Below, one piece after another: positions 1 to 64,000 of a DNA stretch of 64,000 nucleotides. Below the pieces are notes generated by a model. It ran no database searches, had not been told where the DNA came from, and saw only the letters and a program-made list of their open reading frames with translations. Each line of letters starts with the position of its first letter. Positions within the stretch are counted from its first letter, which is position 1. The DNA is from an uncultured Eubacteriales bacterium (GTDB lineage: Bacteria; Bacillota; Clostridia; Christensenellales; CAG-917). The stretch is taken from positions 30 through 64,029 of the forward strand of contig ONYW01000001.1 of NCBI GenBank assembly GCA_900322215.1. The letters run 5' to 3'. Made by a program: the position numbers and the translations under genes.

Positions 1-82
1 ACCTCGGGTGACCAACCCAGTGTACTAAAGCGTACACGGTTGGGCAAACGGGGTGCGATAACACAGCAGGTCGCTAAATCAC
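1..82 (+). ncRNA. Structured intergenic element, copy A (subtype 2; 5' part lost at window edge)
   Basis: Nearly identical to 48188-48268. Hairpin CCAACC-CA-GUGUAC / GUACAC-GGUUGG at 12-43, core GCGAUAACACAGCAGGUCGC at 55-74. The closing-stem half UAAAUCAC (75-82) overlaps the mnmM stop codon (79-81). A U5 tract follows at 86-90. Strand is tentative. Confidence 0.5.
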
Positions 83-630
83 GCGTTTTTGAGAATAAAT
101 ATCGGTATCGGCGGATCCTTCTTCCAGTTGTGGAACGTGGTGACAAGCACTTGATATTTTGCGTCGTCGAGAGTTTTCAACCACGGCAGGAGCGCGTCCT
201 TCTCTTCATACCCGCTATCACCGCCGTAGTAGACGGAAACGCACATCAAGCCACCGCTTTTAAGCAGTCTGAGTCCTTTTTCTATCGCTTCGCGAGTCGA
301 GTCGAAATGCGTAAAAATCGAGTGATTTCCGCGCGGAAGATAACCCAAATTGAAGACGATACAGTCCACGGTATTCTCGTCTGCATACTTGTCCATATTA
401 GCATGTGAGTCCAAAACGACGTCGGCTTCGAGCCCTTTTTCTTCAAGCAACTTCTTCGTGCTGTCCACAGCCTCTTGCTGAATATCGAACGCTATGACTT
501 TGCCGGACTTCCCGACGAGTTCCGCAAGAAAAGCCGTGTCATATCCGCGCCCTGCCGTTGCGTCGATGCAAAGCGAGCCTTCTTTTACGTATTGCTTTAT
601 TGTGCCGTGTACGATTGATAGTGCGTTCAT
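79..630 (-). CDS. mnmM: MnmM/YtqB-family class I SAM methyltransferase (tRNA mnm5s2U34 methyltransferase)
   Basis: 183 aa. IDATAGRGYDTAFLAELVG SAM-binding motif, VFNLGYLP motif, C-terminal KKDPPIPIFILK. Collinear with B. subtilis YtqB as I recall it. Confidence 0.8.
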   Translation of the reverse strand: MNALSIVHGTIKQYVKEGSLCIDATAGRGYDTAFLAELVGKSGKVIAFDIQQEAVDSTKKLLEEKGLEADVVLDSHANMDKYADENTVDCIVFNLGYLPRGNHSIFTHFDSTREAIEKGLRLLKSGGLMCVSVYYGGDSGYEEKDALLPWLKTLDDAKYQVLVTTFHNWKKDPPIPIFILKNA

Positions 631-714
631 AATTTCCGCCTCAAAAAGGATACAAAGAGTATATTATTTTTCTTCCCTTTCGTCAACATAAATCGCCTCG
701 AACCTCTCGTATAG

Positions 715-746
715 CAAAAAATAGCGAGAGCCGTAGCCCTCGCTAT
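715..746 (-). terminator. Rho-independent terminator closing the phage-derived cassette
   Basis: Minus strand reads AUAGCGAGGG-CUACGG-CUCUCGCUAU followed by U6. The stem is 10-11 bp with a C(UACG)G-type loop. Confidence 0.8.
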
Positions 747-767
747 CACTGCGTAAATCTTGATTTT

Positions 768-1805
768 TCACCAATACGTTCTTCTCGTGCCGTTTATGGT
801 AGTCACTCTCGATTTTAGTTCTGTGAGCAGCTTGTCATAGTAGTTGCCGAGGTAGTATTTCATGCTGTTCGCGGTCTTGAGCGCGTTCACTGCGATGTCC
901 GGCGACAAGGACATATAAAAGTCGTAGGCAAGGTTGTAGCGGTTTTCGTATTCCGCGAGTTTTTCACCCGTATAGCCGTGTTCCTTTTCATACGCCTCCT
1001 GCGTTTTTTCCGCGACTTTTTCTTCCGCCGCCTTATCGCTCAAATACTTCTCGATATTCTTCTGCCTTTGAGTCTCGTATTTGGTTTGCTGTTCCCTTAT
1101 TTGGTTGTTATACTTTTCATACTGCAAGGCTGTCTCGTCTCGCTCGGCTTTCAAATCCGCAATACGATTTGCGAGTTCGGACGCATATTTGAGATCGAGT
1201 TCGGAGAGAGCGTTTTCCCTTTCCTGTTCGAGCGAATTTATCTTTGTGTTTATATCGCCGATCGTAGAGCGGTATGCGCTCTCTATCTCTCCCGCGGACA
1301 GCATTTTCGCCTCGTCGAGGTTGCCGAGTTGCGACATTATGATACTGCTTCTTGCAACGCCTCTCTTTATCGCGTCGTTTTCCGCCTTTTGCCTAAGTTC
1401 GTTATAGACCTTTTCAAGGTCGGCAAAACTCTCTTTCAGCGACTTGTCCGCCTGCGATTTGCTCTTATCAAGCGCGGAGAGAGAGGATTCGAAACCGCTC
1501 TCCACCTTATTCTTTTCCTTCGCCTTTTGATATTCGTTCTCCTTTGTCGCGGAATTAAGAATATCTTCGTCCGAGCGCGGAGTATATTCCACCTCTTTCA
1601 GCCCGGAGTCGCGAGGGAAAATGCTGTCGACGTCATACGTCTTCGCAGGCTTTGACTCTTTGTACTTTTTGTCGAGTTCCGCAAGTTGCTTTTCGAGTTC
1701 TTGCTCCCCCTCTTTCGCCTCGGCAAGTCTGCGCTTTTGCTCTTCGTCCTTTTGGTCGTCAGTTTTGAAAAGGTCTTTCAGGTCGTCCCAAAATGACATA
1801 TACAC
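768..1805 (-). CDS. Cassette coiled-coil protein (function unknown; possible tail needle/plug or internal protein)
   Basis: 345 aa with a long K/E/Q/A-rich heptad-like region. Strong RBS (uuAGGAGGuguauAUG). It is the last gene before the terminator. Confidence 0.5.
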   Translation of the reverse strand: MYMSFWDDLKDLFKTDDQKDEEQKRRLAEAKEGEQELEKQLAELDKKYKESKPAKTYDVDSIFPRDSGLKEVEYTPRSDEDILNSATKENEYQKAKEKNKVESGFESSLSALDKSKSQADKSLKESFADLEKVYNELRQKAENDAIKRGVARSSIIMSQLGNLDEAKMLSAGEIESAYRSTIGDINTKINSLEQERENALSELDLKYASELANRIADLKAERDETALQYEKYNNQIREQQTKYETQRQKNIEKYLSDKAAEEKVAEKTQEAYEKEHGYTGEKLAEYENRYNLAYDFYMSLSPDIAVNALKTANSMKYYLGNYYDKLLTELKSRVTTINGTRRTYW

Positions 1806-1808
1806 CTC

Positions 1809-1904
1809 CTAATTCCTGTTTTCGAGTGCTTTGACTCTCGCTTCCAAAAGTTGCACACGAGCAAGAAGTCCTTCAATTTGTTCTTGTAGTTCTTTGCTGT
1901 TCAT
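1809..1904 (-). CDS. 31-aa micro-ORF, leucine-zipper-like
   Basis: Translated by hand as MNSKELQEQIEGLLARVQLLEARVKALENRN. GAGGUG lies just upstream of the AUG. It fills the gap between the 479-aa and 345-aa genes exactly. It is below the length cut-off of the supplied ORF track. Confidence 0.45.
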   Translation of the reverse strand: MNSKELQEQIEGLLARVQLLEARVKALENRN

Positions 1905-1911
1905 ATTCACC

Positions 1912-3351
1912 TCATTCATTCATGAAGTCGACGACCGCAACGACGGGAGCGATCTCGAGTTTTTGTTCTTCCGAACATAGTTCTATACCTATCCGCACCC
2001 CGCTTTTTTCGACGATAATCCTCTTCGTGTTGTCCGAGCCGACGACGTCGAAAGTATAGGAGTTTTCGTCCGTTTTCACTGTCACCGTAACGTCGTGCTT
2101 AGATCTCACTTGCAGTTCGCGTATCGTCTTGCAGGCGGCGGTGCCGAGGTCGGAGAAAGGACTTGCATAGGTCTTTTTAAGATTGCTTCCAAACACCTGT
2201 CCCGAATCCGAAATCATTCCCAAGCGGTTTTTGTAGGTCTTGTCAAAGGCGCAAACGAGCATAGAACCGCTGTGCGTCTTGACTTCCCTTATCGCTCTCA
2301 CGTCAACGCCTACGAGTTCTGAGAGGCTCTTGTCAAACATATCGAAGACGACGACGGCGTTGTTTCTGAACCCCGTCGCATACTCCTCTCCCGCGTCGAT
2401 TTTGCAGGCGAGATAGAAGCGTTTGTCAAGGTATGCACCCACCGCTTCGTCGGCATCGTACACGCGCGGAAACTCCTTTGCGATTCGCACCACGTCATAA
2501 CCGTCAAAGGCAAAAAGTCCTTCGTCGGCGAGGAAGATAATTTTGTCGCCTGCAAGCACAATCGAGTTTTTATATATGCGTCCCGTATCGGTAAACACCT
2601 TTTTCAGCACAAAACTCTCTTGATCGCCGTACGCGGTGAGTCGGAATATGCCATAGTCTCTGAACACGTACAAATAGCCGAGAAAAGATATGACTTTGAC
2701 GATGTTTCCGCACTCGTCGGCAAACTCCACAAAGCCTGCGCCCGCAAGGTCGATGGTCCAATTCGCGGGGTTAAAGTCGTCGCTGAACCAAAGTCTCGTC
2801 TTTGCCCCGTTGACTGCGCCGAACACTCGCTCGCTGTGAATAGTGATTGACGCAAAATGCGGCGCTTCGTTGCAGGCGTACGCCACGTTCCCTTTGATAT
2901 AATAGAGTTGGTCGTCCTTGCTTGCGAGGAGCAAAATGTCCTCTCCGTTATAGCGGTAATTGACTGCCTCGACGTCCCCCGTGATAGTGAGATCCGAGAT
3001 TTGCGCCCACCCGCTCTCCGTCATGATTTTCGTAAACCAAAACGTACCGTCCGCAAGTTGTACGACGATACGGTAGTCGGGTGTGCCCGCCGCGTTGTAG
3101 TTGTAGGTGAAGACGTTCTTTATGGATTTTGACGAGGCGAATTTTGCAAACGTGTGGCGCGACTTGTTCGGGTATTCAAAAAACCCCGCCGCCGCATCCA
3201 TACCTATTGCCGCGCTCAATATTCCTCTTTCAAAGGTTACGTTGTGCGCGCGGTTGGAAAAGGCATAACCTAGTTCCTTCTCGTCGACCGTGTTCGCTAT
3301 GCCTTTGAAGCCGATTTTCAGCCTTCGCCTGTTTGTGGAAATAGCGCGCAT
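1912..3351 (-). CDS. Cassette 479-aa beta-rich protein (possible podovirus-type tail hub/nozzle; assignment by size and position only)
   Basis: Intact ORF whose start abuts the stop of the upstream gene (3353). It has repeated beta-strand-like segments and I recognise no motif in it. Confidence 0.45.
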   Translation of the reverse strand: MRAISTNRRRLKIGFKGIANTVDEKELGYAFSNRAHNVTFERGILSAAIGMDAAAGFFEYPNKSRHTFAKFASSKSIKNVFTYNYNAAGTPDYRIVVQLADGTFWFTKIMTESGWAQISDLTITGDVEAVNYRYNGEDILLLASKDDQLYYIKGNVAYACNEAPHFASITIHSERVFGAVNGAKTRLWFSDDFNPANWTIDLAGAGFVEFADECGNIVKVISFLGYLYVFRDYGIFRLTAYGDQESFVLKKVFTDTGRIYKNSIVLAGDKIIFLADEGLFAFDGYDVVRIAKEFPRVYDADEAVGAYLDKRFYLACKIDAGEEYATGFRNNAVVVFDMFDKSLSELVGVDVRAIREVKTHSGSMLVCAFDKTYKNRLGMISDSGQVFGSNLKKTYASPFSDLGTAACKTIRELQVRSKHDVTVTVKTDENSYTFDVVGSDNTKRIIVEKSGVRIGIELCSEEQKLEIAPVVAVVDFMNE

Positions 3352-3352
3352 A

Positions 3353-3898
3353 TCACCACCTCCTTTCTTTCAAAAACATCGTTCTTCCCTGGTATTTGAG
3401 TCTCGCCATGCCGTCTCTGAAATCGCTGTCGAAACTCTTGGCAAGGTCAAAGACTTTGTTTTGAAAATAGTACTCGGCAAGCACACCGCTGACGATAACG
3501 CCCGCCGTCACTCTTGCGTCGTCTATATCGTCCAAAAGGACAAAATCGGCGCTCGGAAGGTATGCGTACGTGAGTTTTGCCCTGCCCTTGTAGTCACAAA
3601 CGATTTTTGTCGGATAGGATTTGAACTTGATTTGCATATCTCCGCTCTCGAGCCGAATCGGATAGAGGATTTTGACGTCGTCAAGGTTTTCAAAAGCGAA
3701 TTCTCCGTTTTCGACGTTTATCTCTCTTGCGTCCACGAGCGGAAGATATGCGGACACTATCTCGCGGTATACGACGTTCACGTTGAACAGCAACCTGTCA
3801 ATAATTCTTTGTTCGTCGACGGTCAACTGTTCGTTGTCGACAAAATTGTCGAGCCCCATTTTGACGAGGCACTCGCCGATTATATTTTTTACTTTCAT
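3353..3898 (-). CDS. Cassette 181-aa protein (possible head-to-tail adaptor; assignment by size and position only)
   Basis: The ORF track gives 3353..3913. The internal AUG at 3898 (MKVKNIIGECL) starts 2 nt after the upstream stop at 3900. Confidence 0.45.
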   Translation of the reverse strand: MKVKNIIGECLVKMGLDNFVDNEQLTVDEQRIIDRLLFNVNVVYREIVSAYLPLVDAREINVENGEFAFENLDDVKILYPIRLESGDMQIKFKSYPTKIVCDYKGRAKLTYAYLPSADFVLLDDIDDARVTAGVIVSGVLAEYYFQNKVFDLAKSFDSDFRDGMARLKYQGRTMFLKERRW

Positions 3899-3899
3899 A

Positions 3900-4202
3900 T
3901 TACACCTCCGCACTCAGACACTTCTCAATCATATCCCTGCGTTTTCTATCGTCCAAGACGGCGTTTTGCCTGTCTATACGGGATATGAGCGCACGCATAT
4001 TTTCGAGTCGCGTCTCTCTTGCAAGCCTTATCGTCCGCGCGTCGAGACGCTCATAGGGTACTGCGATTTGCAGTACCCCGTTTGCGTGGATTTCAAATCT
4101 ATGCAGTTTTCTGTTTCTGAAAACCTCATATCTTTCGTCGATTTCTTTGAGTCGTGTCGTGATATCGAAAAGGTCGCCGTCTATCCTTTCAAGATGTGTC
4201 AT
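3900..4202 (-). CDS. Cassette 100-aa hypothetical protein
   Basis: Intact ORF starting 2 nt after the MCP stop. Basic and helical, with no recognised motif. Confidence 0.5.
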   Translation of the reverse strand: MTHLERIDGDLFDITTRLKEIDERYEVFRNRKLHRFEIHANGVLQIAVPYERLDARTIRLARETRLENMRALISRIDRQNAVLDDRKRRDMIEKCLSAEV

Positions 4203-4203
4203 C

Positions 4204-5583
4204 TTATTCCCAGGATGCGACGAGAGTCATATCGGCGTTGACTGTGTTTGCAAAGTTGAACTTCACGCCGTTTGAATACCAACCGTCAAAGGCAAAGCCG
4301 GACTTTGACGGATTGGCAGGTTGAGTGAGAAGTCCGCCCGGCAAAACGATTTGTGAACGAACGGCGCTACCGCCTTGAGAGTCAAAGTTGACCGTGTAGT
4401 ATTTTGCGTCGGAGTTGCCTGTGAACGTGAGTTTCGCTTGTCCCATCGGGCGTTCGCAAAGGAGGTCGGCGTATTTTACGAGAGTCGCGCTGTAGCATGC
4501 TTTGCCTGCGATTTGATGGAGCACCGTACCGCCCTCGCCCTCGAGCCATCTCCAGTCGCAAAGTTCGTGAAGTTTGAAGTCTTGGCTGTTCAAAAGGTAC
4601 ATATCGCCGTCTTTGACAAATCTGTCCGCGACGAACGGAATGCCCGAATAGGAGAGCGCCTTGTAGCCGCCGTCGAGTTCCAAATAGTCGATGTTGGTTC
4701 TGTTGCCGGCAAGGAAGTCTACGTATTGCTTTCTCACGTCGTAGGACGTGACGATAAAGTCGATTTTGCTGCCCGCGTTCTCTTCGACGTAGTCGATAGC
4801 GTCCTGAATTGCGGAGACCGTGACCGTGCCGTCAACCGTCTTTTTGTACGGTGTGAGGAAGGAGTAGTCCGCGCGGTTCAAACCGTAGATCTGCGCGCTG
4901 TCGCCAAAGATAGCCTCGAGGCCCGTGATTTCGTTGTTCTTTGAGCCTTGCACGTAGATTTTGTAGCCTGCGCCGTACTTTGAAGCAGCCGTAACGGAGA
5001 GTGTGACGACCTTTGTCGCTCTGTCGATTGCAACGATTCTCGCGCCGGAGAAAGTGGTGTCCTTGACGTCACCCGCCGAGTACATGTCGATGACCATACC
5101 CTCGATGAGACCTTTTATCGAGTCAACCGTGATTTGATTGTTCGTTGCGCCGACGTTTGTGACGGTCGTAGCGATAAGTCCCGTGCCGTCGCCGTAGAGC
5201 ATACGACCAAAGTTGAATTTGCTGGCTTTGAGAAGTCCGTCCATCTCCGCGTTCAAGAGGTTGACAAACGCGCCCGCGCTGTTTTGTGACGCACGGATAG
5301 CCTTGTCGGAGAGTTCGATCTTGCCGAACAAGTTTTTGAGAGTCAAAGTAAACTGTGCATAGTTGTTTCCGCCGCTCGCAGGCAAGTTGTCGTTTTCCGC
5401 GCCCGAACCGATACCGCCGTTGATGCCGTACGGAGCGAGTTTTTTGACCTCTTTGCCCCAAACGTCCGCCGTAGTGTGTTCAATCTTTGCAAGGAGCGGA
5501 TTCACGCCGACGTTGAGTTGGTCGGCAAGCACGCCGAGGTAAAAGGTTTTTAATGCCTTATCTGCACTTGATAATGTGACCAT
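4204..5583 (-). CDS. Phage major capsid protein (HK97-fold type) with C-terminal Listeria-Bacteroides repeat (Flg_new) domain
   Basis: 459 aa, positioned directly after the scaffold gene, with capsid-like composition (GRMLYGDGTG...). The last ~65 aa, YYTVNFDSQGGSAVRSQ...GFAFDGWYSNG...TLVASWE, match the Flg_new repeat pattern. Confidence 0.75.
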   Translation of the reverse strand: MVTLSSADKALKTFYLGVLADQLNVGVNPLLAKIEHTTADVWGKEVKKLAPYGINGGIGSGAENDNLPASGGNNYAQFTLTLKNLFGKIELSDKAIRASQNSAGAFVNLLNAEMDGLLKASKFNFGRMLYGDGTGLIATTVTNVGATNNQITVDSIKGLIEGMVIDMYSAGDVKDTTFSGARIVAIDRATKVVTLSVTAASKYGAGYKIYVQGSKNNEITGLEAIFGDSAQIYGLNRADYSFLTPYKKTVDGTVTVSAIQDAIDYVEENAGSKIDFIVTSYDVRKQYVDFLAGNRTNIDYLELDGGYKALSYSGIPFVADRFVKDGDMYLLNSQDFKLHELCDWRWLEGEGGTVLHQIAGKACYSATLVKYADLLCERPMGQAKLTFTGNSDAKYYTVNFDSQGGSAVRSQIVLPGGLLTQPANPSKSGFAFDGWYSNGVKFNFANTVNADMTLVASWE

Positions 5584-5598
5584 AATTTGTTGTCTCCT

Positions 5599-6531
5599 TT
5601 ATTTGTTTTCTTTGAGGAACATAAATCCCGCTTCTTCTATCGTCTTGGGAGACTTTGCAGAGGTCGCGAATTGCTTTCCGCCTCCGCCGAGCACGAGAGG
5701 CGGTTCGCCCTCGCGCACGCCCCTAAGGTATTCGGCGACGACCGCGTCCTTTACTGCCTGAGACTTCAAGACGTATTCGTTCAAAAATTGTCCGTCAGAG
5801 AGAAGTTGCTCGGGGGTACGGAACTTTGAAACAAGCGTTCTCGTCAGCGCGACGGAGAGGCAATTTTTGTCCTTTTTTAGTTCGGGGTGAGCGATGATCT
5901 CGTTTGCGATATCCTTTGAGAAGGCTTTTGCCGATGGGGTCTCTTCAAAAAACTTGTCCACAGCCGCCCTCCAGTCCTCCTCGCTCTTGAACGCCTCTTC
6001 GCGCGCGCTCTCCAACTCTTTGAGTTTTTGAGAACGCCTCGTAAATTCTTTTTCAAGTTCGCCGTATGCTTTGAGCAATTCTTCCGGGTTTTTGAATTTG
6101 CCGTATTTATGTTCTTCTTGTTGTTCTTCTTTTGGTTGTTCTTGTTTTTGTTGTTCGATGTTTTGTTGTTCTAAATCTTGTTGTTCCGCGCTCCGAGCCT
6201 CTTCGAGAGAGTCATTTTGCTCCGCTTGCTTTTGTTCGGCAGCCTCATCTCCAGTTTGAAAATCAGGCCTGATTATGCCTAGTTGTTCCTGCTCGTCTTT
6301 TTCATCGACGTCTTCGACATGCGCGTCAAGTTCTTCGCCGTCAGCGACTGCACTTGGCACTTCGATTTGTTCGATAATTTGCATAATCGCCTGTTTATCG
6401 TTGTCGTTTTGACGTGTAAACACGTTGTTTTGAGATTTTTCGCCGTCAAAGATGTTTTCTTCAAGAATCAAATCCGCGTCCTCGAAGATATTTTCTTTGC
6501 CAAAGACGTTCTCGATTTCCTGCTCCGACAT
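5599..6531 (-). CDS. Phage scaffolding protein
   Basis: About 310 aa from the AUG at 6531, which starts 4 nt after the portal stop. Extremely acidic, Q/E-rich and helical, and located between portal and MCP. Confidence 0.6.
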   Translation of the reverse strand: MSEQEIENVFGKENIFEDADLILEENIFDGEKSQNNVFTRQNDNDKQAIMQIIEQIEVPSAVADGEELDAHVEDVDEKDEQEQLGIIRPDFQTGDEAAEQKQAEQNDSLEEARSAEQQDLEQQNIEQQKQEQPKEEQQEEHKYGKFKNPEELLKAYGELEKEFTRRSQKLKELESAREEAFKSEEDWRAAVDKFFEETPSAKAFSKDIANEIIAHPELKKDKNCLSVALTRTLVSKFRTPEQLLSDGQFLNEYVLKSQAVKDAVVAEYLRGVREGEPPLVLGGGGKQFATSAKSPKTIEEAGFMFLKENK

Positions 6532-6535
6532 ATCC

Positions 6536-8422
6536 TTAAATTTCTTCGCTTTCAACTTTGTCTTCCCCCTCGAATTTTCTCGTGAGTTCTTGCACGCCTG
6601 CGTCAAGGCTTGCCAATTCTTTGTGCTTTGCGATATGCTCGGACACTCGCTCTTTCAGGTTCTTGTTCTTGTCGCATTTGGATGAGACGAACAACTTGAC
6701 GTGTTCCGCAATGTGAATGTCGTGGTCGTCGTACACGTCGGGAGTGACGCTCTTCTTTTCCAGGTCAAGGTTCTCTCTTCTTGCCTTTTTCACGTGGTTT
6801 TCTTGATAGTCGTTTCCGCTCTCCCAGTTGCCGAAACCGAGGATCTCGAAGAGTTTTGCTTTGGTTGAGGCAGGAAGTCTGCCGTTTTCGTCCGCAAAAA
6901 GTCCGAGACGGAGCAGGTCGTACACCATAGCGCGACGAGCGGACAGCGTGTCCTCTATCTCGTTGACCGTATCGAACACTATGTCTTCGCTCTCTATGTT
7001 TCCGCATGAGAAAGAGGCTGTCTCGACCTCGCCGTTTTCGCCGACTATACGCTTCACCCTCGGCACTTTTGCAAACTGGCGGTAAAGCCTGAGAATATGT
7101 TGTCCTATGCGCTTTACGCAGTCGCGCAGGCTGTCCGCAGTGAGTGAAATTCTCGTATCGTCCTGTTCGAGGAGCAGGGAGATTGCGGAGCCGGACGCAA
7201 CGTTTGTCGGAACTTGCGAATACGTCGTCACCTCGCTGACTCCGCTTATCATCGTGAACTCGTTGAGAAGTTTTTCTTCCTCTCGCGAAAACTCGGTCGG
7301 AATTTGCTGAGGAGAAAGCATGATAGGCGGTGTGCTACCCTGCCTGTACACAAGGATTTTTCCGGGCGGCAAGCCCTCTTCTTCGAGATTGTCCGTATCG
7401 CAAGAGCCGTCCTCCACCGCGAGTACGCCGAGCGCAATGCGGTTCATAAACTCGTGTTTTCTGTTCTTGACCGAGTTGTACGCGCGCTGAACGGGGATTA
7501 TCCTTTCCACCACGCTCGTGCCGAAGAAACTCGTGAGGTTTTCAAGGCACAGTTGGCGCGCGAACGGGTATGTTCTCTCTCCGTTCTCACCGTTCGTATA
7601 CGGAAGGTCGCCCATATAGACGAGTTTGTCTCCGGCGACGATTATGAGCCTGCCGTTTGGATATTCCTTCGTCGGTTTTTCATACTTTTCGATGACGGCG
7701 ACGGAGTCCTCCCTCTTTTCGCTGACGATAGACGGGAGAGTCGCGGAATATCCGAGTCCGCCCGCTACCTGCGTCCTGTCAAATGTGAACACGTTGACTT
7801 CTCCGCCCTTGACCTCCTTGTTCCAAATCTTCTTGACTTCGGCGGTCGTAAGCACCTTGACGTGCATAATCGAGGTTTGTTTGTCGATATCGGCGACGGA
7901 AATATCTTCTGGAAAGAGTTCAAAAGGCGGGCAAAGAGAGATTTCTACGTCGCCCTCTCGCATACCGTTTGAGTCAATTCTTTCTCCGTGGCTATTGTTC
8001 CAGGCGACTTTGAAAAACGCCGAGCCCGTGATCTCGCTCCACATATTTGCCTGCGCGAGTTGCGGTGCGAAGTCGTTCTCTTTGCACACCGCCTCGATAA
8101 GTTTTGTCGAGAGAGATGCGGAGGCGACGTCCATATCGTCGTTTGTCGCAGGACGGACTATCGGGTGCGCTTTGACTCTTGCGAGTTTTGCAAGTCTCGT
8201 CTCCAAAATCGGTGCGATATGGTTGTAGACTTCCCTTTGCTGCCAAAAGTAGTCTCTGTCCACGTTTGTGATGTCACCCTTTGGCGAGATCTCCGCAAAC
8301 TGGTTGCCCACGACAAAATTCATATTGAGTCGCCAGTTGAGTTCTACCGGGCGTCTTTGTTCCTGTCTTTTTTTGAAATCCGCAAGGATGTTTGCGACGA
8401 TTTCTTCTTCAAATTTTGACAT
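6536..8422 (-). CDS. Phage portal protein
   Basis: 628 aa between the terminase and scaffold genes. N-terminal NWRLNMNFVVGNQF-type portal motif and a long helical C-terminus. Confidence 0.75.
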   Translation of the reverse strand: MSKFEEEIVANILADFKKRQEQRRPVELNWRLNMNFVVGNQFAEISPKGDITNVDRDYFWQQREVYNHIAPILETRLAKLARVKAHPIVRPATNDDMDVASASLSTKLIEAVCKENDFAPQLAQANMWSEITGSAFFKVAWNNSHGERIDSNGMREGDVEISLCPPFELFPEDISVADIDKQTSIMHVKVLTTAEVKKIWNKEVKGGEVNVFTFDRTQVAGGLGYSATLPSIVSEKREDSVAVIEKYEKPTKEYPNGRLIIVAGDKLVYMGDLPYTNGENGERTYPFARQLCLENLTSFFGTSVVERIIPVQRAYNSVKNRKHEFMNRIALGVLAVEDGSCDTDNLEEEGLPPGKILVYRQGSTPPIMLSPQQIPTEFSREEEKLLNEFTMISGVSEVTTYSQVPTNVASGSAISLLLEQDDTRISLTADSLRDCVKRIGQHILRLYRQFAKVPRVKRIVGENGEVETASFSCGNIESEDIVFDTVNEIEDTLSARRAMVYDLLRLGLFADENGRLPASTKAKLFEILGFGNWESGNDYQENHVKKARRENLDLEKKSVTPDVYDDHDIHIAEHVKLFVSSKCDKNKNLKERVSEHIAKHKELASLDAGVQELTRKFEGEDKVESEEI

Positions 8423-8437
8423 GTTTTTCTCCTATAA

Positions 8438-8758
8438 TTAAAGACGGCTCTCACCGTCTTTTGATTTTTGTTTTTTGGTTGTTGCTTTCTTTTTGTCGTC
8501 CTGCTTTTTAAGCTCGTCGAGCAGGCGGATTTTTTCTTGTTCGAGTTCTTCGTCGGACATATCCGTATACGATTTTTCCGGCGATAGTTCAAGATAGGTT
8601 TTGAGTGCCGCGCTGTCGGGAGGACAATACTTTTTGACGATCTTCTTCTTTGTCAAAATGCTGTCTCCGTTCTCGGTCACCGTATACTCTTCCTGCACCT
8701 CGTCATAGGTGTAGCCAATAGCCTTTTTGAGCAAGGCTTTTACAATTTGCTCGTCCAT
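8438..8758 (-). CDS. Short terminase small-subunit-like protein (C-terminal core only, no N-terminal HTH)
   Basis: 106 aa. KKAIGYTYDEVQEEY...KKKIVKKYCPPDSAALKTYL resembles the A-GY-Y-E...KK...PPD..A...L block I recall from phage TerS proteins. It overlaps the TerL stop by 19 nt. Confidence 0.45.
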   Translation of the reverse strand: MDEQIVKALLKKAIGYTYDEVQEEYTVTENGDSILTKKKIVKKYCPPDSAALKTYLELSPEKSYTDMSDEELEQEKIRLLDELKKQDDKKKATTKKQKSKDGESRL

Positions 8759-10200
8759 TTGTTCTGTCTTATCACGCTCCTGAGAAGTTTTTCCTTGTCG
8801 AGTTGGATCTCGCTCTTAGGCTCCGGGACTGGTATTTGCGGGGCGGGCCTTGACATGACGAAGTAGCGCATTTCGTCGAGCGCGTGGTCGTCTACCTTTT
8901 TTGGTCTGTCGCCTGCGCCCCACCAATACGATTTGATTTCACGAATGAGATTTACGCAGTTTTTGAAGATGTAAAGTTTTGGCGGTTTTTGACAAAACAA
9001 GGACTTTACACGCTGAATACCCGTGTATAAATCCTTGTTTACGTTTGTATTCACAAGAATACCCTTTTCAGAAAACAACTCTGCCACGCTCTTTTCGGAG
9101 GACAAAGTGTGTTGATTTGCGGCGCTGTCTATGAGCGCGTAGAGCCTGCCCTTCGAGTCCTTCGGCCAGTCAAGGCGGTTGGCGATTTCAAAGATTTTCT
9201 CAACGTGATAGTCTATCGTTTTGCCTCCCGCAAAATGCTCGGCTATGACGTATATCGTGCCGTCGTAGTCAACGGCATAGAAGTGACAGGACGTAGGATT
9301 TGTGAGTCCCGGGTCAATTGAAATCATATTGTACCAGTCCTTTGGCACGGAGAAAGGCTCTATCACGTGGACGTTTGCGTCAAACTCCGGATATACAAGC
9401 CCCTCGCCCGAGAAGAACCTGCCGTACCTCCTCGACTTTTGCTCGTCCTCGGACATTACGCTCGTCATAAAATTCACTTCACGAGAATCGAGATAGGGGT
9501 TGTCCGCCCACTCCATATACTCGCACCACACCTCGTCCGAGCCTGATACGTTGAGTTCTATCTCGTCGTACACCCAGGTGAGTCCTTTGAGCGGAGTCAT
9601 AGTCCCGAAGATCTCGCCGCGTTTGTCAAAGACTCGCATTTTGCACTCGTCGTAGACGTCCTTTGGCGGTTCTTCGTCAAACCATACGAAGTCGAGCGAC
9701 GTGCCCTGAAACTTTTCCCTGCCCTGATCGCAGGACTTAAAGCCGATTTTTGAGATGCCTCCAAACGAATTGCGGACTGCGATATGGTCGATTATGCCAT
9801 ACTCGGGCGAAGACTTTTTGCCCTCTCGCATGACTATGTCGACTATATGTCTTTGAGGAAGGTATTTGAGGATTTTCGCCTGCGCCACATCGCGCTGTAC
9901 CTGCTGCGTGAGGCTCACAACCCACCCGAATACGTCGCGCCTGTTCTCCCTGTAGGGATGAATGCCGAGCGCAAGCCAAACGCTCTCCACCGCACCGCAC
10001 TCCGTCTTGCCCGAGCGGTTGCCTCCAAAAACCCAACGATTGCGCTTTTGACATTTGTGAAACGCCATTTGCTTTGCATGCACCAAGTCTTTGTTGTAGT
10101 TTTTGAGCGCGTCGGTCGCGCGGAGTCTTTGTTCCTTTTCGATATTCAACAACTTTTCAACGATTTCAAAATCTTTCATACCGAGATAATAACCCCGCAT
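8740..10200 (-). CDS. Phage terminase large subunit
   Basis: Walker A GGNRSGKTE, Walker B LDFVWFDEEP, and a C-terminal nuclease-like region (ISIDPG...). The start is uncertain: AUG at 10200 or 10179, and the track's 10290 start is a UUG. Confidence 0.85.
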   Translation of the reverse strand: MRGYYLGMKDFEIVEKLLNIEKEQRLRATDALKNYNKDLVHAKQMAFHKCQKRNRWVFGGNRSGKTECGAVESVWLALGIHPYRENRRDVFGWVVSLTQQVQRDVAQAKILKYLPQRHIVDIVMREGKKSSPEYGIIDHIAVRNSFGGISKIGFKSCDQGREKFQGTSLDFVWFDEEPPKDVYDECKMRVFDKRGEIFGTMTPLKGLTWVYDEIELNVSGSDEVWCEYMEWADNPYLDSREVNFMTSVMSEDEQKSRRYGRFFSGEGLVYPEFDANVHVIEPFSVPKDWYNMISIDPGLTNPTSCHFYAVDYDGTIYVIAEHFAGGKTIDYHVEKIFEIANRLDWPKDSKGRLYALIDSAANQHTLSSEKSVAELFSEKGILVNTNVNKDLYTGIQRVKSLFCQKPPKLYIFKNCVNLIREIKSYWWGAGDRPKKVDDHALDEMRYFVMSRPAPQIPVPEPKSEIQLDKEKLLRSVIRQNKWTSKL

Positions 10201-10313
10201 ATATTCGGATTTCAAAAAATTGTGCCAAATTTTTTCAGAGAAAAACAAAAAAATCTCGCCAATCTCAAATAAACACTTTTTTTTTGGCAAGGATTATAGT
10301 ATTATATATATGT

Positions 10314-11348
10314 ATGAGAAAGAATACGTTCAACAAAGTAGCAGCCATTTTGATTGTCGCAATCGCCATTGCCGTCATACTCCTGACGGCTTTGTCCATT
10401 TACGTTCCTGCCTTCACGGCATACGCGGAGGACGAGCAAACTGCGGAGACCATCACGACAAAGTGCATCAAAATCGCCCCTGCCGACCTTGAACACAGCG
10501 CATATTCTTCCCCGACGTCCATAGCCGTCAAGGATCTTGACACTGACGAAACGGTTTTTTATATTCCGGACAGTTATTATCTCACGGGAGTCGAATACAG
10601 GAAGATCGCAAGATTCAACTTCGAATACTACGCTTTTTCCTATGCGGGACTCGACACGAGCAAGTGGTATATCGACTATTCCGAAGCGTTGACGGTTGAG
10701 ACAGTCACGTTCACCGCGGACGAAACCCCCTTCCCCGACGTCCGTCTCACACTCATTGACACAGGCGAAACCGTCTATCTCGACAACGATACCGTGCTTA
10801 CAAACGAGTATACCATCAAGTTTATAGGCTTTAATCAAACGGGCGACGAGTTTTACGTCTCGGCGACAAAGGACGGCGTGACGAAATATGCCATGATCGG
10901 CAAGACGCTCTTCACCGACAGTTATATACCGTATCAAGCGCGCACGCAAGCGGCTCGAGAGCAACTGCTCAAAGAGATCGCCGCAACGCCAAAGGCGGGA
11001 GATATTGTGCCGAACACGTCAAAGACTCTTCGTATCATTTTGATAGTCGGTATATGCGTCCCCGCGGTGCTCATCGTCGTACTCCTGTTCAAACCGACGA
11101 AGGGCTCGCAAAAGCGTACGCTTGCCCGCGAACGCGGAAGAGACGAGTTTGACTATGACGAGCGCAGAGAATACCGTCGCGACCGCTATGACGACAGGCG
11201 CGACTACCGAGACGATAGACGAGACTACCGAGACGACAGGCGCGATGATAGGCGCGACTATCGCGATGACCGAAGAGATGATTACCGAGACGACAGGCGG
11301 GATTATCGTGACGAGAGAAGAGATGATTACCGCGACGATAGAAGATAA
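10314..11348 (+). CDS. Single-pass-anchored membrane protein with C-terminal Arg/Asp (RD) repeat tail
   Basis: N-terminal TM (AAILIVAIAIAVILL), a second TM near residue 270, then about 70 aa of DRRDYRDDRRD-type repeats. The AUG at 10314 is preferred over the UUG at 10284. Confidence 0.55.
   Translation: MRKNTFNKVAAILIVAIAIAVILLTALSIYVPAFTAYAEDEQTAETITTKCIKIAPADLEHSAYSSPTSIAVKDLDTDETVFYIPDSYYLTGVEYRKIARFNFEYYAFSYAGLDTSKWYIDYSEALTVETVTFTADETPFPDVRLTLIDTGETVYLDNDTVLTNEYTIKFIGFNQTGDEFYVSATKDGVTKYAMIGKTLFTDSYIPYQARTQAAREQLLKEIAATPKAGDIVPNTSKTLRIILIVGICVPAVLIVVLLFKPTKGSQKRTLARERGRDEFDYDERREYRRDRYDDRRDYRDDRRDYRDDRRDDRRDYRDDRRDDYRDDRRDYRDERRDDYRDDRR
11136..11345 (+). repeat. Coding low-complexity tandem repeat (RD/DYR repeats)
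   Basis: Iterated cgcgactaccgagacgac-like units encode the RDDRRDYRDD tail. Confidence 0.7.
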
Positions 11349-11363
11349 AAACGAGACAATAGA

Positions 11364-11391
11364 AAAAACGAGGCTGAATGCCTCGTTTTTT
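11364..11391 (+). terminator. Rho-independent terminator (A-tract before, U-tract after; possibly bidirectional)
   Basis: aaaaaACGAGGC-tgaa-uGCCUCGUuuuuu. Confidence 0.75.
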
Positions 11392-11451
11392 AGTGACGTT
11401 CCCTTCGGGAGTTATATTCCCTATGGGAGTGAATTGACACTACATGTCAAT

Positions 11452-12138
11452 TCACTCGCTCGCATTTATGCGAGCGACCTTTTCTCTCTTCACCACTCCG
11501 ACAACGACCGCAATAATCGAAAAAATCACGACAAGCCCGACGATAAAACCTGCGCATACGGCAAAAAATTCTTCCGGCAGGATGTTGATGATTTGCTCGG
11601 TTCTTTCATTGAATACCCAGTTCCCTTTGCCCGGGAAAAATACCGCGTGGAAGAGGTTGAACAGTTTGTCAAAATCTACAGCGGCAAAAATGCCGATAAT
11701 CGCCATAACAAGAAGCGTGAACATTCCGCCGTACGAGACGGAAGATATTCCCCACAGTTTTGCGGGGCGCAAAACATTTTTCTTGCGCAATATCAAAAAG
11801 ACAAGCAGGTATGCCCCGAGCACGCTCGCAAGAATCACTTGCAAATGGAAGAGCGGGACGCAGTCTTCAAAGTGCGCCTTTTCTTCCTCCGTCCATTTGA
11901 GACTGCCCGTCTTAAATTCCGCGCCTTCCCAAATAAAATTCATCACGTCGTCGTACGCCTCGACTATCGTCTCCCTGTCATATCCGCTCGTCTCCTCTAT
12001 GTGGAGCGGGGTTATGCACGCATAGTAGAACGGACGAAAGACTGCGGGAATGCTCGCCGCAAAGGAAATAAAAAAGAGCGGCGTTGCAAGAAACGCTATG
12101 ACTGACAGCAAAATATCAATCCATCTCGCCTTTTTCAT
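11452..12138 (-). CDS. TIGR01906/DUF1461-family integral membrane protein (Lit-like)
   Basis: About 228 aa from the AUG at 12138, which has an AGGAGG RBS. N-terminal TM, then FRPFYYACITPLHIEETSGY...IVEAYDDVMNFIW, typical of this family as I recall it. Confidence 0.55.
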   Translation of the reverse strand: MKKARWIDILLSVIAFLATPLFFISFAASIPAVFRPFYYACITPLHIEETSGYDRETIVEAYDDVMNFIWEGAEFKTGSLKWTEEEKAHFEDCVPLFHLQVILASVLGAYLLVFLILRKKNVLRPAKLWGISSVSYGGMFTLLVMAIIGIFAAVDFDKLFNLFHAVFFPGKGNWVFNERTEQIINILPEEFFAVCAGFIVGLVVIFSIIAVVVGVVKREKVARINASE

Positions 12139-12832
12139 AAATCCTCCTGTTTGACAGCGCAATCAGCACCTGAGACGGCGTGTAAAAGAGCCAAATAAGT
12201 TCGTTTGCCATACCGTTATATAGGTTGCTGAGTCCGACGCAAACGTCGCACCCGATAAAGAGCAAAAACCCGATAGATAGGACAATCGCCCTGCATTTTT
12301 CCGCTCTTCCCTTTGCCGTAAATATGGATATGACGCTCTCGGCAAAGTTTGCTACAAGTTGAACGAAATATATCGCGGCGAGGGCAAAAACAGCGCTCGC
12401 CTCTCCAACTGCGACGATGACTATTATTCCGACGACGGACAGCGTGATACGCGTGGCTATCGAGACGATAAGCCAAAGTTTTGTCCTATTTATTCTTGCA
12501 AAATAACACAGTTGCGCCCCAATAAACGTCACGAGACCGACTTCAAAAAACTCGACCTTTATGAGGAGCAAGAGGTCGGACACAAGCGTCAACGTAAGTC
12601 CGAGCGCAAGGAGCATTCCGTCCGTCACGCCCTTCCCGTCTTCAACCGCGACGATTATAAACCAAATCATCGCAAACAAAAACGCCAGGCAAACTGTTGC
12701 GTATTTTATATATGCGTTTTCACCGACGACCGCGTCTCCGAAGTCCTCGGCGATGAACATGGCGTAGAGTACGATCTCGACAGCCACAAACGCGCATATT
12801 CCGATATATTTTGCAAGACTTGCTCTTTTCAT
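12116..12832 (-). CDS. Multi-pass membrane protein, YhhN (lysoplasmalogenase)-like
   Basis: About 238 aa from the AUG at 12832, with 7-8 predicted TM segments. The family call is tentative, and the longer N-terminus in the track looks non-coding. Confidence 0.4.
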   Translation of the reverse strand: MKRASLAKYIGICAFVAVEIVLYAMFIAEDFGDAVVGENAYIKYATVCLAFLFAMIWFIIVAVEDGKGVTDGMLLALGLTLTLVSDLLLLIKVEFFEVGLVTFIGAQLCYFARINRTKLWLIVSIATRITLSVVGIIVIVAVGEASAVFALAAIYFVQLVANFAESVISIFTAKGRAEKCRAIVLSIGFLLFIGCDVCVGLSNLYNGMANELIWLFYTPSQVLIALSNRRIYEKGEMD

Positions 12833-12884
12833 TCTAAAAAATTGCGACTGTGCACCCACTCGAATGCAAAAATACGTATTTTGC

Positions 12885-12914
12885 AAAAAACGACCGAAGT
12901 ATGGTCGTTTTTTT
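12885..12914 (-). terminator. Rho-independent terminator after the 502-aa membrane protein gene
   Basis: Minus strand reads AAACGACC-auacuuc-GGUCGUUUUUUG. An A-tract on the other side makes it potentially bidirectional. Confidence 0.7.
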
Positions 12915-12915
12915 G

Positions 12916-14424
12916 TTATTTCATCAGTCCGTCGATGATTTGCGGAAGTCTCAAAATGAATTGATACGCGCCTTCCACATAGCAAACCGCAAATATCATG
13001 ATACCGACGAGCGGGATTATGATATCGACGTTTGAAGATGACGGCTTGTGCACGCGCGTGTATGAGAACAACATGATAAACGGGACGACGAGGAGAAGTG
13101 AGACGGATCTTCCGAAGCCCATATTCTGCGCTATCACCATTCCGTCTCGAACGATCGTATCGTCCTCTCCGATGACCGTGAGCGAAAGACCTATGACAAA
13201 ATAAAGTATGAGGTCAAGGAGTGCGGCGACTATCATAAAGATACTTGCGGAAATCGAGAAGTGCAAGGAGTTTGTATTTGTTTTGAGGAACATGCTGTAT
13301 TCTTCTCTCGTCTTTCCGCGCCGTAAGAACATAAGTTCCCTGTTCTTGACAAATATTGAAAGCCCGATAAACACAAGGAAGGTGATAGGCGGTTTTGTCG
13401 TGAGGAAAGGCATGACGTAGAGGGGCAAATCGAATCCCGGCAAAGTCACGCAAAGCACTTTGAGAACAAACGAAGCGATCTCATACAAGAGCGGGAACAC
13501 GACGAAAGACCTGAATATCGCAAGTTTTTTGCCGACGAACCGCTTTGTCGGCGTATAGTTGATAAAATACGTGACGAGCGTACACATAAGCAAGTCGACG
13601 AAGATGTTAAATGCAAAGTATCCGCTTGGCGAGAAGGATTTGAACAATACGTTGAACGCCTGTTGCGGAGTTTCGCCCGCCTCTTTGTCCACCAGCATAT
13701 CCATTATTCCCAAAAGGTAACGCTGGTAGATGAGCATAAACAGCGAGAAGATCATAAGCGCCATAAAGGCATACGCCACGATAAGTCGCTGGTAGCCGTT
13801 CTTTGCGTTGATGATAATCGCAAAGTTTGCCATAAGGAAAAGCGGGACTGACATCGTGCCCATGATTTGGAAGAATGCGATGAGTCCGCTGAACTTCGCG
13901 ATTTTTGCGTCCACTCTTGCTCCGAGAGTCATAATGATGGCGATCTGAGCAAACGCGATAGCAGCCCAGGCGAAGATCCTGAGCCATCTATAAGAGAATG
14001 GTCCGCGGTACTTTATGTCGTTTTCAAAGGTGATGTCGCTGATTCTTCTTCTCTTCTTTTTCTTGCCGTTTTTACCGCCTTTCTTGCCGTCTTCGATGTC
14101 TAACCGAGCGTCGAGATCGTCGCCGTTTCGAGCAGCCTCGTCATTTTCGTCACGGGAGATTTCACCGCTCTCTGCGTTCTCGGCGGCTTCCGCACTTAAG
14201 TCCTCGTCCGCACTATTCGCGTCAGCACCTTCAAGCGTGTTTTCACGCTCGTCAAAGGCGTTTGAAATGCCGATCTCCTCGCTGTCCTTAGAGCCTTCCG
14301 CACCGTCAGAGTCCGTCATTTCTTCGAGTCTCAAATCCTCGGGACTTTGTGAAAACTCGTCAAGAGGTTTCGTCTCTTCGATGGACTCGTTGGCGTTTTT
14401 TTCTTCAAACACTTTATCCGTCAT
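12916..14424 (-). CDS. Multi-pass membrane protein with acidic disordered N-terminus (unknown function)
   Basis: 502 aa. The first ~130 aa are D/E-rich and followed by a KKGGKNGKKKKRRR patch and about 9 TM helices. Confidence 0.6.
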   Translation of the reverse strand: MTDKVFEEKNANESIEETKPLDEFSQSPEDLRLEEMTDSDGAEGSKDSEEIGISNAFDERENTLEGADANSADEDLSAEAAENAESGEISRDENDEAARNGDDLDARLDIEDGKKGGKNGKKKKRRRISDITFENDIKYRGPFSYRWLRIFAWAAIAFAQIAIIMTLGARVDAKIAKFSGLIAFFQIMGTMSVPLFLMANFAIIINAKNGYQRLIVAYAFMALMIFSLFMLIYQRYLLGIMDMLVDKEAGETPQQAFNVLFKSFSPSGYFAFNIFVDLLMCTLVTYFINYTPTKRFVGKKLAIFRSFVVFPLLYEIASFVLKVLCVTLPGFDLPLYVMPFLTTKPPITFLVFIGLSIFVKNRELMFLRRGKTREEYSMFLKTNTNSLHFSISASIFMIVAALLDLILYFVIGLSLTVIGEDDTIVRDGMVIAQNMGFGRSVSLLLVVPFIMLFSYTRVHKPSSSNVDIIIPLVGIMIFAVCYVEGAYQFILRLPQIIDGLMK

Positions 14425-14425
14425 T

Positions 14426-14782
14426 TTATTCTCCGTCCTCTTCTTCCTCTTCCGCTTGTGCAGGGTTCTCGTTTGCGAGTCCTACGACGTTGTCGACAGG
14501 CAAGGCAAACGCTATACCCTGACCCGGCGTTTCGAGCCCGACCTTTCTGTATAGCGCATGCAAAAGGTCTTCCTTGATCTTGTCGGGAACAAGGATCATA
14601 ACCATCTCTTTTTCAGGTTGGATAAAGATTTTGAAAAAAGCCTCGGCTTCCTTGTTTGCCGTACCCTTTGCGTTGATGACGGTTCCTCCGCGTGCGCCGA
14701 CTTCGCGCGCCGCGTCCATAACAGCCTCGGAAAAACCGCTGTTTACGATACAAACCACGAGTTCATACTCAAACTTTTTCAT
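14426..14782 (-). CDS. P-II-family (nitrogen regulator-like) signal protein
   Basis: 118 aa. The YELVVCIVNSGFSEAVMDAAREVGARGGTVINAKG pattern is typical of the P-II-like proteins that accompany DUF1538 genes. Confidence 0.65.
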   Translation of the reverse strand: MKKFEYELVVCIVNSGFSEAVMDAAREVGARGGTVINAKGTANKEAEAFFKIFIQPEKEMVMILVPDKIKEDLLHALYRKVGLETPGQGIAFALPVDNVVGLANENPAQAEEEEEDGE

Positions 14783-15207
14783 TTTTTATCCTCCTTCGCT
14801 GCGCGCTCGTTGTTGGACAAAAATCCGTACACCGCAACGCCGATGAGACTTGACATAGGGATCGTATAGGCGATGCCCTTTCCGTTTCTTATAGTTCTGA
14901 ATTTGCGCTCTATGCTTGCGAGCGCGTCTTGGATTTTCTCCTGCTTGATAACGCTGAAAATCACCGTCTTTTGCGACTCTTGCAACCCGAGAAGGTTGAG
15001 CATCTCCGCGTTTGCCGTGCCCTCGGCGCGAACAAGCATTTGCATATTCACGTCAAACGACTGAATGAGATCGGCAAAAAACTCCGCCTTTTGCCTGTCA
15101 ACGATAGTGATAAGCAGTTCCAAGCGGTTGCTCGTGACCTTTTGCGTGGTCTTTTGTGCGGACTTCTGTTGCGAAGATTTTTTCTTTTTGCTCTTTTCTT
15201 CTGCCAT
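14779..15207 (-). CDS. P-II-family-like protein (second copy, K-rich N-terminus)
   Basis: About 142 aa from the AUG at 15207. LELLITIVDRQKAEFFADLIQSF...VRAEGTAN parallels the neighbouring P-II-like protein. Confidence 0.55.
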   Translation of the reverse strand: MAEEKSKKKKSSQQKSAQKTTQKVTSNRLELLITIVDRQKAEFFADLIQSFDVNMQMLVRAEGTANAEMLNLLGLQESQKTVIFSVIKQEKIQDALASIERKFRTIRNGKGIAYTIPMSSLIGVAVYGFLSNNERAAKEDKK

Positions 15208-15214
15208 AAGCACC

Positions 15215-16786
15215 TCACATAAAGTCGATGATTTGTTCATCGTCCGCGCCAAGGAGTCTAGACATAACCGCACGCTCTTTGACCTTTCTTGCCGCTATTG
15301 CTCTAAAACCTAAAATTTGTATCGTGATGAGCGGAGTCATCGCAACCATAGCGACGATACCGAACGCCGATTCAAGCACCTTTGCCTCTCCGTGCAAACT
15401 CACGCACACGCCTATTGCAAACGGCAAGATAAAACTTGACGTAAGCGGGCCCGAGGCGACTCCGCCCGAGTCGAACGCGATAGCGGTGTAAATCTTAGGC
15501 ACGACGAGAGTGAGTCCGAGCGAGATGATATAGCCCGGTATCAAATAATAGAGTATTGAAAAATCGAATATGATTCTTATGACGGAAAGCCCTATTGAAA
15601 GTCCTACGCCGAGCGAGAGCGCGATGAGCATAGAACGCTTTGAAATAGCCCCTTCCGTGATGTCTTCGACCTGCTTGTTGAGTATATGCACGGCAGGCTC
15701 GGCAAGAACGACTATCATGCCGATGACAAACGCGAATATAACGACTGCGGCGTTTGAATACTCCGCCATTTGCTTGCCGAGTTTGAAGCCTATCGGCACA
15801 AATCCGACCTTGACCGCCGTAAGGAAAATTATCATACCCACAAACGTGTACACGATGCCGACGAAGATTTGAGTGAGTTTCCTCATCGGGAGTTTCAAAA
15901 CCGTAAACTGCAAAATAAGGAAGAATGCGATGATGAGTCCGAGCGCAAGGGCGACCTCTCCGACCGTCGAGCCGAGAGTCTTCCAAAAGTTTGCGCCGAG
16001 ATTTGCGTCTATCGAATAGTCAGGAAGCGTATACGAGAGCGTACCCTTTGTAAACAGCGACAAAATGAGCACCGCAAGCACAGGGCCGACAGAGCAAAGC
16101 GCAATGAGACCGAAACTGTTCTCGTTTGCGTTCTTACCGCCGATAGTCAGCGCGACGCCTACGCCGAGCGCCATGATAAACGGCACGGTGATAGGACCTG
16201 TCGTGACTCCGCCGGAGTCAAACGCAAGCGGCAAGAAACTGCTCTTGCCCGTCTGAATAAGCACCGCCGCCAAAGCAAACAGCACCATATAGAAGAATAC
16301 GAGGAACTGAGAAAGATCCTTTTTGAAGACGATTTTTATGATAGACAGCACCAAAAACAGCGCGACGCCTACGCCAACAACCGCGATGAGCAAAATGTTG
16401 TTCACGGGGACTTGGCTTGCAAGCACGCTGAGATCAGGCTCCGCAACCGTTATGAGCACGCCCATAACGAAGCATACGATGAGCAGGACGGAGAGTTTTC
16501 TCGACTTTGTGAGTCCGGCGCCGACCATCTCGCCCATAGGAGTCATAGCCATATCCGCGCCGAGGTTGAAAAGCCCGATGCCGAAGATAAGGAACAACGC
16601 GGACAATACGAAAGTGATCATCTCTTTCATAGAGAATTCCGTAATCGGCGTTACCCCCAAAATGAGGAAAATGAGTACGATTGGCAAAACGCTCGTTATA
16701 GCGTCCTTGAACTTTGACATCAAGGATTTCGCCATCGGTGCGAGGAACTCGTTCATTTTTGTTTGTTTTGCCATATTCTCTTTCAT
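15215..16786 (-). CDS. DUF1538-family membrane protein
   Basis: 523 aa, two-fold repeated multi-TM architecture, with FDSGGVTTGPITVPF and FDSGGVASGPLTSSF repeat motifs. Confidence 0.75.
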   Translation of the reverse strand: MKENMAKQTKMNEFLAPMAKSLMSKFKDAITSVLPIVLIFLILGVTPITEFSMKEMITFVLSALFLIFGIGLFNLGADMAMTPMGEMVGAGLTKSRKLSVLLIVCFVMGVLITVAEPDLSVLASQVPVNNILLIAVVGVGVALFLVLSIIKIVFKKDLSQFLVFFYMVLFALAAVLIQTGKSSFLPLAFDSGGVTTGPITVPFIMALGVGVALTIGGKNANENSFGLIALCSVGPVLAVLILSLFTKGTLSYTLPDYSIDANLGANFWKTLGSTVGEVALALGLIIAFFLILQFTVLKLPMRKLTQIFVGIVYTFVGMIIFLTAVKVGFVPIGFKLGKQMAEYSNAAVVIFAFVIGMIVVLAEPAVHILNKQVEDITEGAISKRSMLIALSLGVGLSIGLSVIRIIFDFSILYYLIPGYIISLGLTLVVPKIYTAIAFDSGGVASGPLTSSFILPFAIGVCVSLHGEAKVLESAFGIVAMVAMTPLITIQILGFRAIAARKVKERAVMSRLLGADDEQIIDFM

Positions 16787-17027
16787 TTATATACCTTACT
16801 TATAGTATCTAAAATATATTACAGTTTAGTATCGCATAATCTAAAAAATCTGTCAAGGCGGTGAAAAGAATAAAAAAATATATTTAATATATTTTTGCGT
16901 TTCTCTTCCTTCGAAATCCGACAAAAACGTAAAAAGTGACAAAAAATATACTCAACATCTCAAATTTGCTTGACATTTTGCTCAACAAATTTTACTTTGT
17001 TGTCATACACGCTAAAAGTAGGCATAT

Positions 17028-17990
17028 ATGGGCAAACTTACATTTTCAAAAGATAAGGCAAAACACTACACTTTGTACTACACGTTCCTCGTCGTCCTGG
17101 CATTTTTAAGGGCATTAGTCGCATACGTCTTTATAATATCCAACGGCTTTGCGCCGGGTGGCGTCGGCGGTATTTCGTCCATTTTGTACAATGCTGTTCT
17201 CCCATCGAATCCCGAACTTGCGGCAACAGTATTCGATCCGGGTGTTACGACCATTATCATGAATATTCCTTTGCTTGTCATTGCGTTTATATTCCTAAAC
17301 AAGCGATTTGCCTTCAACACTATGCTCGTCGTTGCCGTGTATTCGAGTTCTATGTATATGTTCGGTGCGTTGAATTTTCCGAAATACCTCGCGACCGACA
17401 ACGGTTTGCTTCTCATATCCGCGCTCGCAGGCGGCGTCATAAACGGCGTTATCTTCGGTCTTATGCTCAGAAACAACATGTCCATGGGCGGCACCGATAT
17501 CATCGGCAAACTCATCTACAAACACAACCCGGGCATGGAGACGCATTGGATTATCTTCGGGCTCGACTTTGTCATCGCTATCGCGTCAGGTACGCTCGGT
17601 ATCTTAAAACTCGAAAAGGGCATCGGTGCGTCCGAAGGGTTGACGCTTGTGTTCACACCTATCATTTTCTCTATCATCACGATGCTCGTTCAGTCGCAAA
17701 TAGCGGATCAAATCACGGCAGGTTTGCAGTCCTCCATCGTCTTCAACATCGTGTCCGACAAGCCGGAAGAAATCGCAAAGGAACTTACCACAAAACTCCA
17801 CCGCGGCGTCACCATCTCGCACGGTATCGGCTACTACACAGGCAAGGAACACGAAGTCCTCACCTGCGTTACTTCAAAACGTCAAATCAACAAGGTCAAA
17901 GACATCATCGCCGAGACGGATCCGAGCGCATTCACCTTCATCACCAAGGCGCACGAAGTCCGTGGCAACGGTTTCCGTCGCTTCGACTGA
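17028..17990 (+). CDS. YitT-family membrane protein (C-terminal DUF2179)
   Basis: 320 aa. GGVGGISSILY and GGTDIIGKLI motifs, with a C-terminal soluble domain (VTISHGIGYYTGKEHEVLTCV...EVRGNGF). Confidence 0.8.
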   Translation: MGKLTFSKDKAKHYTLYYTFLVVLAFLRALVAYVFIISNGFAPGGVGGISSILYNAVLPSNPELAATVFDPGVTTIIMNIPLLVIAFIFLNKRFAFNTMLVVAVYSSSMYMFGALNFPKYLATDNGLLLISALAGGVINGVIFGLMLRNNMSMGGTDIIGKLIYKHNPGMETHWIIFGLDFVIAIASGTLGILKLEKGIGASEGLTLVFTPIIFSIITMLVQSQIADQITAGLQSSIVFNIVSDKPEEIAKELTTKLHRGVTISHGIGYYTGKEHEVLTCVTSKRQINKVKDIIAETDPSAFTFITKAHEVRGNGFRRFD

Positions 17991-18034
17991 CACACTTCGT
18001 GTGTTTATTTGCACTTCGTGTGTTTGTTTTTTTT
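17989..18034 (+). terminator. Tandem CACAC-UUC-GUGUG hairpins followed by a U-tract (probable yitT terminator)
   Basis: cacacttcgtgtg at 17991-18003, gcacttcgtgtg at 18011-18022, then tttgtttttttt. The same 13-mer recurs at 32517 and 42889. Confidence 0.55.
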
Positions 18035-18225
18035 GTGCGTCCCTAAACCGCTTTTTGTTGTTTGATTCCCTTAAATTTCCGAACCGCTGTTTCCGGTTTG
18101 TATGTTCATTATTTCCGTACGTCACTGAACCTGCTCTTATTTAGCAAAATTAAAAACCTTCCGACGAGTGTGCAAATGGTTTCACTTCAAAATCGGAAGG
18201 CTTTTTGTCTCAATATATTTCTATT

Positions 18226-19486
18226 TTATTCTTTATCTTCCTTATCGCTATCGGATAAGTTTTCGTCCTGTTTATTCTTTTCGCAAACGAAGTTTCCCTC
18301 TTGCGAACTATCACAAGCGATAGTTGCCTCTTCGCTCAACTTTTTGCTCTTCTTCTCGTCAATTTTCGTTTTGAGTTTTTCGCATACCGAGTACACTCCC
18401 TTCTCCACCGCTCCGCCGAGCGCCATAACGCCGTAGTACGCGGTGTGGCGGTAAATCACGGACAACGAAACTGTGAGTCCCAACACTATGCAGGAGAGCG
18501 TGAGGACGGCAAGCCAAAAGTTTTGCACGCCGTATGCGTCGAGAAAATATTCCATATACCCCGAACGCTGTTGAAAGAGCAAGCGTTGATGTATGAGGTA
18601 CATGAGAAGCGTCATGCCGGAAAAATAGTTCACTATCTTGTTGTATCTCGGCTTTCTCGTCGCGAGGTTAATTGCAGCCAGCGCCCACACGACGATTATC
18701 GGGTTGTTGATGTGAGCATAATAATACTGCCTTTCCGCAACGTACTCGTTTGCAAGTCCTATATAGTTCATCGCGATCCTAAACGCGACGTACAGCGCGG
18801 TCGTCACGAAGAGCATACAAACGTTGAACTTTTTAGACTCCCACAACTTTCCGCCGTACAGTTTGTAAAACGCGACGGCAAAGTAGATGGACACAAAACA
18901 CAAAAATTTGAGTCCTACAGCCCCGGTCTCTCCCCCATCGCAAACAAAATCACGTTGCACTGCACGATGAGTATTAGGGTGACGATAGCCAAGCCCTTTT
19001 TGTCGAGTTTTCATAATTGAAAAGCGGATGGAACAAATAGAACACTATATAATAGCCGACAAACCAATTCACCTGCAAAAACGTCGGGAAAATCGCCTCC
19101 AAAATTTGTGTGGCGGAGATCTCGTCCCCTATCGCCGCGCGCACGACGAGTGCGGAAGACATAATTATGACGTCGGACGCCATCAAAAAGAAGACTTTCT
19201 TTACGCTTATTCTGTTGCTTTCAAGGAGGAAATACGCCGAACACGCGATAAACACCACGTCGGCAAACAGCCCGAGAGGGCCGATAAACAACAAAAACAA
19301 AAATTGCGGATCAGTCGTCACCGTACCCGAAAAATCAACTGTTCCGCCTATTCCCGAGTAGGAATACGGGTTGATTTGATGCGCAAAAACAATGACCACC
19401 ATAGAGATGATTTTTAGGAGTTCTACGTTTGAATTGCGCTGTTTTTTTGCGGACGACGATTCCATAATCAAATGCCTGTGCGGCAA
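18226..19486 (-). pseudogene. Acyltransferase-3 (OatA-like) family membrane protein split into two frames
   Basis: The N-terminal fragment (170 aa, 18974..19486; VELLKIISMVVIVFAHQ motif) and the C-terminal fragment (18226..19014) overlap in different frames. This indicates a frameshift, a sequencing error or programmed slippage. Confidence 0.55.
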
Positions 19487-19502
19487 CTTTTTGCTATTCG
19501 CC

Positions 19503-20105
19503 TTAGCCTATGGTTTTCCCGTTTGAGTCAAACCGTTTTACGACCTTTGCAGGCACTCCCGCGACGATAGTGTTTGGCTCTACGTCTTTTGTCACCACCG
19601 CGCCTGCCGCCACGACCGAATTGTCTCCGATAGTCACTCCCGGCAAAATGGTGGCGTGAGAGCCTATCCATACGCGTTTGCCTATCTTCACCGCTTTAGG
19701 AAACATATCTCCGCGCTTTGTCGGGTCTATGTCGTGATTGAGCGTCGCTATGACCGTTTGATGCCCGACAAAAGTCCCGTCGCCGATTTCTATACCGCCC
19801 TGATCCTGAAAGCAGCAACCCGAGTTGATAAAGACGTTCTTTCCGACTCTTATGTTCTTTCCGCAGTCGGTATAAAACGGCGGGAACATGCGAAAAGTCT
19901 CGTCCTTTTCCGTCCCCGTAAGTTTTGAAAATATTTCGCGTATTTCGTCCATTGTGCGGTATGAACCGTTGAGTTCGGAAGTAAGTTTTCTCGCCTCGTC
20001 CGAATATTTGTCAAGCAACGGCAAAAGCGGAGAAGAAAAATCAATTCTCTCCCCTGTTTTCATCAAATTCCTAAACTCTTCAACCGATAGTTCTTTGTCT
20101 TTCAT
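19503..20105 (-). CDS. Sugar O-acetyltransferase (maltose/galactoside acetyltransferase family, left-handed beta-helix)
   Basis: 200 aa. N-terminal Mac-like region, hexapeptide repeats, [17 protein letters not shown]. Confidence 0.75.
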
Positions 20106-20112
20106 ACACCGC

Positions 20113-20850
20113 TCACTTCTTTTGGAAGGCTTTGTCTTTCATCATATATTGATTCATTTTGGCAAGGTCTTCTCCGTCAAAATTGCGTTTTCTCATAGGT
20201 TTTGCGGGAATGCCTGCGACAAGCGTAAACTCGTCCACGCTCTTCGTGACGATAGCGCCCGTGGCAACGATACCGCCCTTTCCTATCTTCACACCCGGCA
20301 AAATGGTTGCCGCCGTGTAAATCTTTGCATAGTCGCCGATCTCAACAGGCGTATACGTTCTCGCCATGTGGTCGTGTTCGCTGTGCGAGTGAGTGAAGAT
20401 CGTGACGTTCTCGGTGAGCATCGCAAAGTCGCCCATCTTGACTCCGCCCTTTGCGTCGATGTAGCAACCCGAGTTCCAAGACACGTTTTCGCCTATTTCG
20501 ATATTGTTTGCAAAATTGAATTTGCACCCCTCGTTCGCGACAAAACCGTCACCGCACTTTTTGAAGAGTTTCTTTGCGATAGCGCATCTTAGAGGAATTG
20601 CAAAATCGCAGTTCATTCCATACGGAGTTTTGTCAAGGCAGTCCCAAAGTATATGCAAATTGCGCTGAGCCTCGGTGTACGGCAACTCGTCCGCCAACGG
20701 CATATAGTCGTTCCAAAGCCTGAACGATTTCATCTCCTCCGCGTCAAGTCCGTCAAAGCCGATGAGCGCAAGCGCCTGGACGGCGTTTTTGCTTGTCAGC
20801 CCCGAGTCTATAAGTGCGCATATCTTGTCAAGTCTTTCTTTTGTCGTCAT
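20113..20850 (-). CDS. Hexapeptide-repeat acyltransferase with helical N-terminal domain
   Basis: About 245 aa from the AUG at 20850. The C-terminal half has LbH repeats ([25 protein letters not shown]...[14 protein letters not shown]). Confidence 0.6.
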
Positions 20851-20949
20851 AGTCTTCCCTTTTGCAAATCGACATATATACAATTGAGCATGTATTGCCA
20901 AAAACAGGCTTTTACACACAACAAATGCACATATAAACATTCGTTTACG

Positions 20950-21972
20950 TTATTTCGTTGAAAATACGTATTTGGTCTTAGATGAGTAAAGTTCGCCGGC
21001 TTTAAGCACTACGTCCTGAAGGGATGGCATGTTCACGGCGTTTGGAAAGTTTTGTGTTTCGAGGCAGAGTGCGGACTGTTTTTTGTACACTTTCTTGCCC
21101 TTTTCACCGCTCAAAAAGTTGCCCGTATAGAACTGAATGCACGGCTTTGTCGTGAACACTTGCAGGAGTATTCCCGACTTCTTTCCGTATGCGGAGGCTC
21201 GCACGTCGTCGATACCGCCATCGTTCAGCACAAAGTTGAAATCATAGCCGTTTGCGATATGCAGGAGCCTGTCGTCCGCACCTATATCCTTGCCGACTCT
21301 CTTTGGCTTTCTGAAATCGTACGGTGTGCCTTTGACGTCTATGAGTTTGCCTGTCGGTATAAGTTCTTCGTCAATATCCGACATTTTGTCGGCGTCAATA
21401 AACACCTCGTGGTCAAGCACGCTTTCAAAGTCGCCGTCAAGGTTGAAATAGGAATGATTCGTAAGCGCGCAAGGCGTACGCTTGTCGCTTGTCGCCTCGT
21501 ATGCTATTTCGAGCGCATTGTCGTTTGTGAGCGTATAAGTGACGGAGACCGTCATCGTGCCGGGATACCCTTCCTCTTTGTTCGGAGAAATCCTGCTGAA
21601 CTTTATAGAGGCGGGACCGACTATCTCCGCGCTATACTCCTTTTTGTTGAAGCCCTCGACGCCGCCGTGGAGATGGTTGTTGCCGTCGTTCTTTGCAAGT
21701 TCGTAAGTCACGCCGTCAAGCGAAAACTTTGCCCCTGCGGTTCGGTTGCAAACTCTCCCGACGAGCGCGCCGAAATAGCAAATATCGCTCGCATAGTCGT
21801 CCTCGTTTTCATATCCCGCAACGACGTCTACGAGGTTGCCGTTTCTGTCTTTCACAAAGAGTTTTGAGATTATTGCGCCGTAGGACAAAAGTTCCGCGCG
21901 CATTCCGTTGTCGTTTTCTATCTCAAAGACTTTTATGCCGTTTTGTGTGATCTTTTTCAGTTCTGCTTTCAT
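20950..21972 (-). CDS. galM: Aldose 1-epimerase (galactose mutarotase)
   Basis: 340 aa. GRVCNRTAGAKF, NNHLHGG and TNHSYFNL motifs. Confidence 0.85.
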   Translation of the reverse strand: MKAELKKITQNGIKVFEIENDNGMRAELLSYGAIISKLFVKDRNGNLVDVVAGYENEDDYASDICYFGALVGRVCNRTAGAKFSLDGVTYELAKNDGNNHLHGGVEGFNKKEYSAEIVGPASIKFSRISPNKEEGYPGTMTVSVTYTLTNDNALEIAYEATSDKRTPCALTNHSYFNLDGDFESVLDHEVFIDADKMSDIDEELIPTGKLIDVKGTPYDFRKPKRVGKDIGADDRLLHIANGYDFNFVLNDGGIDDVRASAYGKKSGILLQVFTTKPCIQFYTGNFLSGEKGKKVYKKQSALCLETQNFPNAVNMPSLQDVVLKAGELYSSKTKYVFSTK

Positions 21973-21990
21973 AGTTTCCCCCTGCTCGTC

Positions 21991-23307
21991 TCAGTTTGCC
22001 GACGAGGCTTTTTCCGCCTGCTGTTTCGCTTTCATATAGAGTCGTCTCTTCTTGAAATACTCGTTGCGCTTGGCGCTTTGTCTCTTTGCGTTTTGCCCCT
22101 TTGGTTGTGGAGTTTGCGGTTTTGGCTGTTGCGCCTTTTTTGCCGCCTGCGAGTCTTGATTCTGTTCGGGCTTTGCCTGCTTTACACCTTTTGCACCCTT
22201 CTTGCCCTTTTGCGCGCGCAAGTGGTCTCCGATAGACGACGGAGTGCTTTCAACGTGCGACACTCCCGTCTCGATAGGCTTCGGCTTTTTGCCGACGTAG
22301 TCGCCCTTAAACTCATACGGTTCGAGGTCTTCGTATTTTAGTCCGAGTTCCTCAAGCAGCGTCTCAAACGGCAATATGCGAATGCCCTTGTGCGAGGTCG
22401 CATACACATAGCGGTAGCACTTGCTTGTCTTATGCTTGACAAAGACGTCGCACTCGACAGGGTTGTCCGTATACTCTCCACCGAGAGCGGAAATCTTTTG
22501 TGCCACCGTATACATTTTGAGAGGAATAGTCCTTTCGAGTTTTGTCGCAAAGCAAAACTTCTTGCCGTCGAAACGCTTGTCCTTTTTGTCGTTCTTAGCG
22601 TTCGTTTGCGCGGTTTTCTCGCCCGCTTCTCCGCCGTCCGTCCTGTTTTCCTGCGGTTTTTTGTCCGTCGCTATATCGAACACCGCGGAGCAAAACCACT
22701 TGTACGGATCGAGGACGAAACGCTTTACTATGCCGTTTTCCACCTTACCTTTTGAGAGCGGGTAGGCGTCCGCAAGTTGCTCGGGAGACATATCGAAGTC
22801 CGCGCACATGTGGCGAACGATCTCCATCGTAGTTTTTGAATCGTCGTCGCTTCTGTGCAGGCTCTCGGGCTCTACGCCGTACGTCTCGGCTATCTTTTCG
22901 AGCGCGGTGCTGACAGACTTCCCTTCGTTTATCGTCTTGTATATTTGCTGTTCGTCAAAGAAGGAATACTCAAAGTGAGGTTTGTCATACCTGTCGCAGG
23001 CGAGTTGCAAGAAGTTTACGTCATTGAGTATCGAGTGCCCGATGACGAGTTGATTTTTTGCTTCCAAAATCCTCTTGATTTTGTCGTATCTCGCCACGAA
23101 ATTCGGCGACGAATAAAACCTTTCCTTTGGATATCCGAGTTGAATTTGCGGTTCTCCGCCGTATCTTGCGAGCCTGAACGGCGCCTCGGGATTTATCAAA
23201 ATATCCTCTTGTTTTAGTACGTTAAAACGGCAGTCGCACAGTACGTAGCCAAAACTGCACATATGTCTGCCGTCCGAACATTCTATATCAAAAAAGAGAT
23301 AATTCAT
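21991..23307 (-). CDS. DEDDh-type 3'-5' exonuclease domain protein with basic low-complexity C-terminus
   Basis: FFDIE (Exo I), IGHSILNDVNFL (Exo II), HRSDDD (Exo III), and a K/Q/P-rich tail. Confidence 0.65.
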   Translation of the reverse strand: MNYLFFDIECSDGRHMCSFGYVLCDCRFNVLKQEDILINPEAPFRLARYGGEPQIQLGYPKERFYSSPNFVARYDKIKRILEAKNQLVIGHSILNDVNFLQLACDRYDKPHFEYSFFDEQQIYKTINEGKSVSTALEKIAETYGVEPESLHRSDDDSKTTMEIVRHMCADFDMSPEQLADAYPLSKGKVENGIVKRFVLDPYKWFCSAVFDIATDKKPQENRTDGGEAGEKTAQTNAKNDKKDKRFDGKKFCFATKLERTIPLKMYTVAQKISALGGEYTDNPVECDVFVKHKTSKCYRYVYATSHKGIRILPFETLLEELGLKYEDLEPYEFKGDYVGKKPKPIETGVSHVESTPSSIGDHLRAQKGKKGAKGVKQAKPEQNQDSQAAKKAQQPKPQTPQPKGQNAKRQSAKRNEYFKKRRLYMKAKQQAEKASSAN

Positions 23308-23331
23308 AAAAATTTTTGCAAAAGCTGTTAA

Positions 23332-24216
23332 TTACTTGATTTCAACAAGTTCGTACTCTCTTGATCCGAATCCGAGTTCTGCCGCCGCCTCGATCGTATG
23401 AACGCCGTGACGAGACTCGACGCGCTCGAGGAAGTGCTTTTGTCCCGGATCGTCCTTTGCCGCATAGACGAGGTCGATACACGCTTGGTCGATAGCGATA
23501 GGATCGAGAGACGCGAGAATGCCGATATCTTTCATGCAAGGATCTTCAGCCTTTGCACAGCAGTCGCAGTCGACGGAGATGTTTTTCATAACGTTGATGA
23601 ACGCGATGTTTTTGCCGAAGAATTTGACTACGGAACTTGCCGCGTCCGCCATACCTTCCAAAAACTCGTCCTGCTTTGCGCTTCTTGCCCAGCAAGAATA
23701 TTGGTCGTCCGTCTTGCCTGCGCTGTGAATGACAGCCTTACCTCTTGACGAGGCGCAACCGATAGAGAGTTGTTTGAGCGCTCCGCCGTATCCGCCCATC
23801 GGGTGTCCCTTGAAGTGCGAAAGAATGACCATGCTGTCATAGTTTTCCATGTGTCTGCCAACCTTGTTTTCTTTGAGGATTTTGCCGTTCTCGATAGGAA
23901 GAATAAGATCGTCGTCCTCCGCGTCCATGAGATCGAAGTCAAAAAACTCGTCCCACTTGTGCTCGTGGATGAGGCGGTAGTGTTTCTTTGTCGTGTTTCT
24001 CGCGCCCATATACGCCGTATTGCATTCGACAACGGTGCCGTGAACTCTCTCCACCATCGGCTTCCAAAACTCTGGTTTAAGATAGTTTTGGTTGCCCTTT
24101 TCACCCGAGTGAAGTTTGACTGCTACTTTGCCGGGAAGTTCGATTCCGAGCAAGTTGAAGAGTTCAACGACCTTTTCAGGCGTAATCTCTTTTGAAAAGT
24201 AAACTGTTGGTTTCAT
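23332..24216 (-). CDS. DUF362-domain protein
   Basis: 294 aa. VAVKLHSGEKGN...VECNTAY...LSHFKGHPMGGYGGALKQLSIGC pattern. Confidence 0.65.
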   Translation of the reverse strand: MKPTVYFSKEITPEKVVELFNLLGIELPGKVAVKLHSGEKGNQNYLKPEFWKPMVERVHGTVVECNTAYMGARNTTKKHYRLIHEHKWDEFFDFDLMDAEDDDLILPIENGKILKENKVGRHMENYDSMVILSHFKGHPMGGYGGALKQLSIGCASSRGKAVIHSAGKTDDQYSCWARSAKQDEFLEGMADAASSVVKFFGKNIAFINVMKNISVDCDCCAKAEDPCMKDIGILASLDPIAIDQACIDLVYAAKDDPGQKHFLERVESRHGVHTIEAAAELGFGSREYELVEIK

Positions 24217-24240
24217 ATATAAACTCCTAAAAATTATTCT

Positions 24241-25512
24241 CTATTCTCCGAGCGGATCCGTAAAGTCGCCTTTTACTTTCTCTCCGCACACGTCGCAGAC
24301 GTAGACGGTATACCCCTGCTCGGTTTGCGTCGGCGCGACCGTCTCTTTGACAGTCAAGGTGTGTTTTTCAAAGTTGAATTTGCCGTCGCAGTTCTCGCAC
24401 TCGTGCCAGTGACCGCTTTCGTCCGCGTGCCAGTGGTCAAGGTCAATACGGTGACCGTTTGCGTCTACCGTCGAAAATTCCGCCCTACCGCACACTGAGC
24501 ACGTTCTCTTGTCGATGCCGTTCGTTGTGCAAGTCGGCTCGAGATACCTCTCCCACTCGCCGAACGTATGCGGTGCGGAATCGAGTTTTTCTCCGCAACC
24601 GTTCGCGCATTTGTGCCAATGCTCAAGATTGTCCGCCGACCACTTCGTCGCAGGTTCGTGTCCGAGCGGCGGGATTTCCGTCTTTATATATCCTCCGCAA
24701 ACGGAGCATACGCTAACAAGCGTACCCTTCTCGGTGCAAGTCGGCTCTTTTGTGACGTATGACGTTGAATATTCGTGCGCTCCGCGGTCAAACTCATCTC
24801 CGCAGACAAGGCAGTCTCTCCAATGTTCATGCTCGTCAAAATCCCAGTCGTTGGACTTGTTGTGCGCAGTCTTTGCAAGAGTTCTTCTTGTGGATCTTCC
24901 GCAAGTCATGCAGGAATATACGATAGAGCCTTCCTCCGTGCAGGTCGGGGCTTTTTCTATATGTCCGCCGTCCCAGTTGTGAAGAGCCTCGTCCATTTTG
25001 TGATTGCCGTTTGTGCAGAAGTGCCAATGCGTCTCGGGATCCGACGCCACCCAACCGCCTTGAATATTGTGTCCCATTGCGGGCAGCACGTCGGCGCGGG
25101 AGAAACCGCAAGTCGTGCAGGTAAATATGATCTTTCCGCTCGTATCGCAAGAGTTTGCAACTTCTATCACGCCATTGTCCCAGTCGTGATTTGCAAGACC
25201 GAGCAATTCGCCGCAACCGTGCGCGCACTCGTGATAGTGCTGAGTGGACGTCGTTTTCCACTCGCTCTTTGCCTCGTGCCCAAGCGCAGGGACTTCCTCG
25301 TCCCTATAGGTGTCTCCGCATTTTGTACAAACGTGGAGCATACACCCGCTCTCCGTACAAGTCGGTTCAACCAAAGCTGACTTGTAATTGTGGATGCAGA
25401 TGCTTGAATAGTTTGCCGTGTTCCCACCGCAAGCGCTGAGTATGCCGCTAAGGCCGACAGCGCACAGTGCCACAAGGACGCCGAAAAAAACTCTTTTTGC
25501 TAAAAATCTCAT
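24241..25512 (-). CDS. Secreted lipoprotein made of alternating Cys/His-rich modules
   Basis: Lipobox LSGILSAC-GG. Four A modules (PTCTE-G...C..CG...P.LGH) alternate with B modules (W...HWH.C..C......H.W). Confidence 0.7.
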   Translation of the reverse strand: MRFLAKRVFFGVLVALCAVGLSGILSACGGNTANYSSICIHNYKSALVEPTCTESGCMLHVCTKCGDTYRDEEVPALGHEAKSEWKTTSTQHYHECAHGCGELLGLANHDWDNGVIEVANSCDTSGKIIFTCTTCGFSRADVLPAMGHNIQGGWVASDPETHWHFCTNGNHKMDEALHNWDGGHIEKAPTCTEEGSIVYSCMTCGRSTRRTLAKTAHNKSNDWDFDEHEHWRDCLVCGDEFDRGAHEYSTSYVTKEPTCTEKGTLVSVCSVCGGYIKTEIPPLGHEPATKWSADNLEHWHKCANGCGEKLDSAPHTFGEWERYLEPTCTTNGIDKRTCSVCGRAEFSTVDANGHRIDLDHWHADESGHWHECENCDGKFNFEKHTLTVKETVAPTQTEQGYTVYVCDVCGEKVKGDFTDPLGE

Positions 25513-25723
25513 TTCTTTTCCGCAGGAGCGGACCCCTTATCGGCAGCGTTCAAAAGCGAAAACTACCAGTATTTTATAACAATGATAAAATAATGATAAA
25601 CTCAAATCGAGAAAATTGCAATAATAAAATAAAAATAATTTATTATTAATAATAAATTTAGCAAAATGCTCAAAAACGACCGCCGCAAGTCAAAACTCGC
25701 AAGGATTTTTCGGCACATATTTA

Positions 25724-25749
25724 TTCAAAAATGCGCGGAGTCTCCGCGC
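25724..25749 (-). terminator. Rho-independent terminator after the transporter gene
   Basis: Minus strand reads GCGCGGAG-a-CUCCGCGC followed by AUUUUUG. Confidence 0.75.
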
Positions 25750-25772
25750 TTCAAGCACGCGACTTTTGCGCG

Positions 25773-26930
25773 TCACATTTGCCTTAGACTCAAAAAATAA
25801 GTCGGTGCGACGATAATTGCAAAAAACGCCAAACTTACGATTTCAAAAACAATCAAAAATTTCAAGCCGTTTTTCGGGTATTCCCTGACGTAAATGCGGT
25901 AGTTGATGACGGAGGCGAGAGAGCCTATGATCGTGCAAAGCCCCGCGGAATCAAGTCCGTACAGGAGCGCGCCTTTGCTCACCGCAAACGGATAGAGCAC
26001 GACGCCCGCAGGTACGTTGGAAATGACTTGACTGACGAGTATAGACACCCAGTATTCCCTGCCCGCAACGAGTTTTGCGAGGACGTCCGCCACCTTCTCG
26101 TTCGACGCAATGGTCGACGAAAAAACGAAGAAACAAAAGAAGGTGACGATGAGCGCATAATCCGTTTTTGCAAGCACTTTCGGATCGAAGATAACAACGG
26201 TCACGAGGATCATCGCCGCGATATAATACCACGCCTCGAAGCGGGAAACTATCATCCAAATGATTATGAGAAAGAGGAACAAATACGTCAACCTTTTCGG
26301 CGTATTGTCCACAAGCGACTCGGAAGGAAACGCGGAGAGAGGAATGTCCGTCTTTTGCCTTATATTCTTGGCAAACAGCACCACGACAAAGCAGACGAGA
26401 ATCGCCCCCGATATTGCCCAAATAGGCGACATATACCCGACAAAACTCCACACGCTCACGCCGGATTGCCCGAAGATAAAGAGGTTTTGGGGACTGCCGA
26501 ACGGCGTGAGCAGCGAGCCTCTTATCGCCGCGATATTCTCCATTGCGAGCAGTGGCAAAATATACTTCTCTTTCTTCGCCGCGCGGAAGAGGAAGATCGT
26601 CAGCGGTACGAATATGATGAGCGACACGTCGTTCGTCACAAACATAGAGGTGAAAAACACTCCGAACACCAAAAACAGCCCAAGTCCCACCGCGGATTTT
26701 ATCCTGCCCGCAAGACGTATAATCGGATTGAAAATCTTTTCTTTTTTGAACCCTTCAAGCACTGTGAGCATCAAAAAGAGCGTGCCGAGAGTACGCCAGT
26801 CTATTTCTCCAAGCAGACTGACGCTCGGGCGCACCACGCACACGACGATGAGGGCGGCAACAACTGCCACCCACACCATCGCCTCGCGCTTCACGGTTTC
26901 AAAAAAGTCTTTCGCTCCGATTTTTGTCAT
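25773..26930 (-). CDS. ArsB/NhaD/citrate-transporter-superfamily anion permease
   Basis: 385 aa, about 10 TM, N-terminal IDWRTLGTLFLMLTVLEGFKK motif typical of this superfamily. Confidence 0.55.
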   Translation of the reverse strand: MTKIGAKDFFETVKREAMVWVAVVAALIVVCVVRPSVSLLGEIDWRTLGTLFLMLTVLEGFKKEKIFNPIIRLAGRIKSAVGLGLFLVFGVFFTSMFVTNDVSLIIFVPLTIFLFRAAKKEKYILPLLAMENIAAIRGSLLTPFGSPQNLFIFGQSGVSVWSFVGYMSPIWAISGAILVCFVVVLFAKNIRQKTDIPLSAFPSESLVDNTPKRLTYLFLFLIIIWMIVSRFEAWYYIAAMILVTVVIFDPKVLAKTDYALIVTFFCFFVFSSTIASNEKVADVLAKLVAGREYWVSILVSQVISNVPAGVVLYPFAVSKGALLYGLDSAGLCTIIGSLASVINYRIYVREYPKNGLKFLIVFEIVSLAFFAIIVAPTYFLSLRQM

Positions 26931-26932
26931 GA

Positions 26933-27493
26933 TTAAAACAATTCTTTGCCGACTTTAAAAGCATCTGCGACTTTCTCGCCAAGCACGTTGTATGCGTTGT
27001 TGAACGGGTCAAAAGCAATCGGGGCGACTTTTGCGATGTCGACTTTGCCGTCTGTGAGAGCCTTTTCGTCCACGCTGACGTTGACTATTTCGCCCTTCAA
27101 AATGCAGGTGTCAAGGTTGTATTCGATGACTTTGCACTCCAAACAAACCGCAAGTTCGTTGATGATAGGCGCATTGACGAGTTCGCTCTTCGTTGCGGTA
27201 AACCCTGCGCGGGCAAATTTGTCCTCAGTCTTGTTTCCGCTCGCCATGCCGACGTAGTCGCAACCCGCGACGTGTTCTTTGTCCGCCATACTGACCGTAA
27301 ACGCACCCGTATGCGCGAAGTTTTTGCAGGTCTTGTGCCCCGGGGAGAGGCAAATCGAGACTTGATTCTCCTCGCTGATTCCGCCCCACGCCGCGTTCAT
27401 AGCGTCGGGGTTGCCGTTCTCGTCATAAGTTGCGATGATCCACACAGGTTGCGGATAGGATAGCGGTTTTGCACCGAAATTTTTTCTGCTCAT
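26933..27493 (-). CDS. Flavin reductase-like domain protein
   Basis: 186 aa. PQPVWIIATYDENGNPDAMNAAWGG pattern. Confidence 0.7.
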   Translation of the reverse strand: MSRKNFGAKPLSYPQPVWIIATYDENGNPDAMNAAWGGISEENQVSICLSPGHKTCKNFAHTGAFTVSMADKEHVAGCDYVGMASGNKTEDKFARAGFTATKSELVNAPIINELAVCLECKVIEYNLDTCILKGEIVNVSVDEKALTDGKVDIAKVAPIAFDPFNNAYNVLGEKVADAFKVGKELF

Positions 27494-27554
27494 AGTTTTA
27501 TCTCCTTGAAATAATTTTATTTGTTTTCAAATTCATTCTTTGACTTGTTTGCGT

Positions 27555-28766
27555 TTACAAGATATTCTCCACCTCGTCGAGAGTTTTCACGACAAAGTCT
27601 ACGCAGTCAGGCACGTCGTAGCGCTCCTTGCCTCTCGTAAAATAGCAAGTCTTTATCCCAGCGTTTTTGCCTCCCGCCATATCGGACGTGAGCGAATCGC
27701 CGATTATCACACACTCGTCGGGTTCGACGGAGACTCCTCTCTCTTTCATAAACTCGAAACAGCGGTCAAAAAACGCCTTTTCGGGCTTTTGCACGCCGAC
27801 GGCTTCGGACACAAACACAAAGTCAAAATATTTTGCTAAACCCGCGATTTCAAGCCTGTGCTTTTGTTGTTCGTAAGGTCCGTTGCTGGCGGTTGCCAAG
27901 ACGTACTTGCCGTGCAGGTATTCGAGCATCTCTTTCGCGTGCGGTTCGAGGATCGCGTTGTCATAGATTTGTTCTCTGAAAAAGTCTTCGAACTCGTTGC
28001 CGTCGTTGTCTATGCCAAGCACCTCGAATATCTTGCCCCACCTCTTGTCCTGTATGTCCTGAAAGGTGATTTCTCCTCTTTCGTGCCTGAGCCAAAAGTC
28101 CGTGTTTATCCTTTGAAAGACGTCGAACATATACGGCTCGTACGGCAAAAAGCCGAACTTTTCAAAGCCCTCTTTCATTGCCCACTTGACATACTCTTCA
28201 AAGGAGAGCAAGGTGTTGTCAATATCGACAAACACGACTTTTATCGTATCGTTTTGATGTGATAAAGCGTCCGTTTTGCGCCTTGTCAGTTGATATGCGA
28301 TGCGCGGTGAGTGGTCGCGGACATAGATTGTTCCGCACTTTTCAAAGCCAAGACGCGAGAGTGCGGACTGCATGACGACGTTGTCGCGGTGAGTGTCTAT
28401 GCGCACGTTTTCTTTGAACTTCAACGCAAATTCAACCGCGCATTTCAAGACGCCTTTCACAATAAAGTCGCTTGCTATTCGGTGTATCGTCGCATACGGC
28501 TCGTCGTTTTTCCACTCCCCGTCCTCTATCACTTCATAGCACGGATCGGCGTCAAGGAGCAGCGCGAACACGCCGTGGATTCCGTCTTCGTCATATATGA
28601 CAAAGTTCAGTCCCTCTTTCACGTCCTCTTCCACCATATCTCTTGGCGGATACGTCCTGCCCCACTGGTTCGGGTTGCCGGTACGCGCCATAAAATCCTG
28701 CGCTCCGCGGTAGAGTTCGCAAATCCTTTCTATGTCTTTTTCCTGTGCGTGTCTAACTTTTAACAT
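27555..28766 (-). CDS. GNAT acetyltransferase fused to HAD-family (YjjG-like) hydrolase
   Basis: The N-terminal ~165 aa are GNAT-like. The C-terminal part has HAD motifs FVDIDNTLL (DxDxT) and IGDSLTSDMAGGKNAG. Confidence 0.7.
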   Translation of the reverse strand: MLKVRHAQEKDIERICELYRGAQDFMARTGNPNQWGRTYPPRDMVEEDVKEGLNFVIYDEDGIHGVFALLLDADPCYEVIEDGEWKNDEPYATIHRIASDFIVKGVLKCAVEFALKFKENVRIDTHRDNVVMQSALSRLGFEKCGTIYVRDHSPRIAYQLTRRKTDALSHQNDTIKVVFVDIDNTLLSFEEYVKWAMKEGFEKFGFLPYEPYMFDVFQRINTDFWLRHERGEITFQDIQDKRWGKIFEVLGIDNDGNEFEDFFREQIYDNAILEPHAKEMLEYLHGKYVLATASNGPYEQQKHRLEIAGLAKYFDFVFVSEAVGVQKPEKAFFDRCFEFMKERGVSVEPDECVIIGDSLTSDMAGGKNAGIKTCYFTRGKERYDVPDCVDFVVKTLDEVENIL

Positions 28767-29323
28767 CAGTATTCAAGCAGTCTGCCGTAGTCGTTCCACT
28801 CGCCAAACATTCTTCCTTTTTTCGTCTCTTCAATAAGGTGTGCAAGCGCACGTTCGTACGCTGCTTTGTCGCGATTTTTGAAAAACGCCACGTTGTACAT
28901 TCTCACTCTCACGTAGAGTGGAGGAAATTCGAGAAGTTTTTCAAGCACGCCCGCGCGCTCTATCTCCGCCCACACGTCCTCGTCGGGGACAAAGCCCATA
29001 TCGGGGAGCACCGCTCTTCCGCCGTCTCTCATAAGCCCGAGTTTTTCAAGTCTTCTCACTCGCTCTTTGTTGAGTTCCGACCACGGGCTGTTCTTCTTGC
29101 GCGGAGAAAAGCGTTGATAATGCGCGCCGTCCACTATCTTTTGTGTGGAGTCAATCCACCCGAAGCAAAGCGCCTCCTCGACTGCGTCAAGGTAGTAGAA
29201 GCATCCGTCGTCCTTTGGTCTTCCGCGCTTTAGCGTAAGCCAACACTCGGACTCTTTCTCCGCGTTCTTTTCAAGCCAGTCGCGAAACTCCTCTCTGTTT
29301 TTTGCCGTCAAAACGTTTTGCAT
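28766..29323 (-). CDS. YdeI/OmpD-associated family protein
   Basis: 185 aa. EEFRDWLEKN...ECWL...YLDAVEEALCFGWIDS pattern. Confidence 0.65.
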   Translation of the reverse strand: MQNVLTAKNREEFRDWLEKNAEKESECWLTLKRGRPKDDGCFYYLDAVEEALCFGWIDSTQKIVDGAHYQRFSPRKKNSPWSELNKERVRRLEKLGLMRDGGRAVLPDMGFVPDEDVWAEIERAGVLEKLLEFPPLYVRVRMYNVAFFKNRDKAAYERALAHLIEETKKGRMFGEWNDYGRLLEY

Positions 29324-29363
29324 ATCAGTCTACCCCTTTCAAAATCTCATTCTACGAGATTTA

Positions 29364-30413
29364 TCATTTGAGCAGATATGCGAGGAGCAAATCGTAGGTC
29401 TTTTTGAGACCGTCTATGTGCGTGCGCTCATAGCCGTGGCTGTTGGAAGTTCCGAAGCCGATCGCGGCGTGACGAATGTCATAGCCTGCTGAGATTGACG
29501 GATCGCAGTCCGTTCCGTAGTGCGGAGTGAAGATGTCGAGCGCGTAGTCTATATCGTTGTCCTTTGCGAGCGCTCTAAGTTCATTAGTGAGTTCATAGTG
29601 ATAAGGAAAGCGGGAATCCTTTGCAAAGATAGTCACCTTTTTCTCGTCGGATGTCTGCTCAGGGCCCGTCGGTGCGATGTCGACCGCTATCATATCCTTG
29701 ACGCCCGCAGGCAAAACTGTTGTGCCGTGTCCTATCTCCTCGTACTCCGCAAAGTAGAAGTAGACCTTGCGTCCCAACTTCGCCTTTGCTTCTTTCAACT
29801 TTTTTATAACGGCAAAAAGCACCGCAACAGCGGCTTTATCGTCCACAAAACGGGACTTTATGTAGCCGTTTTGAAATTCAAAGCGAGGATAGAGCGCAAT
29901 GACGTCGCCCGTCTCGATGCCGAGTTTTCTTGTATCGTCCGCGCACCTTACGTCCTCGTCGAGCACGATACATACGTCCTTTGCAAAGTCTCCGACGTTC
30001 TTTCTAAGCTCGTCCTCCGTCACGTGAATAGAGTTTGGAGTACGGCAGATAGTGCCCGTATACACCTTGCCGTCACGCGTATAAATTCTCACGTTTTCCG
30101 TCACGCAGTAGAAGGGATAGAGCCCGCCGACAGGCACGACTTTGAGAGTTCCGTCCGCGTTTATATGTCTCACCATAAGCCCTATATCGTCGAGGTGAGC
30201 GGTGACTACAAGCGGATTCCCTTCTCCGCCGAGGTCTGCGATCACTCCGCCCTTGTGAATGACTTCATACGGTGTTGCGAGTTCGTCAAGCATGGAGCAA
30301 ACGAGTTTTTCGATGTCGTCGCACTTGCCTGTCGTAGAGTCACAGTTCACGAGTTTTTCAAAGGTGTCAAGCGTGTATTTCTCATCAAATGCCAAATTGT
30401 CAAACTTTTTCAT
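29364..30413 (-). CDS. M42-family metallopeptidase (glutamyl aminopeptidase/cellulase-like)
   Basis: 349 aa. VTAHLDDIGLMV, DDKAAVAVL and FAEYEEIGHG motifs. Confidence 0.8.
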   Translation of the reverse strand: MKKFDNLAFDEKYTLDTFEKLVNCDSTTGKCDDIEKLVCSMLDELATPYEVIHKGGVIADLGGEGNPLVVTAHLDDIGLMVRHINADGTLKVVPVGGLYPFYCVTENVRIYTRDGKVYTGTICRTPNSIHVTEDELRKNVGDFAKDVCIVLDEDVRCADDTRKLGIETGDVIALYPRFEFQNGYIKSRFVDDKAAVAVLFAVIKKLKEAKAKLGRKVYFYFAEYEEIGHGTTVLPAGVKDMIAVDIAPTGPEQTSDEKKVTIFAKDSRFPYHYELTNELRALAKDNDIDYALDIFTPHYGTDCDPSISAGYDIRHAAIGFGTSNSHGYERTHIDGLKKTYDLLLAYLLK

Positions 30414-30451
30414 AATCTATCTCCAAAATTTTCTTTCGCACAAAATTTGTC

Positions 30452-31429
30452 TTAGTATTTCAAGAACATCTCGCGGATTTTCTCGGTGTCGTTCGTCACT
30501 GTGAGCGCGAGTCGAAGCAACACCGCCGCCTTTTGCGGGGATAAGTTATTTGCGGCTATCGTCTCCTCGACACGAAGCATATCGCTTGTAATGAGACCGT
30601 CGTCCACGCGCGAACTGACTACGACGGGAACGTTCAAAGTCCTTATCATATCTCCGTAGATGAGGCTGAACTCCCCTGCTCCCGCTCCCGCGATGACGAG
30701 TCCGTCCGAGTGTTCCGCGGCGTATTTTAAGAGTTCAGGCGACGCGTCCACGTGGAAATAGAGTATGGACACCTTTGGCAGACGGTCGAGTTTTGACACG
30801 TCAAACTCGCTCTTGTTCGTGTGAGCCTTGTTGGTCGTCTCATACATATACACTTTTCCATCGCGAATGACGCCGATAGCCCCCATACGTCCTGCGGAAA
30901 TTGCGGTGAGTTGATAGGTGCTTGTCTTTGTTACCGAGCGCGCCGAATAGATCCTGTCCGCAAACACGGCGAGAACCCCTTGCCCCTCCGTCTCGCGAGA
31001 CGCCGCGGCGCACACCGCTTGGTAGAGATTCATAGGTCCGTCCGCGGATATAGAAGTCGCGGGGCGCATAGAGCCTGTGATTATCACGCTCTTTTTTGTC
31101 TTCACCGCAAGGTTCAAAAAGTATGCGGTCTCTTCAAGCGTATCCGTGCCGTGCGTGATGACAAAGCCTTTTACGTTGTCGTCCTTTGCCTCGCGGTTGA
31201 TGATAGAGGCGAGTTCGAGCCAAATATCCGCCGTTATATCGTCGGAATTTACGTTGCAAATTTGCATGGTTTCAAGCGGTGCGATATTGTTTATCTCCGG
31301 GATCTCGGAGATGAGTTCGTCCGCCGTCAATTTGCCCGGTCTATACACGGTCGATTTGCCGATTTCACCGACGCCCGCGATAGTTCCGCCCGTTGCAAGA
31401 ATCAAAATTGTTCCTCTTCGTCTTACCAT
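30452..31429 (-). CDS. L-asparaginase
   Basis: ILATGGTIAG and HGTDTLEETAYFL motifs; 325 aa. Confidence 0.85.
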   Translation of the reverse strand: MVRRRGTILILATGGTIAGVGEIGKSTVYRPGKLTADELISEIPEINNIAPLETMQICNVNSDDITADIWLELASIINREAKDDNVKGFVITHGTDTLEETAYFLNLAVKTKKSVIITGSMRPATSISADGPMNLYQAVCAAASRETEGQGVLAVFADRIYSARSVTKTSTYQLTAISAGRMGAIGVIRDGKVYMYETTNKAHTNKSEFDVSKLDRLPKVSILYFHVDASPELLKYAAEHSDGLVIAGAGAGEFSLIYGDMIRTLNVPVVVSSRVDDGLITSDMLRVEETIAANNLSPQKAAVLLRLALTVTNDTEKIREMFLKY

Positions 31430-31466
31430 AATATCTCCTAACTGCTTTTGCGTGCTATTTTCAAGT

Positions 31467-32504
31467 TTACAAACACGCGCTTAGTGCCTCGTCAAGCACT
31501 ATGAGGTCTTCGTCCGTCGTCGCCCAACTTGTCGCAAAGCGGACAACCGTATGTTTCTCGTCGGCTTTCTCCCAAATCTCAAAACGGAGTTTTTGTTTGA
31601 GTTTTTCAAGCACCGAATTGTCAAGCACGACAAACTGTTGATTTGTCGGCGAGTCGATATAGAACTTCACACCGTGCTTTGCCATAATATCTTTCACTTT
31701 TTCCGCCATGACTATTGCGTGTTTACTGATTTCAAAGTACAGGTTGTCCGAAAAGAGCGTATCGAATTGCAAACCGAGAAGTCTTCCCTTTGCCACGAGT
31801 GCGCCACGGCGCTTGATAGATGTCAAAAAGTGTTCGGGCTTTTTGAGGTTTGAAAAGACTATCGCCTCACCGCAAAGCGCTCCGACCTTCGTTCCGCCGA
31901 TATAGAAGACGTCGACGATGTCCGCAAATTCTTTGAGCGTCAAATCGCACGCCTTGCTCGCAAGCCCGTATCCGAGTCTCGCGCCGTCAACAAAGAGCGG
32001 AATGTTATATTCCCTACACACGGCTTTTAGCGCGACAAGCTCCGCCTTTGAATACAGCGTGCCGTACTCGGTCGGATATGACACGTACACCATGCCCGGG
32101 ATCGCCATGTGTTCGTGACTGCCGTCCGCAAAGAAGTCCGCAAGATATTCTCTCACGGTCTTTGACGAAAGCTTTCCGTCCTTGCAGGGGAGTTCGATGA
32201 CCTTGTGCCCGGAATACTCGATAGCCCCCGCCTCGTGCAGGCTTATATGCCCCGTCTTTGCCGCGATAACCGCCTCGTAGTCTTTGAGCAGCGTGGAGAT
32301 GACGACCATATTCGTCTGCGTACCGCCCACGATAAACTCGACGTCCGCGTCCGGCTTTAAGGCGGCAAGACGTATCTTCTCCCTCGCGCTCGCCGTATAC
32401 TCGTCAAAGCCGTAGCCGGGTTGCGGAATGAGATTTGTCTCGACAAATCTTTCCAAAATGCGCGGATGTGCGCCCTGCGTATAATCGCTCTCAAATGAAA
32501 CCAT
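31467..32504 (-). CDS. Threonine aldolase / beta-eliminating lyase family PLP enzyme
   Basis: About 345 aa from the AUG at 32504, which has an AAGGAG RBS. FESDYTQGAHPRIL and GGTKVGA (PLP lysine) motifs. The track's upstream starts lie beyond the CACAC hairpin. Confidence 0.7.
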   Translation of the reverse strand: MVSFESDYTQGAHPRILERFVETNLIPQPGYGFDEYTASAREKIRLAALKPDADVEFIVGGTQTNMVVISTLLKDYEAVIAAKTGHISLHEAGAIEYSGHKVIELPCKDGKLSSKTVREYLADFFADGSHEHMAIPGMVYVSYPTEYGTLYSKAELVALKAVCREYNIPLFVDGARLGYGLASKACDLTLKEFADIVDVFYIGGTKVGALCGEAIVFSNLKKPEHFLTSIKRRGALVAKGRLLGLQFDTLFSDNLYFEISKHAIVMAEKVKDIMAKHGVKFYIDSPTNQQFVVLDNSVLEKLKQKLRFEIWEKADEKHTVVRFATSWATTDEDLIVLDEALSACL

Positions 32505-32516
32505 AATGCTCCTTTG

Positions 32517-32529
32517 CACACTTCGTGTG
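32517..32529. promoter_or_regulatory. CACAC-TTC-GTGTG inverted repeat immediately upstream of the aldolase RBS
   Basis: Exact 13-mer shared with 17991-18003 and 42889-42901. On the mRNA strand it reads CACACGAAGUGUGCAAAGGAG. Confidence 0.4.
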
Positions 32530-32573
32530 TCCATCATTTGTGTACGTTATATCAACAAATTCTTATATTCTTT

Positions 32574-32888
32574 TCAATCTGCGTCTTCATCCAAAGCTTC
32601 TAGAAGAAAACTCACGGGGCGAAATCCGTCGTTGCAGGAAATCATTGCTGATTTTGGGTTTTTCATCCAACCGTCATAGAAGTTTCCGCCGCCATGCGCA
32701 AGCGTCATAACAAACGGTGACACACTATCCCACGCACTGTCGCAGAACCCTTCGGGTTTTTGCCACCCGTTTGCAATATAAACCTTGCCGAGTTCCATAT
32801 CGCAGGCGTGCTCAATTGGATTCTCGTATTTTGCAATCAAGTTGTCATAACTTGCTTTCTTTACAACCGTGATTCTAACCTTTTTCAT
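32574..32888 (-). CDS. TIGR04076-family protein
   Basis: 104 aa. HACDMELGKVY...GFCDSAW...ISCNDGFRPV pattern. Confidence 0.65.
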   Translation of the reverse strand: MKKVRITVVKKASYDNLIAKYENPIEHACDMELGKVYIANGWQKPEGFCDSAWDSVSPFVMTLAHGGGNFYDGWMKNPKSAMISCNDGFRPVSFLLEALDEDAD

Positions 32889-32958
32889 AATTTCTCCATT
32901 GTCATACTTATCTCGGCGTCCGTCTCCATCTTTTTGACGACTATTTCTTTAAGCATGA

Positions 32959-34029
32959 TTATCCTTGATATTGTTGCTCCGCTCTTGTGACTGTGTCGGG
33001 ATAGATCTTTGCAAAGTCGTTTGCCATAGAGATCGAGATCCAGCCCTTTGCCGTGTATTCTGCGGATTTTGTAGCCCAGTCCTGCTTGCCCCATTCGCGG
33101 ACGTTGTCGTCAGCAACCACCATGTAGGCTTGCGTCTTGTATTTGTTTCTCGAATCGATCGTATAGTTTAGCATACTCGAATCACTGCCGCTGTTGCCAA
33201 ACGCGAGCACAGGGCGTTTGCCGATTTCGCGCTCGATATATATAGACTTGTTGGCGTTGAGGTTCTTTTGAATAAAGCCTCCCGTCAGCACCAATTCGTC
33301 GCCGTTTTCATACTTGAAATTCATATTTGAAGACTCTTCCTCATGCCCTTTCACTTTGACTTCGAAGTCCGTGCCGATGACGTGATTCATCGTGACGTAG
33401 TCCTTTATCGGAGAGTTTGCGACGATAGTGCGCGTCGTTGTGCGCTCGGTACCGCTGATGACGTAGATCGTAAAGCCGTTGTCATAGAGGTAGTGCACGA
33501 CTTCCACCATCGGGAGGTAGAAGTTGTCGATATAGCGCATATTGTTGAAACTCTTTGTGTACTTCTTGCCAAAGGACACGACGTAGGCTGAGAACTCTTC
33601 CACCGTCATACCCGCATACGCCTTTGCGAAGTTTCTTGCAAGTTCCTCGCCTGCAAGGTAGCCGGGCTGTATCGCTCTTGCCGCCTCTTTAAGTTCTTCC
33701 GACACCTTTTCCGGGTGATCTTCGAGGCAGTATTCTATGAACATCATCGTGTCATAATAGGTGTAGTAGGTCTCGCACACGAGCGTGCCGTCCATATCGA
33801 ACACCGCTATTCTGTCCTCGACGGGAATAAAGTCGGCGGAGTCCTCGTTTGTCACGTTCGCGACGTAGGAAGTGAGCGCGGAGAGCGCGACTCCCTCGTT
33901 CCAATACTCAAATTTGAATTGCTCTTGCGGGCAAGATTGATCTTTGTTGCATGCGGCAAAGCCGAATACGCTCATAGCCACGACAAGCAAAACTGCTACG
34001 ATAACAATAATACGCTTTGTTTGTTTCAT
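32959..34029 (-). CDS. Secreted HAD-superfamily lipoprotein (phosphatase-like)
   Basis: The AUG at 34029 has a GGAGA RBS. Lipobox FGFAAC, HAD motifs FDMDGTL and FGNSGSDSSM. Confidence 0.6.
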   Translation of the reverse strand: MKQTKRIIVIVAVLLVVAMSVFGFAACNKDQSCPQEQFKFEYWNEGVALSALTSYVANVTNEDSADFIPVEDRIAVFDMDGTLVCETYYTYYDTMMFIEYCLEDHPEKVSEELKEAARAIQPGYLAGEELARNFAKAYAGMTVEEFSAYVVSFGKKYTKSFNNMRYIDNFYLPMVEVVHYLYDNGFTIYVISGTERTTTRTIVANSPIKDYVTMNHVIGTDFEVKVKGHEEESSNMNFKYENGDELVLTGGFIQKNLNANKSIYIEREIGKRPVLAFGNSGSDSSMLNYTIDSRNKYKTQAYMVVADDNVREWGKQDWATKSAEYTAKGWISISMANDFAKIYPDTVTRAEQQYQG

Positions 34030-34056
34030 ATTTATCTCCAAATAATAAAATTCTAT

Positions 34057-34626
34057 TTATTCAAAGTCCACTTTTCCGCTCGCTATGTCATAGACCGCGG
34101 AGACCGTGACAAGGTTTTGAAACGCCTTTTTCAGCTTTTCCGCTTGGAAGTCGGCATTGATTTTGCTTGCAACTCTCTCGCCTTTCTCGCTGCCTATTGC
34201 TTCGCGTATATCTCGGGTGAGAGTGCCGACTCTCCCCTCCGTATCGCCGTGTATCGCAGCTCCTACCGCACCGCACTTGGTATGCCCAATAACAAGCGCG
34301 AGATTCACTCCCAAGTGCTCATGCGCATATTCCACGCTTGCAAGCTCGTGTGCGCCGACGACGTTTCCCGCAACGCGTATGACAAACAAATCGCCGATAC
34401 CGCAAGCAAAAATCGCCTCGGGTATCACGCGCGAGTCCGCGCAGGCAACAACTATCGCAAACGGACGTTGTCCGTTGTCCGCCTTGTCCTGTCTTATCGT
34501 CTCTGACACGTCGCCCGAAAACTCTCCGCTTTTGGCATACCTTTTGTTGCCTTGTTTGAGTCTTTCAAGCGCGTCTTGCCAACTGATATTTTCACAATGG
34601 TTCATAGTCTTCTCTCTATTTTTCAA
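34057..34626 (-). CDS. Beta-class carbonic anhydrase
   Basis: CADSRV and GHTKCGAV zinc-ligand motifs; 189 aa. Confidence 0.85.
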   Translation of the reverse strand: MKNREKTMNHCENISWQDALERLKQGNKRYAKSGEFSGDVSETIRQDKADNGQRPFAIVVACADSRVIPEAIFACGIGDLFVIRVAGNVVGAHELASVEYAHEHLGVNLALVIGHTKCGAVGAAIHGDTEGRVGTLTRDIREAIGSEKGERVASKINADFQAEKLKKAFQNLVTVSAVYDIASGKVDFE

Positions 34627-35422
34627 ACATATCTTTTGCCGACTCTGTCATACTCTCGCTCTTTTTGAGAGACTCGTCGAGCATCTTCTCGGCGGTTTGC
34701 GGAAAGTCCGAATATATCACTTTGCTTCCCACCTCGGTTATACCGCCCTTTGTGGCAACGCGAGATACGACTTCTTCAAAAGTCATGCCGTTTTTCAGCA
34801 TAAGTTCGCCCGTTGCGTGGAGCGTGTTCAGCACCATATCGACGATTTGCTCCTTTTTGATGGTCGTAAACTCGGTTGCCCGCTCGCAAATCACGTCGAA
34901 CATAGACGCGATAAACCCGGGCATACAACTGACGAGTTCCGAGCAAATGGCAATTTCGCTTTCAGGTATCTCAATAACGTTGCCAATGACAGAAAGCAGG
35001 TCTTTAAGTGCCGTTTTTGCTGCGTCATCTACCGTTTTTTGAAAACTGACAAGCGTCTCGGAGCGGTTTATCTCCGCCGTGAGGCTCGGAATAACCACCG
35101 CATATTTGCAGTCAGCCACCTTCTCCATGAGTTCAAACGGAATGCTCCCGTTGAGCGACACGACAAGCGCACCTTTGCGCGTGTGTCCCTTTATGTCTTC
35201 AAGCACAGTCTTGACGTCTCCGAAGCGCACGCACACAAACAAAATGTCCGCGCACTCCGCCACTTCCGCATTTGTCGCAAGAATTGTATATTCGTCGGGC
35301 GCCTGAACGATTTTTTCAAGAGTTCTGTTTGTGACAAACAACCTCTCCGCCTTGCCTGCCTCGGCAAATCGTTCAAGCAACATCCTGCCCATACTTCCGT
35401 ATCCGATAATTCCAACGTTCAT
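34616..35422 (-). CDS. proC: Pyrroline-5-carboxylate reductase
   Basis: 268 aa. N-terminal IGYGSMG Rossmann motif and C-terminal ATKGGITE motif. Confidence 0.8.
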   Translation of the reverse strand: MNVGIIGYGSMGRMLLERFAEAGKAERLFVTNRTLEKIVQAPDEYTILATNAEVAECADILFVCVRFGDVKTVLEDIKGHTRKGALVVSLNGSIPFELMEKVADCKYAVVIPSLTAEINRSETLVSFQKTVDDAAKTALKDLLSVIGNVIEIPESEIAICSELVSCMPGFIASMFDVICERATEFTTIKKEQIVDMVLNTLHATGELMLKNGMTFEEVVSRVATKGGITEVGSKVIYSDFPQTAEKMLDESLKKSESMTESAKDMFEK

Positions 35423-35440
35423 TTTTCTCTCCGATGATAA

Positions 35441-35953
35441 TTACAGTTTTAAGACAGCCGGCATTTCATCCCAGTTGTCGCCATCATAGACGTCGGGCAC
35501 TTCCTCAAAGCCAAAGGAAGCATACATCTTTTTTGCCACTTCGTTTTCAGGCTCATAGCTGAGCCAAGCGTATTCCGCCTTTCCGCAAGGCCAAGTCTTG
35601 ATATAATCAAGCACTTGTTTGAACGCCTCTTTACCGTAGCCTCTGCCCTGATAGCGTTTGTCAATCATAAACCGCCAAATAAGATAGTTGCCTTTCAAAA
35701 ACCAGCACTTCTTTGGATCGTCATCGTCATCAAGCGGAACGTCATAGCCGATCATCACGAAACCAATTGGGCTATCTCCGTTGTAAATGCCGAAAGGCAA
35801 AGCCGTCATCCCGCTCTCTCTTGCGGCAAACGCTTCTGCAAGACTTGCCATATTGCTTGCGACAAAGTTTTTTTGCGCTTTTTTTACGCGCAGTTTGCAG
35901 ATTTCAAAGGCATTGTCATAGTTTATTTTTGCAAGGTGTATATTTGTTTTCAT
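35441..35953 (-). CDS. GNAT-family N-acetyltransferase
   Basis: 170 aa with a RYQGRGYGKEA acetyl-CoA-binding motif. Confidence 0.75.
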   Translation of the reverse strand: MKTNIHLAKINYDNAFEICKLRVKKAQKNFVASNMASLAEAFAARESGMTALPFGIYNGDSPIGFVMIGYDVPLDDDDDPKKCWFLKGNYLIWRFMIDKRYQGRGYGKEAFKQVLDYIKTWPCGKAEYAWLSYEPENEVAKKMYASFGFEEVPDVYDGDNWDEMPAVLKL

Positions 35954-36885
35954 AGTTTTCTTTTTATAAATGTCTCCACTTGTTTTTTATCCTTTATTGC
36001 GGTTATCGCTCCGACTTCCGTTGAGCATATCGCACCGCAGGCGTTGGCAAAAGTCAACGCGTCTTCTATGTTTTTGCCACTCAGTATTTCACACGCAAAG
36101 CCTGCGAGCAGGTTGTCCCCCGCGCCCGTCGTGTCAACGGCGTTTATGTCGTATGCGGGGAGCAAAATCGTCTTTTCGGCGTTTTTGAAGAAGCACCCCT
36201 TCCCGCCGAGTTTGACGATGACGTTTTTCACTCCGTATGACAAAAAGACGTCCGCCATCTTTTCAGGCTCTTGCTCGCCTGTAAAATATTTGCCCTCGTC
36301 CTCGTTTGGAGTGATATAGTCGATATACGGCAAAGACTCCTTGACGTCTTCGAGGCTTATCTTTGCAAAATTCGGGATTTTGGTGTCCGCAAACACGAGA
36401 ATATTGTTTTTGTGCGCGTATTCGCACACGGCTTTTATGATAGACGGATCGTCAAACGGCGCGCGGAAGAGCGAGCCGAGCACAACCCCTTTTGCGCCTT
36501 TCAAGCACTCCAAATACTTTTCCGGGTGGAAGTTGTATTTGTGAGCGAGGTTTGTGATAGACTTGCGACTGCCGTCGTCCTCGACGAGCATGGTCGTGAC
36601 GGGAGTTTTTGCGTTATCACGCACGACAAAGCGAGTATCTACGCCGTGCTTTTCAAGTGCGGAGACGACCATACTCCCTTCCGCGTCCTTGCCGAGGTGG
36701 GCGAGGATAGCCGTCCTTGCCCCGAGTTTCGCCGCGGTTATCACGCCGTTGACAGCCTCTCCGCCGACGTTTATGGAGCAACTTTTTGCCCTATACCCGC
36801 TTGCGGAAACAGGCTCTTTGTCAAAGCCTTGCACAATAACGTCGATAAGCGACATTCCAATGTAAACGATGTCACAATTTTTCAT
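35950..36885 (-). CDS. PfkB-family carbohydrate kinase
   Basis: 311 aa. GGEAVNG and DTTGAGDNLLAGF motifs. Confidence 0.8.
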   Translation of the reverse strand: MKNCDIVYIGMSLIDVIVQGFDKEPVSASGYRAKSCSINVGGEAVNGVITAAKLGARTAILAHLGKDAEGSMVVSALEKHGVDTRFVVRDNAKTPVTTMLVEDDGSRKSITNLAHKYNFHPEKYLECLKGAKGVVLGSLFRAPFDDPSIIKAVCEYAHKNNILVFADTKIPNFAKISLEDVKESLPYIDYITPNEDEGKYFTGEQEPEKMADVFLSYGVKNVIVKLGGKGCFFKNAEKTILLPAYDINAVDTTGAGDNLLAGFACEILSGKNIEDALTFANACGAICSTEVGAITAIKDKKQVETFIKRKL

Positions 36886-37745
36886 ATATTCTTGTACAGT
36901 TCATAGACGTCATGCCCTTTGGGGACGTCTTTTAGTTCGCCTCTAAGCAAATAGCCGTTCTTTTTGAAGAACCCGATATTCCAATCGCCCGCATTCGTCA
37001 AAACCATAGGCGCAGCGTTTTCCTTTGCGAATTTATCCACTTCTTTCAAAAGATACGTGCCAAGGCCTTGACACCTAAACGGCTCTTCCACCCATATTGC
37101 AATGACAAAGCCGTTCAAGCCCTTTTCCACGTCTGCGATAACACCTGCCACAAACTTGCCGTTCTCGTCCACGAGTTTTTTTGAAAAATCAACGGATTCG
37201 CATTTTTCCTCATAGAGATTGCTGTATGCGCTGATACCGTCGTCGATGACGTCTGCGTCGTCGTCATTGCCAAACGACACTTTGAATTTCGTTCCGCTGT
37301 TGTTTGTCGGCACGTACTCCGGGACATCTTTTTCAAGATATTTGACCAGCGAATAACTGATATGGCCGTTTGCCTTTTTGAGAGTTGTAAAAACCTCAAA
37401 TCCGTGTTTTTCGTAGAACGGTCTTGCCATATAACTTGCGGTGCCAAGTGTAATAACTCTGTACCCCTTCTCTTTGGCAATACGCACTATTTCGCGGATG
37501 ATCATTGAGCCTATACCTTGGTGGCGATAGTCTTCTTTCACCCAAAGATCATTGACGAACAATCTTGCCCACCGATATTCGTAGGCTTCTGCGATGCATC
37601 CGCCGATGATTTCACCGTCTTCGTTCTCGACTTTGAGGACAAACTCTTCCTCTTCTTTTTCCACTTCGTGCGGGACGATTCCGTTTATTCTCTCGCCGAT
37701 ATATTTTGCTTCATCCTTTTCTAAATCTTTAAGTCTAAACTCCAT
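36882..37745 (-). CDS. Tandem double-GNAT acetyltransferase
   Basis: 287 aa with two GNAT cores (HQGIGSMIIRE; CQGLGTYLLKE). Confidence 0.7.
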   Translation of the reverse strand: MEFRLKDLEKDEAKYIGERINGIVPHEVEKEEEEFVLKVENEDGEIIGGCIAEAYEYRWARLFVNDLWVKEDYRHQGIGSMIIREIVRIAKEKGYRVITLGTASYMARPFYEKHGFEVFTTLKKANGHISYSLVKYLEKDVPEYVPTNNSGTKFKVSFGNDDDADVIDDGISAYSNLYEEKCESVDFSKKLVDENGKFVAGVIADVEKGLNGFVIAIWVEEPFRCQGLGTYLLKEVDKFAKENAAPMVLTNAGDWNIGFFKKNGYLLRGELKDVPKGHDVYELYKNI

Positions 37746-37757
37746 TTGTATTCTCCG

Positions 37758-38636
37758 TCAAAGGTCTTTATCAACAATGTAGTAACTGTGTCCTTTGGGA
37801 AGATCGGACAATACGCCGGCGACCTTAAACCCGTTTTTCAGGAAGAAACCGACGTTCCAGTCATATAATTCTTCCACGATTATTTTTGTTGCGCCATTTT
37901 CTTTGGCTTTCTTTTCAAAATGGTTTATGAGCCACGTCCCGAGTCCTTGATCACGATATTCTTCATCGACCCATATCTTCCAGACAACTCCCACGTCGGA
38001 TTCGGTCACGCCCGCCATGATCGCGGCGACGGCCTTGCCGCTTTCATCGACAAGCTTCCGGTTGATTTTGATGTAATCGTGTTTTGGAGCAAGGAAAGGC
38101 AAATTATACTCGTAAAGTTTATCGCCGATCAGTTCCACGTCCTCCTCGGTTCCATCCGCTACCTGATACGGGATCGGTCTGCAGTGCCGTTTCGGCTGCC
38201 CTTTTTCCAGACGTTTGAATAATTCGAAGCTCTCGTGCCCGACGGGCTCGTTCAGGACCGTTCCGTAAAGCGCGTATCCGTGTTTTAAATAAAATGGTTT
38301 CGCCTGAAAATCCCCGGTGCCCAGAAATGACAGATAGCAGCCTCTTTTTATTGCGGTCTCTTCCACTGCTTGTAAAAGATGCGAACCCAGCTCCTGCTTT
38401 CGGTATCTTTCATCTACCCACAGATCGTCAACGTATAGGCAGCCCCATGGATAGATATATCCGACACATCCGGCAATTATATTGCCGTCCTTGTCTGATA
38501 TTTTTTTACAAATTGTCTCTTCTTCATCACCGAATCCGTCTGCAGGCGGAACGAGCTTAAAATTAAACTCATTAACAAGATTATCAATTCGTTCCGAATC
38601 TTTACGGGCACTTCTTCTTAATTTTAAATTCTCCAT
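37758..38636 (-). CDS. Tandem double-GNAT acetyltransferase (paralogue of the upstream gene)
   Basis: 292 aa with two GNAT cores (KQELGSHLLQA; DQGLGTWLINH). Same architecture as 36882..37745. Confidence 0.7.
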   Translation of the reverse strand: MENLKLRRSARKDSERIDNLVNEFNFKLVPPADGFGDEEETICKKISDKDGNIIAGCVGYIYPWGCLYVDDLWVDERYRKQELGSHLLQAVEETAIKRGCYLSFLGTGDFQAKPFYLKHGYALYGTVLNEPVGHESFELFKRLEKGQPKRHCRPIPYQVADGTEEDVELIGDKLYEYNLPFLAPKHDYIKINRKLVDESGKAVAAIMAGVTESDVGVVWKIWVDEEYRDQGLGTWLINHFEKKAKENGATKIIVEELYDWNVGFFLKNGFKVAGVLSDLPKGHSYYIVDKDL

Positions 38637-38647
38637 ATTTTTCCCTC

Positions 38648-40015
38648 TTAGTTTTTTGTCATTAATATCACCGTTTCGACGTGGTGCGTTTGCGGGAACA
38701 TGTCGTATGGCTGAACGTAGTCTATCGTGTAAGTTGAAGACAAAGTCTTCAAGTCTCTTGCCAAGGTCTGCGGATTGCAGGAGACGTATAGGATTTTTTC
38801 AAATCCCGCTTCCTTTGCAACTGCAAGCACCCTCTCGTCACACCCCTTGCGCGGAGGGTCCAAAATGAGAACACGTTTCGTGTTGTCGCGTTCTATGCTT
38901 TCTACGAACGTCGCCGCATCTGCACATACGTTCGTCACATTGCCGATTGCAAGGTTGCGCATAAGCGCATTTGCGTTTTCGCTTGCGGATGGAACGATTT
39001 CCACCGCGGTAATTTTTGATTTTGGCAAGCGGAGTGCGATTTGCGCGGTGAGCAAACCGACTCCCGAATAAAGTTCTACGATTTCGCCGTCAAAATCCGT
39101 TCCTATATGTTCGCAAACGTCGTCGTATATTGCGTCTCTCACCTTGTTGTTGACTTGCAAAAAGGAGAGCGGAGACACGACAGCCTGGTATCTGCCAAGG
39201 TCCTGCGGGCGTTCCTCGCCGTAGACGAGAGTGGCATTGTCGCCCATGATGACGTTCGTATTTTTCGTATTGTTTGACACAAAAACCGTATAGTCAGAGA
39301 AGTGCCTGTCGAGTTTTTGTGTAAGGAGGGCGAGTTTTTCGATATTTTGTACGCTTGAATTGACGACGATAGTCAGCGTGAGCGTGTCGAGCATACGCGC
39401 GACCGCGTGGCGGAGATACCCTCTCCCAGTCTGTTCGTCATAGACGGAGAGCGCGTTTTCGTTTGCCCATTCGCCTATATCTTCGATGAGGTCGGCAGCC
39501 CACTGCCCTTGAAGCGCGCACCACTTCATCGGCACGACCGAGTGCGAACGCTTTTCAAAAAAGCCGAGGTACACCCTGCCCGAACGCTTGTTTTTGCCGA
39601 ACGGAAGCGCAAGTTTGTTGCGGTATTCCCACTCGTTGAGGCTTATAGGAGTCGGCACGTCAAGGTCAAGTCCGCCCACCTTTTTGAGCGCGCGCTTGAC
39701 AGTTTCGCGCTTCATTTCAAGTTGGAAAGAGTGTTCTACGCTTTGAAGGTCGCACCCTCCGCACTTTTCAAAATACGGGCAAACGGGTTTGACTCTATGC
39801 TCGCTTGGCTGTACGACCTCGACCACTTCGCCAAAGGCGTAGTCCTTTGAAGTCCAGGTGATACGCGCGCGAACGACGTCGCCTTTGACTGAAAAAGGAA
39901 CGAAAATAGGATAAACGCCGCACTTTGCAACGCCCTCGCCGTTAGAGCCGAAATCTACGATTTCCGCGTCTATTATGTCGCCTTTTTCGATGTCAACCCT
40001 TTTAGAATCAAACAC
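38648..40015 (-). CDS. 23S rRNA (uracil-5-)-methyltransferase RumA/RlmD family
   Basis: 455 aa. N-terminal TRAM domain, CPYFEKCGGCDLQ Fe-S motif, C-terminal LDPPRKG SAM-methyltransferase motif. Confidence 0.85.
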   Translation of the reverse strand: MFDSKRVDIEKGDIIDAEIVDFGSNGEGVAKCGVYPIFVPFSVKGDVVRARITWTSKDYAFGEVVEVVQPSEHRVKPVCPYFEKCGGCDLQSVEHSFQLEMKRETVKRALKKVGGLDLDVPTPISLNEWEYRNKLALPFGKNKRSGRVYLGFFEKRSHSVVPMKWCALQGQWAADLIEDIGEWANENALSVYDEQTGRGYLRHAVARMLDTLTLTIVVNSSVQNIEKLALLTQKLDRHFSDYTVFVSNNTKNTNVIMGDNATLVYGEERPQDLGRYQAVVSPLSFLQVNNKVRDAIYDDVCEHIGTDFDGEIVELYSGVGLLTAQIALRLPKSKITAVEIVPSASENANALMRNLAIGNVTNVCADAATFVESIERDNTKRVLILDPPRKGCDERVLAVAKEAGFEKILYVSCNPQTLARDLKTLSSTYTIDYVQPYDMFPQTHHVETVILMTKN

Positions 40016-41198
40016 TCTTTATACTCCTTTTCAAAACCTTTTTGTAGTTTGTAAGGAAGTTTTCAACCCTCTTTAATCCCGCGGACAAATCCACTCCCTT
40101 TTCCGCCTGCTTTTGCACATACCAATTCATTATGCGGAGCATATCGCGGCGCGCAGGCTTGAACGGAAGACGGAGGACGTAGCAATGCGCGGAGTTGTAC
40201 CACACTTTGCCGACGTGATACTCGTTTTTTACGCCCGCATTATCGAGGTACTTTGCCATACGCTTTGCCTCGCCGATACAAAGAGGATCGGTCGCACCGC
40301 CGTTGTTGTAGGACTCGGGAAAGTCGTGATTTATATAGTTGTAGGGATTGAGTTCTTTGAAAAACTCCCAGTTTCTCGAACCTTTCCTGCTGTTCTTGCC
40401 CGTGACGTATCTCACCATAAGCGTGTTGGTGAGAGGTATGCGGTACATAACATCCATAGAGAACGCACCGCTGATAAAGACGAGATTCGCGGGCTTTGTT
40501 TTGAGTGGCGAAAGCCCGAGTTTTTGCACGTAACTCTCATCCGTGGCGGCACAGCCGATACACGCCGCAAGATGTCCGCCGGACGAGTCGCCCGTGACCG
40601 TGATATTGTCCTTGTCAATGCCCAACTTTTCCGCATTGTCCGCGAGAAAATTGTAGGCGTCGACGCAGTCTTTCAAATCTTCCGGGAAGTAAACGCGAGG
40701 ACAAAGCCTGTGGTCGATGACTGCAACCACCGCTCCGAGCGCGGCATAAAGTCTCGCATAGCCGTCTCTGCGCGGTCTGTTGTGTATCACCCAGCCTCCG
40801 CCCGGTATATCCATAACGCAGGGAGACTTTTCTCCGACTTTGTAAGGCGGATAGTAGATGTCGAGGACGAGGTCTTCGCCGTCCACCGTCTTGTACACCA
40901 CACCCTTTTCAACCCTTATCTCACTGTCGAACGGAGTCCGACTGTTTGGCAGTGCCCTGTCCTCTTCCGCGAGGTCAAAGATATATGCCATGAGAGGATG
41001 AAGTCGCATGCCGTGTGCTTTGCGAAACTCCTTTGTCTCAATGCGAAACTCGCGCTTCTTTTCGCGCAGTTCCTGCTTTTTGGCTTTTCGCGCCTCTTTC
41101 CCCTGCTCGCTTGCTTCCCGCAAGATTTGTTTTTTGTTCACGTACGGGTAAAGTTTTTCATTCATGTACGCCGAATGAAACTCTGTAGATCTCTTCAT
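40008..41198 (-). CDS. Alpha/beta hydrolase (esterase/lipase family)
   Basis: 396 aa. IPGGGW oxyanion motif and GDSSGGHLA nucleophile elbow. Confidence 0.75.
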   Translation of the reverse strand: MKRSTEFHSAYMNEKLYPYVNKKQILREASEQGKEARKAKKQELREKKREFRIETKEFRKAHGMRLHPLMAYIFDLAEEDRALPNSRTPFDSEIRVEKGVVYKTVDGEDLVLDIYYPPYKVGEKSPCVMDIPGGGWVIHNRPRRDGYARLYAALGAVVAVIDHRLCPRVYFPEDLKDCVDAYNFLADNAEKLGIDKDNITVTGDSSGGHLAACIGCAATDESYVQKLGLSPLKTKPANLVFISGAFSMDVMYRIPLTNTLMVRYVTGKNSRKGSRNWEFFKELNPYNYINHDFPESYNNGGATDPLCIGEAKRMAKYLDNAGVKNEYHVGKVWYNSAHCYVLRLPFKPARRDMLRIMNWYVQKQAEKGVDLSAGLKRVENFLTNYKKVLKRSIKSV

Positions 41199-41230
41199 AA
41201 TTCCCTTACCAAAATTACGTTTGAAAACTC

Positions 41231-41316
41231 ACTACCCCGCCGCGCGTACGCGTGACGGGGTGTATTGTTTTCAACTTGAATGATAGTTTTGTATTGTGTT
41301 ATAGGTCGCCAATCTG
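41231..41316 (+). repeat. Decayed copy (C0) of the structured intergenic element
   Basis: Retains the CCCCG-CCGCGCGUACGCGUGA-CGGGG hairpin and the 3' end AGGUCGCCAAUCUGUGGG (compare 41473-41491, AGGUCGCCAAGCUGUGCGG). The middle is AT-rich and divergent. Confidence 0.4.
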
Positions 41317-41380
41317 TGGGATTTTATTACTTAAAATAATGTGAGATTGGTTTCTGTTATTCTTTTTTCCCAAAACCGCT

Positions 41381-41486
41381 CAGATTGGATGAGATGCTAG
41401 GAAAGGCACCTTTGGGAGAAGGGCGCGTACACGATCGTACGTAACCGACTACCAAAGGCGACTTGACAACGCAGGTCGCCAAGCTG
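41381..41486 (+). ncRNA. Structured intergenic element, copy C1 (subtype 1)
   Basis: cagauugg-GAUGAGAUGC...GGGCGCGUAC-acgauc-GUACGUAACCGAC...GACAACGCAGGUCGC-caagcug. The flanks are complementary and a UUUUCUU tract follows. Confidence 0.55.
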
Positions 41487-41509
41487 TGCGGTTTTCTTGC
41501 AATAACGTG

Positions 41510-41617
41510 ATATTTGGATGAGTTGCAAGGCATCGTGCCTTGAACAGCAGACCCAATGTACAACGCCGTACATGGTCTGGTGGGCAAGGTGCGATAACAC
41601 AGCAAATCGCCAAATAG
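41510..41617 (+). ncRNA. Structured intergenic element, copy C2 (subtype 2)
   Basis: auauuugg-GAUGAGUUG-[CAAGGCA-ucg-UGCCUUG]-[CAGACC-CA-AUGUAC-aacgcc-GUACAU-GGUCUG]-...GCGAUAACACAGCAAAUCGC-caaauag. It ends 4 nt before the pfp stop codon. Confidence 0.55.
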
Positions 41618-41621
41618 CGCG

Positions 41622-42872
41622 TTATTTAGCGTAGATCTTTTTGAGGCGCGCAAACCTAGGCAACCCATTCTCAAGCGGAGCCTTCGCGTCGCCTTGAATG
41701 AGCGGAAGCGCGTAGGTGATGAAATCGTCGCTCACGTTGTTGCCCTCTGCGTTGATCCAGCCGAGCGGAACTTTCTTTTCGGTGTTGGCGGCGTATTCGA
41801 GTGGCATGAGGACATTCTTGTTGTAGTAGTTGCCTTGCTCGTCAAAGTGACGCTCGAAGATAACCATCTTGTCCGTCTCGCCGTTCACTGCCGCGCGAAC
41901 TGCGGAAACGCCTGCCTCGAAAGCCTCTTCGACGTCGGTCTTGGACGCGAGGTGCGCTCCGCAACGTTGCATGAGTGAAAGTTCGATGCCACGTGTTTTG
42001 AATCCTGATTTTTCCTTGATGAGGTTTGCAAGGATGGACGCGACGCCACCGAGTTGCGCGTGACCGAAACTGTCGCGTGCCGCTTGCGGACCAAAGGATT
42101 CGCAAATGAGTTGACCTTCCTTGTTGTGGATACCCTCGGATACGACGGCGATACACTTGTTGCCGTTTCTCGCGCATACAGCCTTGACGTCTTCGACAAA
42201 CTTGTCGATGTCAAAGTCTACTTCCGGGAGGTAGATGAGGTCGGCGCCGAGTCCGTTCACCTTTGCGAGAGCCGCCGCTGCCGTGAGCCAGCCAGCGTGT
42301 CTGCCCATAGCCTCGATTATGCACACCATCGGCGTGTCATACACCTTTGCGTCGAGGTTGACTTCCATAACCGTAGTTGCGATGTACTTTGCCGCGGACG
42401 CATAACCCGGGCAGTGATCCGTGCCATAGAGGTCGTTGTCGATGGTCTTCGGAACGCCGATAACGTTGATGTCCCAGCCGGATTTTTGCATATACTTGGA
42501 AATCTTGTTGCAGGTGTCCATACTGTCGTTTCCGCCGTTGTAGAAGAAGTAGCGGACGTTGTACTTTTTGAAGACTTCCAAAATCCTCTTGTAGTCCGTA
42601 TCGTCAACGTCTGCGTCTTTGAGTTTGTAGCGGACGGAACCGAGTGCGGATGACGGAGTGTATTTGAGAAGGTCGATTTCTCTAAGGTCTTCCTTTGAGA
42701 TGTCGAAGAACTTCTCGTTGAGAATACCGACAATACCGTGTTCCGCGCCGTAAACTGCGGTGATGTTGTCTTGAGCGAGAGCCTCGGTGAAAACACCCGC
42801 GGCACTTGCGTTGATAACTGACGTCGGACCGCCTGATTGTCCGAACATACATGCGCCTTTCAAGTTGTTCAT
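41622..42872 (-). CDS. pfp: 6-phosphofructokinase of the long, probably PPi-dependent type
   Basis: About 416 aa from the AUG at 42872, which has an AAGGAG RBS. GQSGGPTSVINAS, GGNDS and PKTIDNDL motifs. PPi specificity is inferred from the family pattern, not proven. Confidence 0.7.
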   Translation of the reverse strand: MNNLKGACMFGQSGGPTSVINASAAGVFTEALAQDNITAVYGAEHGIVGILNEKFFDISKEDLREIDLLKYTPSSALGSVRYKLKDADVDDTDYKRILEVFKKYNVRYFFYNGGNDSMDTCNKISKYMQKSGWDINVIGVPKTIDNDLYGTDHCPGYASAAKYIATTVMEVNLDAKVYDTPMVCIIEAMGRHAGWLTAAAALAKVNGLGADLIYLPEVDFDIDKFVEDVKAVCARNGNKCIAVVSEGIHNKEGQLICESFGPQAARDSFGHAQLGGVASILANLIKEKSGFKTRGIELSLMQRCGAHLASKTDVEEAFEAGVSAVRAAVNGETDKMVIFERHFDEQGNYYNKNVLMPLEYAANTEKKVPLGWINAEGNNVSDDFITYALPLIQGDAKAPLENGLPRFARLKKIYAK

Positions 42873-42888
42873 ATTTTTCTCCTTATTG

Positions 42889-42901
42889 CACACTTCGTGT
42901 G
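42889..42901. promoter_or_regulatory. CACAC-TTC-GTGTG inverted repeat immediately upstream of the pfp RBS
   Basis: Exact 13-mer, extended to GCACAC/GUGUGC. The mRNA strand reads CACACGAAGUGUGCAAUAAGGAG. Confidence 0.4.
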
Positions 42902-42999
42902 CGTTTGTTGTTTTATTAATTTAGAATAATATTTATTTCTTCCGGCTGCGCCAAAGGCGCAAAATTAATTCTATTTATACCTTAAATAAAGTTGTTTTT

Positions 43000-43345
43000 T
43001 TCATTCAGACGGGCTATCGTTGTTTAACCCTAAATGCAACACCCCTTCCTGCTCCGCCAGGTTTCCCCACCGCGGAACCTACCGAACACAAGTTGCTCAC
43101 TTTTAAGGAATAAACAAAACTGTCGTTCGCAACCTTGCTATTCCCTACAAGAGTGTATTACTCGCTCCGGGGACACCAAGTCGGCACTCTAAAATCCGGT
43201 TTTCTCTATTCTTTGCCACTTCGCCTTTGGGACGCTCCGCAACAAAATGTTCCAAAGTCTCGTACTGAGTGCAGACCGAGGCACTCCGGGGACTCCGCCA
43301 TTGCGGAGTCGGCTCCGTCTTCGAATGAGTGTGCGTTAGAAGCCC
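43000..43345 (-). other. Unassigned GC-rich, hairpin-dense non-coding region between pfkA and pfp (candidate ncRNA or long structured leader)
   Basis: No credible ORF. Perfect hairpins at 43291-43310 (8 bp), 43267-43286 (6 bp), 43150-43190, 43107-43144 and 43224-43257. Duplicated motif CTCCGGGGAC...GTCGGC at 43165-43185 and 43284-43313. Strand not determined. Confidence 0.3.
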
Positions 43346-43359
43346 TCAAACAAACTTCA

Positions 43360-44349
43360 TTACTTCGAAATGACCTTAGCCAAATCATAAAGTTTTTCGT
43401 CAAACTCTTTTGGTATGCGAAGGGCTTCTAATACGGTTGTGTCATAGATGTCGCCGCCGCGAATGCCGACCACTCTGCCCGACTGACCGCACATGATGAG
43501 TTCTACTGCGCGCTGTGCCATACGAGCGGCGAGGACTCTGTCTGCAACCGTCGGATTTCCTCCGCGTTGCATATAGCCGAGCGCCATGTGGTTGACGCGT
43601 CTGCCCGTAGCTTCGGAGATCTCTTTGATGAGGTCGTCTTTTAGGTAGTTCACGCCTTCCGCGAGCAAAATGATCGTGGACGTCTTGCCCTTCACGTCAT
43701 AGCCTTTTTTGACGCTCTTTGCAATCTCAACGGGATCGACGGGACTTGCCTCAGGGACGATGACGTATTCCGCACCGCCTGCGACCGCCGAGTTGATGGC
43801 GATATTGCCGCTGTCTCTGCCCATAACTTCCAAAATCATGATTCTATCGTGAGAAGTGATGGTGTCGCGGAGTTTCAAAATCGCGTCGATGACAGTGTTG
43901 CACGCCGTATCGAAGCCGATAGTCGAGTCGGTATAGCCCATATCGTTGTCGATAGTGCCGGGGATACCGATGACGTTGAGTTCGGTGTTCTCGTGAAGTG
44001 CCTCCACGCCGTGGAAAGAGCCGTCTCCGCCGATGACGATGAGGTTTTCGATGCCTCTGTTGATAAGGTTTTGAGCCGCTTTCTTTTGCACTTCGGGATC
44101 CTTAAATTCCAAGCAACGAGATGTCCTGAGGATCGTTCCGCCTGTATGCACCGTGTTGGAAACGGATTTGTATTCCATCTTGAAAATCTCGTCGTTTACG
44201 AGTCCTTGATAGCCGTGCATAACGCCGTAAACTTCATAGCCGTTGTGCATAGCAAAACGAAGTGCCGTACGGATTGCCGCGTTCATGCCCGACGCGTCGC
44301 CGCCGCTTGTCAAAATAGCCAAATTTTTGTTCGTTAAATTTTTTGCCAT
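43360..44349 (-). CDS. pfkA: ATP-dependent 6-phosphofructokinase
   Basis: 329 aa. GGDASGMNAAIR, IGGDGS and PGTIDND motifs. Confidence 0.9.
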   Translation of the reverse strand: MAKNLTNKNLAILTSGGDASGMNAAIRTALRFAMHNGYEVYGVMHGYQGLVNDEIFKMEYKSVSNTVHTGGTILRTSRCLEFKDPEVQKKAAQNLINRGIENLIVIGGDGSFHGVEALHENTELNVIGIPGTIDNDMGYTDSTIGFDTACNTVIDAILKLRDTITSHDRIMILEVMGRDSGNIAINSAVAGGAEYVIVPEASPVDPVEIAKSVKKGYDVKGKTSTIILLAEGVNYLKDDLIKEISEATGRRVNHMALGYMQRGGNPTVADRVLAARMAQRAVELIMCGQSGRVVGIRGGDIYDTTVLEALRIPKEFDEKLYDLAKVISK

Positions 44350-44404
44350 ATATTACCTCGAGAATTGAATTCTAGTTTTTTATATTTATTTTCCGCTTAT
44401 AAAT

Positions 44405-44518
44405 CGTATGAGTGTGATGAGATGCGAGGAAGAGGGCCCGGGAACGGAGGGCGCGTACATATGCGTACGCAACCGACGAGCCAAGTGCCTCTGACAAAGC
44501 AGGTCGCTCACTCATGCG
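44405..44518 (+). ncRNA. Structured intergenic element, copy D (subtype 1)
   Basis: cguaugagug-u-GAUGAGAUGC...GGGCGCGUAC-auaugc-GUACGCAACCGAC...GACAAAGCAGGUCGC-u-cacucaugcg. The closing stem is 10 bp with one U-G pair. TATAAA lies at 44398-44403 and a U-rich tract at 44520-44530. Confidence 0.55.
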
Positions 44519-44520
44519 AT

Positions 44521-47500
44521 TTATTTTTTTGTTGTGAGTTTAACGCCCTTTTCCCCTACTATAAGTTGGAGTTTATGCAACAACTCGTCGTTCACGTCGA
44601 CCTTGTAGGGGAATTGCATGAGTTTGTATTCATCGCCGACTCTGACTTGTGCGCGGACAGGAGTCACGCCCGGGTGAATTTGAAGCACGCCTGTGACGAG
44701 TTCTTTCTCGCTGTTGTCGCGGAGGAGTACGTAGAGGACGCTGCTCGGAGCGGATTTTGCCTCCTCCGCCCTTTGGTTCTTCCAGGGTTCGACCTTGTCT
44801 ATCGTGACCTTTGGTTCGCTCTCGTCTTTTAAGTCAATGCGCCCCGTGAGTTTTATCGGTTCTTCGCCCTCCAAAAACGCGCCGTATCTCTCGTAGACTT
44901 TCGGGAACATGGAAAACGCAACGGAGCCCATCTTGTCCTCCACTCTACCGACAGCGAATTTGAGTTGTTTCGCCGTCGTCTTCTTTTCAAACGACGATAC
45001 GATGCAACCGAATTTCACTTGCTTGCCGTCGAGTGCTTTGTCCGCGACCATGACGGTCTCGCCGTCCTCGTTTTGTTCCTCGACGAGGAGTTGGCTCGTG
45101 TCAAAGTTGAACTCCTTGCTCCAGTCGTCGTAGTCGTCGAGCGGGTGACCGGAGATATACATTCCAAGCACTTCGCGCTCGAAGGACAGGCGTTGCGCCT
45201 TGTCGTACTCCCTCACCTCGCTATACTGGATTTCGTCGTCCTCGATGAGTTCGTCAAAGAGGGAGACTTGACCTGTGAGTTTGCTCTTTTTGTCGTTCAG
45301 GACCGTGTCCATAATGCGCTCGTATGACGCCATAAGCGTTGCTCTGCCCTTGCCGAAAGAGTCCATCGCTCCGCCCTTTATGAGGCTTTCTATCATACGC
45401 TTGTTGATTTGCCCCGCGCATCTGTCCAAAAGGTCTCGAATATCTTTGAACGGGCCGTTTTTTGCACGCTCTTCAAGCAGGTATTCCATAGCCTGCTCGC
45501 CGACGTTCTTTATGCCCATGAGTCCGTAGCGGACGTTTTCGCCCTCGATGGAGAAATATTTCTTTGAGCGGTTGATGTCAGGCGGCAAAATCTTCACTCC
45601 CGTGCGCTTGAGATAGTTCATATAGTGCTTGACTTCGTCGGCGGAGGTGATACGGTTGTTGACGACTGCGACGATAAAGTGCGACGGATAGTAAAGTTTT
45701 AGATACGCGGTTTGATAGGTCAAATACGTGTACGCCGCCGCGTGGGATTTGTTGAACGCGTATGAGGCAAATTTCAAAATCTCGTCAAAGAGTTTGTTCG
45801 CGACCTTTTCGTCCACGCCGTTTGCGACCGCGCCCTCGACGACCTTGCCCGTCTTGTCTCCGTCAAGCACGCCGCCGTGGAGGAATATATCTCTCATTTT
45901 TTGCAGGACTTCGAGTTTTTTCTTTGCGATAGCACGGCGCATTATGTCCGCTCCGCCAAAGGAGAAGCCCGCGAGTTTTTGCGCTATTTGCATGACCTGC
46001 TCTTGGTAGACGATACAGCCGTAGGTATTGCCCAAAATCTCCTCCAAGCGCGGATCGTCGTATACGACTTGATCGGGGTGACGTTTGCCCTGCAAGAAGA
46101 GGTCGATAAACTGCATAGGTCCCGGGCGGTACATGGAGATGCCTGCGGTGACGTCTTCAAAGTTCTCGGGTTGCAGTTGCGCCATAAACTTTTTCATACC
46201 GCCGCTTTCAAGTTGGAACACGGCCTCGCAGTCGCCCGAGCCGATAAGTTTGTAGACCTCGGGGTTGTCATAGCCGAGTTCGTGGAAGTCGAGCGTTATG
46301 CCCTTGTCTTCCTTTATGAGTTTCAAAGCCTCGTCGATGTCCGTCAAGGTTTTGAGCCCCAAAAAGTCCATTTTTAGAAGACCGAGTTCTTCGACTATCG
46401 CCTTGTCAAACTGCGTCGTAATGACAGGACCGTTTCTTGAAAGAGCGCAATGTTCGACGACGGGATCCGCGCAAATAACGACGCCCGCCGCGTGCATCGA
46501 GGTCTGCCTCGGCATACCCTCGAGTTGCATGGCGATGTCGATGCAGTTCTTTGCCGCCTCGTTCGTCTCGTAAATCTTTTTGAAATCAGGGCTGTAGAGT
46601 TCGCTCCCCTCGATGAGCAGTTGCGGGAGCAACACTTTGCCGACGGGGATCTCCTTGACCCAGTTGTTCGCTTCGTTGTACGGAACATCGAGCACGCGCG
46701 CGACGTCTTTGACGACCGCCTTTGCGCTCATCGTGGAGTATGCGATGATTTGAGAAACGTTGTCTTTGCCGTACTTTTTGATGCAATAGTCGATGACTTC
46801 CTGCCTTCTTACAAAGCAGAAGTCGATATCGAAGTCAGGCATAGACACGCGCTCTTCCGACAAAAATCTTTCAAAGAGAAGATTGTATTTGAGCGGATCG
46901 ATGTCCGTGATACCGATAGAAAACGCGACGATACTGCCACAACCGCTTCCGCGTCCGGGGCCTACCGGTATGCCCATTTGTTGCGCCGCGTGCACGTAGT
47001 CCCAAACAATGAGGAAGTAGCCGTCGAATCCGCATTTGTGAATGACGCCGAGTTCGTATTCGAGCCTCGTCTTGATCTCTTCGGTTATGACCTTGTATTT
47101 TTTTGTGATGTTCTTTTCCGCAAGATAGCGAAGATACCCTGCCTCGTCGAGTCCGAGACTCTCCATCTCTTCGCAGGTGTATTTCGGAATGATAGAGGCG
47201 TGCTTTGTGATGAAATAGTCGCCGTCCACCTTGTCCGCGATTTCCTTTGTCGAAGCGATAGCCTCGGGGCACCAGGAGAAGAGTTCTTCCATCTCCTCCC
47301 CGCTCTTGAGATAGAACTCGTCATTCGTAAAGCGCGCGGGATTCATCTCGCTCTTTTTGCAACCGAGAGTTATGCACATCATCGTGTCTTGAAGATCCGC
47401 GTCCTCTTTTTCTATGTAGTGAACGTCGTTTGTCGCGACGACTTTGACGCCTATCTCCTTTGCAATTCTACAGAGCGGATTCATGACGATTTTGTCCTCG

Positions 47501-48087
47501 TCGAGGTGATGGTCTTGAAGTTCTATATAAAAGTCGCCGGGAGCAAACATATCGCGCATGCGAATTGCCAGCTCCTTTGCCTCGTTATACTTCCCCTGCA
47601 AAATGAGGTGCGGAATTTGCCCCGCAAGACATGCGGAGAGGCAAATAAGCCCTTCGCTATGTTGAGCAAGGACGTTGAGGTCAATCCTCGGTTTCATATA
47701 AAAACCGTCCACAAACGCCATAGAGGAGAGTTTCATTAGGTTTTTATAGCCCGTCATATTTTTGGCGAGAAGTATGAGGTGATAGCGCTGTTTGAGCACG
47801 TCGGGAGTCTTTGCATACATGTCGTCCGCGACGTAAAATTCCTCCCCGATGATAGGCTTTATTCCGTCCGCGCGAAGAGTGGACACAAACGTGTACACTC
47901 CGTACATATTGCCGTGGTCGGTGATGGCAACGGCGGACATACCGCGCGCCTTTAGAGCCTCGGAGAGAGGATGCAGTTTTTTCGTCTTGTTCGGATCTTT
48001 CGGATCTGGCACGACTTTAATAAGCCTCACCGCTCCGTCAAGCAAACTGTATTCCGTGTGTAAATGTAGATGTACAAAATCTGTCAT
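44521..48087 (-). CDS. dnaE: DNA polymerase III alpha subunit
   Basis: 1188 aa. N-terminal PHP domain (FVHLHLHTEYSLLDG), polymerase core and a C-terminal OB region. Confidence 0.95.
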   Translation of the reverse strand: MTDFVHLHLHTEYSLLDGAVRLIKVVPDPKDPNKTKKLHPLSEALKARGMSAVAITDHGNMYGVYTFVSTLRADGIKPIIGEEFYVADDMYAKTPDVLKQRYHLILLAKNMTGYKNLMKLSSMAFVDGFYMKPRIDLNVLAQHSEGLICLSACLAGQIPHLILQGKYNEAKELAIRMRDMFAPGDFYIELQDHHLDEDKIVMNPLCRIAKEIGVKVVATNDVHYIEKEDADLQDTMMCITLGCKKSEMNPARFTNDEFYLKSGEEMEELFSWCPEAIASTKEIADKVDGDYFITKHASIIPKYTCEEMESLGLDEAGYLRYLAEKNITKKYKVITEEIKTRLEYELGVIHKCGFDGYFLIVWDYVHAAQQMGIPVGPGRGSGCGSIVAFSIGITDIDPLKYNLLFERFLSEERVSMPDFDIDFCFVRRQEVIDYCIKKYGKDNVSQIIAYSTMSAKAVVKDVARVLDVPYNEANNWVKEIPVGKVLLPQLLIEGSELYSPDFKKIYETNEAAKNCIDIAMQLEGMPRQTSMHAAGVVICADPVVEHCALSRNGPVITTQFDKAIVEELGLLKMDFLGLKTLTDIDEALKLIKEDKGITLDFHELGYDNPEVYKLIGSGDCEAVFQLESGGMKKFMAQLQPENFEDVTAGISMYRPGPMQFIDLFLQGKRHPDQVVYDDPRLEEILGNTYGCIVYQEQVMQIAQKLAGFSFGGADIMRRAIAKKKLEVLQKMRDIFLHGGVLDGDKTGKVVEGAVANGVDEKVANKLFDEILKFASYAFNKSHAAAYTYLTYQTAYLKLYYPSHFIVAVVNNRITSADEVKHYMNYLKRTGVKILPPDINRSKKYFSIEGENVRYGLMGIKNVGEQAMEYLLEERAKNGPFKDIRDLLDRCAGQINKRMIESLIKGGAMDSFGKGRATLMASYERIMDTVLNDKKSKLTGQVSLFDELIEDDEIQYSEVREYDKAQRLSFEREVLGMYISGHPLDDYDDWSKEFNFDTSQLLVEEQNEDGETVMVADKALDGKQVKFGCIVSSFEKKTTAKQLKFAVGRVEDKMGSVAFSMFPKVYERYGAFLEGEEPIKLTGRIDLKDESEPKVTIDKVEPWKNQRAEEAKSAPSSVLYVLLRDNSEKELVTGVLQIHPGVTPVRAQVRVGDEYKLMQFPYKVDVNDELLHKLQLIVGEKGVKLTTKK

Positions 48088-48153
48088 ATTTGTTCCTATA
48101 TCGTTTGTATGCTAAAATTTTTGTGTGTTTGTATAAATTTTTCGCTTTTAGAA

Positions 48154-48273
48154 GGTGCGTGAGTGGGATGAGATGCGCGGCATCGCGCTTTGAATGACCA
48201 ACCCAGTGTACTCAAGCGTACACGGTTGGGCAGGCAAAGTTCGATAACAAAGCAGGTCGCCCACTCACACGCC
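48154..48273 (+). ncRNA. Structured intergenic element, copy E (subtype 2)
   Basis: ggugcgugagugg-GAUGAGAU-[GCGCG-gcau-CGCGC]-[CCAACC-CA-GUGUAC-ucaagc-GUACAC-GGUUGG]-...UCGAUAACAAAGCAGGUCGC-ccacucacacgcc. The 3' stem half contains the whiA stop codon and its last two sense codons. Confidence 0.55.
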
Positions 48274-49239
48274 TGAAAGTTCTTCGCTTATCTCCACCAA
48301 CTTCCTAAGTCTATGATTTAGCGCGCTCTTGCTTATGCCAAGCGCGTCCGCAAGGTCTTGAAGACTGCTCTCGGGGTTGTCCATACGCGCTTGCGCCGTC
48401 TCTTTGAGAATCGGGGTGAGAGCCTCAAAAAGCCCCGCGCCCATGATTTTGCCTATTGCGAGCAAGTGCTTGCTTGCGGCGGCGAAAGTCTTGTCCATAT
48501 TTGCCGTTTCGCAGATGATAGCGCGGTTGAGGCTGTTTGCAGTCTCGCGTTCGTTGATTATCATTTGGAGTTTCAACACGCTCTCGGTGAGTCCGAAGAT
48601 GGAGAGCAGTCTTGCGATCTCGTCCTTGTCTTTGAAGTAGACGAGCGTATGGTCTCCTCTCTCGCTCGTCTTTGCCTGCAAGCCGAAGAAGTCGAGAAGT
48701 GCGACCAAATCGTTTGCATAGTCCTCGTCGTCCAGTTGAAATTCGAGATGGTAGCCGTCGCGCTTCTCCTCATCCGCGGACATGGACGGCACGTACACGC
48801 TGCCCGTGCCCAAGAAGAGTCCTGCAAGAAACGCGCTCTTTTCCTCTTCCGTTTCAAGGAGTTCGTTCGGAGTGCCTTCGACAAAGCCGTTTAAGGCGTC
48901 GCCGTCCACCGTCATAAGGCGGAAGTCTACGAGTATCTGTTTTGAAAACCCGTATGGCACCTGGAGCGAACAAATTTGTTTGCCAGCCTTAGGTCCCGAT
49001 TTTGCGGTGGTGAGAGAGAGTTCAAACTCGGTCGGATAGAGCGACTTGAACGCCTCAACTATCTTCATACCTTCGTCAAAACTGTCGAGCGCAAGGCACA
49101 AATTCATACGCTTATTCACGATTTCAAGCGTGCCGACCGCCTTTGTGAGTCCCGCGAGAAAAGCCGTAAGTCGAGACTTGTCGCTTGGCAAATTTTCGGT
49201 TATTTCATATTGCACTTCATCCTTAAAAGTCTCGCTCAT
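48265..49239 (-). CDS. whiA: DNA-binding protein WhiA
   Basis: 324 aa. LAGLFLGTGS LAGLIDADG-like region and a C-terminal HTH (LQDLADALGISKSALNHRLRKL). Confidence 0.9.
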   Translation of the reverse strand: MSETFKDEVQYEITENLPSDKSRLTAFLAGLTKAVGTLEIVNKRMNLCLALDSFDEGMKIVEAFKSLYPTEFELSLTTAKSGPKAGKQICSLQVPYGFSKQILVDFRLMTVDGDALNGFVEGTPNELLETEEEKSAFLAGLFLGTGSVYVPSMSADEEKRDGYHLEFQLDDEDYANDLVALLDFFGLQAKTSERGDHTLVYFKDKDEIARLLSIFGLTESVLKLQMIINERETANSLNRAIICETANMDKTFAAASKHLLAIGKIMGAGLFEALTPILKETAQARMDNPESSLQDLADALGISKSALNHRLRKLVEISEELSGV

Positions 49240-49988
49240 CTATCCTTTCTCCAATTCGTTTTATCCTTAAACCTCGGAGGGTTTTCGGCGGTGCCGAACA
49301 CCCTGCCGGCAGGTATTTCGTTGTCTTTAACAAACTTCTCTATCTCGTCAAACCGTCCTATATCTCTCGCCCTGTGCGCGTCGCTTCCAACTATGAAGTT
49401 TACTCCCACTTCCAACGCGTCTTTGAGATACGGCAAAAAGGCGTCGAGGTGCTTTGCGTTGAGTTCTATATACGCGCCCGTCTCTTTTGCCTTTTCAAAA
49501 ATTTCTCTCGCTTCGACAGGCGCTTTGTGACCGAGGTGAGCGACAATATCTATCGGGTATTTGTCAAGCGCGTTCACATACGCCTGCGTGTTGACTTTGA
49601 CGAGTTTTTGCTTTGCTGATTTTCTCCCGAATCCGTTGACAAAAATAAATTTTGAAAACGCATATTTCGGTTTCAAAAACCTGTGAAAGCCGACCGTCAA
49701 CACGTCGAGTTTTCTTATATATTCGTCAGGCGTGTCGATAGTGCCGTCGGGGAGAATGATGTTGCTCTCTATCCCCTGCAACACTCGAACGCCGTGTTTT
49801 TCTTGCACGAACGCCTGTTGCTTTGCAAAATTTTTAGGAGTCATACCCGCAAAGACGCTCAAAAAGCCGTGGTCGGACGCGACGAACTCGCAAAGTCCCG
49901 CCTCTTTTGCCGCAAGCACGTTCTCCTCAAGCGTAGAGTGCCCGTCGCTTGCGCGCGTATGTGTGTGGTAGTCTCCGACAAATTTCAT
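49236..49988 (-). CDS. PHP-domain phosphoesterase (histidinol-phosphatase-like)
   Basis: 250 aa. GDYHTHT at the N-terminus and GSDAH near the C-terminus. Confidence 0.75.
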   Translation of the reverse strand: MKFVGDYHTHTRASDGHSTLEENVLAAKEAGLCEFVASDHGFLSVFAGMTPKNFAKQQAFVQEKHGVRVLQGIESNIILPDGTIDTPDEYIRKLDVLTVGFHRFLKPKYAFSKFIFVNGFGRKSAKQKLVKVNTQAYVNALDKYPIDIVAHLGHKAPVEAREIFEKAKETGAYIELNAKHLDAFLPYLKDALEVGVNFIVGSDAHRARDIGRFDEIEKFVKDNEIPAGRVFGTAENPPRFKDKTNWRKDR

Positions 49989-50902
49989 TTTACAAGAACA
50001 AACTCCCGTTCAAGTCGTATTCCGAATTTTTTCAACACTTCCCTCTCGCAAATTTCCACGAGCGAGAGAAAGTCGCTTGCGGTCGCCCCGCCTGTGTTTA
50101 CGATAAAGTTCGCGTGTTTTTCGCTGATTTTCGCTCCACCGACTCTGAGTCCTTTCAGTCCGCAAGCCTCTATAAGTTTGCCGCTCGGCACGGCACCGTT
50201 TTTGAAAACGCTCCCGCATGAATGCTCTCTCGGCTGTTTCGCCCGCCTTTGAGCCACGTATTCTCTCGCCTTTTCAAGCGACTGCGCGCCGTCCGCCTTG
50301 TCAAGTTTCAGCACTCCGCCGAGAATAGTCCCCCGCACGCCTTTGCGATAGGCAAAATCTATCTCGTCTCTTTTGAGCGTCCTCACTCTCTCTCGCGGTG
50401 CCTTCGCACGCGTGTCGCACTCGGGCGTCTTGCACGCACGCGAAGAAAAAATAAACGCGGACTGCACAAAATCTGCAATTTCCCTGCCGAATGCGGACGC
50501 GTTCATTTTGAGCGCACCGCCCAAAGTCAAAGGCACGCCGGCAAGATATTCGAGCCCTCCGAGGTCATATTGCCTCGCCTGCCTCGCAACGTCCGAGATC
50601 TTCGCCCCGCACTCCGCAAACACGAGTCCGTTTTCTATGCGTATCTTATTAAGCCGCTTGGTAGAAATTATTGGTCTATCCACCACGCCGTCCGCTACGA
50701 TGACGTTTGAACCGCCGCCGAGCAAAAACGCTTCTTCGCCCGCGTCGACAAAAATCCCGAGCAGGGCTTTGAACTCCACCATACTCTTCGGCTCGTACAC
50801 GCAATTCAGCGTCCCTCCGCCAAAGAAAGTCGTAACTTCGCTTGCTGTTCGCCTGCAAGGCGCAAACCCCGCCTCTTTTGTAATGTCCGATATTTCTCTC
50901 AC
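49985..50902 (-). CDS. murB: UDP-N-acetylenolpyruvoylglucosamine reductase
   Basis: 305 aa. FLLGGGSNV FAD-binding motif and SCGSVFKN motif. Confidence 0.9.
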   Translation of the reverse strand: MREISDITKEAGFAPCRRTASEVTTFFGGGTLNCVYEPKSMVEFKALLGIFVDAGEEAFLLGGGSNVIVADGVVDRPIISTKRLNKIRIENGLVFAECGAKISDVARQARQYDLGGLEYLAGVPLTLGGALKMNASAFGREIADFVQSAFIFSSRACKTPECDTRAKAPRERVRTLKRDEIDFAYRKGVRGTILGGVLKLDKADGAQSLEKAREYVAQRRAKQPREHSCGSVFKNGAVPSGKLIEACGLKGLRVGGAKISEKHANFIVNTGGATASDFLSLVEICEREVLKKFGIRLEREFVLVK

Positions 50903-50979
50903 ACGCCATTATATGCGTAGAGGGTTATAATTTATTGTATAACAATAATTATAGTTTTTCAAGTGCAAACACAAAACGA

Positions 50980-52788
50980 CTACTTACTTTTTTCTTTGAG
51001 CGCATCGAGCAGTCTTTCGGCAGACTCAACGGAGAAGCCGTCAAGGCGGGCGATCTCCTCTGGAGTCTTGTGTTTTATCTCCTCGACCGAACCGAAAGTT
51101 TTAAGTAGCAAAGCGGACTTTTTCGGTCCTATGCCGTCTATTTCTTTGAGTACGCTTTCGCTAAGGTGCTTGCTCCTGAGATTCCTATGGAAGGTGATGG
51201 CAAATCTGTGCGCCTCGTCCCTTATCCTTTGCAAAAGTTGCAAAGACACGTTGTCGTGAGGAATGATCACGGGCTTTTCGGGGTCGGAGCCGAGGTATAC
51301 TTCTTCATACCTCTCGGCAAGCGAGATGATCTCTATATCCTCTCTTCCCGTCTCGCGCTGAGCCTCTTTCGCATATCGAAGTTGCCCTTTTCCGCCGTCT
51401 ATGACGAGCAGGTCGGGAATCGAAGAAAAACTCTCGTCCTCGTCGTTGAGCCTGAGCAACCTGCGTGTAAGCACCTCTTTCATAGAGGCGAAGTCGTTGT
51501 TGCCCTCGACGGTCTTTATCTTGAATTTGCGGTAGTGCGCCTTTTTTGGCTCGCCGTTTTCAAAGACGACCATACTCGCGACCTTGTCAGTGCCCGAGAT
51601 ATGCGATATATCATAGCACTCCATACGAAGCGGCAAAGTCTTGAGATGCAAGATCTCCGCAAGTTGCCTGACCGCGCCCATAGTCCGAACTTCGTGGCGT
51701 TCGTCCTTCGAGCCGTGCTTTGTCATGGCGTCGAACGCGTTGGAGTGCGCGAGATCGAGAAGTTGACGTCTCACCCCCTGTTTCGGCTCTACGACGCGAA
51801 CCGTATGCGGGCAAAGTTTTGAGATTGCGGACTCGAGCGAAAGCATATCTTCAACGTTGTCCGTGACGACTTCGTCGCATAGCGGCGGGTTGTTGACGTA
51901 GTATTGCAAAATGTACGAGGATAAATCTTCGTCCGCAGCGTCCGCGGTAAAGTTCTCTCCGCCCACGAGTTTGCCTCCGCGCACGACGAGCATATTGACA
52001 GTCGACACGACGCCGTTCGTCTCAAACGCAAAGATGTCGAGGTTGAAGTCCTTCGGCAACGAACTCACCTGCTTTCTCACGAGTTTGTCGAGGACGGCAA
52101 GTTTGTTGCGGTAGTTAAGCGCGACTTCAAAATTCTCCTGCTCGGCAAAATATTGCATTCTCTCTTTGAGAATCCTCTCCACCTCTCTGTCGTTGCCTTT
52201 CAAAAACTCTATGACTTTTTGAATCTCTTCTTTATACTCCTCTTCCGTCACTTCGCGGTTGCAAGGAGCAAGGCATCTGCCGAGGTGCTTGTTGAGGCAA
52301 GGGCGAGAGGGTTTTGACATATCGCGCTTGCAGTCTCTCACCTTGAACGCCGTGTGAATAAGTTCAAAAATATCCTTGATATTCACGGACTGCATATAAG
52401 GGCCGAAATATTTCGCGCCGTCGTTTTTGAGTTTGCGAACGAGGTCGACCGTCGGATACGGCTGTTTCATATCTATACGCAAGAAGGGATACGCCTTGTC
52501 GTCTTTGAGGAGAATATTGTATCTCGGCTTATGCTTTTTTATGAGATTATTCTCCGTCATAAGCGCGTCGACTTCGCTCGCGCAAATGATATAGCGGAAG
52601 TCGTCGACGTGTTCAAGCATCGCCGCAACCTTTGCCGTGCGGTTTGCGAGGTTGATAAAATAGGAACGGAGCCTGTTTTTCAAATGCTTCGCCTTGCCGA
52701 CGTAAATAATTTCGCCGTCCTTGTCCAGCATAAGGTATACGCCGGGATTCATCGGCACGTCTTTCAGTTTTTCCTTAAAATCAACCAT
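50980..52788 (-). CDS. uvrC: Excinuclease ABC subunit C
   Basis: 602 aa. N-terminal GIY-YIG (GVYLMLDKDGEIIYVGKAK) and C-terminal HhH (IDGIGPKK). Confidence 0.95.
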   Translation of the reverse strand: MVDFKEKLKDVPMNPGVYLMLDKDGEIIYVGKAKHLKNRLRSYFINLANRTAKVAAMLEHVDDFRYIICASEVDALMTENNLIKKHKPRYNILLKDDKAYPFLRIDMKQPYPTVDLVRKLKNDGAKYFGPYMQSVNIKDIFELIHTAFKVRDCKRDMSKPSRPCLNKHLGRCLAPCNREVTEEEYKEEIQKVIEFLKGNDREVERILKERMQYFAEQENFEVALNYRNKLAVLDKLVRKQVSSLPKDFNLDIFAFETNGVVSTVNMLVVRGGKLVGGENFTADAADEDLSSYILQYYVNNPPLCDEVVTDNVEDMLSLESAISKLCPHTVRVVEPKQGVRRQLLDLAHSNAFDAMTKHGSKDERHEVRTMGAVRQLAEILHLKTLPLRMECYDISHISGTDKVASMVVFENGEPKKAHYRKFKIKTVEGNNDFASMKEVLTRRLLRLNDEDESFSSIPDLLVIDGGKGQLRYAKEAQRETGREDIEIISLAERYEEVYLGSDPEKPVIIPHDNVSLQLLQRIRDEAHRFAITFHRNLRSKHLSESVLKEIDGIGPKKSALLLKTFGSVEEIKHKTPEEIARLDGFSVESAERLLDALKEKSK

Positions 52789-52941
52789 ACGGCTATTATA
52801 ACCAACAGCCGAGTGAAAAGTAAATAAAAATTTTTAATTTACACAAATATTTTATATTTTGCGCACGTATATGCGAGACTACACAACGTCTCGTTATGCT
52901 CTATACCGCCGCGCTTGTTTCAAAGATTTGCGGACGCTCTA

Positions 52942-53151
52942 TTACAGCGTTTTGTTGCAAAAACAGTTAGAGTTTGTCGTCGTAGTGGAATTTGCGTCGT
53001 CCTCTTCTTCCTCGCTCTCGAGATTGTTTGTGAAAGTGAGTGCGAGGAGAATGTATATCATGACGTACGCCTCCCTCTCGCTCACCTCTCCGTCGCCGAA
53101 AAACGCAAGCATCACAAGCAGCAAAAAAAGATACCAGTTGTCCTCAAACAT
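52942..53151 (-). CDS. Possible 69-aa small protein (TM helix plus acidic and Ser/Thr/Asn-rich tail)
   Basis: The AUG at 53151 has a GGAGG RBS 5 nt upstream. MFEDNWYLFLLLVMLAFFGDG... It is divergent from the ArsR-family gene. Speculative. Confidence 0.3.
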   Translation of the reverse strand: MFEDNWYLFLLLVMLAFFGDGEVSEREAYVMIYILLALTFTNNLESEEEEDDANSTTTTNSNCFCNKTL

Positions 53152-53242
53152 ACCGCCTCCAAAAGACTTTTTTATACAATATGCGGCAAAGGTCGCCAAA
53201 GTGTCACAAACTTTTTGCAAAGACGTATGGTACTATGTACAT

Positions 53243-53575
53243 ATGGAAAATTTACTCGATGAACAAACAGAAGAAACTGTCGTAAAATATATCCCGAGAA
53301 ACGCAACTCTAAACGCCCTTGCGGAGTTTTTCTCCGCGTGTAGCGACGTAACGCGCGCAAAAATCATTTGCGCGCTCGCAATAAGCGAGATGTGCGTGGG
53401 AGATCTTAGTCGGATTCTCGGCATCAACCAAACGACCTGCTCTCATCAACTTCGCTTGCTCCGCGCCGCCGATATAGTAAAACAAAGGCGGGACGGCAAA
53501 ATCATCTTCTATTCTCTAAAAAACCGCAAAATCGAAAACGTCCTCCTCGCAGGAGTTGACTTCTTAAATTTGTAA
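53243..53575 (+). CDS. ArsR/SmtB-family metalloregulator
   Basis: 110 aa from the AUG at 53243. LAEFFSACSDVTRAKIICALA..EMCVGDLSRILGINQTTCSHQLRLL winged-HTH pattern. The 128-codon N-terminal extension in the ORF track is rejected. Confidence 0.8.
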   Translation: MENLLDEQTEETVVKYIPRNATLNALAEFFSACSDVTRAKIICALAISEMCVGDLSRILGINQTTCSHQLRLLRAADIVKQRRDGKIIFYSLKNRKIENVLLAGVDFLNL

Positions 53576-53622
53576 GTGGGAAAATGCAATTATTATAACA
53601 CCCGCCATATTTAGGTTGTTCA

Positions 53623-53853
53623 TCAGCCCAATAAACCGTCAAACGTTTCCCCGAAAATCTCGCAAAGGTGAGCGAGCATATCGAGGCTCGGCTCGGCGGT
53701 CTTCGTCTCCCATGCGCTGACCGTGCGCTGATCGACGCCGACGATGTCGGCAAGTTCCTTTTGCGAAAGCCCTTGATTCTTTCGTAGTTTGCGGAGGTTG
53801 TCGGCAAATTTTATCTCTATTTTCGTCCTGCTTGCAAGCATAATATTTTTCAT
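53623..53853 (-). CDS. XRE-family HTH transcriptional regulator
   Basis: 76 aa. LRKNQGLSQKELADIVGVDQRTVSAWE. Confidence 0.8.
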   Translation of the reverse strand: MKNIMLASRTKIEIKFADNLRKLRKNQGLSQKELADIVGVDQRTVSAWETKTAEPSLDMLAHLCEIFGETFDGLLG

Positions 53854-54548
53854 TTTTCGTCTTCCTTTTTGTCGGTTTCTTTGTCTTGCCCGTCCTGCTC
53901 TTCTCTTTTGACAGGCACGACGAAAGTGTCGAATTCCTCAAACGGGTTTTCGTCCTCGTCATAAGAATCCACGCGATTAGATGCCGTGTTTTCACCTTGT
54001 TCGTTGTCTCTAAGCACGCTCGTGACTTTCGGGAGTATACGCTCGTAGGCAAGGACTAAGACATAGTTTATCAGGCACAGCGCAGGCACGCCGACAACGA
54101 CAAACGCCCAAAACGGAATGTCTTCTAAGTTCTCATATCTTAGCACCACCGTGCCGACCGCATAGTACAAAAGCGCGAGCGCGCCGACGCAGTATGCGAT
54201 TTGAAGCGGAAGAGCCAAAAACCACTTGACGTTTTTGTTGACGAGTATGCCAAGCAGCAATGCCATCGGTCCGAAATATACGATATAGCCCGTAACGCTT
54301 GCGAGGTCTCCGACAAGCACGGAGAGCCCTGCGGATACCGCGTATGCAAAAAATGCCGACAAATAGTATTTTTTGTGTATCGGGATCATGATGACAAGCG
54401 CCGCCGCGGAAAAGAACGCGAGAGTACCGTATCTTGCAAGCACACTCAGCCATACGAGAAGCAGCGCGAGCGCGGTGCAAATGCCTGCGAGCGCAACCCT
54501 GTATATCGCCCCTTGACGGGATATTTTCTTTTTCGCTTTTTGTGTCAT
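53850..54548 (-). CDS. Multi-pass membrane protein with acidic C-terminal tail (unknown function)
   Basis: About 232 aa from the AUG at 54548, about 6 TM, translationally coupled to the XRE gene (4-nt overlap). Confidence 0.55.
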   Translation of the reverse strand: MTQKAKKKISRQGAIYRVALAGICTALALLLVWLSVLARYGTLAFFSAAALVIMIPIHKKYYLSAFFAYAVSAGLSVLVGDLASVTGYIVYFGPMALLLGILVNKNVKWFLALPLQIAYCVGALALLYYAVGTVVLRYENLEDIPFWAFVVVGVPALCLINYVLVLAYERILPKVTSVLRDNEQGENTASNRVDSYDEDENPFEEFDTFVVPVKREEQDGQDKETDKKEDEK

Positions 54549-54611
54549 ATACACTACTCTTTGCCAAGTCTTGACAAGTCAAGTCGACAACGTTTTCTAC
54601 TTTTTTCTACT

Positions 54612-54642
54612 AAACAAAACAAAAACCGACGCAAAGCGTCGG
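54612..54642 (-). terminator. Rho-independent terminator after the J-like protein gene
   Basis: Minus strand reads CCGACGC-uuu-GCGUCGG followed by UUUUUGUUUUGUUU. Confidence 0.7.
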
Positions 54643-54648
54643 AAATGC

Positions 54649-55293
54649 TTAGCAACAGCGGATGAGATCTCCGCCCATGCACTCACAGCAACAATCCGCG
54701 CAAATGAGCGCTTGGCAAGCCGCGCAACAGCCGTCCGCCGCGTCGGCGTCACGCCTTTGTTGATAACTTCTTCCTTGGCTTGTGGACTGGTGATACACGT
54801 CGCTCGCCCCGTCCTGTTTTTCGTAAGGACGAGAACCGTCGATTTTCTTTTTGAGGTTTTCGAGCGCGCGAGAATATTTCTCGTTGCCCTCGTCCATAGA
54901 GAGTGCGATTTCGAGTTGTTTTTTGCTGTCGGAAAGCCAATTCTTCTCATAGAAGACGACCGACTGGTAGTAGTGCCACTCGGCGGACCTGTTGGAGATA
55001 TTGTCAAGCGCTTTTTGAGCCTCTTCGGGGTTCTTGTTTCTTATCGCCTGCTTTACCGCCTCGAACGTAGACTCGCCCTCGCCCGACACGGTCGCCCTGT
55101 CCATAGCGATTTCCATCGCCTGTTGATAGGCGTCGTCGAGTTCCGTAATTTTCCTTGCGGCGTTATCCCCCGCTTCGCCCGCGTCAAAGAGATGCTCTTG
55201 AAGTTCGGCGCGTTTTTTCTTGTATGCGTCAAGGATTTCGCTTTGCGTCGCGTTTTCCGACACGCCGATGATTACAAACGGGTTATTTGGCAT
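54649..55293 (-). CDS. J-domain-like protein lacking HPD, with Cys-rich C-terminus
   Basis: 214 aa. NPFVIIGVSENATQSEILDAYKKKRAEL resembles J-domain helices I-II, but the HPD position reads EHLFD. TPR-like middle. C-terminal CCAACQALICADCCCECMGGDLIRCC. Confidence 0.5.
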   Translation of the reverse strand: MPNNPFVIIGVSENATQSEILDAYKKKRAELQEHLFDAGEAGDNAARKITELDDAYQQAMEIAMDRATVSGEGESTFEAVKQAIRNKNPEEAQKALDNISNRSAEWHYYQSVVFYEKNWLSDSKKQLEIALSMDEGNEKYSRALENLKKKIDGSRPYEKQDGASDVYHQSTSQGRSYQQRRDADAADGCCAACQALICADCCCECMGGDLIRCC

Positions 55294-56342
55294 TTTTCGT
55301 CTCCTTTAAGAAGTCTTCCGATCTGCATCTCTATTCCGAGATACACAGTGTTTGAGAGCACGCCTTCATACATATTCACGTTCATTCTGTTGTATGCTCC
55401 CACCATTTTGTTATATGTAGATTTCAGCAAAAACGACAGTTCATCCGCGTTTTTGACAAGATAATCTGCCTTTTTTGCACATTCGCCGTAGTTTAGCAAC
55501 AAGACGTTATACGTGCCTTTCTTGCTGTCTTTCTCCACGTCGTCAACGGCGTCGGCAAGATATACGAGTCTGCCGAGGTTATAGCAAAAGTCGTCTATAT
55601 CTCTCTTTTCATCCTCTGTAAGGGACTTCGTCTCCTCTTCGCAGTCTTCGACTGTTTGTTTTGCTTTAGTAGATTCAACAATTTGTTCGTTGCTTTCAGC
55701 AAATTTTGAAAGTTTGCTTTCCTCGTCTTCGCAGCCTTCGGCTGTTTGTTTTGCTTTGGTAGGCTCTACAAGTTGCTCGTTACTTTCGGTATATTTTGTG
55801 AGTTTGCTTTCTTCATCCTCACGAATAAGCTCTCTTGTTATATCTCGCATGAGGCTTGCAAAGGTGTCGGCAACTCTGTCGATAGAGTCGCACTTCTCCT
55901 TTTCAAGGCGTGCGAGAAGCCCGAAACGTTCTCTCATGAGCGCGTCGATTTTTGGCATATTCTTTGCCGCCTTGCGCTTTCGAAGATACAGCCTCCATGC
56001 AAGCGGAGCCCTGAGTTCCTTCCCGTCGGCAACGTCGTCCTTTATGTTGTAATAGACAAGGAGGACTGCAAGATCCGCCATTTTTTTTGACAATTCGTCA
56101 GGCTCGACAATCACCTTTTTCCTGCCGTTGTACACGCAAAGTTTTCGCTCGAATTTGACGGGCGTCTTTGTGATTTCGTGCATGAGCACGCTATAAAAAG
56201 TCACGTCATAGTTTGTGCAAAATCTCGTCACCTCACTGCCCGTCTCGTGCAGTGCCTTGCAAAGACCGCAATAAAACGCTTGAAAGACGTTGAAGTCCTT
56301 TATCAGCATATTGTCTTTGTCGGGTATGACGTAGCCAAACAT
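55272..56342 (-). CDS. DUF5685-family protein with internal 30-aa tandem duplication
   Basis: MFGYVIPDKDNMLIKDFNVFQAFYCGLCKAL N-terminus is typical of DUF5685 as I recall it. The repeat is EDEESKL(T/S)K(Y/F)(T/A)ESNEQ(L/I)VE(P/S)TKAKQT(A/V)E(G/D)C, in two copies. Confidence 0.6.
   Translation of the reverse strand: MFGYVIPDKDNMLIKDFNVFQAFYCGLCKALHETGSEVTRFCTNYDVTFYSVLMHEITKTPVKFERKLCVYNGRKKVIVEPDELSKKMADLAVLLVYYNIKDDVADGKELRAPLAWRLYLRKRKAAKNMPKIDALMRERFGLLARLEKEKCDSIDRVADTFASLMRDITRELIREDEESKLTKYTESNEQLVEPTKAKQTAEGCEDEESKLSKFAESNEQIVESTKAKQTVEDCEEETKSLTEDEKRDIDDFCYNLGRLVYLADAVDDVEKDSKKGTYNVLLLNYGECAKKADYLVKNADELSFLLKSTYNKMVGAYNRMNVNMYEGVLSNTVYLGIEMQIGRLLKGDEKCQITRL
55636..55815 (-). repeat. 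Two-copy 90-nt in-frame tandem repeat inside the DUF5685 gene
   Basis: The tcttcgcag(t/c)cttcg(a/g)ctgtttgttttgcttt... unit recurs with period 90 nt at roughly 80 percent identity by eye. Confidence 0.75.
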
Positions 56343-56374
56343 AATAACTATTCCCTATTCTTCGCTTTTAATCC

Positions 56375-57400
56375 TTATGGAAGTTGCACAAATCCGACCT
56401 TGCGATAGACTTTTGAAAGAGTCCTCTTTGCGATACGCGACGCCTTTTCCGCGCCGTTTCTCATGACCTCTTCAAGGTATTTCTTGTCCGTGACGAGTTC
56501 GTGATGTCTCGCCTGTATCGGACGGAGATATTCCACGACCGCCTCGCCGACTTTCGTCTTGAAATCGGCATAGGAAGAACCTGCAAATTCTCTCTCCACC
56601 GCGTCGACGGGAGTACCTGTGAACACGGAGTATATCGTGATAAGGTTTGAAATGCCCGGTTTTGACTCGTCGTATCTTATATCCGTATCACAGTCCGTCA
56701 CGGCACGCTTAAACTTGCGCATGATCGTGTCGGGATCGTCAAGCAAAAACACGACGCCGTTCGTATTGTCGTCCGTCTTGCCCATCTTTGCGGTCGGGTC
56801 GAGGAGGTTGTATATCTTTGCACCCTGCTTCGGATATATACCGTCCGGGATGACGAACGTCGGAGAATATTTTGTGTTGAAGCGCTGCGCGATGTCGCGA
56901 GCGAGTTCTAAGTGTTGTTTTTGGTCCTTGCCGATAGGCACGAGGTCTGTTTGGTAAAGCAATATATCCGCCGCCATAAGCGTCGGGTATGCAAACAGTC
57001 CGACGTTGACGTTTTCGGGGGCTTTTGCACTCTTTTCCTTAAACTGAGTCATACGGCTCGCCTCGCCGAATTGCGTGTAGCAGTTGAGCACCCACGCGAG
57101 TTCCGCGTGCTCGGGCACTTGCGACTGAACGGCAAGAATTGACTTTTCGGGGTCCAGCCCGATTGCAAGGAACAGCGCCATAAAGTCGTACGTCCTGCGG
57201 CGAAGGTCGGCGGGAACGTTGTCGACGGTTATGCTGTGCATATCCGCGACCATATAGACGCAGTTGTAGTCATCCTGCATTCTCACCATATTTTTGAGCG
57301 CGCCGATATAGTTGCCAAGTTGCAAATCGCCTGTCGGCTTCAATGCACTATATACGATCTTTTTTGCTTGATCTTGCGTTTTATCATTAAGATCTGCCAT
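56375..57400 (-). CDS. trpS: Tryptophan--tRNA ligase
   Basis: 341 aa. PTGDLQLGNYIG (HIGH-type) and KMGKT (KMSKS-type) motifs. Confidence 0.9.
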   Translation of the reverse strand: MADLNDKTQDQAKKIVYSALKPTGDLQLGNYIGALKNMVRMQDDYNCVYMVADMHSITVDNVPADLRRRTYDFMALFLAIGLDPEKSILAVQSQVPEHAELAWVLNCYTQFGEASRMTQFKEKSAKAPENVNVGLFAYPTLMAADILLYQTDLVPIGKDQKQHLELARDIAQRFNTKYSPTFVIPDGIYPKQGAKIYNLLDPTAKMGKTDDNTNGVVFLLDDPDTIMRKFKRAVTDCDTDIRYDESKPGISNLITIYSVFTGTPVDAVEREFAGSSYADFKTKVGEAVVEYLRPIQARHHELVTDKKYLEEVMRNGAEKASRIAKRTLSKVYRKVGFVQLP

Positions 57401-57453
57401 AATAAACTCCGTTTTGTGTCAATAAATCTATATCAACAAATTTTTTTCTATTC

Positions 57454-58215
57454 TTATTCCTGCTCGATTGCAAAGAGCGTCGCAAGTTTTTTCTTTGCGT
57501 CATCTTCGTCTTTTGCCCTTTCTCCAAGACAAGCGAGCACCTCTCGAGGGTTGTCCATAGGGCTGTCCGTCGCGACTATAACAGACAGGCTGTCCGAGTC
57601 TTCTCCCTCCGCCGCTTCAAACGCTACCGCCGCGCTCCCGGAAGAGAGTCCGAACACGTAGTCGTCAAAGTCGCTGAAATTCTTTATCGTCTCTTCTATC
57701 TCGTCTCCGACTGTCAAGACGCTTATCTCCCCTCGCGTAGGGAAAAGGTCTTTGAGATCGTCACAAGTGCGCTCGCACTCGCGCCTCTCCTTTTTGTCGG
57801 TGGCGACGAAGATTTCAAGCGGTATGCCAAGCGTCTCCGCATACACCGCTCCAAACAAAAGCGCCCTTTCGTACGGCAGGAAGAGGCATAGTTTCTTTTC
57901 GGTTTCGAGGTCGAAATAGGCGGACGCGAGTCCTGCGGCAAACGCTACCGCCTGCATTTCCTTTCTATCCTTTCTCCCTCGGTCGAGTTCTAAGACAAAA
58001 ACGTCTTCTTCAAGTTCTACAAGCGCATTGTCTCCCGTCTCGCACTTTTCCGCTCCGAGGAGTTTTAAGATATAATTTTCTCGCTCTTCGCTCGGCATTA
58101 CGAGGAGTTTTGCTCGCTCCTCACAACCTATACGGCTGAAAGACGACGGAACAAAAAGTCCGCCGCCCTCATCAAAATCTCTTTTGTCCGCTGTGTATAC
58201 TGCGGGTTGTTTCAT
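57454..58215 (-). CDS. Short threonine-synthase-like protein lacking recognisable catalytic motifs (possible pseudoenzyme)
   Basis: 253 aa. The N-terminal GGGLFVPSSF...ILKLLG resembles the long-form ThrC N-terminus (QGLFFP...ILSAF). The PLP-lysine (FKD) and SGDTG positions are not conserved. Confidence 0.35.
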   Translation of the reverse strand: MKQPAVYTADKRDFDEGGGLFVPSSFSRIGCEERAKLLVMPSEERENYILKLLGAEKCETGDNALVELEEDVFVLELDRGRKDRKEMQAVAFAAGLASAYFDLETEKKLCLFLPYERALLFGAVYAETLGIPLEIFVATDKKERRECERTCDDLKDLFPTRGEISVLTVGDEIEETIKNFSDFDDYVFGLSSGSAAVAFEAAEGEDSDSLSVIVATDSPMDNPREVLACLGERAKDEDDAKKKLATLFAIEQE

Positions 58216-58221
58216 ACGCCC

Positions 58222-58653
58222 TTAGCCTTGTTGCTTGTACTTCTTCAAAAACTCAGGGAATTGATCTTCGTTTTCGCTGACCGTCAGCACAAACTTAGTC
58301 TCCGTATCTTTGCCGATAGCATAGATGTCCGTGAAAAAATCTTCCATCTCGTTTACGGTCTTGCCGAGCATTCTGTGTGCGCCGTCGATGTAGAGCGTCT
58401 CTATGTCGTGGTTGCCCGCAAGTATGCCTTTGATAAAACTTGTGAGTGCCTCTTCCGAAATCGGAGCGTCGCCATGTTTCAAAAAGTTGTCCGTGTTGAT
58501 AACTCTGACTTGATAGCGGAGAGAATACATATATCTATCCGTGTCCGTCAAAAAGACGATATCGCCCTTTGCGGTTTCGACGTTGTCATTTGCCATATCG
58601 ATGATGATTTTGGTCTTTCCTGTTCCTTTTGCACCTGTGATAAGTTTAATCAT
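58222..58653 (-). CDS. Small P-loop NTPase (unknown function)
   Basis: 143 aa from the AUG at 58653, which has a GGAGG RBS. Walker A GAKGTGKT and Walker B-like TLYIDGA. Confidence 0.6.
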   Translation of the reverse strand: MIKLITGAKGTGKTKIIIDMANDNVETAKGDIVFLTDTDRYMYSLRYQVRVINTDNFLKHGDAPISEEALTSFIKGILAGNHDIETLYIDGAHRMLGKTVNEMEDFFTDIYAIGKDTETKFVLTVSENEDQFPEFLKKYKQQG

Positions 58654-58680
58654 AAGCACCTCCAGATTTGTTCTATATAT

Positions 58681-58709
58681 ATTGTACTATTAATCTAAGA
58701 ATATTTCAA
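58681..58709 (-). promoter_or_regulatory. Sigma-70/SigA-type promoter for the P-loop / ThrC-like / trpS operon
   Basis: Minus strand reads TTGAAA - 17 nt - TACAAT, about 25 nt upstream of the RBS. Confidence 0.6.
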
Positions 58710-58831
58710 GTCTGAATTTAGGTCTTTGGCGGATTTTTAAGGCTTGCCTTTTATTAAAATCTTTTTCTTCTTCCTAAACCTTTTATCTGCTTGTTATTTT
58801 GCGACATTCTCTAATAGAAGGTCGAAGACCG

Positions 58832-59920
58832 TCAGTCTTCCACGTTTTCAAGGAGTTTGTTCTGAACGGCGATTTGAAGCGCGGATATCATCTCGTCCAT
58901 ATCGCCAAGCATAAACTTGTCGAGGCTGTAAAGCGTGAGCCCTATGCGGTGATCGGTGACTCTGCCCTGCGGGAAGTTGTAGGTTCTTATGCGTTCGCTA
59001 CGGTCGCCCGTGCCCACCTGCATCTTGCGGTTTTCGGCGTATTCCTTTTCCGCCTGCGACTGGTAGTAGTCATACACGCGGGATTTGAGCACTTTCATCG
59101 CCTTTTCTCTGTTCTTGATTTGGCTGCGCTCGTCCTGACACTCGACGACGATGCCCGTCGGCAAGTGAGTCATACGTATCGCGCTCTCCGTCTTGTTGAC
59201 GTGCTGTCCGCCTGCTCCGCCCGAGCGGTAGGTGTCCACCTTGATGTCGTTTTCATTGAGTACGACTTCCACGTCTTCCGCCTCGGGAAGCACCGCAACC
59301 GTCACGGTGGAGGTGTGAACTCTCCCCTGCGACTCGGTCTCCGGCACGCGCTGAACCCTATGCACACCGCTCTCGAATTTGAGTTTGCCGTACACGCCGC
59401 TGCCCGTTATCATAAACACGAGTTCTTTCGCTCCGCCGAGTTCCGTATAGTTCATATTGACTTCTTCCACTTTCCAGTGGTTGAGATCGGCATAATGGCG
59501 GTACATCTTCATGAGTTCCGTGCCAAAGAGCGCGGCTTCGTCTCCGCCTGCGCCAGCTCGGATTTCCATAATGACGTTGTTGTTTTCGTTCGGATCTTTC
59601 GGGAGCATGGCGATCTTTATGTCCTGCCCGTCCTGCTCGATAGCCTCTCGCAGTTCGTCGAGTTCTTGCTTGAACATAGCCTTCATATCGGGGTTGGTCT
59701 CAAGCGATATCATCTCTTCGCAGTCGTCAAACTCCTGTTTATGCTTTTTGTATCTCTCAAAGATTTCGACGATAGGAGAGAGGTCGGAATGCTCTTTTGA
59801 GAGTTCCTTAAACTGCTTTTGGTTGGAAATAACGGCAGGATCCGAGAGCATCTCTCCGACGTCCTCGTACCTCGTCTTGATTTTTTCAAGTTTTTGAATC
59901 ATACCTTCCGTTACTTTCAT
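58832..59920 (-). CDS. prfA: Peptide chain release factor 1
   Basis: 362 aa. [17 protein letters not shown] motif and a PxT-type region. Confidence 0.95.
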
Positions 59921-61806
59921 ACTCTCACCACCGCAATTCTGTCTTTTCCCTCAATATCTTTCAAAATTTCGACTTTGTACGCCTTGAACAGTTCTCTTAT
60001 GTCCTCCGCTTGATTTATGCCGAATTCGCAAAGGAACACACCGCCTTCGCTCAAATGGCTTTCAAGATTCTGGGCTATAATGCGGTAGAATTTAAGCCCG
60101 TCTTTGTCGCCGTCGAGCGCAAGTCTCGGCTCGAAGTATTTCACCCTATCGTCAAGCGCGTCTATGTCCTTTGTCGGAATATACGGCGGATTTGACACGA
60201 TGACGTCAAACTTCCCGTCTATCTTTTCAAACATATCCGACTGCACAAAGTCGACCTTTACGCCCGCGTTCAATGCGTTTGCGCGCGCCACGTCAAGTGC
60301 CGCTCCGCTCACGTCGCTTGCCGTGAGTTTCGCTCCCGTTTTGAGCGCGAGAACGGTCGCTATCGCACCGCTACCCGTGCAAAGATCGAGCACCGCGACT
60401 TTTTCATCGCTATCCCTCTTGGCTTTTTGTGCCTCGATTTGAGTTATTGCCTTTTCCACGAGTTCCTCCGTCTCGGGACGAGGAATGAGGACGTTTTGGT
60501 TGACGGAGATTTTCACGCCGTAAAAGTCGGTGTTGCCGACCGCATATTGAAACGGCAGTCCCGTCGCCATCTTCTTTGCTATTGTTTCGCCTGCGTCGTA
60601 CTGCTCTTTCGTGAGAGTTTTAAGTCCCGGCACTTCGCTGCGCTTGCAACCGGTAATCTCCACAAACAGCCAGTCGATATCGCTCTCGTCCGCCTTTGGC
60701 GCAAACGTTTCAAAACGTTTTCTTGCAACGCCGTACGGCACGTTTATGCTGAACCTGCGCTCGGGAACGTTGTCGTTTTGCTCCATTTCAAGCACGGTCT
60801 TGAATGCGACGATAGCAACTTCGAGCATATCGTCTTCAGGCTCGCGCGTAGTGAGTTTTTGGAGCATCATTCCAGGGAATCTGAGTATTCGCACAAAGAG
60901 ACAGTCGCTCTTTGCAAGGAGTTTAAGGAGTTCATACGACACACCCGCGACCACAGGCAAGAAGAGCAGTTTGAAGCCGAGGCGAATGAATACGTTTGCG
61001 ACTTTGTATGCGCTCGTCATATCTTCAGTCACAAGAAGTCCGCACTTTTCAAGCATAAAATTGATAAGCACGAATACCATAATGCTGACGGTTATCGTGA
61101 AGAAGAGGAAGGTCGTTCCGCAACGGGAGTGTTCTCTTCTCATCTTCTTTGCGTTTTCGACGGTGAGGTCAAGTCCGTGCTCGAAGCAAGCGATGGTCTT
61201 GTGCTCCGCGCCGTGATACATAAAGACTCTCCTTATATCCTTCATTATCGACACGCCGAGAATATAGGATATAAAGATGACGATCATAATACCGCCCTCG
61301 ATGAGGCTGTACCAAAGACTGCGAAGGTCGCTTGTATCTATCGCAGGTATATTGTCGCAAATAAGCCCTGCCAAGAAGTTCGGCAAAAAGATGAAGAGTC
61401 CGACGGCAAGCGCGATGCCCAAAACGACGGAGAACGTCATGATGATGCTCATCGGGTTGATTTTGAACTTGTCGGACATCCATTTTTCGAACTTGGACGG
61501 CTCGGCAAAATCGCCGTAGACCTCAGCCGACCTCATCATAATGCCCGTCCCCTGGAAGAGTTGAGAGACGAGGTTGACGACACCGCGAATAAACGGAAGA
61601 CGCAAGAACCAATTTCTTTCCTTGACAGGCTTTGTGTACTTGCTCTCTACCGTAATTTCACCGCTTGCGGAGCGCACAGCCGTCGCGATCGAGCGAGAGC
61701 CTTTCATCATAACGCCCTCGATAACCGCCTGACCGCCTATGGACGTCCTGCAAGTAGCTTTGGATTTATCTTTCGGAATTTTCGTTTTCTTTTCTTTCTT
61801 TGCCAT
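59917..61806 (-). CDS. prmC: DUF1385 membrane domain fused to release-factor glutamine methyltransferase PrmC
   Basis: About 629 aa from the AUG at 61806. The N-terminal ~350 aa are DUF1385-like ([11 protein letters not shown]..., YHGAEHK, 4-5 TM). The C-terminal part is HemK/PrmC ([15 protein letters not shown]). Confidence 0.75.
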
Positions 61807-61959
61807 AGTTTCCTTAACGCATATATGTTCGCGCATATACCTGTGTGATATATCATTATATAAGAAAAGTTTAGTTTAGTAAAGTTAAAATAATATTAAA
61901 ATTGCAACAAACGAAATATTTGTTAAACCAAATTAAATTTGCAATTGCCGAAAGATTGC

Positions 61960-61988
61960 TTGACAACAAAATTTATGTTCTATATAAT
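61960..61988 (+). promoter_or_regulatory. Consensus SigA-type promoter of rpmE
   Basis: TTGACA (61960-61965) - 17 nt - TATAAT (61983-61988). The leader contains an ACACUUUGUGU hairpin. Confidence 0.75.
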
Positions 61989-62058
61989 GAATACACTTTG
62001 TGTCATATACGCATAATGTGGTGCGTGTGGGGGCAAAAATCAAGTTAGGAGAAACAAA

Positions 62059-62265
62059 ATGAAAGAAGGTATCCATCCAGAGTACCATGACGTTACAGTC
62101 ATCTGCGCATGTGGAAACACTTTCCAAACCGGCACGACGAAGAACGTGAAGGAACTTAGAGTCGAAATTTGCTCCAAGTGCCATCCATACTTCACCGGCA
62201 AGCAAAAACTTGTCGACACCGGCGGACGCGTGGACAAATTCAAAAAGAGATATGGTCTCAACTAA
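62059..62265 (+). CDS. rpmE: 50S ribosomal protein L31 (Zn-ribbon type)
   Basis: 68 aa. MKEGIHPEY...CACG...[13 protein letters not shown]. Confidence 0.95.
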
Positions 62266-62275
62266 CAAAAAAATT

Positions 62276-62305
62276 GCGGACGATTTGCTCGTCCGCATTT
62301 TTTTT
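62276..62305. terminator. Bidirectional Rho-independent terminator (rpmE and the convergent ABC ATPase gene)
   Basis: GCGGACGA-uuugc-UCGUCCGC flanked by an A7 tract on the left and a U8 tract on the right. Confidence 0.85.
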
Positions 62306-62326
62306 GCTTTTTAATGGTATATCTTT

Positions 62327-63046
62327 TCAAAGAAGCGCTTTCAAGAGTTTTTCACGGACGAGCGCGAGGTCGCTGTCCGCAAGAGTTCTATTCTTTTTGT
62401 CGCTCTCTATCCTTCCCGACTCTACCGCTTCGACCGCACCGCTCTCCTCCTTTTTTCCAAGCACGAAATACTCGTCTGCTGAGAGCAAACATTCGTCTAT
62501 CGCGTGCGTCACAAACACGATAGTCCTCGGCGATTTTTCGTTGAGGTCTATAAGGGCTTTTAGCAGTCTTTGTTTGAGGGCGGTATCGAGTGCCTTGAAA
62601 GGTTCGTCAAGAAGCAAGACTTTGCTTTCGTACAGGTATGCTCTTGCCATAGCGACGCGCTGTGCCTGTCCTCCGCTTATCTCGGTCGGCAACTTGTTTT
62701 GTATGTCCTCGATTTCCAAGAGCGAGAGCATATTCTCTATCTTTTCTCTCCTCTCCTTTTTGTCCTTAATTTGCGAGCGTAATATCAAATCAAGGTTTTT
62801 ATACACCGAAATCGTAGGGATTAACCTGTCTTTTTGAAAAATATAACTTATTCCATCTCCGCCGAGGTCAACGTCGCCCGTATAGTCTTTCAGCCCTGCG
62901 ATGGCGTTTAAGAGCGTGGTTTTGCCGACACCGCTACCGCCTAAGACGACGGAGATTTTGTCCTCTTTAAACACGATGTCAAAGCCGTCAAAGATGACTT
63001 TGTCATCATATCTCACTCCAAGATTTTTCACCGTCAAATCACTCAT
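62327..63046 (-). CDS. ABC transporter ATP-binding protein (NitT/TauT-type)
   Basis: 239 aa from the AUG at 63046, which forms an AUGA overlap with the permease stop. Walker A GGSGVGKTT, signature ISGGQAQR, Walker B LLLDEP. The 480-aa ORF in the track is an artefactual extension. Confidence 0.85.
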   Translation of the reverse strand: MSDLTVKNLGVRYDDKVIFDGFDIVFKEDKISVVLGGSGVGKTTLLNAIAGLKDYTGDVDLGGDGISYIFQKDRLIPTISVYKNLDLILRSQIKDKKERREKIENMLSLLEIEDIQNKLPTEISGGQAQRVAMARAYLYESKVLLLDEPFKALDTALKQRLLKALIDLNEKSPRTIVFVTHAIDECLLSADEYFVLGKKEESGAVEAVESGRIESDKKNRTLADSDLALVREKLLKALL

Positions 63047-63828
63047 CTCGCCACCTCCCAAATCTTCTTTGCAAGCATGACTACCGCTTCCAAAACAAAA
63101 CTGAACACGATGGCGATTATCGTCCAAGCGAGCAAATATGCGATCTCGAACGACGCATAAGCCGTTTGAATTTTCCCGCCGAGACTTGCGGCTACGCTCG
63201 TCAAAATTTCCGCAGCCACAACGACTTTGAAAGTGAGCGACAAGGTCGACTTCGACGTGTCGAACAGCGCCCTCGCAATAGACGGCAAATAGACGAATCT
63301 TATTCGGTCGAGAGGAGAAACTTTGTAGAGTTTCGACATCTCGACGAGGTCTTTGTCCACCCCGGTTACAGCGCTGTAAAACGCAGAATACATGATAGGA
63401 AACGCTATCAAAAATCCTACGACGACAGCCATTGTGTTGTTGTTCAAAAAGGCGTACATTATGAGTATGACGGCGACTGTCGGCGCGGCTCTCAATATCG
63501 TCACTATCGGTGACAGAACTCGGTGAAAAGGCTTGAACACTCCACCTATCGAGGCGAACAGGAGCGCAAACGCAAACGACGTCACAAAGGCTATGAGCGT
63601 GCGGAGCAAACTTGACGCCACCGCGCGCCAAAAGCCTTCTTCTCCGCCCAAGCGGAAAAACCTGACTATCACGACGTCGGGCATAGGAAGCACAAGCGCG
63701 TTGTCCTTGACTTTGGCGACTATCGCCCACACCGCAAGCACAACGCCGAGCGCGATAAGCGGATAGCAAACGTTCTCCGCCACCCGCTTCACGCTCTTTT
63801 TGTCAAATTGTATATTGAGATTCTTCAT
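63043..63828 (-). CDS. ABC transporter permease (binding-protein-dependent, NitT/TauT-type)
   Basis: 261 aa, 6 TM, with an EAA-like loop region. Confidence 0.8.
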   Translation of the reverse strand: MKNLNIQFDKKSVKRVAENVCYPLIALGVVLAVWAIVAKVKDNALVLPMPDVVIVRFFRLGGEEGFWRAVASSLLRTLIAFVTSFAFALLFASIGGVFKPFHRVLSPIVTILRAAPTVAVILIMYAFLNNNTMAVVVGFLIAFPIMYSAFYSAVTGVDKDLVEMSKLYKVSPLDRIRFVYLPSIARALFDTSKSTLSLTFKVVVAAEILTSVAASLGGKIQTAYASFEIAYLLAWTIIAIVFSFVLEAVVMLAKKIWEVAR

Positions 63829-63831
63829 CGA

Positions 63832-64000
63832 TTAACCGAATATTCTTGCCTTTGCGCCGTCCCAGTCGATGGCGTTTCCGCCCGCGTCCTTTGGCATGAC
63901 GTTTTTGAGGAACGCGATGATTTCCGCTTTCTTTGCGTCGTCTATACGCGTGCCGTCAACGGCGCAACGCGGTATAGCAGGCGCAGGGAACGCCGCGCTC
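63832..64000 (-). CDS. 3' end of a probable ABC substrate-binding protein gene (partial, runs off the window)
   Basis: Hand translation ends ...IDDAKKAEIIAFLKNVMPKDAGGNAIDWDGAKARIFG-stop. It sits directly upstream of the permease gene. Confidence 0.4.
   Translation of the reverse strand, partial: SAAFPAPAIPRCAVDGTRIDDAKKAEIIAFLKNVMPKDAGGNAIDWDGAKARIFG

Follow-up and report, generated by a model that had tools for sequence, protein, structure and literature searches.

The window, the whole 64-kb stretch of DNA analysed here, carries a minus-strand cassette of ten coupled ORFs (768-10290, ~9.5 kb) with a GC content of 0.494, against 0.490 for the rest of the window. Along the operon the order is TerL, TerS-like, portal, scaffold, capsid, 100-aa, 181-aa, nozzle, 31-aa and DUF7934 genes, followed by a terminator. 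Read from left to right, the features of the locus, including the divergent gene that accompanies the cassette, are as follows.

720-747, minus strand: intrinsic terminator, a 12-bp stem with six GC pairs and then the T run TTTTGCTATA, which closes the operon.
768-1799, minus strand: DUF7934 protein, 343 aa, the last gene of the operon (Pfam PF25588, 3e-94).
1809-1904, minus strand: ORF for a 31-aa coiled-coil peptide, with its own GAGG ribosome-binding site.
1912-3351, minus strand: 479-aa protein, modelled as a beta-propeller tail nozzle (AlphaFold and Foldseek; phrog_3287 'virion structural protein', 1e-10).
3353-3898, minus strand: 181-aa conserved protein (cluster c5), encoded directly before the nozzle gene.
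3900-4202, minus strand: 100-aa conserved protein (cluster c8), at the same position in 70 loci, with no family match.
4204-5583, minus strand: major capsid protein of the HK97-fold podovirus type (NCBIfam NF033394, capsid_maj_Podo, 4e-78; phrog_14242, 8e-56).
5599-6555, minus strand: acidic, Q/E-rich scaffolding-like protein, called at 318 aa, between the portal and capsid genes.
6536-8422, minus strand: portal protein of the P22/SU10 type, 628 aa (PF16510, P22_portal, 1e-19; PF23899; phrog_156, 2e-38).
8438-8758, minus strand: TerS-like protein, 106 aa (phrog_309, 6e-9, profile positions 195-305 of 319).
8740-10179, minus strand: TerL, packaging ATPase and nuclease (Terminase_6N, 4e-11; Terminase_6C; phrog_2, 1e-31).
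10180-10313: control region separating the divergent DIV and TerL genes, aligned by eye over more than 30 relatives.
10314-11348, plus strand: DIV, a membrane protein divergent to TerL and a conserved partner of the cassette (ORF opens at 10284).

An earlier note on this DNA had described ten tightly coupled minus-strand ORFs. All of them are present, but only nine reach 100 aa, the tenth being the 31-aa ORF. Several boundaries differ from those first drawn. The TerL ORF opens at 10290, while translation probably begins at M38 (10179), which yields 479 aa, the family median; the scaffold gene is called at 318 aa, and the genes for the 181-aa and DUF7934 proteins start at 3898 and 1799, the latter encoding 343 rather than 345 aa. 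Other calls stood as made: the strong terminator was recovered at 747-720, and profile matches agree with the assignment of TerL, the 628-aa portal, the capsid protein and the 106-aa TerS-like protein. TerL, the TerS-like protein, portal, scaffold, capsid protein and nozzle make up a full set for head, neck and packaging motor, and the operon encodes four further conserved proteins that are small or coiled-coil.

In TerL, the Walker A motif (GGNRSGKT) is kept in all 57 species orthologues and the Walker B motif (LDFVWFDEEP) in 56 of them, with a dN/dS of 0.09. Its small partner is best termed TerS-like, as the match to phrog_309 is partial and confined to the C-terminal third of the profile, and no N-terminal DNA-binding domain is recognisable. 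This family is uniformly short (85-130 aa), and 24 of its 31 members match phrog_309 and three phrog_23444. A profile search of PDB sequences with the 106-aa protein returned no match, and profile comparison found no similarity between the cassette family and the TerS of phage-like relatives.

The portal is only ~24% identical to the nearest cultured-phage portals, and portal and capsid together lie at ~24-30% identity to their nearest cultured phages, the actinophages Shocker and Jasmine. Position and composition suggest a scaffold role for the acidic protein encoded between them, which has no protease domain and no family match in PHROG, Pfam or NCBIfam, and whose conservation in relatives is limited to the C-terminal ~170 aa. 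The capsid protein (dN/dS 0.05) bears an additional C-terminal Listeria-Bacteroides repeat domain (Flg_new, PF09479, 3e-14, at ~4216-4398) that is restricted to the clade of the window, where capsid proteins measure 455-477 aa, compared with ~390 aa elsewhere.

Downstream of the capsid gene, the 100-aa protein is probably a head-completion or neck protein, judging by its position, at which the phage-like relative L104 has a 115-aa ORF. The 181-aa protein can tentatively be assigned as the head-to-tail adaptor from its position and from one weak PHROG match (phrog_2377, 'head-tail adaptor Ad1', in 1 of 30 family members). The L104 gene at that position weakly matches SU10_adaptor, and the 181-aa family has neither profile similarity to this L104 adaptor nor a match among PDB sequences; profile comparison of the small ORFs of phage-like relatives with the cassette families was likewise negative. 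For the 479-aa protein, the structure search confirmed what the earlier note had proposed from size and gene order. Its AlphaFold model, built with 58 homologues (pLDDT 92.9, pTM 0.90), identifies it as a podovirus tail nozzle, the top Foldseek matches in the PDB being the nozzles of Pa223 (E 3e-20, TM 0.75) and VP1 (TM 0.76), followed by GP4, SU10, P22 and T7 gp12, over a TM range of 0.55-0.76. Three elements of a P22/SU10-type virion module occur in one operon: a portal of the P22 family, a podovirus capsid protein with the HK97 fold, and a nozzle built as a beta-propeller.

The two last ORFs are more variable or less readily placed. The 31-aa gene is called at the equivalent place in three relatives (L002, L004 and L098) and is replaced by a 55-aa gene in L001 and by ~120-aa genes (c46/c71/c76) in other clades. 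The DUF7934 protein (dN/dS 0.11) is modelled (pLDDT 87.5) as an all-helical coiled coil; its helices span 79-147 and 154-276, and its C-terminal bundle is conserved. It had been suggested to be a needle, a proposal that found no support, the fold of the model matching neither P22 gp26 nor other needles significantly. Searches of the PDB (E >=0.1) and BFVD (E >=3e-3) with the fold returned only generic coiled coils and weak 'internal virion protein' matches, which are a lead only. DUF7934 was not found in 50,697 phage records. Plug, needle or internal virion protein are candidate roles.

DIV homologues (clusters c9/c16/c70) lie divergently beside TerL in 53 of the best 80 species loci. A hydropathy scan of 51 members predicts a signal or anchor segment, an extracytoplasmic domain of ~200 aa, a single TM helix and a cytoplasmic tail of R/D/Y repeats. 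DIV has no match in Pfam, PHROG or NCBIfam, and its dN/dS is 0.18 relative to L002. A function as anti-sigma factor was considered and rejected, its sole support being a sub-threshold Sigma_reg_N match and the topology, which places the large domain outside and leaves only a tail inside, not fitting classical anti-sigma factors. The control region between DIV and TerL contains two conserved elements. One, TGGCACAAT-TTTTTG (10213-10227 on the minus strand), resembles an extended -10 box that lacks a -35 box; the other is CAAAWWnAAAGyCTTTA. The TGGCACAAT-TTTTTG motif is found a single time in the window, against 0 occurrences expected by chance, and its strict form lies upstream of TerL in seven loci; it may act as a promoter.

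Species-representative genomes contain at least 573 stretches matching the cassette, and the best 80 loci were examined. These 80 species-level genomes are mostly labelled as Clostridia or Christensenella MAGs, and the cassette sits amid housekeeping genes. The earlier note had held that disrupted orthologues in relatives would speak against a maintained locus. Among the best 80 loci, wherever the contig covers the gene, the portal is intact in 80/80, the capsid gene in 74/74, the nozzle gene in 65/65 and the DUF7934 gene in 60/61. About ten of the 80 species lack TerL, sigma and DIV genes next to the cassette; either these genes have been relocated, or packaging is dispensable there. The 50,697 phage records contained no close relative. 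Recurrent contigs of ~25.5 kb among the portal matches were considered as a small complete phage genome, an idea abandoned as L001 is an ordinary chromosomal contig.

The comparison of synteny and dN/dS across relatives that the earlier note had recommended revealed purifying selection and co-divergence with host genes. Measured against the closest relative, cassette genes have dN/dS values of about 0.05-0.16 (up to 0.19) and the host genes beside them 0.05-0.16, at similar dS; purifying selection on the cassette is as strong as on its host neighbours. Because the relatives are about equidistant from the window, a rank correlation of their identities to it was uninformative, and Mantel tests were used instead. 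Correlations between cassette and host-gene distance matrices were 0.5-0.9 (portal versus DUF1538, 0.91), with a host-host control of 0.82-0.89. These data support vertical inheritance of the cassette, co-diverging with host genes.

As the earlier note had recognised, the flanks are ordinary chromosomal genes: a PF06962 methylase on the left, followed on contig L096 of the same genome by DUF1294 and MetQIN, and on the right Lit, YhhN, P-II, DUF1538, YitT and sugar metabolism genes. Its report that protease, integrase, replication and lysis genes are lacking also agrees with the Pfam, PHROG and NCBIfam searches, which returned no such domain in the cassette proteins. Neither integrase, replication, repressor, fibre or lysis genes nor tRNA genes were found in the 64-kb window, and its remainder contains no sigma, holin or fibre homologue and no second locus with fibres, receptor-binding protein, holin or endolysin. 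Contiguous prophage modules, which would have counted against a stand-alone cassette, were sought further afield. The lysogeny, replication, tail and lysis modules of an intact or inducible prophage were found neither in the window, nor in the next 6 kb leftward on L096, nor in the flanks (up to 10 kb) of the best 80 related loci, which encode IleS, a methyltransferase, an RluA-like protein, MurG, GyrA/B, MurC and OGG.

In more distant lineages, accessory genes flank the cassette. A sigma-like gene (Sigma70_r4_2, phrog_36) is present in most lineages, and two holins (PF10960 BhlA; Phage_holin_1) follow DUF7934. Fibre-like genes with a common N-terminus lie inside the cassette in eight lineages, and in the clade of the window the cassette carries neither a fibre nor a receptor-binding gene. 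Some contigs carry real prophages with serine recombinases beside or inside the cassette, and in L101-L103 such prophages interrupt cassette genes. The cassette loci themselves are labelled 'viral' by prediction tools (IMG/VR matches).

Two published observations bear on the interpretation of this locus. In Faecalibacterium prausnitzii, a ten-ORF operon of ~10 kb, FpGTA, produces 40-nm particles containing ~8.5 kb of host DNA (Nat Commun 2026;17:2046, PMC12946183; bioRxiv 2024.11.15.623857), and nanopore sequencing of human faecal VLPs has shown GTA-like packaging of Christensenellaceae DNA, as reads of ~4-6 kb, to which no locus was assigned (PMC12946183). The cassette combines host-resident structural genes lacking an integration, replication or immunity module with vertical inheritance and purifying selection, two of the characters of a gene transfer agent. 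A further one, particles filled with random host fragments too short for the entire 9.5-kb locus, would fit the TerS-like protein without a DNA-binding part and the 4-6 kb Christensenellaceae reads. We propose, with a probability of roughly 0.7, that the cassette descends from a short-tailed phage of the P22/SU10 kind, as a remnant fixed in the chromosome and inherited vertically, kept by gut and rumen Christensenellales for building particles and GTA-like in nature. The view that this is a host-maintained, intact podovirus-type locus and not a dying prophage came through every proposed refutation test that was run here. Known here from its genes, the cassette would package and transfer host DNA.

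In the mechanism that we envisage, the operon would be driven by a conserved, activator-dependent promoter under a sigma-like late activator, which is encoded beside the operon in most lineages and presumably elsewhere in this genome. Small HK97-fold capsids would assemble on the portal with the help of the scaffold and without a protease. TerL and a TerS-like protein devoid of a DNA-recognition domain would then fill them with headfuls of any available DNA, mostly chromosome, and the portal would be closed by the 181-aa protein and the nozzle. DUF7934 would be a virion-associated coiled coil, serving as plug or needle or lying inside the particle. Release would occur by lysis; in other lineages BhlA-type and phage-type holin genes come after DUF7934. 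The receptor-binding and lysis genes of this genome may reside at a second locus, as do the fibre and lysis genes of FpGTA.

A domesticated particle could also serve a function other than transfer, such as PBSX-like killing or lysis, DNA release or biofilm formation, or it could be a capsid filled with DNA but never delivering it. We regard this as unlikely, even though the clade of the window has neither fibre nor receptor-binding gene in its cassette, other clades have holins associated with it, and DNA delivery by FpGTA itself was not demonstrated by its authors, who consider that it may act like PBSX (PMC12946183). A nozzle and a probable adaptor conserved under purifying selection favour a DNA-ejecting tail; moreover, eight lineages have fibre-like genes within the cassette, and tailocin-like sheath or tube genes are absent from it. 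Neutral decay of a cryptic prophage without function, to which the loss of most phage modules might point, is effectively refuted by genes that remain intact across the best 80 species-level genomes where the contig covers them, by dN/dS values of ~0.1 and by conserved catalytic motifs, since frameshifts would be expected over a dS above 1.

The earlier note had also entertained a capsid-forming satellite that borrows other functions. Such an element would be a cf-PICI-like island mobilised by a helper phage, from which it would borrow tails, lysis and replication. That a head and packaging module stands alone at the locus, and that serine-recombinase prophages adjoin or enter the cassette in some contigs, would fit such an element, which is nonetheless highly improbable. 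No integrase, primase or replicase, replication module, repressor, AlpA/Stl-like regulator, att repeat or att-bounded mobility was detected; the location is fixed and syntenic among housekeeping genes, with vertical co-divergence over family-level distance; the cassette encodes its own nozzle; and the prophages of L101-L103 disrupt cassette genes instead of cooperating with them.

Within the GTA-like reading, a more far-reaching version can be put forward as a speculation that we hold to be doubtful. The cassette would be an order-wide, anciently domesticated, podovirus-derived GTA of Christensenellales whose origin is independent of FpGTA, controlled by a sigma-like activator and a bitopic membrane protein; it would underlie the 4-6 kb Christensenellaceae packaging, and serine-recombinase prophages, by inserting into TerL and capsid genes, would switch particle formation on and off. 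Christensenellales, which are almost uncultured, belong to the most heritable and health-associated bacteria of the gut. If the cassette moves chromosomal DNA among them, it would represent a major route of gene flow with no previously assigned locus, and it offers a concrete candidate locus, with ten genes, a promoter region and a putative activator, for the packaging seen in faecal VLPs. Together with FpGTA, it would indicate that short-tailed GTA-like elements are recurrent in Gram-positive gut anaerobes and not a single oddity. For virome studies, the cargo of such loci would contaminate the data with host DNA.

Compared with known systems, the cassette shares with P22/Sf6, SU10, VP1, GP4, Pa223 and T7 the order TerL, portal, scaffold, coat, small protein, adaptor-position gene and nozzle, and with P22/SU10-type podoviruses the portal family, the nozzle fold and a presumed scaffold-based assembly without protease. 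Unlike these phages, it has no ejection proteins, tailspikes, fibres or remaining phage genome, and DUF7934 has no counterpart in solved tails. Like the alphaproteobacterial RcGTA and CcGTA as well as BaGTA, VSH-1, Dd1 and VTA, it is a domesticated head and packaging cluster under vertical inheritance and purifying selection, and a TerS without DNA specificity and dispersed auxiliary genes may be further features shared with RcGTA/CcGTA and other GTAs. Those six elements resemble siphoviruses or myoviruses and possess a tape measure and a tail tube, whereas the cassette is podovirus-like; it has no detectable sequence relationship to other GTAs, and its regulation would depend on a sigma-like factor instead of CtrA/GafA. 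With PBSX of Bacillus it may have in common a non-replicating, host-maintained particle of a Gram-positive bacterium that packages random host DNA, with late genes under a sigma-like activator and holin-mediated release by lysis. PBSX, in contrast, is a myovirus-like killing particle encoded by a contiguous, ~28-kb defective prophage with repressor and tail genes.

The closest known system is FpGTA, to which the cassette, known from its genes, can be likened by gene order and annotation. The host order differs, and no Faecalibacterium entry appeared by name among the homologue matches listed or in the clusters of ten distant portal representatives. The FpGTA capsid is annotated as N4-gp56 family, whereas that of the cassette is capsid_maj_Podo without an N4-gp56 match; FpGTA has TerS upstream of TerL, and the cassette its TerS-like gene downstream; and the gene between portal and capsid is annotated as Prp protease-like in FpGTA, in contrast to the acidic scaffold found here. 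The conserved divergent membrane-protein gene, and the sigma-like gene and holins inside the locus in most lineages, also set the cassette apart. Both are nevertheless stand-alone ten-ORF operons of ~10 kb (9.5 kb for the cassette) in Gram-positive gut anaerobes, without replication or integration genes, FpGTA being near-ubiquitous in its genus. Both encode TerL, a TerS or TerS-like protein without DNA-binding domain, a portal, a gene in the scaffold position, a capsid protein and a nozzle, in an order that is identical from the portal onwards, and both end with a coiled-coil gene, which in FpGTA is annotated 'TolA' and whose product is abundant in FpGTA particles.

The cassette occupies positions 768-10290 on the minus strand and comprises nine ORFs of at least 100 aa and one 31-aa ORF, all tightly spaced or overlapping. 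The earlier note had described intact minus-strand head and packaging ORFs ending in a terminator; these are present, and family searches identified the TerL, TerS-like, portal and capsid proteins. Gene starts were corrected with gene calls on a longer contig of the same genome (L096) and with family medians.

start 10179, minus strand: TerL, ~479 aa; Terminase_6N/6C and phrog_2; Walker A GGNRSGKT, Walker B LDFVWFDEEP
minus strand: TerS-like protein, 106 aa; phrog_309, a small-terminase profile, matched over the C-terminal third only
minus strand: portal protein, P22/SU10 type; PF16510 (1e-19), phrog_156 (2e-38)
minus strand: scaffold, 318 aa (length from the gene calls on L096)
minus strand: major capsid protein, podovirus type; phrog_14242 (8e-56), NCBIfam capsid_maj_Podo (4e-78)
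minus strand: 181-aa gene, earlier taken as a '186-aa' ORF and now corrected
start 1799, minus strand: DUF7934 protein, 343 aa, last gene; Pfam DUF7934 (3e-94)
747-720, minus strand: strong terminator, 3' of the last cassette gene

As had also been claimed, family searches of the cassette proteins returned no protease, integrase, repressor, replication or lysis domain, nor any fibre domain. The downstream 181-aa, 479-aa and coiled-coil genes had been proposed as adaptor, nozzle and needle or plug analogues, respectively. For the 479-aa protein, this assignment was borne out: the best PDB matches of its AlphaFold model (58 homologues, pLDDT 92.9, pTM 0.90) are all tail nozzle proteins from short-tailed phages, including Pa223 (E 3e-20, TM 0.75), VP1 (TM 0.76), GP4, SU10, P22 gp10 and T7 gp12. 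The needle or plug assignment of the coiled-coil DUF7934 protein did not find such backing. Its model (pLDDT 87.5) is a long coiled coil followed by a small C-terminal bundle; structural searches of PDB and BFVD gave no significant match, the weak ones being only to uncharacterised podovirus proteins and 'internal virion proteins', and the protein may be a needle, a plug or an internal protein. The 181-aa protein lies at the position where adaptors sit; the gene at this position in a phage-like distant relative (L104) has a weak SU10_adaptor match, and one of 30 family members matches a head-tail adaptor PHROG. Profile comparisons and PDB sequence searches for an adaptor were negative. Members of the TerS-like family are all short (85-130 aa) and 24 out of 31 match phrog_309, this partial profile match suggesting a small terminase minus its DNA-recognition domain.

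When one genome for each GTDB species was scanned, portal relatives proved to be encoded in at least 573 stretches. The best 80 of these are nearly all labelled Clostridia or Christensenella/Christensenellaceae MAGs, originate from human, ruminant, rabbit, chicken and other guts, and share a single conserved architecture: a sigma-like gene and a divergent membrane-protein gene (both optional), TerL, TerS-like, portal, scaffold, capsid, 100-aa, 181-aa and nozzle genes, an optional small gene, DUF7934 and, optionally, a BhlA holin and a second holin. The flanks are housekeeping genes which differ by clade (IleS, a SAM methyltransferase, an RluA-type pseudouridine synthase, MurG, GyrA/B-type topoisomerase subunits, MurC, OGG). 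Five of the related loci (L022, L053, L045, L049 and L055) carry the record labels Butyrivibrio crossotus, Phascolarctobacterium succinatutens, Acidaminococcus sp. CAG:917 or Bacteroidaceae; L022 and L053 look like mislabelled or contaminated bins, because their cassette and flanks are syntenic with Christensenellales-type loci. Many Logan contigs with a 76%-identical portal are ~25.5 kb long; they were considered as a complete small phage genome and rejected, the related contig L001 showing a chromosomal location and a recurrent assembly break.

In the window, the cassette is bordered on the right by a divergently transcribed membrane-protein gene, beyond which lie Lit, YhhN, P-II, DUF1538, YitT, acyltransferases, an aldose epimerase and further metabolic genes. 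On the left, a PF06962 (MnmM-type) methylase is followed, on L096, by DUF1294 and a MetQIN transporter. No tRNA was found within the 64 kb window, and the GC content (0.494 in the cassette vs 0.490) does not shift at the cassette boundary. Among the neighbours, an Acyl_transf_3 acyltransferase (18226-19486, minus strand) appears to be split into two adjoining ORFs of 170 and 262 aa covering profile positions 2-142 and 188-325, and may be a frameshifted gene or a pseudogene.

Two other origins have to be weighed, namely a prophage remnant in neutral decay and a mobile satellite. Concerning the former, the earlier note had seen no frameshifts or other decay and had held that disrupted orthologues would speak against its reading. 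Counting only contigs which cover the gene in question, among the best 80 of the at least 573 loci, the portal is full-length in 80/80, the capsid in 74/74, the nozzle in 65/65, the 181-aa gene in 67/68 and the DUF7934 gene in 60/61, while TerL retains Walker A in 57/57 species and Walker B in 56/57. The synteny and dN/dS comparison proposed in that note gave, besides the conserved architecture, values of 0.05-0.16 for the cassette genes against the closest relative (L098), identical to the range of the adjoining host genes (0.05-0.16) and at similar dS. Against more distant relatives, dN/dS was 0.06-0.23 where dS, saturated at that distance, could be estimated.

A mobile satellite is disfavored by the housekeeping flanks, by the lack of an integrase beside the cassette in the best 80 of the at least 573 loci, and by co-divergence with the host. 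Across 16 genomes having the DUF1538/YitT neighbourhood in common, pairwise protein distances of cassette genes track those of host genes (portal vs DUF1538, r = 0.91, p = 0.0005; DUF7934 vs a 164-aa host protein, r = 0.91, p = 0.0005), host genes compared with each other giving r of 0.82-0.89. Among 50,697 deposited phages, none carries DUF7934, and the nearest portal and capsid proteins, from actinophages, are only 24-30% identical. Taken together, intactness, selection, co-divergence and the phage-relative results rule out neutral decay and leave a mobile satellite very unlikely. They are in line with a locus that selection has kept, under vertical inheritance, over a long time, and the intactness, selection and co-divergence support the main reading of the earlier note, a host-maintained podovirus-type particle locus rather than a dying prophage. 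We assign a probability of roughly 0.85 to a selectively maintained particle-forming locus.

The window's clade (portal identity of at least ~65%) retains the divergent membrane-protein gene and is without the adjoining sigma-like gene and two holin genes present in most other clades; no sigma-like, holin or fibre-like gene was found elsewhere within the 64 kb window. In this clade, the capsid protein carries an additional C-terminal Listeria-Bacteroides repeat (Flg_new) domain (4216-4398, minus strand). Capsid proteins of other clades, at ~390 aa, lack this domain, which may be exposed on the surface and serve in adhesion or decoration. The divergent neighbour of TerL (10284-11348, plus strand) encodes a conserved bitopic membrane protein with a ~200-aa outside domain and homologues in 53 related loci. 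Its cytoplasmic tail, made of R/D/Y repeats (RDYRDDRRD...) in this clade, varies from 7 to 120 aa across lineages. The protein belongs to no assigned family and could function in regulation, as a receptor or in exclusion.

In eight other lineages, one to three additional genes separate the nozzle gene from DUF7934, the product of the first always starting with MDYGK[LIT]AYLK; one additional gene matches a 'tail protein' PHROG, and these genes probably encode modular receptor-binding proteins. About ten species among the best 80 of the at least 573 loci lack the adjoining TerL, sigma and membrane-protein block, their other cassette genes being intact, which suggests, as yet unproven, that the block has been relocated as in dispersed GTA loci. 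In the related locus L064, where TerL is missing, two tandem ~470-aa ORFs of cluster c113 (4685-6100 and the neighbouring ORF) take its place immediately ahead of the TerS-like and portal genes; they may represent a further insertion of a mobile element. In one lineage (L077, L079, L080, L082, L085, L086 and L095), a 700-1120-aa gene with an N-terminal signal peptide (cluster c26) and no Pfam match lies between TerL and the TerS-like gene.

Three DUF7934-bearing IMG/VR 'viral' contigs contain real prophages inside the cassette (L101 4051-7568, L102 2182-6316, L103 1-3493). Each carries tail-fibre (Mtd_N) and baseplate (Gp10_C) genes, then two tandem large serine recombinases. Immediately downstream of the prophage end lies a truncated cassette gene, which is the capsid gene in L101 (from codon ~380) and L102 (from codon ~22), and TerL in L103 (from codon ~313). 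These insertions are reminiscent of skin/sigK-type intervening elements and may be an on/off switch for particle production.

Beyond the observed parts list, conservation and selection, we infer how the locus could operate. A conserved TGnCAYAAT-like element is located ~45 nt upstream of TerL, and an activator-dependent promoter would drive the operon. Protease-free assembly on scaffold and portal would yield capsids, which would be filled with non-specific DNA by a headful process involving TerL and the TerS-like protein devoid of a DNA-recognition part; the adaptor-position protein and the nozzle would then seal the vertex. DUF7934 would be a component of the particle, release would occur by cell lysis, and adsorption proteins would be supplied from elsewhere in the genome.

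We classify the cassette as a GTA-like, podovirus-type domesticated particle locus; that its particles transfer DNA is a prediction to which we give even odds. Full-text searches found no paper on this Christensenellales cassette or on DUF7934. GTA-like packaging has been reported for Christensenellaceae genomes (HGM11616, ~4.1 kb; QANA01, ~6.3 kb), with no locus identified (PMC12946183). The closest described system is FpGTA, from Faecalibacterium prausnitzii, whose ten-ORF, ~10 kb operon encodes a TerS with no DNA-binding domain, TerL, portal, a scaffold-position gene, capsid, nozzle and a terminal coiled-coil protein annotated 'TolA', the third most abundant in purified particles (PMC12946183). 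These 40-nm particles contain host DNA of about 8.5-9 kb, and a second locus, at a distance of 125 kb, encodes fibres, a receptor-binding protein, a holin and an endolysin (PMC12946183). The two systems differ in capsid annotation (N4-gp56 family in FpGTA vs capsid_maj_Podo), in the scaffold-position gene (Prp-like vs an acidic scaffold) and in the place of TerS, upstream of TerL in FpGTA and downstream in the window. Compared by architecture and annotations, the window's operon resembles operon I of FpGTA in all architectural respects.

Follow-up and report, generated by a model that had tools for sequence, protein, structure and literature searches.

A structured repeat abutting stop codons in bacteria of at least six phyla is probably a non-autonomous mobile element

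The window, by which we mean the whole 64-kb stretch of DNA analyzed, comes from the genome of a rumen member of the Clostridia and carries on its minus strand whiA (48265-49239), dnaE (44521-48087), a 423-aa PFK-family gene (41622-42893; pfp in the first-pass annotation) and an rRNA methyltransferase gene (79-630), with pfkA between dnaE and pfp, and an esterase gene after pfp. At the boundaries of these genes we found copies of a repeat of ~125 nt, here termed the rod repeat, in which arms of ~14-17 bp (the closing stem P1 of the first-pass annotation) surround a core of ~92 nt limited by GAUGAGAUGC and GCAGGUCGC. The + strand alone carried four full copies (C1, C2, D and E), a copy truncated at the edge of the window (A) and a short 3' remnant (C0):

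1-90, + strand: copy A, cut by the window edge (26.8 bits over 1-84, a 5'-truncated hit)
41271-41329, + strand: C0, truncated decayed copy, found by sequence comparison and missed by the covariance model
41340-41350, + strand: extra partial arm copy TGTGAGATTGG, 21 nt outside the GATGAG-side arm of C1
41372-41495, + strand: C1, full copy (arm 41372-41387, core 41388-41479, arm 41480-41495; 74.8 bits)
41501-41626, + strand: C2, full copy (arm 41501-41516, core 41517-41610, arm 41611-41626; 72.5 bits)
44399-44524, + strand: D, full copy (arm 44399-44415, core 44416-44507, arm 44508-44524; 81.3 bits)
48153-48274, + strand: E, full copy (arm 48153-48166, core 48167-48260, arm 48261-48274; 78 bits)
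41388-41479, 41517-41610, 44416-44507 and 48167-48260, + strand: matches to the motif GATGAGWTGC-N60-90-GCARRTCGC

The motif matched the window at these four places, all on the + strand, with 0 matches expected from 100 shuffles, and a covariance model run over the 64 kb recovered the four full copies at 72-81 bits and the edge-cut copy A at 26.8 bits, with no further matches. The first-pass annotation had described six related segments in the same orientation, which is correct for the four full copies and for A. The remaining segment, 41231-41316, taken at that time for a decayed copy, is mostly unrelated: the truncated copy C0 occupies only ~41271-41329, in which the end of the core on the 3' side, TAGGTCGC (41302-41309), and an arm, CAATCTGTGGGATTTTATTA (41310-41329), can still be recognized, and it is shared with the congener L289. 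Positions 41235-41260 form a CCCCG...CGGGG hairpin immediately upstream of where the esterase gene starts; all five genomes compared at this place have it, even the one whose site is empty. Because 41231-41316 is mostly something else, the proposed tandem array of three copies becomes two copies and a 3' remnant. The arms also had to be redefined, since they measure 14-17 bp instead of 8-10 bp, and they do not differ completely between copies, but are diverged forms of one clade consensus, AAAACCGCNCAATTTG / CAAATTGNGCGGTTTT. The two subtypes and the compensatory changes listed earlier are both present in the copies.

Most of the copies in the window reach into the end of a gene. Copy A consists of the 3' two thirds of the core (to GCAGGTCGC, 66-74) followed by an arm (75-90) that includes the TGA (79-81) and the final codons of the rRNA methyltransferase gene; its uncut version is present in the same-species contigs L308/L309, and an apparent 83-nt length polymorphism at this site proved to be a scaffold gap of Ns. 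The arm of C2 overlaps the TAA (41622-41624) of the PFK-family gene, the arm of D contains the TAA (44521-44523) of dnaE, and the arm of E encodes the TGA (48265-48267) and the final residues of whiA. Thus, the claim that every locus lies at the stop codon of the higher-coordinate minus-strand gene holds for A, C2, D and E, which abut or overlap it, and fails for C1 and C0, which C2 separates from the stop codon in the array. Congener L289 has an orthologous C2 copy and no C1, and the 10-bp repeat flanking C1 occurs there only once. The extra partial arm at 41340-41350 falls within the segment missing from L289. Similar extra arm copies were seen in Desulfobacterota, and we considered whether they were a universal feature of the rod repeat, but they are restricted to Desulfobacterota, Porphyromonas and a few Clostridia copies. 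A small ORF starting at the conserved AUG was also rejected after reading the sequences, as its peptides are not conserved.

Each copy in the window folds as a single long imperfect hairpin, with RNA z-scores of -5.8 to -9.5 for the + strand. From the base upward, the conserved fold has a basal G-C pair, a bulged A, a UGA/UCG helix, a purine.purine 2x2 loop and a UGC/GCA helix, followed by more purine-rich loops and an apical GUAC...GUAC hairpin. When 63 copies were aligned, 94% of cells were paired, compared with 76% after shuffling and 24-40% when partners were slid, and changes on both sides were found in 22/30 pairs. Copies of variant subfamilies showed base-pair flips in the basal helices, and the differences between the orthologous C2 copies of the window and L289 were mostly paired changes. 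The rod fold is therefore strongly backed by covariation, in agreement with the earlier view of a selected single-strand fold that is neither coding nor a simple repeat, although template-switch 'correction' of palindromes could mimic part of this covariation.

The better-folding strand is the GATGAG strand, which is more stable than its complement by 7-15 kcal/mol with RNA parameters and by 2-10 kcal/mol with DNA parameters. The + strand of the window folds better even though it is pyrimidine-rich overall. With anchored motifs left out, non-Watson-Crick oppositions on the GATGAG strand were purine.purine in 233 cases and pyrimidine.pyrimidine in 13, and this strand retains U.G/G.U pairs, G.U being the commonest state at the base of the apical helix (29/63 copies). 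Wobble asymmetry (G.T vs A.C), used as a strand test, showed no overall difference. Since the well-folding strand is antisense to the gene that the repeat abuts, host transcription yields the complementary strand.

The rod repeat is far from confined to one genome. Besides the five or six copies in the 64-kb window, we detected 68 in metagenome contigs from rumen and gut that total 338 kb, and true relatives with the same folded core in at least six phyla (Bacillota, Bacteroidota, Desulfobacterota, Patescibacteria, Pseudomonadota and Spirochaetota). Cultured hosts include Ezakiella coagulans DSM 20705, Porphyromonas somerae DSM 23386, Lacibacterium aquatile KCTC 32017, Oceanobacter mangrovi and Variovorax strains. 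No match to the window was obtained at Rfam 15 gathering thresholds, including the hammerhead, twister, hairpin, pistol, hatchet, HEARO, SRP and Y RNA families, consistent with the earlier statement that no known family fits; nor was any found over the rod repeats in the loci of 18 relatives, where only tRNAs and an L10 leader were identified elsewhere. Relaxing the threshold to E<=10 gave nothing over full copies, one chance match (E=3.8) at 41229-41281 over the esterase-leader hairpin, and, for one Bacteroidales copy, only chance-level miRNA and snoRNA matches. A blastn search with copy D against 72,556 plasmids gave no match, and in viral contigs there was 1 true copy among the 119 matches scored (120 stretches); the rod repeat is therefore not phage-borne. 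Full-text literature searches, by description and by sequence strings, returned no account of it; the REP/RAYT papers that came up deal with another type of repeat.

Several observations define the unit as one that moves together with its arms. In the alignment, sequence information drops to zero past the 16-nt arms, whose flank consensus is aAAACcGC...GCgGTTTT, and the conserved ends GAUG...CGC lie inside these variable arms. Arm length is ~17 bp both in the Firmicutes-type group and in the other phyla. The same arms are found at many unrelated loci and are complementary within each copy, and one Desulfatibacillaceae MAG contains 14 copies with near-identical arms. The first-pass annotation had argued that ordinary direct target-site duplications would not produce complementary flanks, but such flanks do not speak against a mobile element: the same arms recur at many unrelated loci and belong to the mobile unit, as do the inverted repeats of MITEs. 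Like a MITE, the rod repeat is short, non-coding and multi-copy, with sharp common ends and terminal inverted repeats of 16-17 bp.

We compared six insertion sites among syntenic relatives. Between whiA and dnaE, the window and L129/L130 carry a copy, the site is disrupted in L251, and L126, L128, L252, L254 and L256 have an empty site of 24-46 nt. Between dnaE and pfkA, a copy was present only in the window (171 nt, compared with 17-99 nt and no copy in six other genomes). In the gap between pfkA and pfp, L128, L129 and L289 have a copy and L126 and L254 have none. The pfp-esterase site was filled in five genomes and empty in L254, the esterase-methyltransferase site was filled only in L289, and the rRNA-methylase end had a copy in two species and was empty in L312. 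L254 was empty at four of the six sites. The gene order whiA, dnaE, pfkA, second PFK-family gene, esterase, rRNA methyltransferase was the same with or without the rod repeat, and no arm-like sequence was found at empty sites. Some orthologues have decayed (the pfp copy of L129 scored 26.8 bits, and a copy in L310 scored 57 vs 75 bits), and copies often form tandem arrays. Two filled/empty congener pairs showed direct duplications of 9-15 bp, and Desulfatibacillaceae copies have TA at both ends; a general scan for target-site duplications was not above control, and TA target duplication was not demonstrable in the subfamily of the window. We rejected the idea, suggested by the whiA C-terminus, that the gene-side arm is native target sequence forming an inverted target duplication, because nothing arm-like is present at empty sites and these arms recur at many loci. 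An apparent retention of arms at orthologous sites with the core swapped instead represents independent insertions of the commonest arm subfamily.

Gain and loss between congeneric genomes, arms that move with the core, and decay in place argue for mobility, and the rod repeat is not a resident sRNA gene. We conclude that it is probably a non-autonomous mobile DNA element, similar to MITEs, REPINs and ERICs, whose fold would be required for its own spread. A putative mobilizing enzyme acting in trans would recognize the conserved fold in the single-stranded GATGAG strand, and covariation would then arise without a host function, because only copies keeping the fold would leave descendants. Insertion, or survival after insertion, would be strongly polar, such that the GGTCGC-side arm meets or covers the stop codon of an opposite-strand gene; a copy landing within the last codons would provide, through its arm, the C-terminus and stop that the gene then uses. 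Effects on the host are likely, though secondary, and would include a large hairpin at the mRNA 3' end and, in the Firmicutes subfamily, an A-tract/GC stem/T-tract that resembles a two-way terminator. As to the source of the enzyme, the loci examined (up to 20 kb) contained no recurrent neighboring protein, multi-copy transposase or RAYT gene, no autonomous parent with matching ends, and no linked transposase, recombinase or reverse transcriptase. Ten window ORFs (on the + strand or otherwise unannotated) encode no transposase, integrase or reverse transcriptase, and a search for long versions with arms flanking a gene gave only tandem or partial copies.

The unusual point of the rod repeat is its polarity relative to stop codons. 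In 59/71 copies, the gene flanking the GGTCGC side lies on the opposite strand, and in 46 of these 59 the stop codon is within ~10 nt of the end of the model hit. In 37/50 cases, 11-20 nt separate the end of the stop codon from the core, and the placement holds for any stop codon (TAA 35, TGA 11, TAG 4). In every phylum examined, the GGTCGC-side arm is at or over an opposite-strand stop codon in most copies, and the spacing from stop to core is the same in other phyla despite unrelated arms. A DNA transposase is not expected to give such precise polar placement, which hints at an RNA-level function or mechanism. It raises the possibility that the rod repeat is a cis-element of the upstream gene's mRNA, read in the gene sense as GCGAYCUGC...GCAUCUCAUC, and acting as a 3'-end stabilizer, a terminator or a coupler of translation to termination; the hairpin would begin within the ribosome footprint of the stop codon, and mobility would be merely the means of spread. 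Polar adjacency, the fixed spacing and the arm length of ~17 bp in both groups favor this idea, as do the folding of the gene-sense RNA (z -4.4 to -6.3) and the resemblance of the arms of the Firmicutes subfamily to an A-tract/GC stem/T-tract. However, the mismatches and conserved wobble pairs point to the opposite strand, and a gene-sense T-tract (at least 6 T in 10 at the stem end) follows the stem in just 8/50 Firmicutes-type copies and 2/20 copies from other phyla. Moreover, the same housekeeping genes lack the rod repeat in congeners, copies decay, and the second and third copies of tandem arrays adjoin no stop codon. We give the cis-element a small but real chance of being correct.

We give a low probability to a bolder form of the mobile element, in which structured elements across phyla would spread with fixed polarity 3' of stop codons by way of a folded single strand complementary to the transcript. 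In one version, read-through mRNA would be copied into a cDNA rod that integrates, making the rod repeat a bacterial SINE-like retroelement; in keeping with this would be the variable A-run on the gene side, the extra sequence, likewise variable, at the far end, and C0, of which only the 3' part remains. In the other version, the repeat would represent a new class of attC-like folded-DNA recombination site at ordinary chromosomal genes.

As a separate alternative, the rod repeat could be a folded single-stranded DNA site recombined by a tyrosine recombinase or an HUH (Y1) enzyme, forming a new attC-like or REP/REPIN-like class. The geometry is attC-like, with the structured strand antisense, the start at or over the stop codon and arrays in the same orientation; a bulged base and an unpaired 2x2 spacer lie by the hairpin base, and the strand asymmetry persists under DNA folding parameters. 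Nevertheless, RYYYAAC/GTTRRRY boxes are at neither end, there is no GTAG/CGTC tag, the repeat is 3-5 times the size of a REP, and these dispersed copies have syntenic housekeeping genes, and no cassettes, as neighbors. Neither an integrase nor a Y1 transposase turned up near the copies, and at least one insertion has a 9-15-bp direct duplication, which such enzymes do not make. These points make the single-stranded DNA site improbable.

The first-pass annotation had also proposed an sRNA gene family or a self-cleaving or processing RNA, which would be independently transcribed with the polarity of GATGAG and lie antisense to the neighboring genes at their 3' ends. The better folding of this strand with its conserved U.G/G.U pairs, purine-rich internal loops with opposed G and A (candidate tandem G.A pairs) typical of structured RNAs, and sequence conservation across phyla are consistent with this proposal, and on the GATGAG strand a T-run (defined as for the gene-sense T-tract) follows 20/50 Firmicutes-type copies. 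The T-run is found, however, in only 1/20 copies from other phyla. The unit is without a promoter, because sequence information ends exactly at the ends of the 16-nt arms; no conserved promoter moves with it, and a promoter scan found promoter-like sites at no more than chance level. In most loci the neighboring genes all run in the opposite direction, leaving no obvious driver of the GATGAG strand, and there is no likeness to Rfam ribozymes or sRNAs even at E<=10. Presence and absence between close relatives, decaying orthologues and tandem pile-up are further evidence against a resident RNA gene, and we regard this proposal as quite improbable.

Finally, insertion of the core into loops of pre-existing terminator hairpins, the flanks being old terminator stems, was suggested by the stem-like outer arms in Firmicutes (AAAACCGC/GCGGTTTT) and their frequent mismatch 8 bp from the core, and was rejected because relatives' empty sites have no such hairpin, identical full-length arms occur at many unrelated loci, and the arms in other phyla are not terminator-like.

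If confirmed, the rod repeat, taken as a mobile palindromic element, would be among the most widely distributed structured repeats in bacteria, one missing from Rfam 15, with hosts spanning rumen and human-gut Clostridia, Bacteroidales, sulfate reducers, candidate-phyla-radiation bacteria, proteobacteria and spirochaetes. Its copies alter how essential genes (whiA, dnaE and glycolytic kinases) end, at both the C-terminus and the 3' end, and will confuse gene callers and ncRNA screens. The antisense stop-codon rule, with ~16 nt between stop and core, provides a testable clue to a mobilization mechanism or a 3'-end function.

Among known repeats, the ERIC/IRU elements of Enterobacteriaceae and Vibrio are non-coding imperfect palindromes of ~127 bp, dispersed in transcribed intergenic regions near gene ends, at sites that are present or absent between relatives. 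The rod repeat resembles them in size, in forming one long imperfect hairpin and in variable site occupancy, but it has no sequence similarity to them, occurs across at least six phyla, its core conserved and its arms variable, and adds strict polarity and stop-codon abutment. Correia elements (CREE/NEMIS) and RUP/BOX are MITE-like, ~100-150 bp long with inverted ends, and are co-transcribed, and can be terminators or processing sites. Unlike the rod repeat, the Correia elements of Neisseria and the pneumococcal RUP/BOX each stay within one genus or family and conserve their terminal repeats, and neither is known to have a polar placement at stop codons. Mycobacterial MIRUs are intercistronic, have a fixed orientation to the flanking genes, and their ends overlap the stop codon of the upstream gene. 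Fixed orientation and overlap with the stop codon are shared with the rod repeat, but MIRUs are tandem minisatellite units with small ORFs and no long hairpin, and there is no similarity in sequence or structure.

REP/BIME/REPIN elements form hairpins at gene 3' ends, are thought to act as folded single strands, occur in tandem clusters and persist in genomes for long periods (PMC3116915, PMC3733652), and the REP itself is a palindromic unit of 20-40 nt, one end of which bears a GTAG or CGTC tag (PMC3733652). Hairpin repeats at gene 3' ends and tandem clusters are common to both systems. In contrast, the rod repeat is ~125 nt long and has no GTAG/CGTC tag in our alignments, and whereas a REPIN conserves its two ends, the rod repeat has variable ends and a conserved interior base of the rod. 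REPs and REPINs go with RAYT (TnpA-REP) transposases of the Y1 type, whose gene is flanked by the repeats, and the loci of up to 20 kb around the rod repeat showed no such gene.

The attC sites of integrons are widespread imperfect hairpins of 57-141 nt, in which the functional folded strand is antisense, the site starts at or over a stop codon, and arrays have the same orientation. Their defining R'' (RYYYAAC) and R' (GTTRRRY) boxes are missing from the rod repeat, and variation is at the tip of attC, but at the hairpin base of the rod repeat. Furthermore, attC sites lie in promoterless cassette arrays, usually by intI, whereas the rod repeat is dispersed among fixed housekeeping genes. Its core, conserved across phyla, and its variable ends are the opposite of what is seen in an ordinary MITE.

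The first-pass annotation had described the hairpin element, a ~125-bp repeat in which two 16-17-bp arms surround a ~92-nt core with a GATGAG side and a GGTCGC side, as a structured family, RNA or single-stranded DNA, of open function. Pairs of GATGAGWTGC...GCARRTCGC motifs 60-90 nt apart occurred four times in the window, all on the + strand, and in none of 100 shuffles. A covariance model, R1, gave 72-81 bits for the four full copies (C1 and C2 in tandem, D and E) and 26.8 bits for the edge-cut copy A at 1-84, and its scan of the whole 64 kb detected no copy beyond these five. The copy sequences transcribed in the annotation were correct on re-reading. Housekeeping genes neighbor the copies:

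79-630, - strand, rRNA methyltransferase
40008-41198, - strand, esterase
41622-42893, - strand, 423-aa PFK-family enzyme (called pfp in the annotation)
43360-44349, - strand, pfkA
44521-48087, - strand, dnaE
48265-49239, - strand, whiA

In copies A, C2, D and E the GGTCGC-side arm includes, internally or at its outer end, the stop codon of the methyltransferase, PFK-family, dnaE and whiA gene, respectively. A decayed copy proposed at 41231-41316 proved to be composite, since only TAGGTCGC (41302-41309), an arm (41310-41329) and some decayed core could be retained. A CCCCG-loop-CGGGG hairpin at 41235-41260, followed by TTTGGGGGA-like sequence, lies just upstream of the esterase start codon and is kept in all five genomes compared there, including one with an empty pfp|esterase spacer; it may terminate the upstream gene or serve the esterase as a leader or RBS hairpin. 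The arms had been thought unrelated between copies, but those of this clade are versions of AAAACCGCNCAATTTG / CAAATTGNGCGGTTTT. Rumen and gut contigs, and Ezakiella coagulans, commonly carry tandem arrays of 2-3 same-orientation copies 12-60 nt apart, like the one between pfp and the esterase in the window (compared contigs L283 362-730, L306 11-244, L296 299-536, L286 8636-8919, L305 1457-1693, L293 11964-12218 and L012 6438-6684), and members of one array can differ in subtype.

Other features were seen beside the copies. Between pfkA and the PFK-family gene, a 466-nt spacer (42894-43359; 41-44 nt in L126 and L254) contains a different, GC-rich repeat with the motif ...CACTCATTCGAAGACGGAGCC..., which has no Rfam match and a related copy in the same spacer of L251 (7207-7545). 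Within 1966-2550 of L251, another related copy of this GC-rich repeat, inverted, interrupts the whiA-side hairpin-element copy. Just past the window's left edge, at about 1475-1690 of the same-species contig L308, TTAGGAA heptamer repeats lie beside copy A, followed by 4-5 tandem ~23-nt units that combine ATATCATCA with a short variable hairpin; in L260 TTAGGAA repeats come after an unrelated copy as well. The phage terminase large-subunit domain of an ORF at 8740-10290 (- strand) points to a prophage, or what is left of one, in the window's left part.

The hairpin-element fold is under selection. Each copy is predicted to form a single rod-like hairpin rather than a multi-branched RNA, with a closing helix of 14-17 bp. 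RNA folding energies were -55 to -66 kcal/mol on the + strand (z -5.8 to -9.5) and -46 to -59 kcal/mol on the - strand, and with DNA folding parameters the + strand was still more stable in all four copies. From a MAFFT alignment (A4) of 63 copies drawn from the window, relatives, and rumen and gut metagenomes, RNAalifold predicted 30 pairs, 22 of which keep pairing through changes on both sides; 94.1% of alignment cells were paired, compared with 76.1% in shuffles (reached by 0 of 500) and 24-40% with partners slid, and doubly changed cells in the structure numbered 343 versus 91. Copies outside the search pattern carry basal-helix flips from UGC/GCA to AGC/GCU, AAC/GUU, GGC/GCC or UAC/GUA, as well as an A-U to C-G change in the UGA/UCG helix. 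Where the orthologous C2 copies of the window and its congener L289 (about 80-88% DNA identity) diverge, they do so mainly through paired changes, which confirms the compensatory CCAACC-to-CAGACC example of the annotation. Read from the base on the GATGAG strand, the rod consists of the arm, a G-C pair, a bulged A, the pairs U.G, G-C and A-U, a 2x2 purine loop (GA/GA, GA/GG or GA/AA), UGC/GCA, more purine-rich internal loops, and the apical hairpin, which in most phyla has a second GA/GA loop beside it and a closing GUAC...GUAC.

The purine.purine bias and the G.U pairs indicate that it is the GATGAG strand, whether as RNA or single-stranded DNA, whose folding matters. Non-Watson-Crick oppositions on this strand in 39 distinct copies, counted without positions fixed by the search pattern, were purine.purine in 233 cases and pyrimidine.pyrimidine in 13, an asymmetry that is not compositional, since the whole window + strand is pyrimidine-rich, with GC and AT skew both negative. 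The pair closing the apical hairpin was most commonly G.U (29 of 63 copies), and a basal U.G was present in 63/63, but within the sequence motif that found most copies. Scattered G.T and A.C oppositions were equally frequent and gave no strand signal.

Placement of the copies is polar. Among 76 copies surveyed, 71 had a neighbor on the GGTCGC side, on the opposite strand in 59, and in 46 of those 59 the stop codon fell within about 10 nt of the model match, which includes 10 nt of arm. The end of the stop codon lay 11-20 nt upstream of the core in 37/50 and 0-4 nt upstream in 10/50 (TAA 35, TGA 11, TAG 4), and the better-folding strand is antisense to the gene whose stop codon adjoins. Stop codons hardly ever adjoin the GATGAG-side arm, even with a gene ending there; the polarity therefore follows the gene and not only replication. 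Copies from Bacteroidales, Patescibacteria, Variovorax, Ezakiella and Desulfobacterota keep the same stop spacing with arms unrelated in sequence, and median arm length is 17 bp both in Firmicutes-type copies and in other phyla. A terminator role is unlikely to be the general reason for stop placement, since T-tracts at the stem end are frequent in the Firmicutes subfamily only, there mostly on the GATGAG strand.

The exact WhiA protein of the window was found in rumen metagenomes only, and syntenic contigs were reached through homologues at 71-83% identity.

Gene spacers with (filled) or without (empty) a copy
whiA/dnaE: filled in the window and L129/L130; disrupted by another repeat in L251; empty (24-46 nt) in five genomes
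dnaE/pfkA: filled in the window only
pfkA/pfp: filled in three genomes; empty in two
pfp/esterase: filled in five genomes; empty in L254
esterase/methyltransferase: filled in L289 only
rRNA-methyltransferase end: filled in two species; empty in L312

The hairpin element is very probably mobile. Identical arms recur at unrelated loci, and on each side sequence information falls to zero one base outside the 16-nt arm, which leaves the unit without a promoter of its own; promoter-like matches near copies were at chance level. Orthologous copies decay with loss of conserved motifs, as in the pfp copy of L129 and in L310, with CTCGGC for CTCATC. Of the functions offered by the annotation, a structured mobile repeat agrees with the filled and empty sites, the shared arms and the sharp ends, whereas an sRNA gene or ribozyme is not best supported, given the filled and empty sites, the decay and the lack of a promoter in the unit. 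The empty sites examined had neither a hairpin, which rules out insertion into loops of terminators, nor arm-like sequence, which rules out arms copied from target DNA. The best-supported identity is a structured non-autonomous mobile repeat. No recurrent protein family was found beside copies, and none of ten window ORFs checked (+ strand or otherwise unannotated) was a transposase. The fold may serve the spread of the element itself by way of a single-stranded intermediate, a proposal to which we give about even weight.

Where insertion fell within the last codons, the arm provides a new C-terminus and stop. WhiA ends in ELPDxE-stop at most empty sites versus ELSGV-stop and ELSDVE-stop at filled ones, the L289 esterase in arm-encoded ENPCD-stop, and the methyltransferase in KNA-stop in place of KN-stop. 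Direct duplications were seen at two filled/empty congener pairs: the L289 esterase insertion is flanked by GAAA(A)GGAG, possibly up to 15 bp, and window copy C1 by TTATTGCAAG / TTATTTTAAG, where L289 has one TTATTTCAAG. A general 9-mer duplication scan in the flanks of 87 copies was not above control. The gene-side junction often lies within an A-run, and at the far (GATGAG-side) end 10-32 extra nt sometimes separate the arm from the direct repeat. In the window an 8-nt overlap (40008-40015) joins the esterase gene to that of the tRNA (uracil-5) methyltransferase; in L289 a copy lies between them (7555-7665), and the ribosome-binding region GAAAAGGAG occurs in duplicate, once on either side of it. 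At 1940-2060 of L251 the whiA 3' end (ATTGCCGACGAAC...) occurs twice, one being a native-type C-terminus that closes the gene, followed ~50 nt downstream by an element-fused pseudo C-terminus (…LSGT-stop) and then GCGATCTGC; the doubled end suggests repair or replacement of an altered gene end.

Rfam 15 at gathering thresholds gave no match in the window and none over elements in 18 loci of other phyla, and at E<=10 nothing covered any full copy, so that the annotation's lack of a match to known RNA families holds at both levels. In a one-genome-per-species pattern scan, for which we estimate ~1000 chance matches, most matches were chance; at least about 45 among the matches listed were true relatives, judged by a ~90-nt core plus long complementary flanks.

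Relatives, with phylum assigned by record title
Bacillota: Christensenella sp., Ezakiella coagulans, Clostridia MAGs
Bacteroidota: Porphyromonas somerae, Muribaculaceae, Alistipes, Bacteroidales
Desulfobacterota: Desulfatibacillaceae, Syntrophobacteraceae, others
Patescibacteria: Parcu-, Uhr-, Kaiser- and Saccharibacteria
Pseudomonadota: Lacibacterium, Variovorax, Oceanobacter, gammaproteobacterial MAGs
Spirochaetes: one MAG

A more specific pattern retrieved 49 metagenome stretches, mainly rumen and human gut, on which the covariance model placed 68 copies, many as tandem pairs or triplets. Only 1 of 119 scored matches in viral contigs was a true copy, and a plasmid search with the element returned nothing. 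In the Desulfobacterota unit the GATGAG-side arm occurs a second time, in direct orientation, 41 nt upstream of the core (CCGTTGAWAAAC; L006, L010, L017, L019 and others of Desulfatibacillaceae MAG D1M01_5; L021, L066, L078, L083, L118), and the whole unit is bounded by TA-N...N-TA, with 2-4 copies per 8 kb in these loci; in one Desulfatibacillaceae MAG the whole unit, with TA on either side, is common to 14 copies.

A literature search that included conserved sequence strings found no description of the hairpin element. It is the same kind of repeat as ERIC, Correia, REPIN and MIRU-like repeats. Its better-folding strand runs antisense to the gene with the adjoining stop codon, the geometry of integron attC sites; the copies lack, however, both the boxes that define attC and a setting among cassettes. 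Three of its features are unusual and apparently undescribed: the conservation of the core between phyla, a purine-loop architecture that is asymmetric between strands, and the polar position at stop codons.

Follow-up and report, generated by a model that had tools for sequence, protein, structure and literature searches.

A hairpin repeat docked on the dnaE stop codon of an uncultured Eubacteriales bacterium belongs to a dispersed family with a strand-biased fold

The DNA analysed here is a 64,000-nt stretch of contig ONYW01000001.1 from an uncultured Eubacteriales bacterium, hereafter the window. Within it, dnaE and pfkA are encoded on the - strand, and the junction between them is occupied by a long imperfect hairpin, copy D, whose coordinates are collected in Table 1 with those of the other copies of the same element. 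A preliminary description of this DNA had read copy D as a self-contained + strand transcription unit, antisense to the operon. The sequence features on which it drew are all present. The closing stem of copy D contains 10 pairs with a sole wobble, TATAAA stands upstream, and ATTTATTTTTTT follows directly after the stem and overlaps the dnaE stop codon, which reads TAA on the - strand. Wobble pairs that had been pointed out in two other copies, G41425-U41442 in copy C1 and U48156-G48271 in copy E, can likewise be read from the sequence.

In the predicted fold, the + strand RNA of copy D forms a single long rod with a minimum free energy of -60.2 kcal/mol (z = -5.9), compared to -46.6 kcal/mol (z = -4.9) for the - strand. 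The stem is predicted to extend outward beyond the closing helix to 44399-44524, with AUAAAU (44399-44404) pairing with AUUUAU (44519-44524). The supposed TATAAA box and the start of the supposed U tail are therefore the two arms of a terminal inverted repeat. Most of the U-run of copy D is the complement of the last two lysine codons of dnaE. The closing stem, P1, covaries among the copies of the repeat, with 15 of the 20 pairs of helix 1 altered on both sides.

Table 1. Copy D, its parts, the neighbouring genes and the other copies of the repeat (window coordinates; C38 denotes contig coordinates of covariance model matches).
Feature	Position	Strand	Description and basis
Copy D, full element	44399..44524	+	Single long imperfect hairpin, A-run and T-run arms included; covariance model R1 match C38:44428-44553, 109.8 bits; fold
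5' arm of closing stem P1	44405..44414	+	Pairs with 44509-44518, U44407-G44516 wobble; sequence
TATAAA	44398..44403	+	A-rich 5' terminus of copy D, paired with ATTTAT 44519-44524, not a -10 box; fold and flank profile
Conserved 5' core GAUGAGAUGC-GAGGAA	44416..44431	+	Bulged A, conserved U-G, partner strand of tandem G-A/A-G
Apical GUAC-loop-GUAC hairpin	44455..44468	+	Columns invariant; helix 4 100% paired
Conserved 3' core UGACAAAGCAGGUCGC	44492..44507	+	Covaries with 5' core; alignments
3' arm of P1	44509..44518	+	Sequence
T-rich tail of copy D	44519..44530	+	First 4-6 nt are the element's T-run; the remainder is the complement of the last dnaE codons (AAA AAA) and stop codon
dnaE (DNA polymerase III alpha)	44521..48087	-	Pfam PF07733, PF17657, PF02811; ORF list; TAA stop 44521-44523 inside the T-run of copy D
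pfkA	43360..44349	-	Pfam PF00365; 49 nt from the other end of copy D
Copy C1	41371..41496	+	R1 match, 117.7 bits
Copy C2	41500..41627	+	R1 match, 120.9 bits; docked on the stop codon of the long PFK gene (ORF end 41622)
Copy E	48150..48277	+	R1 match, 114.6 bits; whiA stop codon (48265-48267) within its 3' arm
Copy A	1..83	+	Truncated at the window start, intact on the contig; R1 match C38:1-112

A profile built from the four complete copies of the window was used to search the 1.59-Mb, 65-contig genome. About 148 copies of a hairpin repeat of ~125 nt were recovered at E <= 1e-3, 130 of them near full length, and the covariance model R1 found 147 copies in the same genome. The genome holds 115 sites, 22 of which are tandem arrays (20 of these in direct orientation), and the copies are distributed across most contigs, next to syntenic housekeeping genes. 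The family is uncatalogued; searches of Rfam returned no match at gathering score in the window and none relevant at E <= 10 in 41300-48400. Read 5' to 3', the consensus consists of AAAACCGC, a variable P1 arm, GAUGAGAUGC-NAGGAA, a variable stem, GUAC-loop-GUAC, the return of the stem, UGACAAAGCAGGUCGC, the P1' arm and GCGGUUUU, and terminal inverted repeats (AAAACCGC...GCGGTTTT) are present in the family.

Across the copies, 95.7% of cells are paired and 28 of 39 pairs vary on both sides. None of 500 shuffles scored as high, and slid controls gave 29–42% pairing. Covariation in the core is seen as GAGAUGC/GCAGGUC, GAGUUGC/GCAAAUC and GAAGAGC/GCUAUUC, and a non-Watson-Crick pair at positions 29/92 covaries almost perfectly, appearing as A-G in 61 copies and as C-A in 22. 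The bulged A of the 5' core is found in 84 of 84 copies, and GAUG, together with the A of the GGAA box, is invariant in A2. A hammerhead or a simple K-turn was considered for the GAUGA and UGAC boxes and rejected, because on inspection the motifs do not correspond and Rfam gave no ribozyme match. In four copies outside the window that belong to one subfamily (C30:25633-25834, C36:1649-1845, C25:1856-2056 and C52:73207-73402) the apical part is swapped for a conserved insert of ~60–90 nt (cgaggcgcgacgcgttaagcggacaatcctgtgaattgtccgtagcccaagcgaacgagg...), which indicates that the tip of the rod is modular. Repetitive DNA of other kinds is also present in the window: positions 11151-11339 hold a coding-type tandem repeat with 12/21-nt periodicity that encodes an Arg/Asp/Tyr-rich low-complexity stretch, and positions 55632-55811 hold a 90-nt tandem duplication that is 83% identical.

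The preference of the fold for the + strand, which had been proposed from three wobble pairs, holds for the family. In the + orientation, G-U or U-G occupies 212 cells in this genome against 35 for A-C or C-A, counts that are cells rather than independent events, several of them subfamily-wide features, and that come from a covariance model giving a slight advantage to matches bearing G-U. A single U-G is kept in 82 of 84 copies. Of 99 copies, 89 have the more stable RNA on the + strand, and the mean free energies are -59.6 kcal/mol for the + strand and -50.9 kcal/mol for the - strand. The same bias recurs in two distant Bacillota carriers, G399 and G104, in which G-U and A-C stand at 91:25 and 71:6, respectively; both retain the U-G beside the bulged A as well as the AGGAAU/AUGACA boxes. 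The + strand is apparently the selected strand of the repeat, and the selected fold of the family lies on the strand complementary to the mRNA of the docked gene. The asymmetry between strands is -6.0 kcal/mol where a neighbouring gene could transcribe the + strand and -10.4 kcal/mol where none does. That it is not larger at the transcribable sites argues against its maintenance by transcription in place or by an RNA function at each site.

The antisense placement described for copy D proved to be a rule of the family. In 77 of the 115 sites the 3' end of the element lies <=10 nt from the stop codon of a gene on the opposite strand, whereas the 5' end is docked in 4 (binomial p ~1e-18; docking was scored with crude ORF calls and the elements masked). 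The median offset is -2, with the stop codon inside the T-run or the 3' arm. Within the window, the rule is illustrated by copy D at dnaE, copy C2 at the long PFK gene and copy E at whiA, and it recurs in G399 (16 of 26) and in G104 (9 of 12). The + strand is the C-rich strand and the leading-strand template in 71 of 85 copies, and replication strand was considered as the main cause of the orientation. It was rejected, because docked copies track gene direction even at lagging-strand genes, the rule applying to all nine docked genes of that kind; gene direction, not replication, sets the orientation of the repeat, and the docking orientation follows it. The copies of G399 (L033-L052 and L065-L071) carry an extra conserved 11-nt tail on one side only, reading ...GTCAC-TTAGGTTRCGG in the mRNA sense, and the stop codons docked there lie 0–5 nt before the element in T-R-R-G-G contexts. 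The one-sided tail and these stop contexts hint at a sequence-specific, asymmetric target.

According to the sRNA-gene proposal, each element, copy D notably, would consist of an AT-rich upstream promoter, a 115-nt structured RNA and an intrinsic terminator. The better fold of the + strand and the U-run of copy D, unusually long on that strand, favour it, and the flanking sequence was searched for the promoter that it calls for. A -10 box at TATAAA would place the start of transcription at ~44410, inside the 5' arm, and the closing stem that the sRNA model needs would be lost. In the flanks of 109 copies, the A residues at -1 to -3 are mirrored by T residues at +1 to +5, and each position from +1 to +4 is a T in 82–95 of the 109. 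Beyond the A-run, no conserved sequence was found upstream of these copies, and -10-like hexamers in their 5' flanks had no preferred position. Matches to -35/-10 promoters were found in 8.3% of the 109 5' flanks; the corresponding rates were 22.7% for the upstream regions of genes and 4.5% for random windows. A weak + strand match at copy D, TCGAGA-17-TATATT (44358-44386, 9/12), would place a start ~5 nt before the extended stem; however, 9/12 matches occur at chance level around copy D, where 9 were found and 5.4 +/- 2.6 expected. This match overlaps the ribosome-binding region of pfkA on the opposite strand. Tandem copies lie 6–25 nt apart, which leaves no space for a promoter. No promoter travels with the element.

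The U tracts had been said to be weaker on the - strand, which is true of copy D itself and is not upheld across all copies (5.16 versus 4.86 T in the 9-nt tail, p = 0.13). Docked copies show a modest difference, 5.52 T on the + strand and 4.78 on the - strand (p = 0.003), chiefly at convergent sites (6.04 versus 4.96). Since the A-run before the hairpin mirrors the T-run after it, both strands end in UUUU(U) and any terminator is two-way; the A4/T4 termini give the copies of this genus a hairpin and U-run on both strands. A stable stem directly followed by a U-run is seen in this genus and not in G399 or G104 (2–3 T of 10). The termini in those genomes are GTGACGC.../CAGACCG..., with a U tract on neither strand, so the built-in terminator is a peculiarity of this genus and not a trait of the family. 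With TATAAA inside the stem, no conserved promoter in the 5' flank, tight tandem spacing, symmetric A- and T-runs and relatives that have no U tract, the self-contained + strand unit was not borne out. The flank of copy D, moreover, arose by a species-specific insertion. Copy D is probably not a self-contained small-RNA gene, and the view that every element is one appears highly improbable.

Comparison with congeners bears on the age of copy D. All 26 sampled genomes of the genus, this one included, have pfkA, and dnaE lies immediately upstream of it in the 19 congeners in which the end of dnaE was located. The element is present at the junction in none of the 19. In the two nearest relatives (pfkA protein 89–90% identical), the gap between the dnaE TAA and the pfkA start is 21 and 29 nt, compared to 171 nt here. 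Judging from these comparisons of the junction, copy D appears to be a recent species- or lineage-specific insertion into the operon. No - strand promoter-like site was found between copy D and pfkA at the threshold of the scan, which suggests that pfkA probably relies on read-through of copy D in the mRNA sense. In that sense the hairpin is weaker and the U-run is interrupted (UUUAUAAG). At docked sites genome-wide, the mRNA-sense hairpin is at -48.8 kcal/mol where the genes are co-directional and at -54.3 kcal/mol where they are convergent (p = 0.024), while the + strand is unchanged (p = 0.62); a weaker mRNA-sense hairpin at co-directional docked sites is suggestive only. The dnaE-pfkA gaps of three congeners (G016, G021 and G004; L015, L016 and L017) hold 190–360 nt of another repeat, made up of arrayed hairpin units of ~22 nt (tgcNNNNgca then atttca), and a GC-rich terminator-like hairpin lies upstream of the array.

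The element was found in every genome of the genus that was sampled, at 1 to >80 scored copies per genome, with 84 candidates scored in each, and was absent from 16 genomes sampled in the other families of the order. Outside the genus its distribution is patchy, with R1 detecting relatives in 15 of 278 sampled Bacillota genera (~5%). Enzymes that might mobilise it were sought in the carriers. No Y1 transposase (RAYT; PF01797) was found in this genome (G000) or in G104, and no reverse transcriptase (RVT_1) was found in these two, in G399 or in five other carrier genomes. Of 17 other carriers, 13 have Y1 genes, none of them adjoining an element. A RAYT/IS200 partner was rejected for G399, whose 610-bp IS200 copies have no sequence in common with the element and do not have it at their flanks. 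The long Y1 genes found in G363, G284 and G397 were rejected as partners because they carry no element-like sequence. Integron integrase (TIGR02249) was above the 265-bit cut-off in 0 of 12 carrier genomes. Among 67 single copies there was no consistent direct repeat at any offset or length; a TA duplication could hide in TA-AAAC...GTTT-TA. A half-element search of this genome found no 5' and 3' halves parted by a gene-sized insert, and no parent IS was found. Retro-insertion primed by an RNA U-tail on TAAAA has an attractive geometry, but it was set aside because the carriers tested have no RVT_1 domain. Group II introns home next to hairpins, and in one genome (G062) a distant copy at C127:4207-4329 lies ~930 nt from a 481-aa reverse-transcriptase ORF (5260-5880) that is group II intron-like; this proximity may be coincidence.

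The closest functional analogy to the repeat is the bottom strand of integron attC sites. These sites, for example the 123–126-bp VCRs of Vibrio cholerae, are likewise imperfect palindromes of similar length that lie right after, and often overlap, the stop codon of an ORF. Their functional fold is formed by the bottom strand, which is complementary to the coding strand, as is the + strand of the repeat, and in both cases the strand is chosen by unpaired or extrahelical features. In large chromosomal integron arrays the folded attC strand is on the leading-strand template (PMC5371416; PMC2727003), an arrangement that the repeat matches in its 71 of 85 copies. In contrast to attC cassette arrays, the copies of the repeat form no cassette array next to attI and are dispersed beside housekeeping genes in synteny. 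Its inner boxes are conserved and its outer stem is variable, which is the reverse of attC, its AAC...GTT ends are found in this genus only, and, unlike integrons, it has no integrase above cut-off in the 12 carrier genomes searched. The likeness is one of resemblance only, and the repeat departs from the class in integrase, array organisation and box architecture.

REP, BIME and REPIN sequences are also high-copy intergenic palindromes, REPINs being hairpins of ~100 nt formed from two diverged inverted halves, and they likewise carry conserved asymmetries that are read on single-stranded DNA. Unlike REPs, the repeat has no GTAG/CGTC tag; in this genome AAAACCGC and GCGGTTTT form its consensus termini, and relatives have GTGACGC or CAGACCG instead. 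It also differs from REP/RAYT systems in that Y1 transposases are missing from G000 and G104 and Y1 genes elsewhere are not flanked by it, and REPs do not show its strict, single-orientation docking on stop codons. ERIC/IRU, Correia and MITE-like repeats, including bcr of the Bacillus cereus group, are also palindromic, non-coding sequences of ~100–150 bp with terminal inverted repeats, are also present or absent between relatives, and can serve as terminators or processing sites according to orientation. The repeat is set apart from these by having no detected target-site duplication and no parent IS, by an outer stem that covaries and is not a conserved transposase-binding repeat, and by an orientation fixed to the abutting gene. 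With bidirectional intrinsic terminators the copies of this genus share a stable hairpin between an A-run and a T-run and a U-run on both strands; unlike such terminators, the repeat is 125 nt long with conserved internal loops, is mobile, has ~150 copies, and has relatives in other genera that lack U tracts.

Two further accounts would assign a function to the inserted copies themselves. On the first of these, + strand RNA would arise whenever spurious or convergent transcription opposes the gene, the element would be kept as an antisense insulator that terminates such transcription at the 3' end of genes, and its orientation bias would result from selection after insertion. Of 113 scored sites, 89 have the 3' end of the element facing the 3' end of a gene, which fits such a role, as does the enrichment of convergent-gene sites (28 of 64 docked sites, versus 17.7% of all gene pairs). 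The slightly richer + strand U-run of docked copies, chiefly convergent ones, agrees with it, as does the weakening of the mRNA-sense hairpin, with no change on the + strand, at co-directional relative to convergent sites. However, G399 and G104 share the docking rule and the strand bias without any U tract, so termination cannot be the ancestral reason for the orientation of the family, and a bias of 77:4 with base-precise docking would be hard to reach by selection alone when the termini are palindromic. We consider insulation unlikely as the reason for which the element is kept. REPs near stop codons in E. coli modulate translation termination, and in a comparable role the functional molecule would be the mRNA-sense (- strand) hairpin of the 3'-UTR, which would stabilise or terminate the upstream transcript or modulate translation termination, the + strand bias being incidental. 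This strand is certainly transcribed, directly after the stop codons of expressed housekeeping genes, it still folds at ~-51 kcal/mol, and in this genus it ends in a U-run. Against this, transitions are kept ~6:1 toward pairing on the other strand, and the features conserved in the family appear on the mRNA strand as a C-A mismatch and tandem pyrimidine mismatches. Established mutation biases include C-to-T bias linked to transcription or to replication, and such a bias would be expected to enrich G-U on the mRNA-like strand and not on the + strand. A terminator at this junction would also be costly, given the short dnaE-pfkA gap of the nearest relatives. A function of the mRNA-sense hairpin therefore seems quite unlikely.

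With moderate confidence, we favour the interpretation that copy D arose by the recent insertion, specific to this lineage, of a non-autonomous dispersed hairpin repeat, one fixed end of which docks on a gene's stop codon. By analogy with attC bottom strands and REP hairpins, the + strand would matter as a folded single strand during propagation and not as RNA made from each copy. The fixed orientation may arise from an asymmetric insertion step at a target that contains the stop codon, TAAA here and T-R-R-G-G in G399. Once inserted, copy D would act as a passive two-way barrier to transcription. Its long U-run is predicted to make the barrier strong toward + strand (antisense) transcripts that approach dnaE. 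From dnaE to pfkA the barrier would be leakier, because the mRNA-sense hairpin is ~14 kcal/mol weaker and has an interrupted U-run. In this genus, blocking antisense read-through is a possible and reasonable secondary function. What weighs against a mobile repeat is that no mobilising enzyme was identified and no target-site duplication detected, and that the folded strand is mainly the leading-strand template, whereas IS200/IS605 elements do the reverse.

Dispersed palindromic repeats are usually thought to act via co-transcribed mRNA and are usually tied to a RAYT or an IS. Here, a family found in ~5% of sampled Bacillota genera combines base-precise docking on stop codons in a single orientation with a fold on the opposite strand, and no known mobilising enzyme accounts for it. 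As a tentative and more far-reaching suggestion, the elements may constitute a new class of strand-specific folded-DNA sites in Bacillota, functionally attC-like but dispersed and docked on ordinary genes' stop codons, and moved or recombined by an enzyme outside RAYT/IS200/IntI, or may instead be portable antisense-RNA modules; in either case, selection would act on the strand complementary to the mRNA. Should the folded strand serve as a DNA substrate, Gram-positive bacteria would be expected to have an undescribed activity for single-strand recombination or transposition. Should it serve as an RNA, the family would represent a widespread portable antisense module. For annotation, the sites of the repeat should not be called sRNA genes or simple terminators, and the repeat supplies or overlaps the stop codons and C-termini of ~75 genes in this genome.

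Follow-up and report, generated by a model that had tools for sequence, protein, structure and literature searches.

The last codons and stop codon of whiA probably lie in the terminal inverted repeat of a dispersed hairpin element

Introduction

A hairpin repeat (copy E) lies between whiA and dnaE in a 64-kb window, the whole stretch of 64,000 nucleotides that we analyzed, from the 1.59-Mb genome (G000) of an uncultured Eubacteriales bacterium, and its closing stem includes the last codons and the stop codon of whiA. The preliminary description of this locus proposed that the variable stem of each copy is tailored to the gene end that it abuts, either through co-evolution of the outer arm with the coding sequence or through capture of flanking sequence in inverted form upon insertion. 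The locus thus raises the question of whether the closing stem belongs to the gene or to the repeat. Positions of the lettered copies are those of the window.

Results

The closing stem of copy E contains the end of whiA

The features of the junction are as follows.

48154 to 48166, plus strand: dnaE-side (5') arm of P1, the closing stem of copy E, reading ggtgcgtgagtgg.
48167 to 48260, plus strand: core of copy E, 94 nt, running from GATGAGATGC through an apical GTGTAC-loop-GTACAC hairpin to GATAACAAAGCAGGTCGC.
48261 to 48273, plus strand: 3' arm of P1, reading ccactcacacgcc, in which the whiA codons GGC GTG TGA appear as their reverse complement.
48265 to 49239, minus strand: whiA (Pfam HTH_WhiA and LAGLIDADG_WhiA), ending TCA GGC GTG TGA, with a product ending EELSGV*.
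48265 to 48267, minus strand: the present whiA stop codon TGA, which is the TCA at positions +5 to +7 of the copy E arm.
44521 to 48087, minus strand: dnaE, whose start is 66 nt downstream of copy E.

The arms, which are 94 nt apart, pair at 12 of 13 positions. The layout first described for P1, 8 bp, a 1x1 mismatch and 4 bp, holds, though one of the four outer pairs is a wobble: from the core outward there are eight Watson-Crick pairs, a C48158 x A48269 mismatch, G-C, a T-G wobble, G-C and G-C. We also confirmed that the 3' arm includes the end of whiA, with the stop at 48265-48267, a Val codon at 48268-48270 and a Gly codon at 48271-48273, and that copy A includes the mnmM stop in the same way (TGA, read as tca at 79-81 within its 3' arm). 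The stem of copy E is not a chance palindrome: the copy scored 131.6 bits (E about 4e-32) with a covariance model built from 28 copies, copy E among them, and the predicted fold of its 120-nt unit (-62.9 kcal/mol) had a z of -6.8 relative to shuffles. Copy E departs from the family at its edges, where both the A-run and the T-run are missing and the outer GG of the 5' arm stands where the family usually has AC or CC.

Copy E belongs to a family of covarying hairpin repeats

The family consists of hairpin repeats of ~125 nt, with at least 130-177 copies in the 1.59-Mb source genome; a profile made from 78 seed copies gave 177 nhmmer matches, 132 of which contained both core anchors. These counts are lower bounds because there are additional sub-families whose 3' core words differ. 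The consensus reads (T)AAAAC-CGCG-(8 variable nt)-GATGAGATGC...GTAC-loop-GTAC...GCAGGTCGC-(8-nt complement)-CGCG-GTTTT(A). Among the 28 copies of the copy E sub-family, 94.4% of the cells of 43 proposed pairs were paired and 23 of the 43 pairs had changed on both sides, values that were matched in 0 of 500 shuffles and in no slid register. Nearly all copies have complementary arms of 12-17 nt, i.e., terminal inverted repeats, and we infer that pairing is under selection. In 91 of 107 copies, the plus strand as written folds more stably than the opposite strand (mean gap, 7.7 kcal/mol), one reason being that conserved U-G pairs would turn into A x C mismatches there.

In 68 copies, a CCGC/GCGG stem base is bounded by A- and T-runs of 3-7 nt, and an A-run, GC stem and T-run of this kind would allow typical copies to act as two-way intrinsic terminators. 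Flanks of the form T...A were present in 28 of these 68 copies, which fits duplication of a TA target, yet any palindrome would give the same result.

Rfam 15 gave no match at gathering thresholds over the whole window, permissive thresholds around copies E, B and C gave chance-level matches only (E about 5.7), and nothing was found on locus L013. A literature search found no paper describing the hairpin family. Hammerhead, C/D-box or K-turn, SRP and group II domain 5 motifs were considered for the core and rejected, since spacing and invariant residues did not fit by eye and Rfam gave no support.

Within the genus, 30 of 31 genomes contained the family, and copy number per genome ranged from 0 to more than 100. 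A cross-phylum pattern scan, for which we estimated about 1,000 chance matches, was counted only where the covariance model confirmed the match. Confirmed relatives were found in Bacteroidales, Muribaculaceae, Porphyromonas, Ezakiella, Christensenella, Desulfatibacillaceae and other Thermodesulfobacteriota, several Patescibacteria, Gammaproteobacteria, Variovorax and Lacibacterium; the scored relatives span Bacillota, Bacteroidota, Thermodesulfobacteriota, Patescibacteria and Pseudomonadota. The invariance of the two core words across phyla is partly built in because the scan fixed both words; conservation of the AGGC and AAC words and of the covarying apical GTAC hairpin is independent of that design.

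The window contains four other copies, listed here with mnmM.

1 to 90, plus strand: copy A, lacking its 5' part, as the window and the contig begin there.
79 to 630, minus strand: mnmM (NF053511, 215 bits against a cut-off of 135).
41371 to 41496, plus strand: copy B, the distal half of the tandem pair B/C.
41500 to 41627, plus strand: copy C; the stop of a pfp-like gene is the TTA within its GTTATTT run.
44403 to 44521, plus strand: copy D, with arms AATCGTATGAGTG / TCACTCATGCGATT, docked on the dnaE stop.

Copy D starts directly after the native TAA of dnaE, and the stop position is identical in the related species G005, where this site is empty. The B/C site at pfp holds two copies in G000 and a single copy in G005, and the GTTATTT run of copy C is mirrored by AATAAC on its 5' arm. 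At copy A the native TAG of mnmM has been replaced, and the native K-N codons AAA AAC now constitute the A-run. A 105-codon open reading frame at 41357-41674 on the minus strand, which spans copies B and C, is an artefact of the repeats; reading frames of this kind could be called as genes by annotation pipelines.

The inner arms of copy E are family sequence

The inner 11 nt of the copy E arms, TGCGTGAGTGG / CCACTCACACG, are each within one mismatch of three other copies and recur within one to two mismatches in copies that abut no related gene. The look-alike arms are as follows.

C16:21408: CCGTGTGAGTGA / TCACTCACACGG.
C25:20006: CTGCGTGAGTGA / TCACTCACACAG.
C44:36273: CTGCGCGAGTGG / CCACTCGCGCAG.

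The C x A mismatch of copy E is likewise common to several copies, and TCA occupies arm positions +5 to +7 in 34 of 106 copies, although it is the stop of a converging reading frame in only 8. Arm 8-mers are reused across many unrelated loci, e.g., CAAATAGC 12 times and TAAATCAC 11 times. Because the inner arms and the position of TCA are typical of the family, the TGA and GTG of whiA are element sequence. The proposal that the stem is tailored to the gene end is thus not supported for the stop and Val codons, as the arms recur elsewhere and the native WhiA tail of the relatives differs (see below).

We considered whether the 5' arm of copy E might nevertheless have been reshaped by selection to pair with codons constrained by whiA, which would make the stem partly tailored. 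Since the stop and Val codons match the consensus of the arm, co-evolution of this kind is limited to two or three of the 13 pairs. The three outermost pairs of copy E (columns 5-7 with 122-124), whose 3' partners are the Gly codon, are G-C, G-C and U-G; all are off consensus on both sides and yet paired, whereas the family mostly has A-U (25 of 28), C-G (16 of 28) and C-G (9 of 28) at these columns. Chance alone would give pairing at all three in about 5% of cases, GG/CC outer arms also occur in copies elsewhere (C24:11657 and C25:6345), and all three outer positions pair in 15 of 46 copies without an abutting stop compared to 14 of 40 TAA-docked copies. Outside whiA, the sole clearly orthologous copy pair, G000 C38:74985 and G005 C4:168389 (80% identical), in which a reading frame ending MIKPAD* crosses the entire 3' arm, shows a synonymous change of AAA to AAG (Lys) that is mirrored by a distal A to G, and at C36:74856 an arm-internal TGA stop is mirrored by TGACC on the opposite arm. 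Support for co-evolution in the family is, therefore, real but thin: the mirrored Lys change and the outer pairs of copy E fit the earlier proposal that the arm follows the coding sequence, while the stop and Val codons do not. For copy E itself, we regard reshaping of the 5' arm by selection as unlikely.

Alleles of the copy docked on the rpsI stop differ around 1011-1030, where L200 has the A-run TAACAAAC and L198, L199 and L201 have TAAAAAAC, with the distal arm GTTTGTTA in both; the result is a C-G pair in one allele and an A x G mismatch in the other. These alleles may represent a polymorphic intermediate of compensatory change.

Relatives have other WhiA tails and empty junctions

Empty sites at the whiA-dnaE junction had been suggested as a point of comparison, and they exist in G005 and G022, the two closest species with a simple junction, both with other WhiA tails. 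In G005, the junction reads CCG GAC AGC GAA CAA TAA, a 47-nt spacer and the dnaE ATG; in G022, it reads CCA GAT AAC GAA TAA followed by a 24-nt spacer. Congeners have WhiA proteins ending ELPDNE*, ELPDSEQ* and ELGDTE*, and a conspecific allele (P0123), about 98% identical by eye to the G000 protein, ends EQLTDNE*. Comparison of G000 with these relatives showed that whiA homology extends through CTT xCx G and is lost beyond it. The other native tails, together with homology that ends at this point, indicate that the acidic tail was replaced by an arm-borne Gly-Val-stop. Two more distant WhiA homologues end ELSDV and ELSDVE, so that WhiA tails are variable enough for SGV to look native by coincidence.

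The sequence just distal to copy E, TTCTAAAAGCGAAAAATTTA, resembles the native stop and spacer of G005, CAATAAAACAAAAAGAATTTA. This resemblance suggests that copy E sits three to four codons upstream of the position of the old whiA stop. No near-identical empty site for copy E was found among WhiA variants and strain-level contigs; the alternative conspecific whiA allele carries a different repeat and has diverged close to the gene end. Near-identical empty sites were likewise not found at rpsI, hypA and pfkA, where every strain contig looked up was filled.

The whiA-dnaE junction is a hot spot (L073:2965-3161, L074:2466-2551 and L034:1240-1490, minus strand). G000 and L075 contain copy E there, the conspecific allele (P0123 contigs) and the congener G011 have the second dispersed repeat described below directly after the native whiA stop, and G005 and G022 have neither.

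Copies dock on stop codons with a fixed polarity

Genome-wide, 87 of 111 copies in G000 face a converging gene end on their 3'-arm side, and the stop of 61 copies falls between -1 and +20 nt relative to the end of the core. The stop positions fall into classes.

Stop at +14 to +16: 33 copies, the stop being the TTA that closes the T-run.
Stop at +11 to +13: 10 copies.
Stop at +4: 8 copies, with TCA in the arm, e.g., copies E and A.
Stop at -1 to +1: 7 copies.

Positions were quantised on the 3'-arm side only, distances on the 5'-arm side being broad, and the pattern was repeated in G005 and in single copies of other phyla. Between convergent gene pairs, the two element orientations relative to GC skew numbered 11 and 13. 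Because orientation is independent of GC skew, replication strand was rejected as the cause of the polarity, which is set by the abutting gene and not by the replication fork.

We then compared G000 with G005 across 726 reciprocal-best orthologue pairs. Where the element was present in one species only (58 pairs), C-terminal length was unchanged in 39, compared to 412 of 647 pairs without the element; in the boundary class it was unchanged in 31 of 39. As C-terminal lengths are mostly unchanged, most copies lie exactly at the native stop, and copies E and A are an intruding minority. At filled sites, 34 of 39 boundary stops were TAA, compared to 54% genome-wide, and all five truly empty orthologues that end in TGA had TAA when filled, against a background of 39%. 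These results suggest that the terminal TAA is the element's own. A simple target preference for TAAAA was considered and rejected as a sufficient explanation of docking, since unoccupied TAAAA words number 116 at stop codons and 1,320 elsewhere in non-coding DNA.

Tandem arrays of two to three copies occur at G000:C52:62800-63240 (downstream of rpsI), G000:C40:6750-7120 and G005:C4:190511-190930. The gene-proximal copy alone touches the stop, later copies still open with TAAAAC, and array length varies between species.

The empty sites and the shared arms also bear on two ways in which a closing stem could be local in origin. An element that built its closing helix at insertion, by inverted copying of the adjacent target, would have arms that vary among copies, remain complementary and contain nucleotides of the gene end, as observed here. 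However, identical arm 8-mers occur at many unrelated loci, the arms of filled sites match the orthologous empty sites only in the stop and in A-rich bases, nearly all copies of a Desulfatibacillaceae genome carry one arm sequence, and a target-duplication test of G000 and G005 right flanks gave a similarity of 7.35, not significantly different from a null of 7.09 +/- 0.19, in intergenic DNA that is highly diverged. Given the few arm types shared among loci and their lack of likeness to empty sites, we reject flank capture in this genus, and for copy E we consider it extremely improbable.

Alternatively, a mobile core might land in the loop of an existing intrinsic terminator, in which case the closing stem would be the native terminator. 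Typical copies have an A-run, a GC stem and a T-run, native terminators of the genus resemble the outer stem (e.g., AAAACCGCACC-TTT-GGTGCGGTTTTTT), and IS1272 provides a precedent for targeting of hairpins (PMC5678879). Against this, the empty D and E sites of G005 and G022 lack a hairpin, empty orthologues have their native terminator 15-40 nt beyond the stop, this terminator is retained downstream of the element at several filled sites, and arms are common to different loci. Insertion into a terminator loop was accordingly rejected for copies D and E, and we judge it very unlikely as the origin of the closing stem. The native terminators of the genus are short and uniform, with an A-run, an 8-10 bp CCGC-type stem, a 3-4 nt loop and a T-run (G005 and G000 empty sites); the likeness of the outer stem to them may be a clue to the origin of the family's ends.

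Occupancy turns over without a resident HUH transposase or reverse transcriptase

Occupancy differed between G000 and G005 at 58 of the 79 gene ends compared, and sites filled in both species often held different sub-types, both of which point to high turnover. From this pattern of presence and absence between species, the element appears to move. The Y1/HUH transposase PF01797 was absent from G000, G005, G011 and 24 of 31 genus genomes, and its presence was unrelated to element copy number among the 31. Reverse transcriptase PF00078 was absent from G000, G005, G011 and 21 of 31 genus genomes, and was present in G045, a genome without element copies. Both enzymes were rejected as mobilizers because they are missing from G000, G005 and most element-rich congeners. 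No parent insertion sequence with matching ends was found, and self-BLAST of G000 gave no repeat of IS size, the longest dispersed repeat being a non-coding family of about 450 bp.

The Desulfatibacillaceae MAG D1M01_5 (L134, L088, L095, L098, L118 and others) contains many copies with near-identical arms GCAGCCTGTTCAAAAAC / GTTTTTCAACAGGCTG, which suggests a recent burst. A second type of dispersed non-coding repeat is about 380-530 bp long and numbers at least 35 copies, 85-99% identical, with neither an open reading frame nor an Rfam match; it is found at window positions 43189-43331 (within the gap at 42903-43359) and at G000:C44:37867-38400 (L013:1624-2157). It often lies directly 5' of a hairpin copy, and it occupies the GC-rich gap between two phosphofructokinase genes. 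Downstream of the hypA-docked copy, strains differ by an extra insert that begins with another, interrupted element copy (L203/L206/L207 compared with L202/L204/L205 and G000:C36:58540-58680); the far junction of this insert was not found within 1.8 kb.

Discussion

Altogether, our results make it likely that copy E is an ordinary member of the family whose own terminal inverted repeat, docked inside whiA, supplies the stop codon of this gene. Under this explanation, the closing stem would travel with the element as its terminal inverted repeat and would be kept complementary by compensatory change, and the element would dock with its 3'-arm end at the stop codon of an opposite-strand gene. 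For most copies, the closing TTA of the T-run would then provide the TAA of the gene, leaving the protein unchanged. At whiA, the element would have come to lie a few codons inside the gene, with loss of the native acidic tail (T/P)-D-N-E*, and the whiA frame would now enter the arm by about 2.5 codons and end at the TGA of the arm. The family would thus represent a non-autonomous, structure-dependent mobile hairpin with a stop built into its terminal inverted repeat.

In this explanation, the apparent causality is reversed: a housekeeping gene, whiA, lost its C-terminal tail and stop to a repeat, and it offers a concrete case of repeats rewriting gene ends, as well as a caution for annotation. 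With the whiA finding explained, the family is still unusual and has no Rfam match. Precise docking in one polarity, mostly unchanged proteins, TAA stops and no identifiable enzyme are together hard to reconcile with known transposition chemistries. A broader proposal, which we put forward tentatively and consider doubtful on balance, is that the family is a mobile hairpin, specific to one strand and polarity, that homes to the junction of the final sense codon and the stop in ordinary genes, replaces the stop with its own TAA so that the protein does not change, and does so in several phyla without a resident HUH, IS or RT enzyme. Homing of this kind might read its position from the end of translation or from ribosome-covered mRNA (e.g., an R-loop or single-strand boundary); alternatively, a housekeeping or phage-borne enzyme might move the folded single strand. 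A bench test is feasible, as the model-scored relatives include cultured strains of or among Ezakiella coagulans DSM 20705, Porphyromonas sp. HMSC065F10, Variovorax and Lacibacterium aquatile.

The A-run, GC-rich stem base and T-run of 68 copies resemble those of bidirectional rho-independent terminators; however, the element has a conserved core and a hairpin of about 55 bp, and short native terminators persist downstream of several copies. IS1272 targets hairpin-forming inverted repeats, replaces them and makes no target duplication (PMC5678879). It encodes its own transposase, whereas the hairpin family has no coding capacity and its empty sites have no pre-existing hairpin.

REP/BIME sequences and REPINs, which are moved by RAYT, are very abundant extragenic hairpins near the 3' ends of genes with strand-specific folding, and terminator or mRNA-stabilizing roles have been proposed for REP (PMC3733652). 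REP sequences are 20-40 bp long with GTAG or CGTC tags, in contrast to about 125 nt and the words GATGAGATGC and GCAGGTCGC in the hairpin family, and REP/REPIN need RAYT, whereas Y1/HUH enzymes are absent from G000, G005 and most element-rich congeners.

ERIC/IRU elements are imperfect palindromes that lie mostly between genes, are polymorphic among strains and are sometimes found inside or overlapping open reading frames. The enterobacterial small mobile repeats RU-1, RU-2 and RU-3 are also imperfect palindromes, mostly intergenic, strain-polymorphic and sometimes overlapping open reading frames (PMC2759123, PMC2229807). The likeness of both groups to the hairpin family lies in their form, imperfect palindromes of about 100-170 bp scattered mainly between genes; no sequence relationship was seen, and the hairpin family differs in its conserved asymmetric core, strict polarity, nucleotide-precise docking on stops and cross-phylum range.

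Rickettsia palindromic elements and Neisseria Correia elements are palindromic repeats that are able to supply or alter host codons and stops, the former usually being translated in frame within genes and the latter having a known consensus and a duplicated TA target. The hairpin family resembles them as a palindromic insertion able to change host codons and stops, but leaves the protein unchanged in about two thirds of cases.

Finally, attC sites conserve structure over sequence, fold better on the strand opposite the upstream gene, have asymmetric bulges, and start at or over the stop of the upstream open reading frame in a fixed orientation. The hairpin family is like attC in its structural conservation, strand-biased folding, asymmetric bulges, start at a stop codon and fixed orientation. 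However, the R''/R' consensus RYYYAAC / GTTRRRY is missing, the ends reading TAAAAC...GTTTTA instead, and while attC sites lie among cassettes with their conserved words at the ends, the hairpin family lies beside housekeeping genes (dnaE, whiA and rpsI) and has its conserved words within the stem.
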